Source: Macrostomum hystrix
Taxonomy: Eukaryota; Animalia; Platyhelminthes
Direction: 5' to 3'
Length of the DNA stretch: 64,000 nt
NCBI GenBank assembly: GCA_950097015.1
Contig: CATNEN010000001.1
Coordinates: 3,596,001 to 3,660,000 of the forward strand
The notes under the pieces were generated by a model. The model was not told the DNA's origin. It worked only from the letters and a program-made list of their open reading frames with translations, and searched no databases. A program made the position numbers and the translations under genes. Positions 1 to 64,000 of this stretch are shown piece after piece; the stretch's first letter is position 1, and every line of letters starts with the position of its first letter.

Positions 1-340
1 AAATAAACAAGTAGAATTTTAAAAGCCATAATAAAGTGCCTCCAAAAAACTTTAGTAAAAATAAGAAACTATGATAGAAAATATATATTTAACACAATTA
101 TCACATTTAATATAGCTAGATAAATGGTTATTAATTCAAATTTTTTGCTTATAGAATTTGCCTTTATATACTATTATATTATATTTTTAATTTTTTTGGT
201 GACCAAATAAATCCTACTAAATGAAAATAAATTGGCACTTTATAGCTAAACTAGTAATTTAATAATTTTAAATGCCTAGGATATAATGCCTAGGTTTATT
301 TTTTGAGCCAAATAGGGTTTTTTGGCCCCTTGAAAATCTC

Positions 341-720
341 ATTGGCAATTGGATTTTTGGCATCAGAGGCCAATCTAGCAACTTCATTTTCTTGTGCCAG
401 TTGCCACCTAGGTTTTTTGTCCAAAATCTAGTTGCCAATTGCCATCCTCAGTTGTCAACTGGCAACTGACCTATTTCAGTGACCCAGTTCAAAATCATAT
501 GCAAATCACAATACAACAAAACAACTTTATAAAGTTGCTTTAGCAACAATTTTCACACATTGACAAAAAATAATATGCTTGAATCAGCTCAGGCTTAAGT
601 TTTTCAGCCAAGCCAATCTTAGCAGTAATAAAATGTGACAGACTGTTTTATCATTGGCAACTGCCTTAGTTCAAATTGGTTGCTAGATTGGCCTCTGATG
701 CCACAAATCCAGTTGCCAAT
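341..720. repeat. ~42-bp imperfect inverted repeat pair (foldback/MITE-like remnant)
   Basis: 341-382 attggcaattggatttttggcatcagaggccaatctagcaac is the reverse complement of 679-720 with 2 mismatches. Related gttgcca/tggcaac motifs recur to ~1040. Confidence 0.6.
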
Positions 721-3259
721 GGTTTTTTGGGTAGCCAGTGGCTACCATATAGCCTAAAAAAACCCAGGTTGCCACTTTCAGAAAAAGATTTTGCAAGTAT
801 AATAAAAATGCCATATGAATTTAAGTTGTAGCAAATACAAAATTGCAGAAATTGACAATTTAAATGTTAATTCAATAACAAATCCCAAACAGTCTTATTC
901 ACATATTCATACAGTGCAAACATGTTTTGATAAGCCTTAGAAATATCTATCCTCAAGAATGTGGCTAGTTGCCAGTGGCCAACCAAAAATAGCCATTGGC
1001 AACTGGATTTTGAACCTTAAAGGGCCAGCTGACAATTGGATTTCTAACCTTAAAAAACCTTGGCTTTAATACAGAGTAAATTAAGGGCCTATTCATTAGG
1101 CCTAAATTATAAATATAAAAGTTTAAACCTGTTTTATGCCTTATACAATATATTATAGCTATGTCTATAACCTAAAATTACAATGAATAATTAGATAGGT
1201 ACTAAAATAGTTATGATGGAAAAAGCCTAGGCCCCTATTGTCTGATTTCAACATAATTTGGTTCATTGATTTGTTCAAAACTTAACGTTAGTTTTATACC
1301 TTTTTTGACAACCATATATGTAATTGTTTGCTATTTGCAATATAAACTACAAGGAATAGTATTATAATATCATATTTTAACAGCAATATATACAACAAAG
1401 CAACTAAAAACTGGTGCATAGGGTAATGTCTTATCAACCAAACAAGAATGTGTATTTTTTTTAACTTCAAACCTAAGCTACTGATTTTCTATTTAAGATA
1501 TGATGATAAACTAAAAGCCAAGTTATAGAAAACAGTTATATCTTTCTAAAAAGAAACTGCTTTTGCTATTTTATTAAATAGAAAACAGTTAGGCCTATTC
1601 CTGCTTTTTATCTAAAACCAAACAATGATTTTCATGTCTTCAAACCAAACAGAAAATTTTATGTTTGGTTTTAAAATTTGAGTGAGTGGTTTAATCTTAT
1701 TTTAAGGAGTGAACTATCATGAATTATGTAATTTGAAAGCATTTTTCGTGCTCTATAAAATTATAAATAACTACATTTATGGTCATTTAATTGGCAAGCA
1801 ACCACGAACCACATACAATCTTTGTCTAAAGTATATACTGAAAAAATGTTGTTAAAAAGTATGCTTTTGCAATAAAAATTCTACTAAAACATCAATATCT
1901 TTCTTTCCTCTTAATGCTTCATTGCACATCATGCCTCAGCTTGTAGATAATTTCTTTAACTTTCAAATTAGTTGTTTTGTGAAACACAATAGCTTGTATC
2001 TGTCTTGCATGAGACCAAGGAAGAAGTCAAAATTCTTGTTCTATTTTGAAGATACACGGTTTGGTTGATGATACATTACCCTATAATATATAAAATCTTA
2101 CAAGTACAATATTTCACAAAATTCACATAGGCCTATCCCTATATAGAGGCTAGAGCCTAGTTTAGGCTTACGTTAAGTAAGCCTAACGTATATAACGTCA
2201 TATATACAGCCTTAGCTAATTAGAAAACTGCCAGACTGCACCCACTACTATTGCTAGAAACTAATATACAAATGCCTTGTTATAAAAGGTCTTTTGGGCA
2301 TACATATATAAGAAAGACAGAAGTTAGGTCTGAAGACGAATAGCGTAAAAAGCATCAATTAAAAATGTGCTATTATTTTGTTCAATATTGTAAAATATTT
2401 AGTATTATAACAAAAAATAAAAAACATGTTTAACTACTATGGCCAAAAGATAACATAGCTTGAGATAAACCATCTAAATATTACTTGTATGACTACTATG
2501 TTTAGTCCATTTAGTATATATAATAACAATGTACAATTCAAATTATACCAAATCGACGAAATGACAGCATTTGCATGCTGTATATATGCGAAAATTATGT
2601 AGACAGTAAAATTTGTCCATGGGTATATTTGAAGACTATAATAAATTTGGGACTATTCAGGAACCGCATAAAATATTTTTCCTTCTAAATTTCTCAAAGT
2701 CATATGTTTAGCACAAAATGCCTTAATTGTGCTGTGGCATGCACAGGCCAAATTTATTCCAGTTTGATGCTGCGCCTAAAAAATAAAGAATTGCTAGCGA
2801 AACTGAAAGCACCTTCAATGAATATCAAACAGATATGAATGCAACATACATTTGGAATTTTTTTTGCTTGTCAAAAATATGCTGACGTGTAAGCATAATT
2901 ACGGCATAATGCTGACATCATGGACACTGGGTGAGAAGGGTTTAGTCAAAGGACCCCTATATAGCAGCATCTGCACTGGAAGCTGAACGGAAAAGTTTAG
3001 TTAGTAGTCAAAATTAGTAGTTATTTGCAAGGACTACTAGAGTAGAAGGACGCGACACTTAAAGACTGTAAATTTTATTAAAGGCCACTTTTCTAAGCGA
3101 TGTCTTTGTTAAACGGATGCACATAGAAATTTACTTTTTTCGCTGGGACCTTCGAAATTTATTGCCCTTGAAGATAAAATACATTTGCGTCTGGATAAAC
3201 ATATTTTTTAAACTCGCTAATCTGATGGCCCCTGCTACCCCACCACCCCTGCTACCCCT

Positions 3260-3530
3260 GATGTGGGATAACTGCTGATGTGGGATAACTGCTGAAGTGG
3301 GATAACTGCTGAAGTGGGATAACTGCTGCACTGGGAAAACTGCAGAAGTTGAATTACTGATGAAGTTAGATAACTGCTGACATTGGATAACTGCTGAAGT
3401 AAGATAACAGGTTATGTGGGATTACTCCTGAAGTGATGAAATGGGATTTCTGCCGACATGGGATAACTGTAGATGGGGGATAACTGGTGAAAGGGGATAG
3501 CTGCTTAAAGGGATATCTGACGAAGTGACG
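3260..3530. repeat. degenerate 17-bp minisatellite (tgggataactgctgaag)
   Basis: Direct reading of tandem gggataactgctga units. A related short run lies at 4070-4145. Confidence 0.75.
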
Positions 3531-3759
3531 AATTTAGTTAGTGACGAATTTTTGAATAACTGAATAACTCGGGGCGGCTTAATTGCTAGTCACATTTTAA
3601 AATTTAAATTTGGACTGGAAGCGGAGCTCATTTCTTCCTTTTTTTCTAAGACTTGTGGCCAATGAAATTGCGCGATTTACACAGGGGCAGGGCAGATAGA
3701 CAGGATCAGGCACATATAGACAGAAAATAGCGTATTTATTTGTTGGCAGAAGCCAGAAC

Positions 3760-5015
3760 TCACCAGAAAGCGATGCCCCCACCACCGGGCCCGCCCGGGC
3801 CCCACTGCCACGGTGGCGGCATAAATCCAAAAGTTCTGCAAAATACAAGGCCTTCTGGCAATTGAATTGATTTAGAGAATTCCATCATTAGCTGTGAATC
3901 TGACAAAAAATTAACTCACCCTCGGCAATAGGCCGTCAAGCTTCTGAGCTTTACCTGCTCCATTAGGAGCAGGTAGGCTCGCACGCTGTCTCTCTGCAAA
4001 TTTTAAAAACAAAAAATATAGAGCAAGGACGAAGGACGGTTGTTAGTACAATCCTGTATAACTGATAAACGGGGATAACTCATGAAATGGGATAACTAAT
4101 GAACGGGGATGATTGCATGATAAAGTCAATAACTGAAGAAGTGGGATTTTGGAGAAGGATTTGGGATCAGAGAAGGACTTTGGATCTGGGATTAAAGCTG
4201 TAAATCCCAAAACCCCGAATCAACGAATAAATGTATATTTCTGCTATTGACTGCACTGAAGAATTAATTTATAAAGTTAGGAGGGTCACTGTCAACAGCA
4301 CTATTTAAAGGCACAGAAACTCACATTCATCTTCCAATTTCGCCACTTGCGGCCTCCCCGATGATGAGGGCGGCCGCGGCGAATCTGCTGCTGGGGATGG
4401 GGGGAGGGTGGGCTGGGCCTGGGTTGGGTTGGGGAGGGATGGGACGGGCTGGACGGGGGGGTTGGCCGACTGGGGCAGGGGTGGTAAGGGTGGGTTGTGG
4501 GCCTGGGTTGGGTTGAGGAGGGATGGGGCGGGCTGGACGGGGCGGTTGGCCGACTGGGGCAGGGGTGGTGAGGGTGGGTTGTGGGCCTGGGTTGGGTTGA
4601 GGAGGGATGGGGCGGGCTGGAAGGTTGGGTTGGGCGGGGAGAAGAGGGCGGACTGGGGCAGGGGCAGGCTGGGTCGGGATCGGGGGGGGAGCGCCGGCCA
4701 CCCGGGCATATGAAGCCCTGGTGGCCGGCCTGGACGGTGGCGGCGAAGGCGGCGGCGGTGGCGGGGGGCGGGGCGGGGCCCGCAAGGGACGGGCGTCGGC
4801 CTGACCCTTTTTTCGGCCGGCCGATTTTTTCTTTGATGCCTGAAATTATGTATTGCAAAACTCGTTAATCACGCAAATTATGTTTCTTGGAAATTAACAA
4901 ACATGATTCAAGGAAGTGTTGTACCAGTAAACTAACGGTGAGGTAGCTATAGCAGTATATGTAAGTTATAGGTGATTTTGTCAGTTCAAATATTACCTGG
5001 CCTCTTTGGACACAT
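3760..5015 (-). CDS. putative 4-exon orphan gene, ~227 aa, Pro-rich repeat protein: complement(join(3760..3835,3920..3993,4325..4839,4997..5015))
   Basis: All three introns are GT-AG (gtaata, gtgagt, gtgagt donors; tttcag, ttgcag, ttgcag acceptors). Phases are compatible and the total of 684 nt ends in TGA. Translation: MCPKRPGIKEKIGRPKKG...(28-aa repeats)...RKWRNWKMNRDSVRAYLLLMEQVKLRSLTAYCRGTFGFMPPPWQWGPGGPGGGGIAFW*. The gene may extend upstream (acceptor at 5033). Confidence 0.5.
4405..4690. repeat. 84-bp G-rich tandem repeat (~3 units) inside the putative exon
   Basis: tgggttgtgggcctgggttgggttgagg recurs at 4491 and 4575. It translates as a 28-aa Pro-rich repeat, and the + strand has many GGG runs. 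Confidence 0.85.
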
Positions 5016-6173
5016 GAAAGAGTTTTTCTTTTCTAAGAAAATACCAAAACTTTGCCACTTAATAGCTTTATTGTTTAAGATAATCATACTTGATTTTCTT
5101 CATCAAATTCTTAAATATTTACTAGTAAGTTTAAATTTTACTCTAAAAGTTGGGTAAAGTCTATCACTTTAATATACCAATGATCTAATATCATGCATAG
5201 AAGGACAATTAATTTGGTTTCTGCATTAAAAAATTCGCAATAAAGTTCGAATTTTTATATTAAAAATTAGATAGAAAGTCAGATACAACAAACAGTAGTA
5301 ATGTAGGATCACATATATATATATATCATTTGTGTGAATTATCTGTGAGTTTCTTGTAAACATTTGCTATAGCATAGCTATAGCTATGCCCTATGTGAAT
5401 CTTTAAAAAATTTAAGTCTCTTTTGAAGAGGACAGAACAGAAGTAGCTATTCCTATATGAAGAAACAAATTTCTTAGCTTAAATTTAGCTAATATATGAT
5501 TTTTTGGAATAAATGTTACAATTACAACCCTATTTGGCTAGAGGAATTCTTTCAGTTTAAGGATGGAATAAATATATATATTTAGACATAACTAGCTATA
5601 ATCAGTGCTGCTGTTGTTGTCATAGACCACATTGAACACATATGAAAATATTTTTTTGTAATGGAGTGTGTGCTTTTGATTTACATGTAAAATATAATAG
5701 ATATTGTTAATTTTTTAACTGGAATTGGCTCTCTATTGTAAACATTTTATAATGCTAAAACACAAGGATCTCACCTTGTATAGTAGCAAAATAGCTGTAT
5801 ACAAAAGATTATCAGGCACACCAGATGGCAAATATGGATCTCAGATTTAAATAGTGAGTTGACAGCTGACCCTACCTATATTTTTATCCATTTTTGCCAA
5901 GCGAGAAGGTTTCCAGAAGTGCCCATAGATTTTGAGTGCAAGGTATTCAGAGCTTTGGTCAATTTTTAAGACTTTAGCTTCACAGCACTATGTTAAATGC
6001 AAGTGGTTAAAATGAATACAGCACATAATAGCTATATCAATCTACATTAAAAAGCTTTCTACTGAGGCTTACAGCACTTCTAGAGTGCAATGTACATTAT
6101 CCTCATTGATTTTAATAGCACATCTATAAAGTGCAATATACTAACTGTTTTATATAACAATTTGCAGTCTAGT

Positions 6174-7739
6174 CTATCTAGGAAAAAGATGGACTGTCCT
6201 ACTGTTTGGCTGTTGTGAGATAACATGTTCTTCAGCAGCACTTTGCTGTGTCATATGTGACAGGCTTGGTAATGAAAATTGTAAAGGTACCTGAGGAGGT
6301 ACTTGAGACTCAGATATCTGTATTTCATGTGGCAATAACATACCTGGGTAATAATTCTGCGAAAACTGAGCAAGACGTAGGTGACTATGTATTACTTGGT
6401 TTTGAGAACTTTTAAGTTGCTGCAAATGAATGTCTTCTAAATAAGCGTCTGGATTTTGGAATAAAGTATCAATACTATTGATATTTGAAGTAACATTGTT
6501 GAGACTGGTAATATCATTGACATTACTTTGTGATGCTTCTGCACTTTGACTACATTCTTCATTGAGGCTTATCTCAGCCTCAGCAGCATAGTCATTTTGT
6601 TGTGTAGCCACTAGTGCAGAATCATTACCATTTGCACTAGTACCTTGCATGCCAACAAGCAATGCTTGATTATGGTTTGCCAGAGTACCTTCTGTGCTAA
6701 TTGTAGGTGCTACATTTCTCTCATTCCATTCTGAATGAGACCAAAATTTCACTTCACCATGATCAGAAATTGCCTGAAATTGTGCAACACATTGCTGTTG
6801 GTTAAGATTATGGGGTGAAGAGAAGTTAGGAATAAAACGTCCTGGCCCTTTCTTCTGACCTGTAGCTAAATCAGAAGCTATAAGTGCCCATTGAATTGCA
6901 CCAGAGTTGCCTGCCCTTTCATAAGCGTCCTTAGCTATTTTACTAAGCTCTTTGCGCATGTAGACAACACCCTTTTTAATAATTTCTTCAAACTTTCCTT
7001 CTGTTTGAGGAAGCTGCTGCAAATTTTGAAGCCTGTGTTGCGCTTGCTTATCTGCTCTTATAAAATCAACAATAGAACTACATGCTTCTTGGACCTGTCC
7101 ACTCAAAGTGCCAGTGACATCTTTAGAACAGTGATAACTGGCTCTGTCATGTTCAGTAATTCTAATAACAATGTAAGTTTCTTTATGTTTGTCCAAGTCC
7201 TGAATGATTCTTTTAATTGGGCGAGGTCGATTTTTAGCAGCTTTTCCTAGTCGTTATTTTTTTGCTATACTTAGACCCTTATATTTCTCTAGCAATGCTA
7301 GAGTCCAAGCTGAAATGAAGAGGTATATGATATTAGAAATATTTAAACGAGACTTTCACTACTAGGCTTTTGTCCAGAACTGCAAGAATTAAAAGTGAGG
7401 CCATGCTTAAGTTAATCTCTCCTTGACCTTGGGGGGAGAGAACAACCGCATTACTGAATTAACTGTTTAAATAAAAAATGAAAAAGTAATACCCAAACCA
7501 GCATTATCCATGATAAGCATATTTACTAAGTTTTCAAGGCAGTCACCCAGTTTTTTTAGAAAACTAAGAAAGCTGCCCTTTTATTTTTTTCCAGTCAGCT
7601 GTACAATTCTGAACAAAAACCAAGTTAGTGGGTGCAGAAATGTTAGAAATGCCCAATTCCTTTAAATCTTACTGTATATAAAACACTTACTAGCACAGCC
7701 CTTCTTTCGAAGAAATTCATTGCCGCTAGTAGGTCCCAT
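6174..7739 (-). pseudogene. orphan spliced gene with a premature stop: exons 7739-7691 and 7309-6174 (includes the 340-aa ORF)
   Basis: ttttag|ATG GGA CCT...GCT A|gtaagt joins in phase to tttcag|CT TGG. This reads MGPTSGNEFLRKKGCATWTLALLEKYKGLSIAKK*RLGKAAKNRPRPIKRIIQDLDKHKETY..., with an in-frame TAA at 7256-7254. No domain recognised. Confidence 0.5.
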
Positions 7740-10700
7740 CTAAAATTAAGTTTTTTAGAAATATGTAAATCACATGTCTGTCACATGAACTATTTACCTA
7801 CTCTTCATTGGCAAAGTATATATTTTTGGAGAGTCTATAGGCATGTCAAGTAATACCATATTATAGGGCCACAAAATGGTCAAGTTAGAAAATCCAAAAC
7901 TGTAACATGTCACCATTGCTATTAATAGGAAAAAGCATAAAAAATTCATGAAATACAATTTTGAATTCTTAACTTGAAAATTAGTTCTACTTTGAAACTT
8001 ATTCTTTAGGAATTATTTAGCATGGTCATGGTGAATTTTTCAGTCTTGGAACAGCTATTTAAGTATTCTATAGCTACCAGTGGGACTGATATATTCGTTT
8101 CCTTGAAGGTGCTCTTAACAGGCCCTAGTCAAAACACATGCTGCACACATTTCACAAGCTTTGAGTTTTTTTTACTTTTAAAGAGGTAATCACAGTTTGA
8201 TCATGGTTTTCAGTTTTTGCACTAAATATTGATATTAATACATTTTCCTCAAACATTTCCAGCCTGCCTTGCTTGCTGCCTGACTGTTCGCTTGTCAACA
8301 TTATGGACTCTAATGGACGACTAGGTCTATGCTGTCAAACTGCCATTGTCTGGTTCTAGGCAAGCCTCAAGTTACTGCAATACTTTTGCTCTCAGAGCTA
8401 GCTACTATCAGCCTGCAGCTCGACTCTTTGGACGAGCGTGTGAGTTAATATGTATAAAAATATTGATTGCTTTTGTGAAAGTTACAGTTCAATGTGAATT
8501 CAAATGCAATGGCCCTCATTTTTTATAAACATGTGTTTTGGTCCTATATGGTCCTATTCTATTAATGCTACATGCTAATACCAATAATTAAACGAGGACT
8601 CGATTCCATATGATTCTCTTCTCAGATTCTCCTCTCTGCATCAGCCATGATGAGACATGCCCGCTATGGTCAGGCATTTTCCTTATATTTAACACACTGA
8701 CTTTGACAAATAGAGGCTGTTCCTGTTTCTAACTTTCAATTACATTCAAATTCTGCCGCTTTCCACAGTGCTTTTTTTCATCTGCTCTCTCTCCCGATCT
8801 CTTCGTCATTCCCCTTTTCTCCTGCGCCAGATGCAGAGTAAGAACGACTGACAGTTGATACTACTCCTCATCTAGTAGTCTGTGTCGCAACTTTTCTGTA
8901 TTGGTTTGACTGAAATATTCACTTCCTAGAAGGCACTCTTAACAGGTCATTGTCACAGGCCACAGGGCATGTTACATATTTCTCCGGGCTGCAGGTGTGG
9001 GTGCACTGATTAAGAGTTGGACTATCTAAGATTTGACACCTTGATATGTTGGGTTATCGGTAACATACTGGTAACATTACTGGTAACATATGGGTTACCA
9101 GAAATCTGCCTAACACAGGGGAAATAGGAGAGCGTGCATTTGAATGGGAGAGGGTGGCCTATCCTCTGCATATAGGATAGGTGACGCTGTGACGATCTAT
9201 GTGGCTGAGGGGTTGGAGCCCCATTACAATTAATCATCAGAATTCTGAGCACCAAAAATTAGTGAAAATTATCAGCATGAGCTTGCCGTGACACCCGAGA
9301 CAGTAATGACCCCTGGAATGGATTTCTAGGCTATGTATGCCACTGTTTAGATCTGCATGAAAAGCTTGTTAAGCAGGCAGCATTAATGAGCTATTACTAC
9401 TATTAATATTGATAGTAATAATTTATAATACCAGCAATTTCCAACTAGTAGATTATTATACAGCAGTAACAAATATGGATTGATTTTGACATGCCACAAA
9501 CTCTTACAATACATTATTACAAATAAAAAAATATTAAACCGACACCTAAACTTGACTTACCTGTCAGTTCTTATTTGAGCTAATAAAAAAGGGTTTCTAT
9601 TTAACAATTCTAGCTAGTATAGGTTATAGGATATATAATTAGATTTGAAGTTTTGACTCGACGAGCTCTTTACTATTCGAGTTTTGGTGGGAAGAGGAAA
9701 AACAGTTCGTTCCCCTTTGTCCCCCGCTCAAATAGGGATGTATGGCACCATCGTCTAGTTCGTTCCCAAGTTCGCGTAAACAACCCCTCCCAGCCAACCA
9801 CGCTTCATCATGGGGTTCCCACGCTTCACGTTCCCACAGGGAGCTCATGAGCTGCACTCGTCTAGCCGGACTCATGGCACGGTGAGGTGACCTGGGCTAG
9901 CCGTCTAATTTTTACCATGAGCTGGGGCCGGCTAGTCCACGGCCGTTAGGTGGGGGTACGGGGGGTTTTGGCGAAGAGTTTTTCTCTCCCAGGGTGAACT
10001 GCCCTGCGCACATTGGGCCAGCCAGTCAGTCCTCTGCAGTAATAAGCCCTCTCCTCTCTTCTCTCCCCCAAGCTATCGATTTTCCTCGGGTGGGGGCAGG
10101 CAGGCAAGTCCATATTAGTCCCTCTAATATGGCCAGCCCTCCAGCCCCGGCATCTGCTTGCCTCTGTTGCAGTTGCAGTTAGTGCGCTCTTCATTGCCAG
10201 GTAAAGAATTTTCTGATTCTTGCTACGTTGCTAGTGTTTTTAACCGTGCATTCTACTCAACTATCAAGCTGAGAATGCTTGCTCATTTCTAAGCCACTTT
10301 GTCTTCGAGCAGAGTGGGCTAAATTTGTGCGAAGTGAGTTCTGAGCAGAATTACTTGACATCAGTTTTAGCTATTCGATGCTATGATAAAGGCAGTTTTG
10401 AATCGGCTGTTGATATCTTGCTAAACATTTGCTAAGGACTATTAGAAACTAGCAGTTAAGTACAAATATATTTTGTAGGCCGCCAATATAAGCTGCACTG
10501 TTTTACATCCAGTGTCAGTCTATGGCCGCGGGCTAGCCGGCCTCAGCTCATGCGTTTATCGTGCGCCTAGCCAGGGTGCCCTCATGGAGTCATGGTGAGG
10601 TGAGCTGGGCTAGCCGATCGCAGCTCATGGGCCCAGCCAGGGTGCGCTCCTGGTGAGGTGAGCCAGCAGACAACGAATGCAGATCTATCGACGCAATCAG

Positions 10701-10949
10701 CGACATCCGACGCGCCATTTATTGGCCTACCAGACGACATCAGTCTCATCTCTCTAAATATAGCGGTTCTCAAATGGGGTCCCCTCAAAGTCGGTACACC
10801 CCTGCCTGGCAAGACAAGGCAATCAGACAAATTTGATTGATGGGGGTACCACTGACAAAAGTGATTTCGTGATGCCCCATAATTTTGATGGATTTCGATG
10901 GGATTTGATGTCCCGTAGTCTGGGATAGATGTAGAAGAGATCCCTGTCG

Positions 10950-12104
10950 GGCAATCATGAACTTTCCCGCGTTTAATTATTTTTTTATCTTTTTCGTAAC
11001 CTTTATGTGCGGGGTGATGAAAATTAGTATTATTAAAGTTCAGGGGCATAAAAAACACTAGGTACCACGATTATTAGTTAATAAAGAGTCACAGTCAGCA
11101 GGGGTAGTAGTGGCAGATCCAGAATAGGATGTGTCCGAACTGCAGATTCGGGAACGTCCGGCGCCACATAAACTCCTGGAGATATGTCTCGAACAGACCA
11201 TCGGAGGTGCCATGCATCGCTCGGAACTTCGCCTTGCAGTTCCCCCACATGCCCTCGACGGTGTTTGTGTGGGCATCCTGATTGGCAGGGTCGCGGAAGT
11301 GGAGCGAGTGGTTGACGGTAATGTGGTTCTGTAGGGTATTGTACGCGGCCCACTGGTCCGTCACGATCCGTGTCCCTGGGAGCACATGCTGATTGATCAC
11401 CGGTACCAGGGACGCAGCAGATCGGCTCTGCACAGGTACCAGCATGCAGCGGTTGCTGCCCCGCTCCACCATGCCCAGCACCCAGTGGCCTTCTCGGTTC
11501 TGGCCCTGGTGGTACTTCCTGTGCATGAATTTGGACTCGTCGATTTCCACGTCCACACCAGGTCCACCAAGCTGGGTTGGGTGATCGACTAGGTACTGCA
11601 CACAGATGTCGCGCAAGAAGTTAAACCAGTCTATCACCGTGTGCTCGCTGACGCATGTCTCATGGGCCACGTGAGACATCTTCATGCCCAGAAATAGACA
11701 ATGTCAATGAGCTGAACCAGGCTAAGGTGGCTGCCCTCAAAAAAACTGCCCTGCCGTATAGAACAATGGCATCGGCATGTTTTGCAGGACCAGCACACGC
11801 CGTCAGCATAGTCGCGGCCGGCCCGACATTGAAAGGACATTGCGGTGGCACAGTTTGGGCAGTCGATGCTGTTCCGCAGAAGTCCGTGCCGTGCCAGCCA
11901 CTGGACTGCTGTGTCATCCGTCAGCAGGGCCAGCTCACGGTAGTTGAGGTCCAACTCGGTCAGCTCAATGGCAGGAAGAACATCGGCTGGCTCGACTATA
12001 GTTGTTGGTGCGGCAGGTCTTCCGGCCATGTCTTCAATGTCTTCAAAGCTGGAAATTTACGAACAAGATAAAAATAATTAAACGTGGGAAAGTTCATGAT
12101 CGCC
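10950..12104 (-). mobile_element. Merlin (IS1595/ISXO2-like) DNA transposon, copy 1, ~1.15 kb
   Basis: ~40-bp TIRs GGCAATCATGAACTTTCCCGCGTTTAATTATTTT / GGCGATCATGAACTTTCCCACGTTTAATTATTTT. Degenerate 7-8 bp TSD (ccctgtcg / cccgtcg). Internal transposase. Confidence 0.9.
11095..12029 (-). pseudogene. Merlin/ISXO2-type DDE transposase split by a frameshift at ~11685
   Basis: The N-part has a Zn ribbon (CPNC...WSCKTC) and SIRQGSFFEGSHL. The C-part has GGPG-VEIDES, TDQWAAY, VNHSLHF and HTNTVEGMW, plus YLQEFMWR. The two ORFs overlap at ATGA. Confidence 0.9.
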
Positions 12105-15100
12105 CCCGTCGAAAACAGGGGTCTAAAAGACAGCCTGCGGCCTCAGAATGTCAACAGTGTATGGCCCCTGTGTATTTCGTCAAATTTTCTAGGTGACTTT
12201 CCAGGTTAATAAATTCGAGTAGAAATAATTTGAAATCATGAAACCAACTCAGTCGTGTAGGAAATCATTTCTAGATTGATTTTCAATTGAATCCGACTCG
12301 ATAAATTGTGCTCAAATCTCTTGGGACACCGACAACAGCCGTATACTATTTACTGTAGTACGAATGGATACCGTTTAAAATAAGAATATATATGTGCAAT
12401 GGTACAACAATTGTTATACATGTATCATGTTTAAATTTTTGTCAAGGTTATATCTACTGATTTTGCTTAGCTAAATTTTTTAGGCCTTGGCCTTAAAACA
12501 CTTGGCCTTTAACTGCATGCGTTTCCCACCACACAGACTTGAAATGGGTGGGTGTTTGCAAGCGCTGACCTGCACTCATGAGAGAAGATTCCTAGGGCGG
12601 GCGACGGAGTCGACTTAAATGACCGCTTAGCTACACGCAAGATTTCGCAGAGAGAGAGAGGAGATGAAGGGAGGTTCAGCGGATGCAGGGAGTGGTCGTA
12701 TCGGTCACAGGCTGGCCAGTCCCACTCGTCCCATAGGCCACAGGCATGACTGCCGTGCCTACCCCAAGCAATGCTCGAAACCGGCTAAAAGTCTAAAGTG
12801 AGGGGTCGGACTATCCGTAATCAGACAGGACAGGGCTAGAGAGCCTACTGTCGTCAGTAGCATGTAAGTAACTGACTCCTAACCTTGGTAGCGGTGGTCG
12901 AAACGGCCCAGGCTCTTGTCACAGAAATGCGGAAAGGCTATTGGCAAAGCGGAAATTGATCTCAGGTAGCGCCACCACCCAATGCGCCTACGTTGCCACC
13001 GCAGACATTTGGGAACTTGGGTCCCCGGAGTACACAGCTCCTAGTTTATCACACAGATCTAGACAAGCCGAAAAAATAGGGCATTCTGCAACTTCCGTTT
13101 TAGACTGGGGTGAGAGCCCCAGAATGGATCGAGACACGCCTCAAAAGGGGATTCCTGAATTCGCGCTACAGAGGTCTAGAAAGGTGGTACTAAGAACTCG
13201 AATGAAAATCCATAGCCGGAATCCTACTCATGAAACATCAGACACATTCTTACATTAGACTGCAGCCTACTCATGAAGTAACTAACAAGTCCGAATCTGT
13301 GCGAGTCGAGGAAATCAGAGGCTGGAGAGATTAAGCAGAACACTGGCCGAGTGGTTATGCAAGCGATGATTATTAGATCACGCCTCTCGCTCCCATGGCC
13401 GCGGTTACGAGAGGCGGGGAATAGAAGGAGAATTCAATTGGCAAAGGAGTTTGACGCGCACACTGGAATCCGCCAGTGAGTGAGGAAAGCCGGCCAAGGA
13501 ATTCCCCGCCCCTAGGCAGCAATGCACACGCTACATTCCGCATTTTACTTGCAAATCCCTAGCTCCTTATTACTCTTATGCGCGCTTACAGTTGTCCTCC
13601 TGCCGCAGCCTTCGGCTCGGCATCACCAGAGCCCGCCCCCTAGGCGATTAGCCGCTCATGATCGAGGGCTGTCTAGCGATAAAATAAAGGCGAAAGAGAG
13701 GCATAGTAAGAGGATTAAGTTGGTTTTAAACGTAGCCCAATAAGTTAAAAGTGCTGTGAATTAATAGTTTATTAGGCTGAAGCAATTCCCTAGCTCCCCT
13801 CCCACTATATGCCGCCTGACTAAGAGTAAATTGTCCCTTGAGAGTGACAATAACCGCTTCGCGGATTACTTATCTGGATCTCGCTTGGCCGCGTGCTGCA
13901 GTCCCGTTGTTCTCGGGGAGAAAGGATGGGGCAAAAACAGCAAGGCAGAGAAGGGAAAACTTCTGCGAGTTGGCAGGGGCCAACACACTGGGAGCTTAGT
14001 GGCTCAATTTAGTGCTCACCTAAAGAGGTGGCTTGCGCTTAGGGGAATGGAGACAGCCAATGGGCCTGTGCTAGCTACGCGGAGCTCAAGGCTCAAGGGT
14101 CATAAAGTGTCAATACTATTGATATTTGAAGTAATATTGTTGAGACTGGTAATATCATTGACATTGCTTTGTGATGCTTCTGCACTTTGACTACATTCTT
14201 CATTGAGGCTTATCTCAGCCTCAGCAGCATTGTCATTCTGCTGCGTAGCCACTATTGCAGAATCATTCCCATTTGCACTAGTACCTTGCATGCCAACAAG
14301 CAATGCTTGACTTTGGTTTGCCAGAGTACCTTATGTGCTAATTGTAGGTGCTACATTACTCTCATTCCATTCTGAATTTTTTGCTATACTTAGACCCCTA
14401 TACTTCTCTAGCAATGCTAGAGTCCAAGCTGAAATGAAGAGGTATATGATATTAGAAATATTTAAACGAGACTTTCACTACTAGGCTTTTGTCCAGAACT
14501 GCAAGAATTAAAAGTGAGGCCATGCTTAAGTTAATCTCTCCTTGACCTTGGGGGGAGAGAACAACCGCATTACTGAATTAACTGTTTAAATAAAAAATGA
14601 AAAAGTAATACCCAAACCAGCATTATCCATGATAAGCATATTTACTAAGTTTTCAAGGCAGTCACCCAGTTTTTTTAGAAAACTAAGAAAGCTGCCCTTT
14701 TATTTTTTTCCAGTCAGCTGTACAATTCTGAACAAAAACCAAGTTAGTGGGTGCAGAAATGTTAGAAATGCCCAATTCCTTTAAATCTTACTGTATATAA
14801 AACACTTACTAGCACAGCCCTTCTTTCGAAGAAATTCATTGCCGCTAGTAGGTCCCATCTAAAATTAAGTTTTTTAGAAATATGTAAATCACATGTCTGT
14901 CACATGAACTATTTACCTACTCTTCATTGGCAAAGTATATATTTTTGGAGAGTCTATAGGCATGTCAAGTAATACCATATTATAGGGCCACAAAATGGTC
15001 AAGTTAGAAAATCCAAAACTGTAACATGTCACCATTGCTATTAATAGGAAAAAGCATAAAAAATTCATGAAATACAATTTTGAATTCTTAACTTGAAAAT

Positions 15101-18068
15101 TAGTTCTACTTTGAAACTTATTCTTTAGGAATTATTTAGCATGGTCATGGTGAATTTTTCAGTCTTGGAACAGCTATTTAAGTATTCTATAGCTACCAGT
15201 GGGACTGATATATTCGTTTCCTTGAAGGTGCTCTTAACAGGCCCTAGTCAAAACACATGCTGCACACATTTCACAAGCTTTGAGTTTTTTTTACTTTTAA
15301 AGAGGTAATCACAGTTTGATCATGGTTTTCAGTTTTTGCACTAAATATTGATATTAATACATTTTCCTCAAACATTTCCAGCCTGCCTTGCTTGCTGCCT
15401 GACTGTTCGCTTGTCAACATTATGGACTCTAATGGACGACTAGGTCTATGCTGTCAAACTGCCATTGTCTGGTTCTAGGCAAGCCTCAAGTTACTGCAAT
15501 ACTTTTGCTCTCAGAGCTAGCTACTATCAGCCTGCAGCTCGACTCTTTGGACGAGCGTGTGAGTTAATATGTATAAAAATATTGATTGCTTTTGTGAAAG
15601 TTACAGTTCAATGTGAATTCAAATGCAATGGCCCTCATTTTTTATAAACATGTGTTTTGGTCCTATATGGTCCTATTCTATTAATGCTACATGCTAATAC
15701 CAATAATTAAACGAGGACTCGATTCCATATGATTCTCTTCTCAGATTCTCCTCTCTGCATCAGCCATGATGAGACATGCCCGCTATGGTCAGGCATTTTC
15801 CTTATATTTAACACACTGACTTTGACAAATAGAGGCTGTTCCTGTTTCTAACTTTCAATTACATTCAAATTCTGCCGCTTTCCACAGTGCTTTTTTTCAT
15901 CTGCTCTCTCTCCCGATCTCTTCGTCATTCCCCTTTTCTCCTGCGCCAGATGCAGAGTAAGAACGACTGACAGTTGATACTACTCCTCATCTAGTAGTCT
16001 GTGTCGCAACTTTTCTGTATTGGTTTGACTGAAATATTCACTTCCTAGAAGGCACTCTTAACAGGTCATTGTCACAGGCCACAGGGCATGTTACATATTT
16101 CTCCGGGCTGCAGGTGTGGGTGCACTGATTAAGAGTTGGACTATCTAAGATTTGACACCTTGATATGTTGGGTTATCGGTAACATACTGGTAACATTACT
16201 GGTAACATATGGGTTACCAGAAATCTGCCTAACACAGGGGAAATAGGAGAGCGTGCATTTGAATGGGAGAGGGTGGCCTATCCTCTGCATATAGGATAGG
16301 TGACGCTGTGACGATCTATGTGGCTGAGGGGTTGGAGCCCCATTACAATTAATCATCAGAATTCTGAGCACCAAAAATTAGTGAAAATTATCAGCATGAG
16401 CTTGCCGTGACACCCGAGACAGTAATGACCCCTGGAATGGATTTCTAGGCTATGTATGCCACTGTTTAGATCTGCATGAAAAGCTTGTTAAGCAGGCAGC
16501 ATTAATGAGCTATTACTACTATTAATATTGATAGTAATAATTTATAATACCAGCAATTTCCAACTAGTAGATTATTATACAGCAGTAACAAATATGGATT
16601 GATTTTGACATGCCACAAACTCTTACAATACATTATTACAAATAAAAAAATATTAAACCGACACCTAAACTTGACTTACCTGTCAGTTCTTATTTGAGCT
16701 AATAAAAAAGGGTTTCTATTTAACAATTCTAGCTAGTATAGGTTATAGGATATATAATTAGATTTGAAGTTTTGACTCGACGAGCTCTTTACTATTCGAG
16801 TTTTGGTGGGAAGAGGAAAAACAGTTCGTTCCCCTTTGTCCCCCGCTCAAATAGGGATGTATGGCACCATCGTCTAGTTCGTTCCCAAGTTCGCGTAAAC
16901 AACCCCTCCCAGCCAACCACGCTTCATCATGGGGTTCCCACGCTTCACGTTCCCACAGGGAGCTCATGAGCTGCACTCGTCTAGCCGGACTCATGGCACG
17001 GTGAGGTGACCTGGGCTAGCCGTCTAATTTTTACCATGAGCTGGGGCCGGCTAGTCCACGGCCGTTAGGTGGGGGTACGGGGGGTTTTGGCGAAGAGTTT
17101 TTCTCTCCCAGGGTGAACTGCCCTGCGCACATTGGGCCAGCCAGTCAGTCCTCTGCAGTAATAAGCCCTCTCCTCTCTTCTCTCCCCCAAGCTATCGATT
17201 TTCCTCGGGTGGGGGCAGGCAGGCAAGTCCATATTAGTCCCTCTAATATGGCCAGCCCTCCAGCCCCGGCATCTGCTTGCCTCTGTTGCAGTTGCAGTTA
17301 GTGCGCTCTTCATTGCCAGGTAAAGAATTTTCTGATTCTTGCTACGTTGCTAGTGTTTTTAACCGTGCATTCTACTCAACTATCAAGCTGAGAATGCTTG
17401 CTCATTTCTAAGCCACTTTGTCTTCGAGCAGAGTGGGCTAAATTTGTGCGAAGTGAGTTCTGAGCAGAATTACTTGACATCAGTTTTAGCTATTCGATGC
17501 TATGATAAAGGCAGTTTTGAATCGGCTGTTGATATCTTGCTAAACATTTGCTAAGGACTATTAGAAACTAGCAGTTAAGTACAAATATATTTTGTAGGCC
17601 GCCAATATAAGCTGCACTGTTTTACATCCAGTGTCAGTCTATGGCCGCGGGCTAGCCGGCCTCAGCTCATGCGTTTATCGTGCGCCTAGCCAGGGTGCCC
17701 TCATGGAGTCATGGTGAGGTGAGCTGGGCTAGCCGATCGCAGCTCATGGGCCCAGCCAGGGTGCGCTCCTGGTGAGGTGAGCCAGCAGACAACGAATGCA
17801 GATCTATCGACGCAATCAGCGACATCCGACGCGCCATTTATTGGCCTACCAGACGACATCAGTCTCATCTCTCTAAATATAGCGGTTCTCAAATGGGGTC
17901 CCCTCAAAGTCGGTACACCCCTGCCTGGCAAGACAAGGCAATCAGACAAATTTGATTGATGGGGGTACCACTGACAAAAGTGATTTCGTGATGCCCCATA
18001 ATTTTGATGGATTTCGATGGGATTTGATGTCCCGTAGTCTGGGATAGATGTAGAAGAGATCCCTGTCG

Positions 18069-19223
18069 GGCAATCATGAACTTTCCCGCGTTTAATTATT
18101 TTTTTATCTTTTTCGTAACCTTTATGTGCGGGGTGATGAAAATTAGTATTATTAAAGTTCAGGGGCATAAAAAACACTAGGTACCACGATTATTAGTTAA
18201 TAAAGAGTCACAGTCAGCAGGGGTAGTAGTGGCAGATCCAGAATAGGATGTGTCCGAACTGCAGATTCGGGAACGTCCGGCGCCACATAAACTCCTGGAG
18301 ATATGTCTCGAACAGACCATCGGAGGTGCCATGCATCGCTCGGAACTTCGCCTTGCAGTTCCCCCACATGCCCTCGACGGTGTTTGTGTGGGCATCCTGA
18401 TTGGCAGGGTCGCGGAAGTGGAGCGAGTGGTTGACGGTAATGTGGTTCTGTAGGGTATTGTACGCGGCCCACTGGTCCGTCACGATCCGTGTCCCTGGGA
18501 GCACATGCTGATTGATCACCGGTACCAGGGACGCAGCAGATCGGCTCTGCACAGGTACCAGCATGCAGCGGTTGCTGCCCCGCTCCACCATGCCCAGCAC
18601 CCAGTGGCCTTCTCGGTTCTGGCCCTGGTGGTACTTCCTGTGCATGAATTTGGACTCGTCGATTTCCACGTCCACACCAGGTCCACCAAGCTGGGTTGGG
18701 TGATCGACTAGGTACTGCACACAGATGTCGCGCAAGAAGTTAAACCAGTCTATCACCGTGTGCTCGCTGACGCATGTCTCATGGGCCACGTGAGACATCT
18801 TCATGCCCAGAAATAGACAATGTCAATGAGCTGAACCAGGCTAAGGTGGCTGCCCTCAAAAAAACTGCCCTGCCGTATAGAACAATGGCATCGGCATGTT
18901 TTGCAGGACCAGCACACGCCGTCAGCATAGTCGCGGCCGGCCCGACATTGAAAGGACATTGCGGTGGCACAGTTTGGGCAGTCGATGCTGTTCCGCAGAA
19001 GTCCGTGCCGTGCCAGCCACTGGACTGCTGTGTCATCCGTCAGCAGGGCCAGCTCACGGTAGTTGAGGTCCAACTCGGTCAGCTCAATGGCAGGAAGAAC
19101 ATCGGCTGGCTCGACTATAGTTGTTGGTGCGGCAGGTCTTCCGGCCATGTCTTCAATGTCTTCAAAGCTGGAAATTTACGAACAAGATAAAAATAATTAA
19201 ACGTGGGAAAGTTCATGATCGCC
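18069..19223 (-). mobile_element. Merlin DNA transposon, copy 2 (carried by the tandem duplication)
   Basis: Identical to copy 1 at +7119, with the same flanks. Confidence 0.9.
18214..19148 (-). pseudogene. Merlin transposase, same frameshift as copy 1
   Basis: ORFs 18801..19148 and 18214..18804 are identical to those of copy 1. Confidence 0.9.
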
Positions 19224-21495
19224 CCCGTCGAAAACAGGGGTCTAAAAGACAGCCTGCGGCCTCAGAATGTCAACAGTGTATGGCCCCTGTGTATTTCGTC
19301 AAATTTTCTAGGTGACTTTCCAGGTTAATAAATTCGAGTAGAAATAATTTGAAATCATGAAACCAACTCAGTCGTGTAGGAAATCATTTCTAGATTGATT
19401 TTCAATTGAATCCGACTCGATAAATTGTGCTCAAATCTCTTGGGACACCGACAACAGCCGTATACTATTTACTGTAGTACGAATGGATACCGTTTAAAAT
19501 AAGAATATATATGTGCAATGGTACAACAATTGTTATACATGTATCATGTTTAAATTTTTGTCAAGGTTATATCTACTGATTTTGCTTAGCTAAATTTTTT
19601 AGGCCTTGGCCTTAAAACACTTGGCCTTTAACTGCATGCGTTTCCCACCACACAGACTTGAAATGGGTGGGTGTTTGCAAGCGCTGACCTGCACTCATGA
19701 GAGAAGATTCCTAGGGCGGGCGACGGAGTCGACTTAAATGACCGCTTAGCTACACGCAAGATTTCGCAGAGAGAGAGAGGAGATGAAGGGAGGTTCAGCG
19801 GATGCAGGGAGTGGTCGTATCGGTCACAGGCTGGCCAGTCCCACTCGTCCCATAGGCCACAGGCATGACTGCCGTGCCTACCCCAAGCAATGCTCGAAAC
19901 CGGCTAAAAGTCTAAAGTGAGGGGTCGGACTATCCGTAATCAGACAGGACAGGGCTAGAGAGCCTACTGTCGTCAGTAGCATGTAAGTAACTGACTCCTA
20001 ACCTTGGTAGCGGTGGTCGAAACGGCCCAGGCTCTTGTCACAGAAATGCGGAAAGGCTATTGGCAAAGCGGAAATTGATCTCAGGTAGCGCCACCACCCA
20101 ATGCGCCTACGTTGCCACCGCAGACATTTGGGAACTTGGGTCCCCGGAGTACACAGCTCCTAGTTTATCACACAGATCTAGACAAGCCGAAAAAATAGGG
20201 CATTCTGCAACTTCCGTTTTAGACTGGGGTGAGAGCCCCAGAATGGATCGAGACACGCCTCAAAAGGGGATTCCTGAATTCGCGCTACAGAGGTCTAGAA
20301 AGGTGGTACTAAGAACTCGAATGAAAATCCATAGCCGGAATCCTACTCATGAAACATCAGACACATTCTTACATTAGACTGCAGCCTACTCATGAAGTAA
20401 CTAACAAGTCCGAATCTGTGCGAGTCGAGGAAATCAGAGGCTGGAGAGATTAAGCAGAACACTGGCCGAGTGGTTATGCAAGCGATGATTATTAGATCAC
20501 GCCTCTCGCTCCCATGGCCGCGGTTACGAGAGGCGGGGAATAGAAGGAGAATTCAATTGGCAAAGGAGTTTGACGCGCACACTGGAATCCGCCAGTGAGT
20601 GAGGAAAGCCGGCCAAGGAATTCCCCGCCCCTAGGCAGCAATGCACACGCTACATTCCGCATTTTACTTGCAAATCCCTAGCTCCTTATTACTCTTATGC
20701 GCGCTTACAGTTGTCCTCCTGCCGCAGCCTTCGGCTCGGCATCACCAGAGCCCGCCCCCTAGGCGATTAGCCGCTCATGATCGAGGGCTGTCTAGCGATA
20801 AAATAAAGGCGAAAGAGAGGCATAGTAAGAGGATTAAGTTGGTTTTAAACGTAGCCCAATAAGTTAAAAGTGCTGTGAATTAATAGTTTATTAGGCTGAA
20901 GCAATTCCCTAGCTCCCCTCCCACTATATGCCGCCTGACTAAGAGTAAATTGTCCCTTGAGAGTGACAATAACCGCTTCGCGGATTACTTATCTGGATCT
21001 CGCTTGGCCGCGTGCTGCAGTCCCGTTGTTCTCGGGGAGAAAGGATGGGGCAAAAACAGCAAGGCAGAGAAGGGAAAACTTCTGCGAGTTGGCAGGGGCC
21101 AACACACTGGGAGCTTAGTGGCTCAATTTAGTGCTCACCTAAAGAGGTGGCTTGCGCTTAGGGGAATGGAGACAGCCAATGGGCCTGTGCTAGCTACGCG
21201 GAGCTCAAGGCTCAAGGGTCATAAAGTGTCAATACTATTGATATTTGAAGTAATATTGTTGAGACTGGTAATATCATTGACATTGCTTTGTGATGCTTCT
21301 GCACTTTGACTACATTCTTCATTGAGGCTTATCTCAGCCTCAGCAGCATTGTCATTCTGCTGCGTAGCCACTATTGCAGAATCATTCCCATTTGCACTAG
21401 TACCTTGCATGCCAACAAGCAATGCTTGACTTTGGTTTGCCAGAGTACCTTATGTGCTAATTGTAGGTGCTACATTACTCTCATTCCATTCTGAA

Positions 21496-24388
21496 TTTTT
21501 TGCTATACTTAGACCCCTATACTTCTCTAGCAATGCTAGAGTCCAAGCTGAAATGAAGAGGTATATGATATTAGAAATATTTAAACGAGACTTTCACTAC
21601 TAGGCTTTTGTCCAGAACTGCAAGAATTAAAAGTGAGGCCATGCTTAAGTTAATCTCTCCTTGACCTTGTGGGGAGAGAACAACCGCATTACTGAATTAA
21701 CTGTTTAAATAAAAAATGAAAAAGTAATACCCAAACCAGCATTATCCATGATAAGCATATTTACTAAGTTTTCAAGGCAGTCACCCAGTTTTTTTAGAAA
21801 ACTAAGAAAGCTGCCCTTTTATTTTTTTCCAGTCAGCTGTACAATTCTGAACAAAAACCAAGTTAGTGGGTGCAGAAATGTTAGAAATGCCCAATTCCTT
21901 TAAATCTTACTGTATATAAAACACTTACTAGCACAGCCCTTCTTTCGAAGAAATTAATTGCCGCTAGTAGGTCCCATCTGAAATTAAGTTTTTTAGCAAT
22001 TTGCAATCACATGTCTGTCACAAATAACATGAACTATTTACCTACTCTTCAATGGCAAAGTATATATTTTTGGAGAGTCTATAGGCATTTCAAGTAATAC
22101 CATATTATAGGGCCACAAAATGGTCAAGTTAGAAAATCCAAAACTGTAACATGTCACCATTGCTATTAACAGGAAAAAAGCATAAAAAATTATGAAATAC
22201 AATTTTGAATTCTTAACTTGAAAATTACTTCTAATTTGAAACTTATTCTTCAGGAATTATTTAGCATGGTCATGGTGAATTTTTTGGTCTTGGAATAGCT
22301 ATTTAAGTATTCTTTAGCTACCAGTGGGACTGATATATTCATTTCCTTGAAGGTACTCTTAACAGGCCATAGTCACAACACATGCTGCACATTACTCTAG
22401 ACTACAGTTCAGGGAGTATTTGGTTTTAAGAGTTAAAATCATAATGTATATAAATAGCCAAGTTTAAAATACTTACATATAGAAAGTGGTAGGGAATATT
22501 GTTAGGAAATTGATTTTTGACCTAATAGCCAACACATTTCAAAAGCTTTGAGTTTTTTTAACTTCTTAAGAGTTAATCACAGTTTTTTCAAGGTTTTCAG
22601 TTTTTGCACTAAATATTGATATTAATACATTTTCCACAAACATTTCCAGCCCGCCTTGCTTGCTGCCTGGCTGTTCGCTTGTCAACAGTATGGACTCTAA
22701 TGGACGACTAGGTCTATGCTGTCAAACTGCCATTGTCTGGTTCTAGGCCTCAAGCCTCAAGTGACTGCAATACTTTTGCGCTCAAAGCTTGCTACTCTCA
22801 GCCTACAGCTCGACTCTTTGGACGAGCATGTGAGTTAATATCTATAAAAATATTGATTGCTTTTGTGAAAGTTACAGTTCAATGTGAATTCAAATGCAAT
22901 GGCCCTCATTTTTTATAAACAGGTGTTTTGGCCCATATGGTCCCATTCTATTAATGCTACATGCTAATACCAATAATTAAACGAGGACTCGATTCCATAT
23001 GATTCTCAGATTCTCCTCTCTGCATCAGCCTCGAGGAGACATGCCCGCTATGGTCAGGCATTTTCCTTATATTTAACACAGTGACTTTGACAAATAGAGG
23101 CTGTTCCTATTTCTAACTTTCAATTACATTCAAATTCTGCCGCTTTCCACAGTGCTTTTTCATCTGCTCTCTCTCCCGATCTCTTCGTCATTCCCCTTTT
23201 CTCCTGCGCCGGATGCAGAGTAAAAACGACTGACAGTTGATACTACTCGTCATCTAGTAGTCTGTGTTGCAACTTTTCTGTATTGGTTTGACTGAAATAT
23301 TCACTTCCTTGAAGGCACTCTTAGCAGGTCATAGTCACAGGCCACAGTGCATGTTACATATTTCTCCGGGCTGCAGGTGTGGGTGCACTGATTAAGAGTT
23401 AGACTATCTAAGATTTGACACCTTGATTTGAATGGCGTAGGCGAGGGGGTCATACTAGCTACTAGTAGCCGAACACTAGTAGTATGGGTTACCAGAAATC
23501 TGCCTAACACAGGGGAAATAAGAGAGCCTGCATTTGAATGGGAGAGGATGGCCTATCCTCTGCATATAGAATTGGTGACGCTGTGACGATCTATGTGGCT
23601 GAGGGGTTGGAGTCCCATCAGAATTATGAGCACCAAAAATTAGCGACAATTATCAGCATGAGCTTGCCGTGACACCCGAGACATTAATGACCCCTGGAAT
23701 GGATTTCTAGGCTATGTATGCCACTATTTAGATCTGCATGAAAAGCTTATTTAGCAGGCAGCATTAATGAGCTATTACTACTATTAATATTGATAGTAAT
23801 ATTTATAATACCAGCAATTTCCAATTATGTAGATTATTATACAGCAGTAACAACTATGGATTGATTTTGACATGCCAGAAACTCTCACAATACCTTATTG
23901 CAAATAGGAAAATATTAAACCGACATCGGCACCTAAACCTGACTTACCTTTCAGTTCTTAGTTACACTAGCTAATTAAAAAAGGTTTCTATTCAACAATT
24001 CTAGCTAGCAATGGGATATAGAATTAGATTCCAAGTTTTTACTCGACGAGCTCTTTACTATTCGAGTTTTGGTGGGAAGAGAAAAATCGGTTCGTTCCCC
24101 TTTGTCCCCCGCTCAAAAAGGGAAAATGGCACCACCGTCTGGTTCGTTCCCAAGTTCGCGTAAACAACCCCTCACAGCCAACCACGCTTCATCATGGGCG
24201 TTCCCAAGTTCGCGTAAATAACCCCTTCCAGCCAACCACGCTTCATCATGGGGTTTGTAGTTGAGGATGCGTACAGGGAGCTCATGAGCTGCATTCGTCT
24301 AGCCGGACTCATGGCACGGTGAGGTGACCTGGGCTAGCCGTCTAATTTTTACCGTGAGCTGGGGCCGGCTAGTCCACGGCCGTTAGGT
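21496..24388. repeat. third, partial and diverged copy of the tandem unit
   Basis: Near-identical to the unit start until ~21950, then shows substitutions and indels (e.g. ORF 22733 vs 8346). Similarity ends after ccacggccgttaggt. Confidence 0.85.
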
Positions 24389-24564
24389 TACGCGTTGGAA
24401 TGGAAGCTTACGCGTCCACCTTACTTTACTGTGTATTCCGTTATAATTAAGCTGCACAAAACAGGCAGAGAAATTATTAGGTACGGCTACAAATCACAGA
24501 TACGACTTTAGATATTCGTAGGAATTCATTCATTAACTGCATGTATATTCTCTGGCATAACAAT

Positions 24565-27500
24565 TGTTGTGGGTTTCGTTACGATAATTCCGTAAATAGT
24601 TTTCTAGAACTTTCTACCACTTGTTATAACACTCTGTTGTTTCCAGAATCTTCTCTGCGCCTCCCCCAGCGGGCTATCTATGAGAACTTTCTAGAAAGTT
24701 CTCCCACTCGCTCCCCAGGCTATAAATAGAAACCCCCGCGCGGTGCACACACTCAAGACGCTTCCCAGTATTTAATAATACTGCTGTTACAAATATACGC
24801 TTATCCAGTCGACTGCCGAGTGCTCCTTTCGGCGCTATACTTACATTTACCAACACTACAATCGGAATCTCTGTATTCGTTACTTCAAGAATACAACAGG
24901 GATTTTCTGGCGTCGCAAGCAGGATCTTGATCAACTTCGAGGACGTCTAATCTACAACGACTGTCACTATTGACCGAAGGATCAAGCTACTACAATCATG
25001 CCCGAAACGATGCAAGACGAGGACATAATCAGCCTCCTACGGCAGCAGATGGAAGAAGAGCGCCAACAGCGGAACGCTGACCGGCAGATGATGCTCGACC
25101 TCATTCGGTCTCTAAAGCCTGCAGCGGACCAGTCCCAGGCTGCAGCTTTGCCGACGCATGTGACGACGTCGACTCCGAGTTTCTCGCCATTCGACGCCAC
25201 GTCCGAGCTCTGGCCCGACTACTTGGCCAGATTCTGCACCTTCACGGGCGCGAACTCCATACCCGACGACAAGAAGGCTCAGGTGTTCCTGACGAACCAG
25301 TCTCCGTCTGTCTACAAGCTTCTCTCAAACTTGGCAGCGCAGCAGACGCCGCGGAAGGAGATCAACACGCTCACTATGGACGAGATTGAGAAGTTCATGG
25401 AAGAACAGTATGACACCAAGCGCTTCATCGTGCGGGAGCGTTTCCGGTTCTGGAGCGACATGCGGCGGAAACCGGGTGAGACGATCCAGGAAATGGCTGC
25501 GAGAATCCGCCAGGATGCAACCACCTGCGATTTCTCTTCCATCAAAGATCCACTGGACGAGGCGCTGCGCACGCGTTTCATCTGCTCAGTGAGGAACGAA
25601 GCAGTACTCAAAGCTTTGTTCAAATTAAAGGTGGAAGAGCTCACGTTCGCCCGGGCTGTCGAGATCGCCATCGAGACAGAGGAAGCCGCCCGAGTCGCCA
25701 AGGAGACGGTTTACGGCGACAAATCCAGCCCCGTAAACAAGGTTAAGCAGAAGGTTCGGCGACCCGGAGCCACTTCGGCGAAATTTACGACAGATTCTAC
25801 TGCTTCCAGGTCTACTACTGACTCTGCGTCTGGTTCGTGCTACCGCTGCGGAGCGAAGAACCATCGGGCAAACGATTGCCGATTCAAAGACGCGACCTGC
25901 CGGCACTGCAAAAAGGTGGGTCACCTAGAATCTGTCTGCCGTTCCAAGGCCAAAGGATCTGCCCCTGCGGCGAACTTCAAGAAGCCAGTGAAACAGGTCG
26001 AGGAGCATGTGCTTGTACATGCTGTAGCCCGAACCGAGGACGACCTGCCTAAGCTGGAAGTGTCGATCCACATCCAAGGCAAGGCTCTCGCCATCGAGGT
26101 CGACACTGCGACAAACGGCAACTTCATCACAGAGTCATTCTGGAAGAAGCTGGGGACGCCGCCGCTCGAAGTAGCGATGTCACGCTACGAGTCCGCCAGC
26201 CGACACGACTTACCTGTACTAGGTACCTTCGTCGGGAAAACGACATTGCCTGGCTCAGCTCATGAGCACGACATCCAGTACATCGTCACACAGGTGCCCG
26301 GCTTGAATCTACTCGGCCGGACCGCCACGAAGCTGTTGGGAATCTCCGTCGACAAACTGCTCGGCGCTGCCAGCGCCATTCAAGAAGTCAACGCAGTGTT
26401 TGACCACCTGTCGCCGGACGAGGCTCTTCAAAAGGCCTGCCGAAATCTTTGCGACGAATTCCCGGACCTGTGGAAGGACGAGCTGGGCTGCCTCAAGGAC
26501 TTCAAGCTCGAGTTGCAGTTTAACCCGGATGCAAAGCCGGTGTTCCGGAAGGCTAGGCCTGTCCCCTTCGCCATCCGCGAGGAGCTCGAGCGCGCCTACG
26601 ACGAGGGCATCAGGAGAGGCATCTGGGAGCCTACTGACTTCAATGACTACGGGACGCCCGTGGTCCCCGTGCGAAAGCCCTCGACCGGCTCAGAACAGCC
26701 GAAACTGCGAGTCTGCGGAGACTACTCGTGCACTATCAACCCGCAGCTGGAAGACAACCGTCACCCGCTGCCCCTCCCAGAGGAACTGCTACAGAAGCTG
26801 GGAGGCAGCTACTGCTTCTCAAAGGTAGATCTGGCCGACGCCTACAACCAGATCGAGTTGGGACCGATGAGTCAGAGGCGCCTGGCACTGAGCACCCACC
26901 GGGGTGTGCTTCTTCAGAAGCGGCTCGCTTTCGGCCCGAAGTCTGCAGTGGGTGAGTTCCAGTTCATCATGGAAATGGTAGCCGGTGATCTGCCCGGAGT
27001 CGTTTTCTACTTGGACGACTACCTGGTCGGCGGCGCGACCGCTGATGAGCATCTCGCAAACCTACGCCGGCTTTTCCAACGCCTTTCTGACAAGGGACTT
27101 CGCTGCCGACGGGAGAAGTGCAAATTCGCCATGCCCAGCATCGAGTACCTTGGCTATGTACTGTCAAAAGAAGGCATCGCCAAGGGAACCAAGGTGGACG
27201 CTGTCCGCGAAATGCCTCCACCAAAGGACGTGTCCAGCCTCCGGTCATTCCTCGGCTCGGTCCAGTTCTACGCGAAGTTTCTGCCGCCAAGCATGGCCAC
27301 GATCTCCGAGCCGCTGTACCGGCTCACCAGGAGGGACACACCGTGGACCTGGAAAGACGCAGAGCAGCGGGCCTTCGACCAGATCAAGGAGGAGCTCTCG
27401 TCGGACAACGTGCTGGTCCACTACAATGCCGACCTCCCTCTCGGGCTCTCCTGCGACGCATCCAACGTCGGGATCGGCGCCGTCCTGTTCCACCGCTACC

Positions 27501-29632
27501 CGGATGGTAGCGAGCGGCCGATCGCCAACGCTTCAAAGTCTCTGACGGATGCTCAGCGCCGCTATCCTCAGATTCAGAAGGAAGCCCTTTCAATCATCTT
27601 CGGCCTAAAGAAGTTTTTCCAATACTTGTTCAACCGCAAGTTCATCCTGGTCACGGACCATAAGCCGTTGATTTCGCTATTTGGGCCCGAAAAGGAGACA
27701 CCGGTGATGGCAGCAAACCGACTGGCTCGTTGGGCGAACCTGCTCCACAATTTCACCTACGAAATCGAGTACCGCCAGACGAAGAGTCACGGAAATGCGG
27801 ACGCCTTAAGTCGCCTGCCAGTCGGAGACGACCCAGACTTCGACGGGGAGGAGAGCACAGCCGACTTCGACATGGTCTGTGCGATCAAGGTCCTGAGCCT
27901 GCAGATCCGACCGGCTGACGCCTCAGCCGTAGCCAAGGAATCATCGAGGGACCCAGTCATCTCCACCGCCATGCGCTACTGTCGAGAAGGTTGGCCGCCA
28001 ATCGGGCGAGACGAGGACGCTGAGCTGGCCCGCCTGCGGAAAGTCAAAGATTCGCTGTCCTGCTGCAACGGATGTCTTCTGCAGGGCTGTCGTCTTGTGA
28101 TTCCTCAAAACCTTCGGAAGGAGGTGCTGAAAATCCTCCACCTCGGACACTTTGGAATGCAGAGGATGAAGCAGCTGGCTCGATCGGCAGTCTACTGGCC
28201 GAACATCGACGACGACGTCGAGCACCTGTGCCGCGGCTGCCATAGCTGCGCTGAGCACCAAAATCATCCGCCAAAGGCCGCCGTTCATCCGTGGATGATG
28301 CCTGAGAAGCCTTGGAGTCGCCTACATCTGGATCACGCAGTCAACTTCCTCGGCACCAACTGGCTAGTGCTCACGGACGCCTACTCGAAGTACCCGTGCA
28401 TACACCCGACGCAATCCATGTCAACGCGGGCAACGATCGAGCTTCTGGAAGAAGACTTTGCCCACTTCGGCTACCCTCACGCCATCGTCACTGACAATGC
28501 AGCGGCATTCATGGCTGAGGAGTTTCAAGCTTGGTGTCGCGAACACGGCATCGCGCACCTCACAGGAGCTCCGTATCATCCTGCAACAAACGGAGCGGCC
28601 GAACGACTGGTTCAGACCTTCAAGAAGGCCCTGAAGAAATCCAGCCTGCCACCTGCCAGGGCGCTACAGCAGTTCCTGATGCAGTACCGACGGACTCCTG
28701 CGGTCAACGGCTACTCTCCGAGCGAACTCCTAAATGGCCGGCAGATCAGGACGCAGATTGATACTCTGCTGCCATCTCCAGCCCATCTCGCCCAGGATCG
28801 CCAAGTCAAGCAGGCCGAAGAGTCCAGAGCTCGGAAAAAGGTGTCTCGCGTCCGAGAAGGCTACAACGTCGGAGATCCGGTCTACGCTCGCTACTACGGA
28901 CCACGCCGCGAGAAGGAAGGCCGCTGGGTTCCGGCAGTGGTCACCAAGCGGCACGGCAGCCGCAGCGTCAACGTCAAGGTTGTCCCAAGCGGCCCGGTGT
29001 GGCGACGGCACTTCGACCAGCTTCAACCGCGACACGTGTCCGCGGAAGACAGCGAGCCAGGATCACTGCCGACTCAACAAAACGAAACGGCCGGCCACCT
29101 GATGCTGCCGGCCACACCAGCGGTGGCACATCCAGGATCTCGACCCAGGCCTCCAGGATGGCGAGCGCCGGACCAAGTCCAACACCCGCCGCCCTACGGA
29201 CCAGATAATCCACGACGGTCGGCTAGGCAGCGAAAGCCACGGCTACAAATGGACTTATAGACTTTCTATCAGCTGTACTCACAGTTTTGGTGGGGAGGTG
29301 TTGTGGGTTTCGTTACGATAATTCCGTAAATAGTTTTCTAGAACTTTCTACCACTTGTTATAACACTCTGTTGTTTCCAGAATCTTCTCTGCGCCTCCCC
29401 CAGCGGGCTATCTATGAGAACTTTCTAGAAAGTTCTCCCACTCGCTCCCCAGGCTATAAATAGAAACCCCCGCGCGGTGCACACACTCAAGACGCTTCCC
29501 AGTATTTAATAATACTGCTGTTACAAATATACGCTTATCCAGTCGACTGCCGAGTGCTCCTTTCGGCGCTATACTTACATTTACCAACACTACAATCGGA
29601 ATCTCTGTATTCGTTACTTCAAGAATACAACA
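24565..29632 (+). mobile_element. full-length Ty3/gypsy LTR retrotransposon (Mag/K02A2.6-like)
   Basis: 334-bp LTRs TGTTG...CAACA at 24565-24898 and 29299-29632 with no difference seen. 5-bp TSD acaat. PBS TGGCGTCGCAAGCAGGAT at 24908 (tRNA-Ser-like). PPT ggtggggagg at 29289. Confidence 0.97.
24998..29260 (+). CDS. Gag-Pol polyprotein, 1420 aa, uninterrupted
   Basis: Two CCHC knuckles (CYRCGAKNHRANDC, CRHCKKVGHLESVC), protease VDTAT, RT YLDD, RNase H CDAS/TDHKPL, integrase HLGH...CHSC and D,D(35)E, in gypsy order. Confidence 0.97.
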   Translation: MPETMQDEDIISLLRQQMEEERQQRNADRQMMLDLIRSLKPAADQSQAAALPTHVTTSTPSFSPFDATSELWPDYLARFCTFTGANSIPDDKKAQVFLTNQSPSVYKLLSNLAAQQTPRKEINTLTMDEIEKFMEEQYDTKRFIVRERFRFWSDMRRKPGETIQEMAARIRQDATTCDFSSIKDPLDEALRTRFICSVRNEAVLKALFKLKVEELTFARAVEIAIETEEAARVAKETVYGDKSSPVNKVKQKVRRPGATSAKFTTDSTASRSTTDSASGSCYRCGAKNHRANDCRFKDATCRHCKKVGHLESVCRSKAKGSAPAANFKKPVKQVEEHVLVHAVARTEDDLPKLEVSIHIQGKALAIEVDTATNGNFITESFWKKLGTPPLEVAMSRYESASRHDLPVLGTFVGKTTLPGSAHEHDIQYIVTQVPGLNLLGRTATKLLGISVDKLLGAASAIQEVNAVFDHLSPDEALQKACRNLCDEFPDLWKDELGCLKDFKLELQFNPDAKPVFRKARPVPFAIREELERAYDEGIRRGIWEPTDFNDYGTPVVPVRKPSTGSEQPKLRVCGDYSCTINPQLEDNRHPLPLPEELLQKLGGSYCFSKVDLADAYNQIELGPMSQRRLALSTHRGVLLQKRLAFGPKSAVGEFQFIMEMVAGDLPGVVFYLDDYLVGGATADEHLANLRRLFQRLSDKGLRCRREKCKFAMPSIEYLGYVLSKEGIAKGTKVDAVREMPPPKDVSSLRSFLGSVQFYAKFLPPSMATISEPLYRLTRRDTPWTWKDAEQRAFDQIKEELSSDNVLVHYNADLPLGLSCDASNVGIGAVLFHRYPDGSERPIANASKSLTDAQRRYPQIQKEALSIIFGLKKFFQYLFNRKFILVTDHKPLISLFGPEKETPVMAANRLARWANLLHNFTYEIEYRQTKSHGNADALSRLPVGDDPDFDGEESTADFDMVCAIKVLSLQIRPADASAVAKESSRDPVISTAMRYCREGWPPIGRDEDAELARLRKVKDSLSCCNGCLLQGCRLVIPQNLRKEVLKILHLGHFGMQRMKQLARSAVYWPNIDDDVEHLCRGCHSCAEHQNHPPKAAVHPWMMPEKPWSRLHLDHAVNFLGTNWLVLTDAYSKYPCIHPTQSMSTRATIELLEEDFAHFGYPHAIVTDNAAAFMAEEFQAWCREHGIAHLTGAPYHPATNGAAERLVQTFKKALKKSSLPPARALQQFLMQYRRTPAVNGYSPSELLNGRQIRTQIDTLLPSPAHLAQDRQVKQAEESRARKKVSRVREGYNVGDPVYARYYGPRREKEGRWVPAVVTKRHGSRSVNVKVVPSGPVWRRHFDQLQPRHVSAEDSEPGSLPTQQNETAGHLMLPATPAVAHPGSRPRPPGWRAPDQVQHPPPYGPDNPRRSARQRKPRLQMDL

Positions 29633-29700
29633 ACAATTATACTCTGACGGGACACACGTATCATATCTATCACCCAACGCTGCTGCCTTCAGCTGTTGAT

Positions 29701-29825
29701 GATGCGCCGTCTTCGGCGCTGACGTCGGGGTCCTGAGTCTCAGATGCGCCGTCTTCGGCGGTGACGTCGGGGCCCTTGGTCTCAGATGCGCCGTCTTCGG
29801 CGGTGACGTCGGGCCCTGAGTCTCT
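29701..29825. repeat. 42-bp tandem repeat x3 (also at ~57020-57144)
   Basis: gatgcgccgtcttcggcg(c/g)tgacgtcggg units start at 29701, 29743 and 29785. Confidence 0.85.
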
Positions 29826-30239
29826 GACCCTGCAGTGAAAGGCCATGCAAGCGCCATAACTGGCGTAGGTGGCAGCTCATCACACTCCATTATTGCCCGC
29901 CTCCGACGCAAACTTGCGGATGTACCGAACGTAGGTGACGTTGCTCGATCAGGGGTTCGCAGTCGGTGCAATTCGGCACGCATTACCCGATTTTCCTCTT
30001 ATAGTGCCGCACAGACGGTGCACGATATTGCGTGGGACCAGTGGTCCATTTGTGGATCAGTGGATCACTGAAGCGAGGGTCACAAAAGTGTTTCAGAGAG
30101 GGAATGACCATACATGCTTTAACGGTACAGGCAGCTACGTGAAGTGGCTATTGAAGTTCTGAACTACTGAACAATATGCTAACAATCACATTGTATGTGA
30201 TTTTCCGGCCATTTATTTCTAGGCGCTCATTCGGCGCTT

Positions 30240-30577
30240 CACAAGACACGGTCACAAAGCACGGTCACATACGTGACCATAAGGGCACGGTCACAAGACA
30301 CGGTCACAAAGCAAGGTCACATACGTGACCATAAGGGCACGGTCACAAGACACGGTCACAAAGCAAGGTCACATACGTGACCATAAGGGCACGGTCACAA
30401 GACACGGTCACAAAGCAAGGTCACATACGTGACCATGGGGGCACGGTCACAAAGCACGGTCACATACGTGACCATAGGGAAACGTTCACAAAACGGTTAC
30501 AAAATAGTCACCGTTACCATTTCAGGGTAACGGCACGGTCACAACCAAAAAGTGTGACCATAAATTTTCTATACGGG
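30240..30577. repeat. ~51-bp cacggtcaca tandem array ending in ttttctatacggg; possible DNA-transposon end (also ~57560-57950)
   Basis: Repeated cacggtcacaagacacggtcacaaagcaaggtcacatacgtgaccataaggg. The partner terminus was not found. Confidence 0.7.
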
Positions 30578-33500
30578 TTGTATTAAACTTAACTTGATAT
30601 TATATATCAGACTGATCGACTATTACGTCAGTCTTCTAGTAAGTCTTAACACCACATAACCGCCAGTCATTTCATATAATTTAAATGATAAAATAACCCA
30701 AGATAAGAAGTTGTGTATTGTGAAAACTATAAAAACTAATATTGAACAATCTTTTTTATTTCTTTTTTATATTTTTATATTGTTTTTAAATATATTCAGA
30801 AACGCCTGAATTTAACGCCTATTCATCGGACCCGCGCTGGTTAACTAAAAAACTAAAAAGTACAAAGCAGCAATTTTAAATATTTTTACCGAAATGTAAA
30901 ATTGATGCTCATTAGCAAAATAATCGGTCATTTTCCTTTCATATGGCTTGTTGGCCATGTTTAGAGAAGAAGCTGAGAGGCCCCCCGTATAACATTTAGA
31001 CGTTACCCCAAGGTCCCAAATACGTCCCCAAATGTATTGTTGTACCTGTGGTAGCGTGGCACACACAATTGGTAAAATGACCAAGACAGGAACTAGATTC
31101 TGAGAGGATCTTTACCGGCCTCAACGCTGGTGCTTTCTAGCAGAGGAACAATCCGGTAGTCAGGCTCAGAATGTCAAGTTCTCTAGTGCTTTCCTCTAAT
31201 TGGACTACGTCCTAACTGTTCTCGCGGATCTTATGCTTGATCGGGAGGCACACCAAGCTTCAAAATGCAGTATGCGGCCTAGATCAACAATAGTTTTATA
31301 AGATCTTAGAGGCAAGGTAATTCAATGCAAACACAAACGGTGAGCACAAACGCATGAAGAAATTTCATTGTTGTTGTTATCAAGTTTGGGGTAAAACACA
31401 GGGTTTTTACATCCTGCTCCCCGCGCATCAGCCGAAGCTCTTACGCTACATAAAAGAATGATATATTTGGTAATTATTGTTTAAAACATATTACTTGTTT
31501 GTAAATTATTTAAAAGTAGCGAGTTTAGATTTTAGAGATTGGAAAGTAATTGGTTATTTTGGTCATTCACGTGAGCAAAGTAGGTACATGCATGATGAGC
31601 AAATTAAAACAAAGGTGCATCTCTATAGTAAAACAAATAGGCCATGTGCAGTGTGCGAGGGAGAAAAAGGTGAGGGAAAACACCCCAGTGCGCGGGTTAT
31701 CACAAAGTTAACCTTTAATTTGATTGGTAACTTTTTATAGATTTGATGATAGTTGATATTTTAATTTGATAGTTTGATTTTTTGGATAGTACGAAGGTCT
31801 GGGGTGTGAAAAACCCACACCAAAAACCCCCGCCTGCACAGGACCTTTAAAATTATTTAATGTTAGTTATTTATTTATTGTCATCTTGTGTTATACTACT
31901 GTGAGTAGACTCCACTAAAAGTAGGTTTCCCCCATTTGATGGTGAGTTTTTTGTGAGTATAAATACCAAGGTGTTTTAGTACAAGGTGTTTTAGTACTAG
32001 CATAACTAATTGGCATCTATGACCAATGAGACGAAGTTAAGCCGATATACATTAATTTGTATTCACTGGCCCAGTGTTTGTGGTTCACTGGTAACCTGTG
32101 GTAGATTATTCTAACTGCAGGGAACGTCCCACGTCTCGGTTTGATGATGACAGTCAAGATTACCATGACATACTTGTGTGGTAGATTTGTCTAGAACTGG
32201 GACACAGCTTTTTGTTCTATTACTTTTGGTTTCATTGTCAACCCCGTCAATATTAATTACTAGTTGCATGTGATTAGTTAGGCAAAGTGAGCAAAGTAAG
32301 CAAAGTAAGCAAAGTAAGTGAAGTACGTAATGCATTTTACATTAGTTCATTACATTGGACTTTAGTTAATTTTTCGCGAACCATCTGGGCTTTTAAGAGT
32401 TTCCTCTCTGTTTTTCTAGTTCACCACTGATTAACTTTAGTTGTTGGAACAGAGGTACTCTGGTCCTTTTTGCTAGGTAGATGTCTGGTACGCTATCAAG
32501 TCCATGAATTTTGTTAGCGCTAGCTCGCAGGAACCACCTACTGGCTAGGTCATTAATTCTGGTCCTAATTGGTTCAACTTTAGAGAGCTTTCTTAGTAGA
32601 GCATTTTTGCAATATTTGGGTGCATCGTGGCAGAGACGCAGTGCGCGATTCTGGATGATTTGCAGTCTACCCACGTAGTGCTTGCTAAGCAGGGTGAGGA
32701 TGGGTGAGGCATAGGTGATGATGCTTTCGATGTAGGCTCTGTAGATGGCGATGAGAGAGCTGGTGGTGGCCTTGGTGAGCTGAGCCGTTGAAGGTGATGG
32801 GAGGGGGCTGACCGAAGTTTTTGGTTTTGTGGATGAAAGCGATGGCCTTACTTTTGCTTGGGTTGACCTTGATACCATATTTGCTCAGCCATTTTTGGTA
32901 GTCTTCTATAAAGTCCTGAATGAGTTTGCCAGCTACACTGGCTTTTAGTGATTGGCACCAAATCGAGGTGTCATCTGCAAATTGGCTGGCTCTGACCCTG
33001 ATGTCTTTGGGTTTGGGCATTGTGGCAACCACAATGAGGAAGAGGATTGGGCTGAGCACTCCCCCCTGGGGAACACCAGCCTCAGGTGTGAAGTAGTCAC
33101 TGAGTTGACCGTTTACTCTAACAGCAATCTCACGGTCTGACATGTAGTTTGAAAAGATCCTGGTTAATCTGATGGGCAGTTTGATTTTGTGGAGCCTATA
33201 TTGCAGTGCGTCATGCCAGATTTTGTCGAAGGCCCCTTCCACGTCAAAGAACACTCCGATGGTTGATCTTTTCTTGGTTTTTCCCTCCATTATGTCATGT
33301 ACTAGTCTGGCTAAGTTGTCATACGAGCAGTGCTTCTCTCTTTATGCACATTGGTTATGACCAAGTGTGTTATTTTCCTCTATGAATTTGTACAGTCTCT
33401 TTTTTAGTATTTTCTCAAACACTTTTCCTATACAGGAGGTGAGGCTGATGGGTCTGTAGCTGAGCGGGTCTTTTCTAGGTTTATCTGGTTTGTGGAGCAT

Positions 33501-35172
33501 TGTGGTATGGGCTTTTTTCCAGGCTTTTGGGAAATAGCCTAGTTTGAGACAGTTGTCCATAATTTTGGTGAGTACTATGATTGATGACGGACTAAGGCCC
33601 TTTTTGAGGATGATGTTGGGGATGTCATCAGGGCCTGGGGCTCCTCCCGACCTAAGGTGGGCAAGTTCCCAGGTGACGTCTGCTATTCGAATTGGTTCAG
33701 TGAGGTAGGTGTTGGTTTCCTCTGATTGGAGTTGGTTTGGGTCTGGGTTCTCTAGTGGTTGGAAGATGGTGCTATTGCTGGTGATGGAGGCCACTTTGTT
33801 GGTGAATCTTCTAGAGGTACTTATTTCTGGCCTCATTTTGTCACTAAGTGACTAATGACTAGTGACTAAGTGGCTAATAGGTTAGCTCTATCATAATCCG
33901 TGATGGCAGTAGTGTTATTATAAACTAGATTTGGAAATTTAGTTGGTTGCCTATTGGTGCCCATTATAATTCGGATGTCCCTCCAAAATTTATTGTTGTT
34001 GAATTTGAGACTGGATTGTGTAATTTTGGTGCAGAGGCTGTTGAATTTTTTGACTCTGAAGTGTTGAATTTCCTTCCTTATCTGAGATGCGAGCTCGTTG
34101 GCTGAGACTCGGAATTCGTCTATCCTCGTTTGGTGATATATTTTCCTTAGTCTTCGTTTATTCCTAATGAGTTGAAGGATGTTCTGTGGTAGTTCTTCCC
34201 TGGTGTTGTAGTTAGGCACTACCTTGTCGATGGTGAGTTTGAGGACGTCTGTGAAGGTGTCGATGGCATCGTCGATCTCGCTTGTAGTTCTCGCGTTGAA
34301 GTCGTTGTTCCACAATGTTGTGATGTTGTCTTCTAGTTCTATGTGAAAATTTTCCCAGTCTGTTTTATTGTAGCATTTAGGTGTACCTAGTGGTTTTTTG
34401 TCCTTTGGTTTGATTGCTATTTTGACGAGTTGAGGGAGGTGGTCACTGTTGAGGTCGTCTATTACTTCAAAGTGACTGATGTATGGTGCGAGGTCTGTTG
34501 TGCAGATACCTAGGTCGAGCACATTACCCAGATGTTTTTCAGCTCTTTTAGCGTAACGTGTGTATTGTCCTGGTTCATTGAGAAGAACGGGAGGTGAATC
34601 AGAGTCAATGAGCCACTGATAAAGTTGCTTTCCGGGATAGTTTTTTTGGGCTATCGCCCTGGAGTGCAGCCATTCTACAGTTGTAGTCACCGAGTATCAA
34701 GCTGTGGGTTGATGAGAGGAGTGAATCAAGAATGCTGGTGTTGAGAGTATCCGGAAGTGGTGCCCTATAGAAGAGTGAGATGGTGAGATGTTGCAGTCCG
34801 TTGCCGTTGCCCTTGGTGTCGATGGTGATAGAGATGTATTCATGGTTGGTGCCGTCATAGTGTGCACTGGCAGTGCAGATTTTGATGAATTCGCGGTGAG
34901 CAATGAGTAGACCACGTCTACAGTGAGGAGTGTCGAGTCTGATGGTTGAGTAGCCGGGAAAATTGACGTTGTCAGGTTCCTTGAGAGTTGTCTCAGATAG
35001 TAGTGCTATATCAATGTTATGATTTCTCATGTAGTCTCTAAGTTCCCAGATTTTATTCCAGATGCTATTGCAGTTTAAATGTAAGATGGTTAGTTCTTCA
35101 TTATTAAATTTAGTGCTACTGCCTTTCACGGTTAGTTTTTGCTTTTTGAGAAACACTGCTCGTGTCAGTATT

Positions 35173-38100
35173 TGTTGTATCGTGACTTGACTTGAAGTGC
35201 GCAGTGTGGGGCTGCACCCCAATTGTTATTGGCGCTGAGTTTAGGACTGCTTGCTCTCTCCCCGCCTGCTCTGTCTGTCAATGTACGCTTATGCCTAACC
35301 GTCTAATCTATTAGCTGATGCTTTACTCGTATCTGCATGTACATCTATGTGCAGTGCCAAATATAATAAATAACAACCTCTCGCCCATTTGCGGCTCAAG
35401 TTTGGCTAGCCAGCCACGACACGACAATGGCATCGCAAGCAGCCAGTGAATTACCTCTCAATGACCCAGCCATGGCTGAGGCCTGGCTGCAAAGTTTTGA
35501 AGCACTGTGCAGGCACAAAAAACTGCAAGATACAAACGAAGAGAAGCAGGTGACAGACCTCTTCCTTGCTCGAGCAGGAATCAATGCAGTCCGATCCGTC
35601 TCTATCATGGCAAAGCCGAAAAACATTGAGGATATGACCTTCAAGGACATCAAGAAAATGATCATCGGGCGACTCCAGCCCAAAAAGAAACTGGTGATTG
35701 CAGAGCGCACAAGGTTCATGTCCCAGCGGCAGCTGTCAACAGAGTCGGCCCAGCAGTTCGCGGAGCGCTTGAGAGACGCGGCAAAGCACTGTGAGTTTGA
35801 CAAGCTCAACGAACAAGGCTGCAAACAGTCAGCTGAGGATGACTTGATCCAAACATGCTGATCAGCGGCTTATGCGACCGCAGCCAGCGGACCAAAACAC
35901 TTGAGCACATTCAGAGCTCTGAGAATCCAGTGACTCTGGACACGTGTCTGCAGTACATCCAGCAGTTAGAGCTCATCCAGAGCTACAGCTCAAGCGACCG
36001 ATCTGCTGAAGCCCGAGAGCCTAGCAGAAGCTCCGAGACGGCTGAGAGTTCGACACCAGTTGCCAGCATCGACAGGAACCGCAATAGCGGTGCTCAGTGC
36101 AGGTCGTGTGGTCTGCAGCACCAGCCAGGCAAATGCCCTGCATTCGGGAAGACTTGTAACAAATGCCACCGCAGGAACCACTTTGCTGCAGTCTGCAGGA
36201 GCAGCGCCAAGTCCAAGTCGGTTGCACATGCCCATGAAATCGACACGAGCGAGTGTGAGCAGGCAGGCATCTACACCATTGTCGGCAACGAGAGCGGCAG
36301 CGGCAGCATAAAAACTGTGCTCATTGAAGGCAAGCCGTTCAAAATGCAGCTCGACTCTGGATCCGGTGCGAGCATCATTCCGATAAACTTCTGGAGGAGC
36401 CTCGGTGAGCCCAAGCTACGAAAGTCCAAGTTGAGACTGCGACAATTTGACGGAACAGTCATCAGAACTAGAGGATGCTTCACGGCGCTCATCGAAGTCG
36501 GGAGACAAATCGCCTGTGCGGACGTGACGGTCACTGAATGCACAAAGGAGCACGGCCTCATCGGAACAGACGTGCTGGACTTCAAGCTGGACACAGCGAC
36601 TGTCAATCAAGTGGAGCGCAGCAGCGAACCGCTAGGCAAGCTCAAAGGTTTCCGTGCTCGGGTCCTGCTCAGGGAGAACGCTCAGCCCAGCTTCTTCGAT
36701 GCCCGGCCGCTCCCGATTCATCTCAAGCCGCTGGTGGTGGCTAAGCTGCGGACGATGATCGACGCCGGGATCCTCGAGCCTGTGCCACCAGGCGGCAGCA
36801 GTTGGGCATCGCCCATTGTGGTGGTGCGCAAGGCCGACGGAGACCTGAGAATCTGCTCCGACTACAAGGTCGGGGTGAACCCGAAGATCTGCTCTGACGC
36901 CTACCCACTGCCCAACATCGAGCAAGCCTTCAGTGCCCTGGCAGGTATGAAGCACTTCGCAATTGTAGACTTAACAAATGCCTACAACCAGATTGAGCTA
37001 GACGAGGCCTCCAGAGAAATACTCACCATCAACACGCCCCTAGGCCTGCTCAGATGGACGCGCATGCCATTCGGGGTGAAGACGGCCAGTGCGCAGTTCC
37101 AGGCTGCCATGGAGGCAACGGTCGGCGGTGCGGTCAGCAACCTGGTGATCTACCAAGACGACATGTGCGTTGGCGCCACCACAGCGGACGAATTGGACAG
37201 CAAAGTCCGGGACCTGCTGAGAGCGCTTTCTGATGCCGGCATGTCGATCAACGAAAAAAATGCGTTTTCCGCAGCACGGAAATCAGTTTCCTTGGCTACC
37301 GCATCGCGGCTGACGGCGTGCGCCCTGATCGGAAGCTGGTGGAGAAAATCCTCGGCGTGAGCACCCCGGCGAGCAAAAAGGAACTCGAATCGTTTCTAGG
37401 AATTACGGTGTACTACTCACGCTACATCAAGTCCAACTCGGAGAAGACCGAGCCGCTGACCGAGCTGCGGAGCAAGAAAGTCGCGTTCCATTGGGGACCT
37501 CGGCAGCAGAAAGCGTTTGACGAGCTCAAGCAGGCGCTTGCAGCTTCCCCAGTGGTCCGAATCTTCGATGCAAGAAAGCGCACAACTCTGACTACTGACG
37601 CCAGCGAGAAGGCCATAGCAGCAATACTCTCTCAGGACGAGCACCCAGTGATGTACCTGTCAAGACGGCTGACACCGGCTGAGAGAAATTACTCGAATAT
37701 CGAGCGAGAGGCCCTGGCTGTGGTGTGGGCCACTCAGAGAGCCAGACACTTTCTTCTCGGCAGCAAGTTTGTGCTCCAGTGCGATCATCAACCATTGGAG
37801 TTCATTTTTAGTTCGTCTCGGGAGCTTCCAAAGGTCACATCGGCAAGGATCATGCGCTGGGCGTTGCAGCTGTGGGCCTTCGACTACGAAATCTCGTACA
37901 TCAAGGGCAGCTGCATCCCGCATGTCGACGCGCTGTCTCGAATTGAATTCAAGGAGGAAGGCGATGGAGACGACTGCCAGGAAAGCTTCGTTCACTGGGC
38001 AGAGACGGAGGTGCTCAAGCTGGAGCAGATCAGAGACGCCACTGACAATGACCCGGTGCTCGCCAGCGTCAAGCGCAGGATCCGCAGCAATGCGTGGAAC

Positions 38101-39531
38101 AACTGCTCGGCAGCGGAGCGACCGTATAAAGCCGTCCGCCAGCAGCTCTCAGTGGAGAGTGGCGTCGTCTGCCTGAGAGACCTGGTGGTCCCGCCTAGCC
38201 GGCTGCGGCAAGACGTGCTGCGAGCGGCTCACGGCGACTCGCACTGCGGTGCCCTAGCGACAAGAAATCGACTCAAGCTGGAAGCCTGGTGGCCGGGTCA
38301 CTGCGTGGACGTCGAAAACTTCGTCAAGCAATGCCAGCGATGCGCGGAGATCCGTCCAATGCCTGCCAGAACGTGCCACACCTGGCCGGCGGAAAATGGT
38401 CCCTGGAGACGCGTGCACATGGACCATGCTCACGTTCCCGGCTTCGGCCTGCTGCTCATTGTGGTGGACGCCTTCTCCGGCTGGCCGGAAGCGGTGCCTG
38501 TTGCCGACAAGAGCGCGATGACGGTCATCAAGGTGCTCCGCTTGATTTTTTCCCGCCTGGGTGTGCCGCATACCTTGGTGGCGGACAATGCTCCGGAGTT
38601 CCGTGACCAGCAGCTGCACGAGTGGCTCAAGAAGATCGGCTGCTCGCCGATGCACTCGCCGCCGTATCATCCGCAGTCAAACGGGTGCGCCGAGCGCATG
38701 GTCCAGACCGTCAAGAAGGGGCTGCGGGCCTTCGCCGTGCACCAGGGCAGGTTCGACGCGTACCTCGCCAAGCTGCTGCTTGGCGGGCCACTCCGCGGGG
38801 CGACGGGCGTGGCAGTCCGTCTGCACTTATGGGGCGACAGCTGCGAAGTCCGCTGACCCTCCAATTCGACACCGATGCGCCGCTCGTCTACCAGTCGCGA
38901 CCGGGGGTGCCGGCTGAGACCGTCCGCTTTGTGGTACAGGCCGGCCACAACACGGCCGTGGTCACCCGGGACAAGGACGACAGGCCTGTGCTGGCACACC
39001 GGGATCAGCTGCGTTTGTGTCCGAGTCCAAGTCGGGCGGAAGTTACGGACAACACTGACGACGGCGGCCGGGATCCTGACGATGCCGGTCGGAGCCCTGA
39101 CGACGGCGGCCGGAACCCTGACGAAGGCGGCCGGAACCCGGAACCTATTAGCCAGCGGCCAGACGCAGCGGCACCACCGCAGCAGACCGCTGAAGCTACA
39201 CCGGAGCCCCGACGAAGCTGCAGGTCGACCAAGGGAGTCGCCCCAGACCGACTGTCTCCTCGTTGGTGATGAGGGAATGTTGTATCGTGACTTGACTTGA
39301 AGTGCGCAGTGTGGGGCTGCACCCCAATTGTTATTGGCGCTGAGTTTAGGACTGCTTGCTCTCTCCCCGCCTGCTCTGTCTGTCAATGTACGCTTATGCC
39401 TAACCGTCTAATCTATTAGCTGATGCTTTACTCGTATCTGCATGTACATCTATGTGCAGTGTCAAATATAATAAATAACAACCTCTCGCCCATTTGCGGC
39501 TCAAGTTTGGCTAGCCAGCCACGACACGACA
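35173..39531 (+). mobile_element. second Ty3/gypsy LTR retrotransposon nested in LINE ORF2
   Basis: 254-bp LTRs at 35173-35426 and 39278-39531 (one mismatch seen). 5-bp TSD gtatt. PBS TGGCATCGCAAGCAG directly after the LTR. PPT gatgagggaa. Confidence 0.95.
35427..39269 (+). pseudogene. Gag-Pol with three frameshifts (~35857, ~37260, ~38780)
   Basis: Consecutive ORFs give gag, CCHC (CNKCHRRNHFAAVC), protease LDSGS, RT YQDD, RNase H TDAS, and integrase HGDSH...CQRC with DDE. Confidence 0.92.
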
Positions 39532-39633
39532 GTATTTTTGGAATTGGTTGGCTCTCTAGTATCATTATCCAGTTCTATCTTAGTTTTCAGTTCTAGCCCA
39601 GATGGTTCGGTTGCAAACATATAATCAATGAAT

Positions 39634-39885
39634 TTAAACAGCTGAATCTAGAGACGATTGTAGTTTACTTAAATTATCGCATAGTTGAGCCGTCCAAACG
39701 GTCGGAGGCCGCCACCCTGTTGCTAATTGGACCAGCTGGATGGACGCCTCTACGAGTCCAGCCACTGTCTTATTCTCAGGCTTGGCGAATGCTGCGTGGA
39801 CTAGTGCGAAGGCGACTGCTTGCAGTAGTTCCAGGGCGTGGACCTTCGGGCCAATCGGCGCCTGCCTGTAGCCCGGGGTTGCTGG

Positions 39886-39916
<31 letters not shown>

Positions 39917-42521
39917 GGGGCAAGAGGCGCCGAGTGAGCTACCAGCTCCGTCTCGCCAGCGCCACCGACCTAGCGGGGTCGGACGTCAGCACATTAAGAT
40001 TGAGGTCATCACTGTCGAAAGTAGCCAGTCTCTCCCTGCGGAGGGCCGGGCATTGAAGCCAGTGTTCCACGTCTTCCGGGGCCATACCGCAACGGAGGCA
40101 GGTGGGGTCGGCGTGCGGGTTGATAACGCTGCTATAGGCCCGCAGAAGGCTACAGTGGCCCGAACGCAGCCTGGCCAGGAGCACCGCGTTGCTGGTGTTG
40201 GCGGAACCTGGGTCGTCACTGGTTCCGGACGCCTAGATCTTGGCGGCGTTGGTAGCAGGGCGTTCCTTGACGGCTCGTAGTTGTTGTTCTCGACCGGCGC
40301 TGCTGCGGCGGCGGCGAGTGCCTCGTTTTGGAGAAGGCAAGAGACCTGGTTTACCAAAGGTTGCCTTGGTACCAAAGAGTTTGGAAGAGAAGGGAAGTCC
40401 TCGCTGGAGTCGTTGTTCGGCAGTGTTGGAATTTGCATGAGAGGAGGAATGGCTTGGCGTTGCTGGCGTTGTTGTGGAGGAGCTAGAGCTGCGGCGTAAC
40501 TCCTCGGAGGAGGAGGACGTTGGACTTGAGGAGGAAGATTTTTAGATGCCCATGCCTGGACTCGGTTGTTGGCTGCCTGCCTTGCCGGACATGCCTTGTC
40601 GGTGGACTGGTGTGGACCTTTGCAGTTGGCGCACCGGATGTAGAAATCTGGGATGCCTACGCTGTCACACTCGGACGTTAGGTGATCGGACCCACAGACC
40701 CTGCACCTTGGTCGACGATCACATTGTTTGGAATGGTGGCCGAATGCCTGACAGTGACCACACTGAGTTGCCATTAGTGGAGGAGGTGACCTGCTGGCTT
40801 CGCATCGGAAGTGGAAGAACCCGATGTGGATGCCTTTGGAAATGCATCGGGCTTGCGTACCTAAGTCTGTTGTGAAGGCTCGGACAAATTGAGTTGGCTC
40901 GTTGGAAGAAGAAGAGATAATCCGGACAATGCCTGAGATGTTGGGCTCGACCGACTGGATTCTCAAGAGAAGGTCCTTAAGATCCGTTGCAAGAGATACC
41001 TGACGGATGATGAAAGACAAGGCTTTTGGAGTCGTGATGTTGGCTGGAAGACGTCTGGAATTAACCTGGGCGTCCTCACGTCGGATGGGAAGGCGGCGTT
41101 CTACCTCGATGCCGTCGATGGTTGGATGCTTAAGTTCGTCAGAAGTAAGATGCTGGTAACCTTGGAAGTCAAGAGCAAAGACCTTGAAGCCAGAAGAGTA
41201 GAAGCAGCGTTGGACGGACTTGATGCGAACTGTCGGGAAGTTGTCCTTAAGGAACCTCTCGAACCTAAGCTCGTCAAGAGTCGATTTTGGAAGGAGGAAG
41301 AGCACTGGTGCGACCTTGGAGTTTCCTTTTGGCTGAGAAGAAGAAGGAGGCTGATCCGGAAATTGGCTGTCATGGACAGAAGAATTGCCTTGTCGTTGCG
41401 AAGTAGAAGGAGAAGAATCTTCCTCGATGATGGTCTTGTCGCTAACCTCGACGATTTCGTAGACGGAAGTGTCAAGAGGATTGGACGGCTTGGATGGAGC
41501 TTGTTGGAAGTCATTGATGTCCTGGATGGCTGGAGAAGTAACTCGGAAGGTAAGATTTACACGCATGCCTTTGACGCGGGCGTCCTGGATGATGGAGTGC
41601 TGGCAAAGTGACTGAGTTTCTCCTCGCATGACGATGAGACTACCGTGATAAAGAGGTTCGGAATGAAGAGTTGCTCAAGAGTTGCCAAGAGAAAGAGATG
41701 CGATGACTGGATTGCGCCCAAGTTCGGGCTCGTTGTCGGAGTGGAATCCTACGAAGTCGTTGCCGGTTCGGTAGACGTTGACAAGACAAGAGTTGAAGGC
41801 CGGTAAGTCAAGTTGAGACGACAGGAGTTGAGCAAGATTGCGGATGATTGGATGCCAGTTGTTGTTAGCCTGGATGGTTTCTCCGGAATAAGAATAAGAG
41901 GGTCCGTACCAGACAATTTGTCTCGGTTCCGGACGACCTTGAGAGCGGTGCGTTGTGGCAAGAGGAAGAATCTCGTCCTGGATGGTCTTGAGGAGGTCAT
42001 CGGCAAGATTGGTGAAGGCGTTCGGATAGAAGTCGACTGGACAGGTGTCAAGAATAAGAAATTTGGTGTAGCACCCAAGACTATTGATGGCAAGCAAGTC
42101 AAGGCTTTTGGACGATGTGGAAGTGCAAGTAGAAGAGGTCGAACCTGTGGAGTTGCGCGCACTCGCCGCCGTCGATACAGAATTGGTGTCGCTCGGACTG
42201 GGCTTGGGCTTGGACTTGGGCTGGGACTTGGTCTTGGGCTTGGACTTGGGCTGGGACTTGGGCTTGGACTTGGACTTGGACGATGGTGTTGTTGGGAGAG
42301 GATGTACTGGATGCGGGAGGAGAAAGCATCTCAGTGTCCTCGGTGATGTTGCTGCTGGCTGGCGTTGGGGCTGCGGACTGACGTCGCTGCTTCTTGTCCG
42401 TGGCTGCGGCTTGGGCGACTGCGTCGGTTGATTGGCGGAGATTGCGCTTGGTTTGTACTGGTGGCGGCTGCGGCGGCTTGATTGGCTTGGGGTCCTTTAG
42501 ATTCTTTGGCTTTGTCGACAT
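39634..42521 (-). pseudogene. LINE ORF1: basic/low-complexity N-terminus, AlkB (2OG-Fe(II) dioxygenase) domain, three CCHC knuckles
   Basis: AlkB motifs PRQIVWYG..YSYSG, FNSCLVNVYRTGNDFVGFHSDNEPELGRNPVIASLSLG, HGSLIVMRGETQSLCQHSI and RVNLTFR. The same frame continues to CGHCQAFGHHSKQC, CRVCGSDHLTSEC and CANCKGPHQSTDKAC. Lesions: frameshift ~42290, in-frame TGA 41677-41675, insertion 39891-40187. Confidence 0.9.
39891..40187 (-). mobile_element. 5'-truncated LINE 3' fragment (Ingi/Nimb/I-like) inserted in ORF1
   Basis: 13-bp TSD gttgctggtgttg (39878-39890, 40188-40200) and (CAA)n tail. Encodes LARLRSGH...CLRCGMAPEDVEHWLQCP. Removing it restores the ORF1 frame to TAA at 39634. Confidence 0.88.
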
Positions 42522-43503
42522 TTTCTAATTACTAATTTAATAAACAGCTAAGCTAAGTGGAGTGTGGTGCCGGATCCAAGGGATAGATGAGTGAGAAGAG
42601 TGAGTAATAAAGTAAGTAAATTATAGTAAAATTGTAAAGCAATTAAATGTAAGTAGTATAAATTCAATTAAAGTAAAACCTGTAAAGTAATTAAGCAATT
42701 AAATGTAAAAGTAGTATAAATTCAATTAAAAGTAGTATAAATTAAAGTAAAACCTGTAAACCTGTAAACAATTAAATGAATTAAATGAATTAAATGAATT
42801 AAATTCAATTAAAAGTGCAATTTAAATTCAATAAAGTGATATAATGCAATTACGATAATAGTAGTATAAAGCAATTAAGTAAAAGTAGTAAATATGCAAA
42901 TACGATGATAAAAGTAGTATAACGCTGTTAAATTCAATAAGGAGAGCAATTAAATTAAATTATAAAACTGTAAATAAAGTAAAACAGTATAAATAAAGTA
43001 AAACTATAGTAAAACAGTAATTAAAACTATAAAACTAAAAGTAAAACTAAAAGTAATAAAGCAAAAATAAAAGAAGCACGAGAGAAGCAAAAAAGGACGG
43101 GAACAGGGACGGGAGCAGGGGCTAACCTCTAAAGAGGGTAGCAGGGAGCAGAGGACAGGGGCAGAGGAAAGGGGCAGGGGCTAGCCTCTAAGAGAGGGTA
43201 GCAGGGAGAGGAGGAGGAAGGGGAGAGGAGGAGGAGCAGGAAGGGGAGAAGGGAGAAGGCCCTCCTCTTAGAGAGGAGGCAGGGGAGAAGGAAAAAAGGG
43301 GCTTCCTCTTAGAGAGGAGGCAAGGAGAAGGAGAACTAACCTAACCTAGTCGACTATGAGGGTTTACCCCTTAGAGAGGTAAAAAGCTAGCTGAGCGGCT
43401 CCTAAAACCACACCAGTAATTTGACACACTGGCTTGGATGCGGTTCTGTCTGGATATTTCCGCTCTTCTTGACCGTTAGGTCTCTAATTCGGAAGGATCC
43501 GGC

Positions 43504-46020
43504 ACGCATGAAGAAATTTCAGTCCACACAGTGCCATCAATATAAAGAAATAGTGCTACCATGATACCAACACCATCTCAAGGATTCGTCGGACTGTGCT
43601 CTACTTATAGTAGGAGCATTTGAGCGTTGTTTTGCCAGTCTTCTTCCGAACTTAAGTGATTGCACCATGGTGTGCAATGTGAATCAGTGCGCAGACAGAG
43701 CTGGAACGAGAGAGAGAAAGCGGAGGGGGTGGCGAGCGGAGGTGACAGTGCACGGGAAACACTAACTACCTACACCCCAGCCCTCCCACAGACCTAGAAC
43801 AGCCTGACTCACGGATTGCCTGGAGGCTGCTCAGCAGTCTACAGCACATCACTCTCCTCCAGCTAAAGGATGACGGTCAACACCGGCTGGCCGTCAGCCG
43901 CACTTAAACAAAACACGTGAGTACCTTTATTTATTCAGCTTGCATGGCGCATACCAACATAAACATAGTGATTTGCATGGCGCATACGAGAATTGACATG
44001 ATAATTTGCATGGCGCATACAAAAAAAACTAAACATGCATCGCCAATTGAAACACCAAGGCGTAGAACACTAAAAAACATGCAACTAAATGGCGCACAGG
44101 CTACAAAGAACTGGATAAAAGGCAGACATATCATGGGAGCATAGGCATAAGCACCAAAGACAAGCATATTATGATCCGCGCTTTTACCAGCGGCATGCGT
44201 AATGTCCTGAATATATGAGGCACACACCACTCATTTACCTACTCACCTTGGCCCTCAGAACTGGGCCATACGTACGAGTGCCTCCGGATACCAAGAGCAC
44301 TCGACTAATTCGGTCACCGCCTGCCCGTATCGGGCCATGAGGTGGTGCGGTGTGCGGGCCGGTCCTCCCAGCATTCTTTCGGCTCGAGCAGCCGCCTCGT
44401 GGAGCATTTCCAGCCTCGTACCTCGCTGCTCTTCTGCGTAGGCTCTCTGAGCTGCAGCCGGCCACCCTTCGTCCATCTGCCCCCGGGCGGCCCGCACCAG
44501 AGATTCAGCCACAGACTGAGTTGCGGCCTCTCTATCGGTTGCCCGCATACTCCACAGGGCGCGTCTCTGGCGACGCCGCTGGGCACCTCCCCGACGCCGC
44601 CGTCTCTGCTGTCTAGGCTCCGCAGCGTCGTCGCTAGATGATGAAGAGGAGCTGTGCGGCAGCTGTCCCTGCAGCTGCGCTACTCGCGGAGGCGCTGCAG
44701 GGCCTTCTACCTCATCTCCTTCAGCTGGCTCTGGGTCTGAGTCTGGGTCAGACATCCCTTCGTCATCCGAGGGCATGCCCTCCTGTAACTCAGCCCATAG
44801 TCCTCGCCTGGGTCGAACTGGGCTTCTACCGAGCCACTGCTACTGCTACTGGACGCAGGTCTCCTAGCCTGCACTCCTGCCTCCGCGGTGTCAGGTGCTA
44901 CCTGCGTGGCTTTGCAGACCTTCTTTTCCAATGGCCCTGACGCTTTTGCAGCCGGACGCTTGTGCGCTTGCTGTAACCGGGGTAAGGAGGGCATGAAGTG
45001 ATGATGCCAATTCGGCGAGCGCTGACCCAAAGGGAAGGGCGCACTTTGGCCGAACTGGCTCCTAAGGATATCAATCCGCTTACTTACCCCTACGGGCTCA
45101 TTGACTTTGCGGACCACTCCCATTAGGCGAGGGCGCGTCGGTAATCTCTCTTCTGGCCCCCAGTTCTCCTTGTCCTCCATTGATATTCTTTTATTTGTTG
45201 CAATTTCTTCTTTTCTTTCAAAGCGTCTTGTCCGATTTGATTCGGAACGGGGTTCACTGGAACATTGTAGGTAGGCCATACATTGCTCTGATAAAGTAGG
45301 ACTTTCTGCTAGGATCGACCTGCAATCTCTCAGGCTCTCGCCTTTCTCTCTGCGGCCTTTGCCCCGGCTCTAGATCCCTAGCCTCACCTACTTGAGCAGC
45401 CTCACCTACTTCTTCGGCCCTAACACTATCTGCAACTTCCCGGTGCATAGAGGATGGGATAGGGGGCAGGGTTGGAGAGGGCAACGGACTGTCCGACGGC
45501 AGGACAACCACATCACCAGACGCCTCCCCCGCCTCTTCTCCGTTGCAGATCTCGCGGCCGACCGACTCGTGGAGACCCGACCTGGAGTGAAATCGTGGTC
45601 GCAAGTGCCACCTTCGAGCGCTCCACAGGCCGATCTCGTCATCGTCGCTGTTGTCGTAGCTGTCGTCTGGTTCGCCGGACGCGTCAGCTGTCGGAGGGCT
45701 ACCCTTGGGTGGCCTCCCAAGCTTTCGCCGTGCCGTGTTCACCTCCTCCGTCCTGTCGCACATCGAGGCTGGTACCGGGAGCAGGTTGCGCCGATGGACT
45801 ACCAGCACCTGCTTCCTAGCCTTCTTGGTGCTGCCGTGTCGCCGGATCTTGTACACTGTCTCGCCTTTACTCTCGAGCACTACGTAGACCGACTGTCTGG
45901 GCCGATGAAATTTGCTGATCTCGCCGGCCTCGATCACCGGGTTGTTGAGTAGGACCAGCTGGCCCGGGCGGAGTGGTCTCGCCTGCGGTCTCTCTTGGTA
46001 GTGCTCTTCTCGCAGCAGCA
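43504..46020 (-). mobile_element. 3' remnant of an older gypsy element: integrase C-terminus, extra ORF, PPT and 3' LTR (LTR probably continues at 31367-~31047)
   Basis: LRPGQLVLL...SKFHRP...YVVLE...VYKI...VVHRRNLLP resembles a gypsy integrase C-terminus. Purine tract gggagggctgggg is followed by TGTAGGTAG at 43774, and a matching CTACCACA end lies at ~31047 beyond the LINE. Confidence 0.6.
44255..45180 (-). pseudogene. additional ~310-codon ORF downstream of integrase, one frameshift at ~44830
   Basis: MEDKENWGPEER... (45180) and ...LWAELQEGMPSDDEG...VRMAQF* (44255) are overlapping GC-rich frames. No domain recognised. Confidence 0.45.
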
Positions 46021-47310
46021 CCATGATCCCCAAGTTGACAAAGATTCCCAGTTGACAATGATCCACAAGTTGAAAATGATCACTCAGTTGATTATGATCA
46101 CTCAGTTGACAATTATCCCCCAGTTGACAATGATCCCACAGTTGACAATGATCCCCCAGTTGACAATGATCCCCCATTTGATTATGATCCCCCAGTTGAT
46201 TATGATTCCCCAGTTGACAATTATCACCCAGTTGACAATGATCCCCCAGTTGACAATGATTCCCAGTTGACAATGATCACTCAGTTGATTATGATCACTC
46301 AGTTGATGATGATCCCCCAGTTGATGATGATTCCCCAGTTGACAATTATCACCCAGTTGACAATGATCTTCCAGTTGACAATGATCCCACAGTTGACAAT
46401 GATCCCACAGTTGACAATGACAATGATTCCCAGTTGACAATGATCCACAAGTTGACAAAGATTCCCAGTTGACAATGATCCACAAGTTAACAATGATCAC
46501 TCAGTTGATTATGATCACTGAGTTGATTATGATCAGCCAGTTGACAAGTATCCCCCAGTTGATAATGATCCCCCAGTTGACAATGATCCCACAGTTGACA
46601 ATGATCCACAAGTTGACAATGATCAGTCAGTTGATTATGATCACTCAGTTGACAATGATCACCCAGTTGACAATGATCCCCCAGTTGACAATTATCCCCC
46701 AGTCGACAATTATCCCCCAGTTGACCATGATCCGCCAGTTGACAATGATCACCCACTTGATAATGATCACTCAGTTGATTATGATCACTCAGCTGATTAT
46801 GATCACCCAGTTGACAATGATCCCCCAGTTGATGATGATCCCCCAGTTGATGATGATCCCCCAGTTGACAATTATCCCCCAGTCGACAATTATCCCCCAG
46901 TTGACCATGATCCGCCAGTTGACAATGATCACCCACTTGATAATGATCCCCCAGTTGACCATGATCCCCAAGTTGACAAAGATTCCCAGTTGACAATGAT
47001 CCACAAGTTAACAATGATCACTCAGTTGATTATGATCACTGAGTTGATTATGATCAGCCAGTTGACAAGTATCCCCCAGTTGATGATGATCCCCCAGTTG
47101 ACAATGATCCCACAGTTGACAATGATCCACAAGTTGACAATGATCAGTCAGTAGATTATGATCACTCAGTTGACAATGATCACCCAGTTGACAATGATCC
47201 CCCAGTTGACAATGATCCCACAGTTGACAATGTACCTCCCCTGTTGACAATGATCCCCCAGTTAACAAAGATCCCCCAGTTGATCATGATCCCCCAGTTA
47301 TCAATGATCC
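46020..47310. repeat. 18-bp minisatellite (cagttgacaatgatcccc), ~70 units, with higher-order duplications
   Basis: Direct reading. Blocks near 46470 and 46990 repeat the same order of variants. Confidence 0.95.
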
Positions 47311-47515
47311 CTGAATTGCTTCAGTTCAACCAGCTGTTAAATGGGTACCAGCATCAGCTGGGATACTTGAAAGGTGGGTGTGGCGTCCCGCCAGTCCATG
47401 GACTGAACAGCTATACGCAACCTTCAGATGCGCCGCGCCATAGCTGCAGCTGTGCTGTCGGCTGCACATCTGGCCCAATTGGGGCAGGTGTAATCAATTA
47501 TTATTATTATTATGA
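47310..47515 (+). mobile_element. 5'-truncated SINE (family A)
   Basis: cagctgttaaatgggtacc...gctgcagctgtgctgtcggctgcacatctggccc plus an (att)n tail. Related copies at ~52853-53078, 53517-53860 (-) and 54270-54458. Confidence 0.75.
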
Positions 47516-49071
47516 TGGTATGTAATTCTATGGTAATGTGTTTACATAATGGCGGAGTGATTTGGAGAGTCATCGATTTACGCTCGTAAAGCAGGTCGCT
47601 CAATTGTGAGGGCGACCGGCATTATGAATTTTGGCGCTGATTCATTTCTTAAATTCTAACAGCAACTGCGCACTTGGTGCGGCCTCTGATGCGCAAGTTG
47701 ACAAGATTTTTTGGCTCAGTTGTGCCAGCTCAGTATTATTAACTTATTAAGTATTGTAGACATAGATGAGCCGCCTTCAGGAAAACGATCCCAAAAGATT
47801 CGATCGTAGGAGAAAGCACTAGCTGTGTCAGCATTATGTTTTGCTGCATAACGTTTAAATTTCGAAATTAAAGTAGTAAGAGTCAACGAAAATAAATATA
47901 AATTTCTAACGCAGTTCAGTATATAGAATATGTCTGACTGTGGCTGCTTAATTGCCGCACAAAGAACGTTTAATTTTCTGTATAAATAGTAAAAGGATGC
48001 ATAGCGGGAGAAAAAAGTAAACACCAAGTATCTGTATACATATGGGATAGGCCTGGGATAGGATTTGGATTGCACTCAAACCGGAATGTTTTGTAGAATT
48101 AAATATCTGCAGGGTACTAAATGCAAAGCAACTGAAGAAGAGTGAAATTGAACAGACCAACAGTAAATTACAGAAATAAAAATGGGAAAGCTTAAAGAGC
48201 AATAATAAAAGAGCCCGCCTTTACCTGATAAAGGCACTTTGAGTTTTTCTTTCGTACAAAATGCCTGTTGTGACTATTAATTAGTAAAAACTTATTTTTG
48301 AATTTATTTCTCACGCCGAACAGTTATACTGCAGTGATTATGCCGCTAAACTAAACAGTACGGCAACAGTTTCATGACGCTCGAACTTCTGGGAGCAATC
48401 TTAGAATAGACACTAATATCAATGTCATCCGCAGCTTCCATTTCTCGACGCACCTGACCGTGTACCGGGCGTCAGGTGTTCATGGAGAATATCTGGAAGA
48501 AATTCGGAATGTTTTAAACCCAATTTACATACGAGTATTTATCTGTCTAGAATGATTGCCCTTAATCAAAATTATAAAGTATATTACCAAATTTGTAAAG
48601 GGATCAGTGTCATTGACAATACAACAACAAAACAGCAACAACAACTGTCATTGACAATGGCAATTAGAAATATATTTACTGATTATTGTCTACAACCGTA
48701 ATGGTAGACAATACAATAGCCTGGGGAATTTCATGGTCTAACCCAACTAAATTTTGAGAGATCCAGAGGGGAAGTAAAATACACAGCAGAGATAAGAGTC
48801 TAGAGTCACTAGAGTCTAGACTAGACAAACAAAGCGTTTCTTTAGGGCAAGGACTTCTATAAATAGCATCTATAAATATATCGATGCTTGTATTCAGAGG
48901 TCCTTGCTTTAGGGTAGCATAAATACCTTACATTGTAACTTGATTTGGCTAGCTGTCTAAAGCGGAGACACGGCCACAATATTTTTTCCAACAACTATAA
49001 GCAACAAAGCGGAAGCGGCCAAGAGTAATATTAACTGGTTCCTCTTAGAGGCTGTGCCAGACACTGGGACA

Positions 49072-50068
49072 ATGAATTTTGATAGCCGAAATACAACTGA
49101 ATCCCTAAAGGTAAATCTATGATTCGAGACAGTGACTGGTAGTTATATGGGAGACAGTGGGTATCTACTAGGAGTATATCAAAATCTCGTAGATTTTCTA
49201 GGTAGCTAGCTTATAGCTAGAAAGACAGTTACTATAGCAACACTTGATTGCGGAGAGTGGCTAGATTGTCTAGCTATGGGACACGGTGTCTAGATTGATT
49301 GTTCACGGGAGACAAGCTAATCGCAAACCCATTTATTCTTACCAGCCCGTCGATGACCTGGGCAGTCTAGACAATTTGGACTTCGCCGTGATGCGCTGCG
49401 AATTCAGTGACCTCCAGTCTTACGAAAGCGCTGCCCTCTTCGATTTGTACAAGCCGGTTGCCAACGAAGATGACACTGGGGCCATGAGCGCATCGGAGTC
49501 CATCTGGTCCATCGGACAGCAACAGCATCCGCAGCAGCGACTGAATGCTTCGGCGATTGATTGCTCCCTTTGCTGGGTTCATTCGCTTGATCCGCCCACT
49601 TCGCATCTCCCAACGCATGTGCAGCCGCCAGGCGTCATAAAAAGAACAAGGAAGAAGCGTGCTGGCATCGGTTAGTGTTTTTGAGCTGCGAAAATTTGGG
49701 ATTTGAGAATCTTTAGTATTTAACAACAATTAGCTATCAAAACTTAGCATTGCCCAACCTCAGACAGGAATTTTTGGCTGTGGGAGTTTCTGTACCAGTT
49801 ACTCGAAACTCCGCCTGTCGCTGACCTGTCGCCAATCTGCTTGCGCTGGGAGAACAAGCTGGAGGGCATTTTCCAAATTCTAAACCCAACCGGCCTAGCA
49901 GAGGCGTGGGGCAGTTACAAGCGGCGGGACATGAGCTTTGAAACGATGAAGCGAGCGCTGAGGCATTACTATGAGGACAAGCTTATCACCAAGACCCACC
50001 CAAGAGACAAGCACTTTTACAAATTTCACTTCGACCACGAGAAATTAAAACTTTTTTTAGAAAAATGA
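49072..50068 (+). CDS. ETS-domain transcription factor, 222 aa: join(49072..49110,49346..49670,49764..50068)
   Basis: Phase-compatible GT-AG introns, 669 nt in total. Exon 3 reads FWLWEFLYQLL...LRWENKLEGIFQILNPTGLAEAWGSYKRRDMSFETMKRALRHYYEDKLITK...FYKF, an ETS consensus with the three Trp and RxxR. aataaa at ~50392. Confidence 0.88.
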
Positions 50069-52852
50069 CTGAGACAAAATGACACCCAAATCAGAAATCC
50101 CATAATTTAATTAATACCTCAGAAATCCCTACATTTCCCTAGAAATCACATGATCCAGACAATGACTCAGAATTACATCACGGATTGTCTGATTGTCAGT
50201 TGCGCTACTTCACTCATGTAAACTATTGTTTCTTACGGCCATGTTTTGTTCTGTTTTCTTGTGTTCTCTCATATTGTCCATGCATGACTTATCATCTGTA
50301 ATTAAGCCTTGATTTTGAAGACATGTAATTGAGACCGACTGTTTCCTATAAAAGTATGATATCTACGAGTACTTATAAATGCTATACTATAAATAAACTA
50401 ATAGTTGCTGCACATTATTTCATAAACTAAAAAACAAAAAGCACACTTAACGTTGTTGCGAGTGCAGCCGTGGAACTCTATTGACATGACAAGGAGTTCG
50501 TGAAGGTTGATGTCGTTCTCTAACTTGCTAAACTCAGATGCAGCTAGCCGGGACGCTGGGCAAACTTGTGCTCGACGCTGACTGAAATTCCCCATGCTGC
50601 AGAGGGTTAGATCAATTCATTTATCTCATTTTGAATTCCTAATGTGAATTTAAACTCAAACTGCTTAAGAAGAAAGTAACTGCATACCTGTACATCCGAG
50701 GTAAAAGCTAAGAGCGATGTCTCGTCGGTACATTTTCTGCCGACCACCTTGCAACACACGTCTCAGGATTTTCTGGAACGGGGAAAACAAAAATTGGAAA
50801 TTGACGGTATACAGTTTTTTGCTTTCGGTTGAAATTTGATCCCTGGTCAACTATGAATTTCAGCTACATTTCAGCAAGCCTTTAAGGGACAGATGCGATT
50901 ATAGCCAGCTATTATATCAAGTCATTCTGAGAAGCTAAGCATGCATGCATGTTAAGTGCAGAAACACAAAGCTATGTGCAATAGCTCAATAAATATGTTT
51001 GTTGTCGTTCAAAGCTAAAGCACTTTATAGATACTTATGCATGCAGTGCATATAATAAATATATAAGTGTGAAATAAATAAAGACACGAAGGCATAGATA
51101 TCCAAAAATGCAGCTATTTTTTTGCATGGCGCTATATCTCAACTGTCTCAGCTATCTCAGCTATATCTCAACTATCTCAAGTATTTATTTAATACTTCCA
51201 CTTCCACTCAACTAACTGGCGCGCTTTGAGAACTCCTCCTAATGAGACCTGAACTGTCAGACTGATCACATTTTTGTAATCAGTGAGCATTCAGATAGAA
51301 ATGCTGACTTCAAAAAAGGTCTAGCTGAGTCGTTTTCTAACCTGCAGCGATCGATATATGCTCTGAAAGGCGAGAAGGAGTTTTAAGGCGCAAATGTTAT
51401 AATTTAAATACGTAATTAATATTTGGTATGCAACGCAAATATCATTATTTTGTAAAAATACGCAACTTTAATAAATGCTTTATCCAATGGCAACAAGGGA
51501 ATGCATCTAACTCTAAGCGAATGCTTGAAGTTGGCTTATGGAATGAGCTGCATGGTTAAACACGAAGTGCGGCACGTACGACAAAAAGACTAACGCTATA
51601 GCACTTAGCTACTGTCATATTAAAGGTGAGTGCATTTTGCTTTATTGTAATATTGTGTTAGCATTTGTTGTGTAAATTGCAGCATGTTAAACGACGTGTA
51701 GCTAATGGCTAGAAAGAGATTTAGTTTTACCACCTAGCACCAATATGAAGTTTTTTAAGGAAAGTAAAACCTGCAAAACCGGGTATATATTTTTTAGGAT
51801 ATTTAAAATCATATTTTAAGAATTGTTAAAAAAACTGTCAAGAATTGCGAAGAACTATTGGTATAAAATAGCAAAAAGTGGTTTAACAGACCTTTTATTT
51901 TTTCTGGGCACCAGAAGGTAGGTGCCGGGGCGGGGTGAAGTTGGTAGATGCCCCGGCACCTGCCTTCACCTTCCATGTGCCGCCCTGGCCCACCGTGTGT
52001 GGCTCTATAAGCCACGGTGAGCCAGGGCCCTGCTGCGGCTGCGGCTGCTGCTGCTGCTTCTGTTGTGCGGTAACGGTATCCATCATAAACGCAGTTTATA
52101 TCTGCTGTGAAAGATTTTGTATCTGCTGTGAAAGATTTTGTATCTGCTGTGAAAGATCAGAAACTTCAGAACTTCAGAAACTATCAGAAACTAGATATCT
52201 GAAATTAATTGGTTTTAATCAAATTCGTATCTTCGTATGAACAGATCTTTGTATGATATCGATTTTTAAGAGCACTCGGCACTGAAATCTCAGAGGAATC
52301 AAATGAGAAGCAATCAAAAGAATTTCGAAGGAATTAAACAAATAAAAGAAATTGAAAGACAGACGAAACAAAGACTATAGGTTCGGCAAGAGTTTTTTCT
52401 ATTTAAAAAATTCAGCTGACTGGTGAGTTACTAAAGTTTCAATTGTAGCTCGAACATTTTTTATCAGACTAGTTTAAATGGCTAATAATAAGTTTTTCAG
52501 GCATTAAAATATTCATCATTATTAAACAGGTCCTTATCACACTAGCTGGAATGGTAGCATTGTTGACTGGCTTAAGGCAGTACTACCTAGCAACTGCTTT
52601 CCTTTACATCAGTGCATCTGAGAACTGGTCACATTGTAAGTGCTTGACTAATCATGATCCTTTTGTGAAATACTAAACACCTATCCCAGAATTGATAGCT
52701 ACTAGCTTTTTGAGTCATTGGTTTGTATTATACATGTTTACAGGTTCAGTTTGTCAGACCCTAAAGTGTCATAAAAATTATAGCCATTCACTAGCTATTG
52801 CCAGCTGTTGGTACTAGCTAGGGTTATTTGGTCTGCTGCATTTATGTGAGAC

Positions 52853-53078
52853 AATTTGTGTCCTTTAGAAAGAAACTTAATTAACTCTGCATTGATTTAG
52901 TTCACCCAGCTGTTAAATGGTACCAGCATTCGCTGGGATAATTGAAGGTGGGTGTGGTGTCCCCCCAGTCCATGGACTGTACAGCTGTACGCAGTCTTCA
53001 GATGAGCCGCGTAATAGCTGCAGCTGTGCTGTCGTCTGCACATCTGGCCCGATTAGTGTACTCAATTATTATAGTTAT
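52853..53078 (+). mobile_element. SINE family A fragment
   Basis: Similar to 47310-47515. Confidence 0.7.
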
Positions 53079-53516
53079 TTGCATTCATATACAAGGTTGG
53101 TTCTAAGCACTTTTGTTCATTGATTAGTAGCTCTGATTACTTTAGAAATGGAGGTGTAGTAGTAGATCAGACGCTCTTGAAACAGCAGCAATTTAAGGCA
53201 AGTCAAGTTACTTGTACTGGTAACTAGTATTTGGTCCTACCATAGCCAGTGACCCCAGTGTATACTTGAGTTATTTGGTCTGGTTTAATGGTATTTAGCA
53301 GCTAGGGGTCGGCAATGAGCCAGTGGGCCACTTACAGAACCTAAAAGACGACGGCTGTATTAAATGTAGGAATCTGAGAAAGGGCAGGGATTAGACATAG
53401 GATAGATGAGGCAGGGGGGAATTAGGGTGGGGGGTTTGATTCCCAACTCTACTGGTACAACTTATGCCCTTTGGCAAGAGGCCTAACTTGCTTGCTTCGG
53501 TTCACCCAGTTATAAA

Positions 53517-53860
53517 ATTAATAATAATCCATTAACTAATTACAACTGTCACTATTGGGCCAGATGTGTAGCCGACAGCACAGCTGCAACTATTGTGCGG
53601 CGCATCTGAAGACTGCGTACGGCTACGGACTGCAGCCAGTACAGTCCATCAACTGGGGGTAGGCTACACCCACTATAAGTTACCACAGCTACTACTGGTA
53701 CCCATATAATAGCTAGCTGAACTGAAGCAATTCAGAGGTAATTGCCTTTCTTAGAGACACAAATTTCAAATTGTTTCTTAAAGAAACAGGAGTCAGGAAT
53801 CGAACCATCAACCTTCAAGATGCGAGTCTGACGCTCTAACTGCTGGGCTACAACCCAGCT
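53517..53860 (-). mobile_element. full-length tRNA-derived SINE (family A)
   Basis: Head with A box tagcccagcagttagagc and B box ggttcgattcc, followed by the central domain and 3' part shared with the other copies. Confidence 0.75.
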
Positions 53861-53863
53861 GTA

Positions 53864-54259
53864 AAATAATAATAATAATGACACTAGACACAAGGGCCAG
53901 TGCAGGTGTTGTGTGTCAAGCACACTAGCAGGTGGGGACTGCACACCTAATGTACTCCCCGGCCCTCTCGGACACCGGTTGACAGCCGCGTGTCAGCAAT
54001 GGAATTTATTTTTTCCAAACATATCGGCAGCATCCAAACCTACTGAATTGCCGCACAGAACTGCTTTATTTCACGCCAGCCGGAATTATTATTCCTCGAC
54101 GAAATATCGGTACTCATTTGCAGCTGAGTAGACTGTGTGCACATCAGGGCAAAGCAGCTTGCCAAAGGCTGCACGAATAGTTCTAGACTAGGTCGGGAGT
54201 TGAACCCAGGACCATCTGATCCAGAGTCCGACACCTTTACAGACCGAGCTATCCGCCCC
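53864..54259 (-). mobile_element. tRNA-derived SINE (family B)
   Basis: Head ggggcggatagctcggtc...gggttcaactccc, central cctttggcaag...ctcagctgcaaatgagtacc, a different 3' body and an (att)n tail. Confidence 0.7.
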
Positions 54260-54269
54260 TCTGTTTATC

Positions 54270-54458
54270 CGAGCTAGCTGTAAAATGGGTACCAATATTA
54301 GCTATTTGAACTTAAGGTGGGTCTGGCATCCCTCAGTCCATGGACTGAACAGCCATGTGCAGCCTTTAGATTCGAGCGTATGCTGCACAATAGCTGTGGC
54401 TGTGCTCTTGACCATACTGCACAATTGGCCGGATAGGTATAATAAATTATATTAATTA
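54270..54458 (+). mobile_element. SINE family A fragment
   Basis: agctgtaaaatgggtacc...cagtccatggactgaacagc, shared with the 47310 copy. Confidence 0.65.
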
Positions 54459-55974
54459 CTTAGCCTATATATAATATATGTGCTATGTTATTTATTTTTC
54501 TGCTCTGTTTAATACATTTAAAACCAACAAGCTAACCAACAACTCTCTTAACCACCTTATCCTTTTCAAACAGGTTAAGGAATGGCAAGATTCTCAATCT
54601 GCATGTATGAGAGCTTACTGGAACTTCTACTGTATCTGGTGCTTGGCCAACAAGAGCTAGCCTGAATGCTGCTGCCATTCAAGATTATGAAAGGCATGAT
54701 TGACTATAGCTCACTGTTAACTGACAGATCTTTGCTTCTTAATGCCTAAGCATGACCAAAACTGCATGCCACATACCTAAACCAGCTAATAAGTAATAAT
54801 ACATTTTTCATGACAATTAGTTCTCATATCATAGCTATATAACAGTTTCTTTCTTTCACTGTTTCAATAAAATAGGCACTTGTGAAAGCCCAAGAATAAA
54901 CAGAAGTTAGACTTGAAGTATCTAGAGCAGAAAATAGGAGTTGTAACCTAGCTATATAGTATATAGGCATTTAAGCCTCACATGGTACAATTCATTATAG
55001 TTGCAAAAATATGTATTTTTTGCTAAATTAAAGTAAATATACACTATGCGCTTTAAAATAACACTCTTTTTTGTAAAAAATATTCCTGTAGCTTCATAAT
55101 ATATCCTAACTAAGCTACACTGACATTGCTGATCAAATAGACTTTCACTTAATAATTAACTTATATATAAAACCACAAAGTGATGGCGAGTTTGATATCG
55201 GTGTTTATATTCACTTTGTCTTGTCTAATGAATTTTAGTGTCTTACTGTGAATAGTTTTTGAGAATTCGTTGATCGAATCGAGAATTCTCACGTACATAA
55301 TAGCTAATTAATTGAGGATCCGGTCAGGTCAAAGTGAAAGTTTGCAGTGCATGCGCTTTCAAAAACTTTGCTCAGGCCATTCTTTCGTTTTTAAGCTGCA
55401 ATTTGAAACTAAAAAATTGATTCTGACTTCTTATTAAGTTTAGTGCAACTGGCTTCTTCTGCGACAAAACTTTTTATTGCCTGCGGTCAAAATACATGTG
55501 TTTGTTAAATTTTACATTCACGTCGCCTTTTTACGGACTCAAATCGGACGGAAAACGGACCATCACAATTATGCGATTTCTACCTATTCTATATACTCCT
55601 AAATACATAGCTATTCGAGATGTAATGCAATTAAAGCAGTTGCCGCAGTATCAATCATTTTATACGGATATTGAGCGGTTTACTGCAGACAGCCGGAATA
55701 TGCATGGCCGACCAGAAGATCGAATTGTATACACGCTCAGAATATTTTGATGATTCCACTATATACTCGTAAATTGTTTCACTGATGCACACAAATTTTA
55801 TTTCCTAGCTCTCACTGATCAGTAAAACAGTAAGTATATGTATAGTAAATAATTTATATCTAAAAACTAAATATTACGACTATACAAACCAAACATTTAA
55901 CTTGCTGCACTACTAACGTTTAAATACGAGTAGTATTTCAAGCATGTTAGGTTCTGTACAGTAGATCAAAAAAT

Positions 55975-56470
55975 GACCTTTTGCGGACTGGAATCGGACT
56001 GTTGGAATTACACAATTTTTCATCTTTTAAATGCATAAGTAACGGAAAATAAAGCCTTTTATGACGTTTCCAGCAGCTAACTCAAGTAATTTTTTATGGA
56101 ACATCGTCCTCCTCGTCGCTCTATTGAGGACTCAAAACGGACCGCGGACGCGTCGGCCTTTTGCGGACTAATTTCGGACTGTACGAATTACAATTTTTTT
56201 CATCTTTTAAATGCATTTAGAACTGAAATCAAGGCCTTTTAAGACGTTTTTAGCAGCTAACTCACGAGTAATTTTTTTTGGAACATCGTCCTTCTCGTCG
56301 GCCTTTTTCGGACTCAAATCGGACCATTTTGGAGCCGGTCGACGCGTCGGCCTTTTCGGACTAAAATCGGACTGTACGAAATACACATTTTTTAATCTTT
56401 TAAATGCATTTATAACTGAAATCAAGACCTCTTAAGACGTTTTCAGCAGCTAACTCGATTATTTTTTAGC
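55975..56470. repeat. ~180-195 bp degenerate tandem repeat (about 2.5 units) with cggact(n)aatcggac motifs
   Basis: Units start near 55977, 56157 and 56350. The motif also occurs at 55530. Confidence 0.7.
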
Positions 56471-56543
56471 TGAGCTGACGAAGGCCAAAATGGGACCGTA
56501 GGGGTCCGAAAGCCGTCCGGCGGACGATGACTTTTACACCGGG

Positions 56544-58183
56544 AAGTTCGCGTAAACAACCCCTCACAGCCAACCACGCTTCATCATGGGCGTTCCCAAG
56601 TTCGCGTAAATAACCCCTTCCAGCCAACCACGCTTCATCATGGGGTTTGTAGTTGAGGATGCGTACAGGGAGCTCATGAGCTGCATTCGTCTAGCCGGAC
56701 TCATGGCACGGTGAGGTGACCTGGGCTAGCCGTCTAATTTTTACCGTGAGCTGGGGCCGGCTAGTCCACGGCCGTTAGGTTACGCGTTGGAATGGAAGCT
56801 TACGCGTCCACCTTACTTTACTGTGTATTCCGTGATAATTAAGCTGCACAAAACAGGCAGAGAAATTATTAGGTACGGCTACAAATCACAGATACGACTT
56901 TAGATATTCGTAGGAATTCATTCATTAACTGCATGTATATTCTCTGGCATAACAATTATACTCTGACGGGACACACGTATCATATCTATCACCCAACGCT
57001 GCTGCCTTCAGCTGTTGATGATGCGCCGTCTTCGGCGCTGACGTCGGGGTCCTGAGTCTCAGATGCGCCGTCTTCGGCGGTGACGTCGGGGCCCTTGGTC
57101 TCAGATGCGCCGTCTTCGGCGGTGACGTCGGGCCCTGAGTCTCTGACCCTGCAGTGAAAGGCCATGCAAGCGCCATAACTGGCGTAGGTGGCAGCTCATC
57201 ACACTCCATTATTGCCCGCCTCCGACGCAAACTTGCGGATGTACCGAACGTAGGTGACGTTGCTCGATCAGGGGTTCGCAGTCGGTGCAATTCGGCACGC
57301 ATTACCCGATTTTCCTCTTATAGTGCCGCACAGACGGTGCACGATATTGCGTGGGACCAGTGGTCCATTTGTGGATCAGTGGATCACTGAAGCGAGGGTC
57401 ACAAAAGTGTTTCAGAGAGGGAATGACCATACATGTTTTAACGGTACAGGCAGCTACGTGAAGTGGCTATTGAAGTTCTGAACTACTGAACAATATGCTA
57501 ACAATCACATTGTATGTGATTTTCCGGCCATGTATTTCTAGGCGCTCATTCGGCGCTTCACAAGACACGGTCACAAAGCACGGTCACATACGTGACCATA
57601 GGGGGCACGGTCACAAGACACGGTCACAAAGCACGCTCACATACGTGACCATAGGGGGCACGGTCACAAGACACGGTCACAAAGCAAGGTCACATACGTG
57701 ACCATAAGGGCACGGTCACAAGACACGGTCACAAAGCAAGGTCACATACGTGACCATAAGGGCACGGTCACAAGACACGGTCACAAAGCAAGGTCACATA
57801 CGTGACCATGGGGGCACGGTCATAAAGCACGGTCACATACGTGACCATAGGGAAACGTTCACAAAACGGTTACAAAATAGTCACCGTTACCATTTCAGGG
57901 TAACGGCACGGTCACAACCAAAAAGTGTGACCATAAATTTTCTATACGGGTTGTATTAAACTTAACTTGATATTATATATCAGACTGATCGACTATTACG
58001 TCAGTCTTCTAGTAAGTCTTAACACCACATAACCGCCAGTCATTTCATATAATTTAAATGATAAAATAACCCAAGATAAGAAGTTGTGTATTGTGAAAAC
58101 TATAAAAACTAATATTGAACAATCTTTTTTATTTCTTTTTTATATTTTTATATTGTTTTTAAATATATTCAGAAACGCCTGAA
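56544..58183 (+). repeat. dispersed duplicate of 24152-24564 + 29638-30810 lacking the gypsy insertion
   Basis: Near-identical sequence. The empty site ggcataacaattatactc has a single acaat, and there is one extra ~51-bp array unit. Confidence 0.93.
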
Positions 58184-59184
58184 ATTAGGTTAAATTAGGA
58201 CGTTACTGATACGTAATTTAAACGACACAATAAGATACATAAAAAGTACGAAAGTTTAAAAAGCAAAATTCTTTTTAAATCGAGTTTTTGTTGTCTTCAA
58301 AAAATCGATCCTGTGCCACAAAATAATTGACACAGATGTCACTGTTGCATTTCGACACTATTTTGTTGTCTTTAAGCTTCAAATCGTGCGCCTATAAGCA
58401 AATTTATATTTGTTTTGTTGCTTGTTACGTGTTCCTCTTAGAAAATCTGAATGTAGTGTGTCTTTCTAGCTGACGCAGACTCCAAATGTGTGAGAAAGAT
58501 GTTCAATTATTTGCTGGATAGTAAATTATAATCGTTTTTTACTTCTTTAGTAGCTTAGTTGATAGTTGTGTAACTAAACTTTGTATCTGGTTTCGATGTA
58601 ATTAAGCATATATAACTCTTAGATTGTCTGTTAGCTAAGTTAGTTTTGCAATTTGGAAAGCTCAGTAGAGTAGGTAGGCCTTTATCTTATCTAGGCTCTA
58701 TATTATTTGCTTTGATCTAGCTATGCTTATTTTCTAAAAATTGTATATTCCTTATCTTAATTAGGCTCTTAGATGTTATGCAGAAATGATCAATTATATT
58801 CATTCCCACTGAAACATTAAAAGTTTACTATATTGATTCTTAAAAGTTGAGCCTAGCTATAAGTTAATTTAACTCCTAATCAACAATTCAAAATTAATAA
58901 ATGGCATCTAATAGACATAAAAAAGCTGCAAATCAGTTAATGAAATTAAGTGCACACTTCCCGGTGGGACATTTACTATACGCCCCTCTGTACGCCCTAC
59001 TATGCGCCCTCCCACCAGTCACCGGTGGGGGGCGTACGGTTTGACCAAGCGCCCCGCTGGTGGCCCACCTTATGTTTATGTATGCTTATGCTTATGTAAA
59101 TTTTCTATTCGTCATCGCTATGAATGGTTTACAAATACGTCTCTTCTAGTCTCATTTACTTGACGCATTGACGCAACTCAAGCT

Positions 59185-62100
59185 CAGCCCTTCCCTGATT
59201 GCAGTGAGCTCGGCCGTGAAACTGCTGCAGTAGGCACCGGCCGCGGAAAGGTGCTCGACGCCGGCCGGTTCCCACTGAGCAATGGCAGCTCCGCCCCCGC
59301 TGCCGCAGCCGTCCTTGACCGAGCCGTCTGTCCAGATGACCGCGTGCTGTTCGGCGAGCCAGTCGGTGATGGGTTTGGCTTGGGCGGCTCTTATCCCGGC
59401 CGGCATCAGTCGGTTGGTGACGTCGTTTAATTTGGTGTCGAAGGTGATTTCGCCGCTGTTGTTGCCGACGGTCCAGGGCGCGGGCCCGAGGGGCGCTGCT
59501 GCTCTTGGGAGGCCGTCCAGTGTGCCCGTGCAGCTCAGTTCCAGGGCGGCCCGGCGCCAGCAATTGCGGAAAGGCCTCGTGGCTTTAAAGGTATTCTCGG
59601 CGGCCGTTGCTCGGCCGGCTTGCTCTTGTCCCGTGGCGTTGTTGTGGGTTTCTCTTTGGTGTCGGCGTTGTATTGCTTTGTAAGCCCGGTTCTTCAGACG
59701 TGCATTTTGCCTGGCGTCGACGATCTGTCGGGATGGGAACTCTGGTGGCAGTCTCGCCATCCTCTCGCGCAGGTTGCACGCGCGTTCAAGGGCAATGTGA
59801 CTAAGCGGCGGCAGGTTGGCGACCGCTAGCAGTTTGCTGGACCGGGTGGGCAGGACGCAGCCGGTGATAAGGCGGGCACAGGCGTGCTGTTGCCTCTCTA
59901 CCAGCATCCGGGTGCTCGGCGCGGCACTGTTGTACCAGATGCCGCTGCCGTAGTCGGCCACCGATCGGCAGGTGGCGATGTATGCAGCTCGGAGGATGTT
60001 CTGGTCGGCTCCGCTCTGTCGGTCGGCAATCATCTGGAGCGGGCGGCGTCGGGCTGCCATTCGCCGTCTGCAGTCCTTGGCGTGCTCCCCAAAGCCCAGG
60101 TGATCGTCCAGTTTGACGCCGAGGAAGACTGGGTGCTGCTCCAGTCTCAGTTGGACTCCGTTGATGTTGAGGGCCGCCTCGGCCTTGCCGCGGTTTTCGG
60201 TTGGGTCGAGCGTAAACACCGTGTAGGTACATTTGGGCACGCTAAGTTGGTGTACTGCATGCAGGGCGGGCTGCAGGATCTTAGCGCAGTCCCTTATGTT
60301 GCGGTGGCAGGCTAACAGGGCGCTGTCGTCGGCTTAGAGGCTCGCGCTTACCTGCGGTGCCTTAGCGCTGATGGCCATCGGGAGGTCGTTGACGTAGACC
60401 AGCCACAGGAGCGGGGCTAGCACAGAGCCTTGTGGGAGGCCCTCTCGGAAGGTCCGTTCCCTGCTGAGCCGGGTGCCTACCCGGACTCGGGCCCTGCGGT
60501 CCGCCAGGAAGCTGTTGATCCACCGGCAGGCGCATACAGGGACACCGAGCTCTCTGAGTTTGCAGATCAGTGCTCTCTTCCATACCTTGTCGTAGGCTCG
60601 GCTGAAGTCGAGCAGGCATAGGATAGCGTGGAGCGTCGGCTTGCTTTCAAATCCGTCGAAAATCTGTTGCACGATCCTGGCGATCTGCTCCTCACACGAG
60701 CGGCCTTTCCTGAATCCTGCTTGTACGTTGCTAAGCAGGTTGTGGCTCTCAATATGGTGAGACATGCGGTGGTAAAAGAGCCTTTCGGCCACCTTGGCGA
60801 TGCAGCTTGTCAGAGCGACGGGACGGTAGCTGCTCGGGTCCTCCGGTGGCTTGCCCCGCTTCGGGATGGGACAGATGATGGCTCGTCGCCATTGATGTGG
60901 GCACCTGCCGTTGAGCCACGATTTATTAATGAGATCCAGTAGCCGCTTCTCGGCGGCTGGAGGTAGCTGTTTGATCATTTCGTTGCTAACTTGATCTTGC
61001 CCCGGGCTTTTATCGGACTTGAGCTTGGCGATGACGCACTTTAGTTCGCTCTGGCTGAAGGCGGAGCAGAGTCCGGTCTTGGTGGGCTCGCAGCATGGGC
61101 CCTGCATGCTCTTGTACGCCTTATGATTTACTTCGCGATCGCTGCGCACCCGTGGTAGGTTGGAGATGTTGGCGTACATGCTGCAAAAAACCTCGGCTTT
61201 GGCTTGGTCGCCGATGACTGATTTGGCCGTGGCCCCGCGCGCTGGGTCGGCCGGTACCTTGAGTGTGGCGTTGACAGGTGGCGGCGGCGGATCGCCGCGG
61301 AGTCCTCTCATCAATGCGAATAGGTCGGAGTTGAGGTTGAGGCCGGCGACCTTCTCTTTCCAGAACTCCGCCTTGTCGTTTTTTATGGTTTGCCTGACTT
61401 GTTCCCTGGTTCGCTGGTATTCGGCTAAGTGGTCTGCCGACCGCGTCGCTTCGGGTTGTTTGCGCGCTGCGCGGTTTGCTCTGCATGCCTCGGCGCAGGC
61501 GGGGGTCCAGAAGGGTTTCGCTGCCTTGTTGCGCGCGCCCCTCGGGATACTAGCCGTTGCCGCTTTGATGATGGAGTCGCAGAGGCGGCGGTGGTCAAGG
61601 TTGACACTTGAGCCAGAGGTACAGCTGCTTCTTTTGAGGTGGGCCTCCTGCTCCTCCAGGTGTGCTCTAAACTGGGGCCAGTTGCCCTTTTTGAAGCTCC
61701 AGCGGGTGTCTTTCTTGGCTGGGGTGCGGGTCGTTGATCGCGCCAGGCTGAATTGTATGGGGAGGTGGTCGCTGCCAATATCGTCCGTTGTCGTCCAGCT
61801 GGGGCGGCAGGCAGTGACGAGGTTGGGGCTGCACCAGGTGAGGTCAGGGCTGCTGAGCCCGCCGGTGGCCGGGTTCGTGCGGGTGTGCACGTTGTTCAGG
61901 TTGCAGAGGTGGAGGCCGCGCGTGAGTGCCCACTGCTCGATGCTGCACCCCCGCTCGTCGTCCGGCTGGTGCGTGTCCCAGCTGCCGTGGCCGTTGAAGT
62001 CGCCGCCGATGACTGTCCGCCCGGATACTGGCAGGTGATTCCAGTCGGGAAGCCAGATGTCGTTCTGGCGCTGCGCGCTGTTCGGCGGTGCGTACACAGA

Positions 62101-63207
62101 TACTAGCTGAATTTTGCCTCGGCCCTTGGGGCAGATGGTCGTGGCCGCGAAATCCAAGGGGCCATCACTGGAAGTGGTTGAGTCCGTGAAAGCGATGTCG
62201 TTCCTGACGAGGATGACTGCACCGCCTCTGCCGGGGGGCGCTGGTTTATGTTTATTTGAGTTTTTTCGTTTTTTGGCCCTTCGACTGGGCAAGCGCTGCG
62301 GCGACAGCAGCAGTTCTCATGCTCGGCATGTTGTTGGCGATTATGGCCTCTTGTAGGTTGCTGGTACCTTGCGACAGCGCTCTGGGTGGGCTGGCTCTGG
62401 TTCCGGTTGCGCCGTCGGGTCCGCAGCCGTCCAGGGGGCGGGCGGGGGCGGCGACGGTGACTGGCAGGTCTCGGTTGCTGCACGCTGCACGCCCGCTGCG
62501 GCACCCCGCGCACCAGGAGGTTCTGTCGTCCGGCCATCGGAGCCGACATCGTGGCCGGTTGAAAGTCCTGTTGTTTTTGACAACCTTCGGTATGGTGAAG
62601 TTGTTGTTGATGTCTTGCACTTCCGCGCTCGGTATGGTGCTGTTGTTGTTGATGTCTTGCGCTTCCGCGCGCTGGGCAACGAGTTCTCTGTCGTTGTTTT
62701 CGGCGGGGCTCGCTTTGGGCTCTCCGTCTTTGCGCGCGGCCACACTGTAGCCACGAGGTGGGGTGAAGTGTGTCCCCGGGCGCAGCTTAGTCTCTTGGAG
62801 GAGGACGGCGCACGGCTAGATGCTGTTGAGTCGCTCGGCTAGCTCCGTGCGGCGGGCCTGCAACCCGTTGCAATTGAGTTGCAGGACCAGGAGCTCTGGG
62901 CCGGGTCTCTTGCGTCGTCGCCTACGCCTCTCTCTCTCTTCTGGCTCTCCCGGCTGGTGGCTGCTGTCTCCGGGCGGCTATCGCCGCCCCGTAGCCGCAT
63001 AACCAGCTGGAGCTCGTCGGCGGCGCTGTTGGTTTGGTGAACTGCTTCTTCGCAGGATTCTGGTTGGTTGCGACACTTCGTCAACGGGCTGTCCAGTTGT
63101 CCGTCGTCCGGGGGCCCCGCGGGGAGGGGGTCGCTTGCCACGTGGGGGTGATGGCCCTCACGTACCCTGGTGTCCGGCCTGGTCTTATCGCGGTCACCGT
63201 GGTCCCC
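59185..63207 (-). mobile_element. Ingi/Nimb(I-group)-like LINE, single ORF EN-RT-RNase H, 3'-truncated and pseudogenised
   Basis: EN motifs LQLNCNG, LLQET, IGGDFNGH, SSPDLTW, SDHLPI. RT motifs YRPVALTS, QAGFR, DFSRAYDKVW, GLPQGSVLAP, *ADD (the Tyr/Phe codon of the catalytic motif is TAA at 60334). RNase H IWTDGS...AELTAI, after which similarity stops. Confidence 0.92.
63070..63207 (-). ncRNA. putative HDV-like self-cleaving ribozyme at the LINE 5' end
   Basis: Manual fold: P1 GGGGAC/GCCCCC (one mismatch), P2 GCGAC/GUCGC, P3 CCC/GGG with L3 UCCCCGC, P1.1 CC/GG, P4 CGACGG/CCGUUG, J4/2 ACGAA. Confidence 0.7.
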
Positions 63208-63284
63208 TTAAAATCTAGGCCCAGCAGTGTCCCCTCAGCCAGTGGGCAGTCGGCAGTGGAGGGCAGTGGAGGGCAGTCGGCAAG

Positions 63285-63689
63285 TCAAGGCGATGTGGAA
63301 ATGGAGACAGAAGTAGATTTTAGTAGGGTAGAATTCGACGAATTTGAGCAGGAAAATCGAAATACTGCCTCTGCTTCTACCGCTGCTGCCTCTGCTTCCG
63401 CTGCTTCTGCTGCTGCCGCTGCTTCCGCTACTTCCGCTGCTGCCGCTGCTTCCGCTGCTTCCGCTGCTGCCTCTGCTTCCGCAGCTTCCGCTGCCGCCTT
63501 AGCTGCCGCGGCTTTTGCAGATGCTGTGGGCGCAGATTTCGGAATCGTAGACGGCAGTGGCACCAGCTTTGCGACAGTAGACGGCACGTCTACGTAGGGC
63601 AGCTTTAGAATCGGCGCTTCAGATTCAACTGGCTCCTCCGAACATCCAAAAAAGCCGTCGGTGTCGGACGCAGAACCAGTGGATTCGTC
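63285..63689 (-). other. possible exon with an Ala/Glu-rich low-complexity repeat
   Basis: ctaacag acceptor, then an open frame RIHWFCVRHRRLFG...AAAEAAEAEAAA.... The rest of the gene is not visible. Confidence 0.3.
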
Positions 63690-64000
63690 CTGTTAGGTCG
63701 GATAAGTTGGAGGATAAGTAAGTCAGGAAAAGGTTGGGTTACTGGCATTGGATGACTATCAATATTGATTGATTATCAATAATAGTGATTGTAATTAGAT
63801 AATCAAATTTTGGTGGACAATCGTTGTTAGTGATTGATTATTGAAGATATTTATTGATAATCGATAGGTAGATAGAGATAGGTAGATAGGTAAGATAGGT
63901 AAATGTTTGCGTATGGAGATGGAGAAAAAGAGAGAGTGGACAGACAAAGAGAATGTAACTAAAAATGCATAACGTGACTTTTAAACAGCTAAATATAACA

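What the first reader, a model, noticed from the sequence alone, without database searches (positions are those of the whole stretch)
39634..42521. AlkB (ALKBH2/3-type) dioxygenase built into ORF1 of a LINE retrotransposon
Seen: residues ~42040-41540 encode a recognisable AlkB fold with NxY, HxD (FHSD), the distal His (CQHSI) and RxxxxxR (RVNLTFR). They are in frame with the three CCHC knuckles, intronless, and inside an element bounded by an 18-bp TSD and a (CAA)n tail, so the domain moved with the LINE. Established: ALKBH2/3 and the AlkB domains of some plant RNA viruses oxidatively remove m1A/m3C, lesions that block reverse transcriptase. The usual ORF1 accessory domains are RRM, CCHC, PHD and esterase, and I am not aware of AlkB being a standard one. 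Inference: ORF1p coats the element RNA, so it could repair or demethylate its own template or cDNA, or counter host methylation-based silencing. This copy is damaged: a TGA at 41675 where the fold looks ~9 residues short, a frameshift at ~42290, and a nested insertion.
Basis: partly seen in the sequence, partly recalled or inferred. Interest (0 to 1): 0.92.

Follow-up and report, generated by a model that had tools for sequence, protein, structure and literature searches.

The report
LINE ORF1 carrying an AlkB demethylase
A broken copy of a flatworm jumping gene (a LINE) belongs to families whose RNA-coating ORF1 protein carries a conserved ALKBH3-like demethylase, an accessory enzyme I found no paper reporting for LINEs, which suggests methylated bases hinder their copying.

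Summary
Window 41531-42067 (-) encodes an AlkB domain (Pfam PF13532, E 4.9e-14) in frame with three CCHC knuckles of a LINE ORF1.

This copy is dead. It has a 62-bp frameshifting deletion, a 39-to-9-nt replacement that creates the TGA, two nested insertions and an ORF2 deletion.

The AlkB element really spans 32032-43851.

The same genome, a Macrostomum-like flatworm, holds at least 78 AlkB matches:
- One is an intact 97%-identical element with an 891-aa ORF1 (AlkB, two RRMs, three CCHC) and an APE+RT ORF2.
- At least eight further diverged ORF1 lineages carry AlkB, as does a second LINE type without CCHC.

The HxD...H and RxxxxxR residues are invariant. dN/dS on AlkB is 0.07-0.08, and AlkB is the best-conserved part of ORF1. 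Sequence and predicted fold are closest to ALKBH3.

The LINE domains form their own clade (100/99), apart from the intron-containing host ALKBH3 (49% identity).

Function is inferred: removal of reverse-transcriptase-blocking m1A/m3C from the element's own RNA or cDNA.

I found no paper on AlkB in LINE ORF1. This scan noted the same families earlier on other DNA of this genome.

The parts
32032..43851 (-). Whole (dead) copy of the AlkB-carrying LINE, interrupted by two nested insertions
   Evidence: blastn against the intact same-family element L031 positions 927-8235, 93-98% identity in blocks
42522..43851 (-). 5' UTR of the LINE copy
   Evidence: Aligns to L031 927-2206, upstream of the ORF1 ATG
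42099..42521 (-). ORF1 start (ATG at 42521) and low-complexity N-terminal part. A 62-bp deletion in the (CAAGYC)n repeat at about 42200 shifts the frame
41531..42067 (-). AlkB (ALKBH3-like Fe(II)/2OG dioxygenase) domain, broken by an in-frame TGA
   Evidence: Pfam PF13532 E 4.9e-14 on this copy and 9.2e-30 on the intact copy. Motif coordinates
41675..41684 (-). Lesion in the AlkB domain: 39 nt replaced by 9 nt (ATREFRFRATSNR becomes NS*), with TGA at 41675-41677
   Evidence: Pairwise alignment with L031. A contig of another run carries the undeleted version (loose end at 41676)
40787..41314 (-). Two tandem RRM-like domains of ORF1
   Evidence: AF2 model of the homologous intact segment, pLDDT 81, two beta-alpha-beta-beta-alpha-beta units. 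Foldseek hits tandem-RRM proteins (hnRNP A1 UP1 and others) at E about 2e-6
40589..40762 (-). Three CCHC zinc knuckles of ORF1
   Evidence: Regular-expression scan of the translation. zf-CCHC Pfam hit in a sister family
39891..40187 (-). Nested 5'-truncated 3' end of a different LINE (ORF2 C-terminal Cys/His motif, (CAA)n tail), flanked by the 13-bp TSD CAACACCAGCAAC (40188-40200 and 39878-39890)
   Evidence: Gap in the alignment to L031 with a 13-nt overlap. Sequence read
39634..39890 (-). C-terminal part of ORF1 up to its stop codon (39634-39636)
   Evidence: Aligns to L031 4626-4882
39530..39565 (-). First codons of ORF2 (MILESQPIP...), cut off by the LTR element
35173..39531 (+). Nested LTR retrotransposon (gag-protease-RT-RNase H-integrase) with two 100%-identical 254-bp LTRs
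   Evidence: ORFs. LTRs at 35173-35426 and 39278-39531
32032..35177 (-). Rest of ORF2 (APE endonuclease + RT) and 3' UTR, with a 130-bp internal deletion
   Evidence: Aligns to L031 4976-7350 and 7480-8235. Domains of the intact ORF2

Best explanation
The window holds a dead copy of a roughly 7.3-kb LINE. In intact relatives its ORF1 protein reads: disordered N-terminus, ALKBH3-like AlkB dioxygenase, linker, two RRMs, three CCHC knuckles, helical C-terminus.

Shown:
- The AlkB domain is an integral, intronless and long-maintained part of ORF1 in a whole clade of LINEs of this flatworm genome and of Macrostomum lignano.
- All iron- and 2-oxoglutarate-binding residues are kept, and the domain is under strong purifying selection.

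Inferred:
- ORF1p coats the element's own RNA, so the tethered enzyme would oxidatively remove N1-methyladenine/N3-methylcytosine-type methyl groups from that single-stranded RNA, and possibly from the first-strand cDNA.
- These bases cannot pair and stop reverse transcriptases, so removing them would keep the template readable during target-primed reverse transcription.
- Whether the methyl groups come from chemical alkylation or from host enzymes is left open.
For: Domain identity:
- Pfam PF13532 at E 9.2e-30 in the intact ORF1, which lies directly upstream of an APE+RVT_1 ORF2.
- Best solved relatives are ALKBH3 (E 2.6e-30), then ALKBH2, then E. coli AlkB.
- The AF2 model (pLDDT 92.5) superposes on ALKBH3 bound to ssDNA with TM 0.87-0.90 and rmsd 1.5-2.7 A.

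Family evidence:
- At least 78 genomic matches, many in open frames of 780-1120 aa.
- Nine lineages at 35-93% identity all keep HxD, the distal His and RxxxxxR.
- dN/dS on AlkB is 0.078 (dS 0.41) and 0.070 (dS 0.18) in the two unsaturated pairs. AlkB is more conserved than the RRM-CCHC core between families (63 vs 57%, 56 vs 44%).
- The LINE AlkBs form one clade (100/99) that pairs own-genome families with M. lignano proteins.

Tethering to RNA:
- The rest of ORF1 is a tandem-RRM plus CCHC RNA binder.

Established knowledge:
- ALKBH3 prefers single-stranded DNA and RNA carrying m1A/m3C.
- AlkB treatment removes m1A/m3C reverse-transcription blocks (PMC5066629).
- AlkB domains of plant RNA viruses repair their RNA (PMC2553587).
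Against: - No activity, substrate or expression was measured.
- RNA evidence is one 263-nt contig in a metatranscriptome, outside the AlkB segment, and it could be DNA carry-over.
- The hairpin ahead of the WYG strand looks shorter than in ALKBH3 when I compare by eye with my memory of the human sequence. The residue after HxD is N in some families and D in others. Substrate choice therefore cannot be read from sequence.
- The LINE clade is not inside the animal ALKBH3 orthologue clade, so ALKBH3 biochemistry is transferred by similarity only.
Confidence: 0.6

Rival explanations
1. Counter-defence eraser. The domain removes regulatory methyl marks that the host writes on transposon RNA (m6A, or enzymatic m1A/m3C) to mark it for decay or silencing. 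It would not be repairing damage that blocks the polymerase.
For: An AlkB-type m6A demethylase encoded by orchid Ty3/Gypsy elements is active in vitro and was interpreted this way (PMC9289625). m6A affects L1 activity in mammals (PMC7873242, listed).
Against: The domain is ALKBH3-like, not like the ALKBH5/FTO/ALKBH9-10 m6A erasers: ALKBH5 ranks about 50th in the fold search, well behind ALKBH3 and ALKBH2. No host writer was examined.
Confidence: 0.2
2. DNA-directed role. The enzyme acts on single-stranded DNA at the integration site or on the new cDNA, or gives the host a general alkylation-repair benefit that favours retention of the elements.
For: ALKBH3 works on ssDNA, and the best structural matches are ALKBH3-ssDNA complexes. 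Target-primed reverse transcription exposes ssDNA.
Against: The domain is fused to an RNA-binding RRM-CCHC protein rather than to ORF2. The host keeps its own ALKBH3, so a host-level benefit is unnecessary.
Confidence: 0.1
3. Non-catalytic module. The AlkB fold serves only as an extra nucleic-acid-binding or oligomerisation domain.
For: None directly. Some 2OG-oxygenase folds have lost catalysis in other families (my own knowledge).
Against: All metal- and cosubstrate-binding residues are invariant across lineages down to 35% identity. That is not expected for a purely structural role.
Confidence: 0.05
4. Accidental, functionless capture of the host ALKBH3 mRNA by one LINE, seen here as decaying cargo.
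For: This particular copy is broken.
Against: - Intact copies exist in many diverged lineages with dN/dS about 0.07.
- Identity to the host ALKBH3 is only 49%.
- The LINE domains form a separate clade with a long stem.
- The same families occur in M. lignano.
Confidence: 0.02

Closest known systems
Human ALKBH3 (PDB 2IUW, 8JNK, 8JNR), the ssDNA/RNA m1A/m3C demethylase
   Same: Same fold (TM 0.87-0.90), 36% identity in the structural alignment, the same HxD...H triad and RxxxxxR, and the best sequence match in the PDB.
   Different: The domain is part of a transposon ORF1, not a free-standing host enzyme. It lacks the ALKBH3 N-terminal extension, and the loop between the last strands is shorter than in the host enzyme. 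It lies outside the animal ALKBH3 orthologue clade, which does contain the host's own intron-bearing ALKBH3.
Type I LINE ORF1 proteins (RRM + CCHC) of the Jockey superfamily and related clades
   Same: Position upstream of an APE+RT ORF2, RRM folds followed by three CCHC knuckles, many dispersed copies.
   Different: An enzymatic AlkB domain sits ahead of the RRMs. A survey of ORF1 domains in 448 Jockey-superfamily elements lists RRM, CCHC, PHD, esterase and coiled coil, and never mentions AlkB (PMC4120745). The RT clade of these flatworm LINEs was not determined here.
AlkB domains in replicases of plant RNA viruses (Flexiviridae and others)
   Same: A mobile RNA replicon carries its own AlkB. 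The viral domains repair m1A/m3C in RNA (PMC2553587, PMC544882). The fold is shared.
   Different: The viral domains sit in an RdRp polyprotein of plant viruses and match more weakly (TM 0.65-0.72, 19-26% identity). Here the carrier is an animal retrotransposon and the partner is an RNA-coating protein.
AlkB (m6A demethylase-like) ORF of orchid Ty3/Gypsy LTR retrotransposons
   Same: A retrotransposon lineage that fixed an AlkB-family demethylase, proposed to act on its own RNA (PMC9289625).
   Different: That case is an LTR element in plants, with a separate extra ORF, an m6A-eraser-type domain and a recent acquisition in one genus. Here it is a non-LTR element in animals, the domain is fused into ORF1, it is ALKBH3-type, and it is old enough to span lineages with saturated dS.

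Membership tests
AlkB family of Fe(II)/2-oxoglutarate dioxygenases (Pfam PF13532) | Profile match above the curated threshold | tested here: met
   53 bits (cut-off 31.2) on the window fragment. 104.7 bits, E 9.2e-30, on the intact same-family ORF1
AlkB family of Fe(II)/2-oxoglutarate dioxygenases (Pfam PF13532) | HxD...H iron triad and RxxxxxR 2OG-binding pair | tested here: met
   H109, H167, R179 and R185 are invariant in nine lineages. The HxD aspartate and the NxY motif are seen in all rows. In the window copy they lie at 41735-41746, 41588-41602 and 41543-41563
AlkB family of Fe(II)/2-oxoglutarate dioxygenases (Pfam PF13532) | Double-stranded beta-helix fold with the nucleotide-recognition lid | tested here: met
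   AF2 model with pLDDT 92.5. Foldseek top 25 hits are all ALKBH3/ALKBH2, TM up to 0.90
AlkB family of Fe(II)/2-oxoglutarate dioxygenases (Pfam PF13532) | Oxidative demethylase activity | not testable with these tools
   Needs a biochemical assay
ALKBH3 orthologue group | Groups with animal ALKBH3 in a tree, to the exclusion of other AlkB lineages | tested here: inconclusive
   It falls on the eukaryotic ALKBH3-like side of a 100/96 split from bacterial AlkB, but as its own 100/99 clade outside the 94/97 animal ALKBH3 clade. A sister position to the flatworm host ALKBH3 is not rejected (AU p 0.185)
LINE (non-LTR retrotransposon) with Type I ORF1 | ORF1 followed by an ORF2 with APE endonuclease and reverse transcriptase | tested here: met
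   L031: ORF1 2207-4882, ORF2 4951-7872 with Exo_endo_phos, Exo_endo_phos_2 and RVT_1. The same holds in L033 and L034
LINE (non-LTR retrotransposon) with Type I ORF1 | RRM domain(s) plus CCHC knuckles in ORF1 | tested here: met
   Tandem RRM folds. Three knuckles
LINE (non-LTR retrotransposon) with Type I ORF1 | Dispersed multicopy family with 5'-truncated and decayed copies | tested here: met
   At least 78 AlkB matches on many contigs, a mix of intact and broken frames
LINE (non-LTR retrotransposon) with Type I ORF1 | Target-site duplication and 3' tail at the ends of the copy | tested here: inconclusive
No TSD or tail at 43851/32032 or at the ends in L031.
LINE clade assignment (Jockey, CR1, L2, ...) | RT phylogeny with reference elements | not tested
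   No reference RT set was at hand. The word-based search with the RRM-CCHC part found nothing

The most novel reading that the evidence does not exclude
LINEs of at least three architectures carry an ALKBH3-like demethylase:
- the RRM-CCHC ORF1 type;
- a type with a knuckle-free ORF1;
- in another organism, a single-ORF element with a restriction-like endonuclease.

If the enzyme cleans the element's own template, then non-pairing methylated bases (m1A/m3C) are a real and so far unrecognised barrier, or a host restriction, to retrotransposition in animals. Transposons would then have evolved their own eraser against it.
Probability: 0.4. Interest if true: 0.8.

Novelty: new variant of a known kind. 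Interest (0 to 1): 0.68.

Why it matters
ORF1 proteins of LINEs are regarded as RNA binders and chaperones. The known add-ons are PHD fingers and an esterase. A conserved nucleic-acid demethylase in ORF1 would be a new enzymatic activity in the LINE ribonucleoprotein.

It points to base methylation of the template (m1A/m3C) as a factor that limits reverse transcription in vivo. It parallels the AlkB domains of plant RNA viruses and of orchid Gypsy elements, so three unrelated kinds of RNA-based replicons would have converged on the same solution.

Macrostomum lignano is a laboratory model with RNAi and transgenesis, so the idea can be tested. In practice, these proteins sit in public databases as 'Fe2OG dioxygenase domain-containing' or hypothetical host proteins and should be annotated as transposon ORF1.

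Tried and rejected
The TSD and (CAA)n tail flank a nested 297-bp fragment of another LINE.
- **Recent capture of the host gene rejected.** The host ALKBH3 (L036, two exons) is only 49% identical and sits in the animal ALKBH3 clade. Only its second exon was used.
- **Independent origin of the CCHC-less family G cannot be claimed.** It branches apart (85/89), but holding it with the main clade is not rejected (AU p 0.48).
- **Searches that gave little or nothing.**
  - Word-based protein search with the AlkB part of the full-length ORF1: 4 hits only.
  - Word-based protein search with the RRM-CCHC part: none.
  - ESM Atlas: nothing usable.
- **Tools unavailable.**
- **Expression not established.** Only contigs were available. 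There is one 263-nt RNA-library contig at 40832-41094 and nothing over AlkB.
- **Literature.** Searches found AlkB in orchid Gypsy elements and in plant viruses, but none in LINE ORF1. The library does not hold most subscription journals or Repbase Reports.
- **dS saturation.** dS is saturated for most inter-family pairs, so only two pairs give usable dN/dS values.
Full report
**What is in the window**

On the minus strand, three open frames follow each other between 42521 and 39986.
- The middle frame (42097-41675) hits Pfam 2OG-FeII_Oxy_2 at E 4.9e-14. It contains NSCLVNVY and FHSD.
- After a TGA at 41675-41677 the same frame continues with QHSII and RVNLTFR. It then runs through three CCHC knuckles at 40589-40762.
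- So the AlkB motifs and their in-frame link to the knuckles are real.

**True limits and damage of this copy**

A blastn of an intact relative (L031) against the window shows that the element runs from 43851 to 32032. Identity is 93% over the 5' UTR and start of ORF1, and 96-98% over the rest. The copy has five lesions:
- A 62-bp deletion in a hexanucleotide repeat near 42200 shifts the frame.
- A 39-to-9-nt replacement at 41676-41684 removes ten codons of the AlkB fold and creates the TGA.
- A 297-bp, 5'-truncated 3' end of another LINE sits at 39891-40187. It has a (CAA)n tail and a 13-bp TSD.
- A 4.36-kb LTR retrotransposon with identical 254-bp LTRs sits at about 35178-39529, just after the ORF2 start.
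- ORF2 has a 130-bp deletion.

I found no TSD or tail for the AlkB LINE itself.

**The intact element**

L031 lies elsewhere on the same contig and carries both reading frames.
- ORF1 is 891 aa (PF13532, E 9.2e-30).
- Sixty-nine bases downstream lies a 973-aa ORF2 with APE endonuclease and RVT_1.
- The ORF1 segment between AlkB and the knuckles is predicted to fold into two RRM-like domains (pLDDT 81). It matches tandem-RRM proteins in the PDB.
- The architecture is: disordered N-terminus, AlkB, linker, RRM, RRM, 3x CCHC, helical C-terminus. This is a Type I LINE ORF1 with an enzyme added in front.

**Spread within the genome**

- A six-frame search with the AlkB piece finds at least 78 matches, from 99% down to 35% identity. 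Many lie in open frames of 780-1120 aa.
- From the loci I could read, nine lineages (A, A2, B, D, E, F, H, I, G) carry the domain.
- Families D and F were seen whole, with ORF1 followed by APE+RT.
- Family G is a different LINE type. Its 840-aa ORF1 has AlkB at the N-terminus and no knuckles. Its 1144-aa ORF2 ends in a Cys/His motif.
- A search with the RRM-CCHC part shows that almost every hit of this ORF1 type has an AlkB hit just upstream. I found no relative clearly lacking the domain. At least two hits (C3:15319712, C1:17479386) have no AlkB hit nearby. I take them for 5'-truncated copies, but I did not inspect them.

**Selection**

- H109, H167, R179 and R185 (numbering of alignment A1) are invariant, as are the aspartate of HxD and the NxY motif.
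- Nei-Gojobori dN/dS on the AlkB segment is 0.078 (A vs A2, dS 0.41) and 0.070 (F vs F2, dS 0.18).
- Between more distant families AlkB is the best-conserved part of ORF1.
- This rules out neutral cargo.

**What kind of AlkB**

- Against PDB sequences the order is ALKBH3 (108 bits), then ALKBH2 (66), then E. coli AlkB (30).
- An AF2 model (pLDDT 92.5) superposes on ALKBH3-ssDNA complexes with TM 0.87-0.90.
- Viral matches exist but are weaker for RNA-virus replicase domains.

**Beyond this genome**

A profile search of 1.84 billion representatives gives about a dozen proteins standing above the general AlkB plateau.
- Several are Macrostomum lignano entries named only 'Fe2OG dioxygenase domain-containing' or hypothetical.
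- Others come from unnamed Logan assemblies and have the same AlkB-RRM-CCHC build (P0002, P0129, P0132, P0136).
- One (P0001/P0005) has AlkB with a different C-terminal part.
- One 1787-aa protein (P0187) joins AlkB, zinc fingers, RVT_1 and a C-terminal restriction-like endonuclease motif. It is absent from this genome.

**Host enzyme and organism**

- The host's own ALKBH3 (L036) has an intron and is 89% identical to an M. lignano protein.

**Phylogeny**

In a careful IQ-TREE analysis:
- Bacterial AlkBs split from the eukaryotic ALKBH3-like set at 100/96.
- All RRM-CCHC-type LINE AlkBs, plus P0001, form one clade at 100/99 with a long stem. Own-genome families pair with M. lignano sequences.
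- The host ALKBH3 sits in the animal ALKBH3 clade at 94/97.
- LINE A is 49% identical to the host enzyme.
- AU tests do not reject adding family G to the LINE clade (p 0.48). They also do not reject placing the clade next to the flatworm ALKBH3 (p 0.185).
- The acquisition is therefore old. The donor was of eukaryotic ALKBH3 type. The number of gains is unresolved.

**Mechanism**

Shown: a catalytically complete, selected AlkB is fused to an RNA-binding ORF1.

Inferred from known ALKBH3 and AlkB chemistry:
- m1A and m3C stop reverse transcriptases, and AlkB removes these blocks (PMC5066629).
- Viral AlkB domains repair RNA (PMC2553587).
- From this I infer that the enzyme demethylates the element's own single-stranded template or cDNA.

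Rivals are an eraser of host regulatory marks (compare the orchid Gypsy case, PMC9289625), a DNA-side role, and a non-catalytic role. No expression or activity data were obtainable. The only RNA-library contig lies outside AlkB.

**Novelty**

- A survey of 448 Jockey-superfamily ORF1s lists RRM, CCHC, PHD, esterase and coiled coil, and no AlkB (PMC4120745).
- Full-text searches found no paper on AlkB in a LINE.
- This scan had already noted the same families on other pieces of this genome.

**Limits**

- The host ALKBH3 exons were not joined.

Noticed in passing
window 35173-39531 (+): A compact 4.36-kb LTR retrotransposon (gag with CCHC, protease, RT, RNase H, integrase) has two 100%-identical 254-bp LTRs. 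It is inserted just after the LINE's ORF2 start, so it is a very recent insertion.
   Followed up: partly
window 39891-40187 (-): A 5'-truncated 3' end of a different LINE family (ORF2 C-terminal CxxC...HxxxxC motif, (CAA)n tail, 13-bp TSD) is nested in the AlkB LINE's ORF1.
   Followed up: yes
L031 vs L032, L034 vs L024 (own genome): ORF1 looks mosaic between subfamilies. For A vs A2, dS is 0.41 in AlkB but 0.065 in the RRM-CCHC part. For F vs F2 the values are 0.18 and 0.04. This suggests recombination or module exchange between LINE lineages.
   Followed up: no
G000:C12:3678975-3692365 and G000:C29:3903259-3934739: Family F AlkB-LINEs stand in head-to-tail arrays with about 5.5-6.5-kb spacing: three copies on C12 and at least six on C29, most with open ORF1 frames of about 922 aa.
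   Followed up: no
L035 (G000:C1:8051500-8061400); five identically scoring copies: A second LINE type has AlkB at the N-terminus of a knuckle-free 840-aa ORF1 and a 1144-aa APE+RT ORF2. Five copies give identical scores, which suggests very recent activity.
   Followed up: partly
L037/L039 (G000:C10:303123-309068) and duplicates on C41: Tandem pairs of a 420-aa and a roughly 360-aa frame combine N-terminal C2H2-like zinc fingers with an AlkB domain, where HSE replaces HxD in the one I read. They group with P0186 (95/95) and are not LINE-like. They may be a host gene family.
   Followed up: no
P0187 (Logan protein, organism unknown): A 1787-aa single-ORF retroelement protein combines AlkB, zinc fingers, RVT_1 and a C-terminal restriction-like endonuclease motif. 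This is a third LINE architecture with AlkB, and it is not present in this genome.
   Followed up: partly
L036 (G000:C10:1693194-1694518, -): The host's own ALKBH3 gene has two exons and an intron of about 440 bp. It is 89% identical to an M. lignano protein in exon 2.
   Followed up: partly
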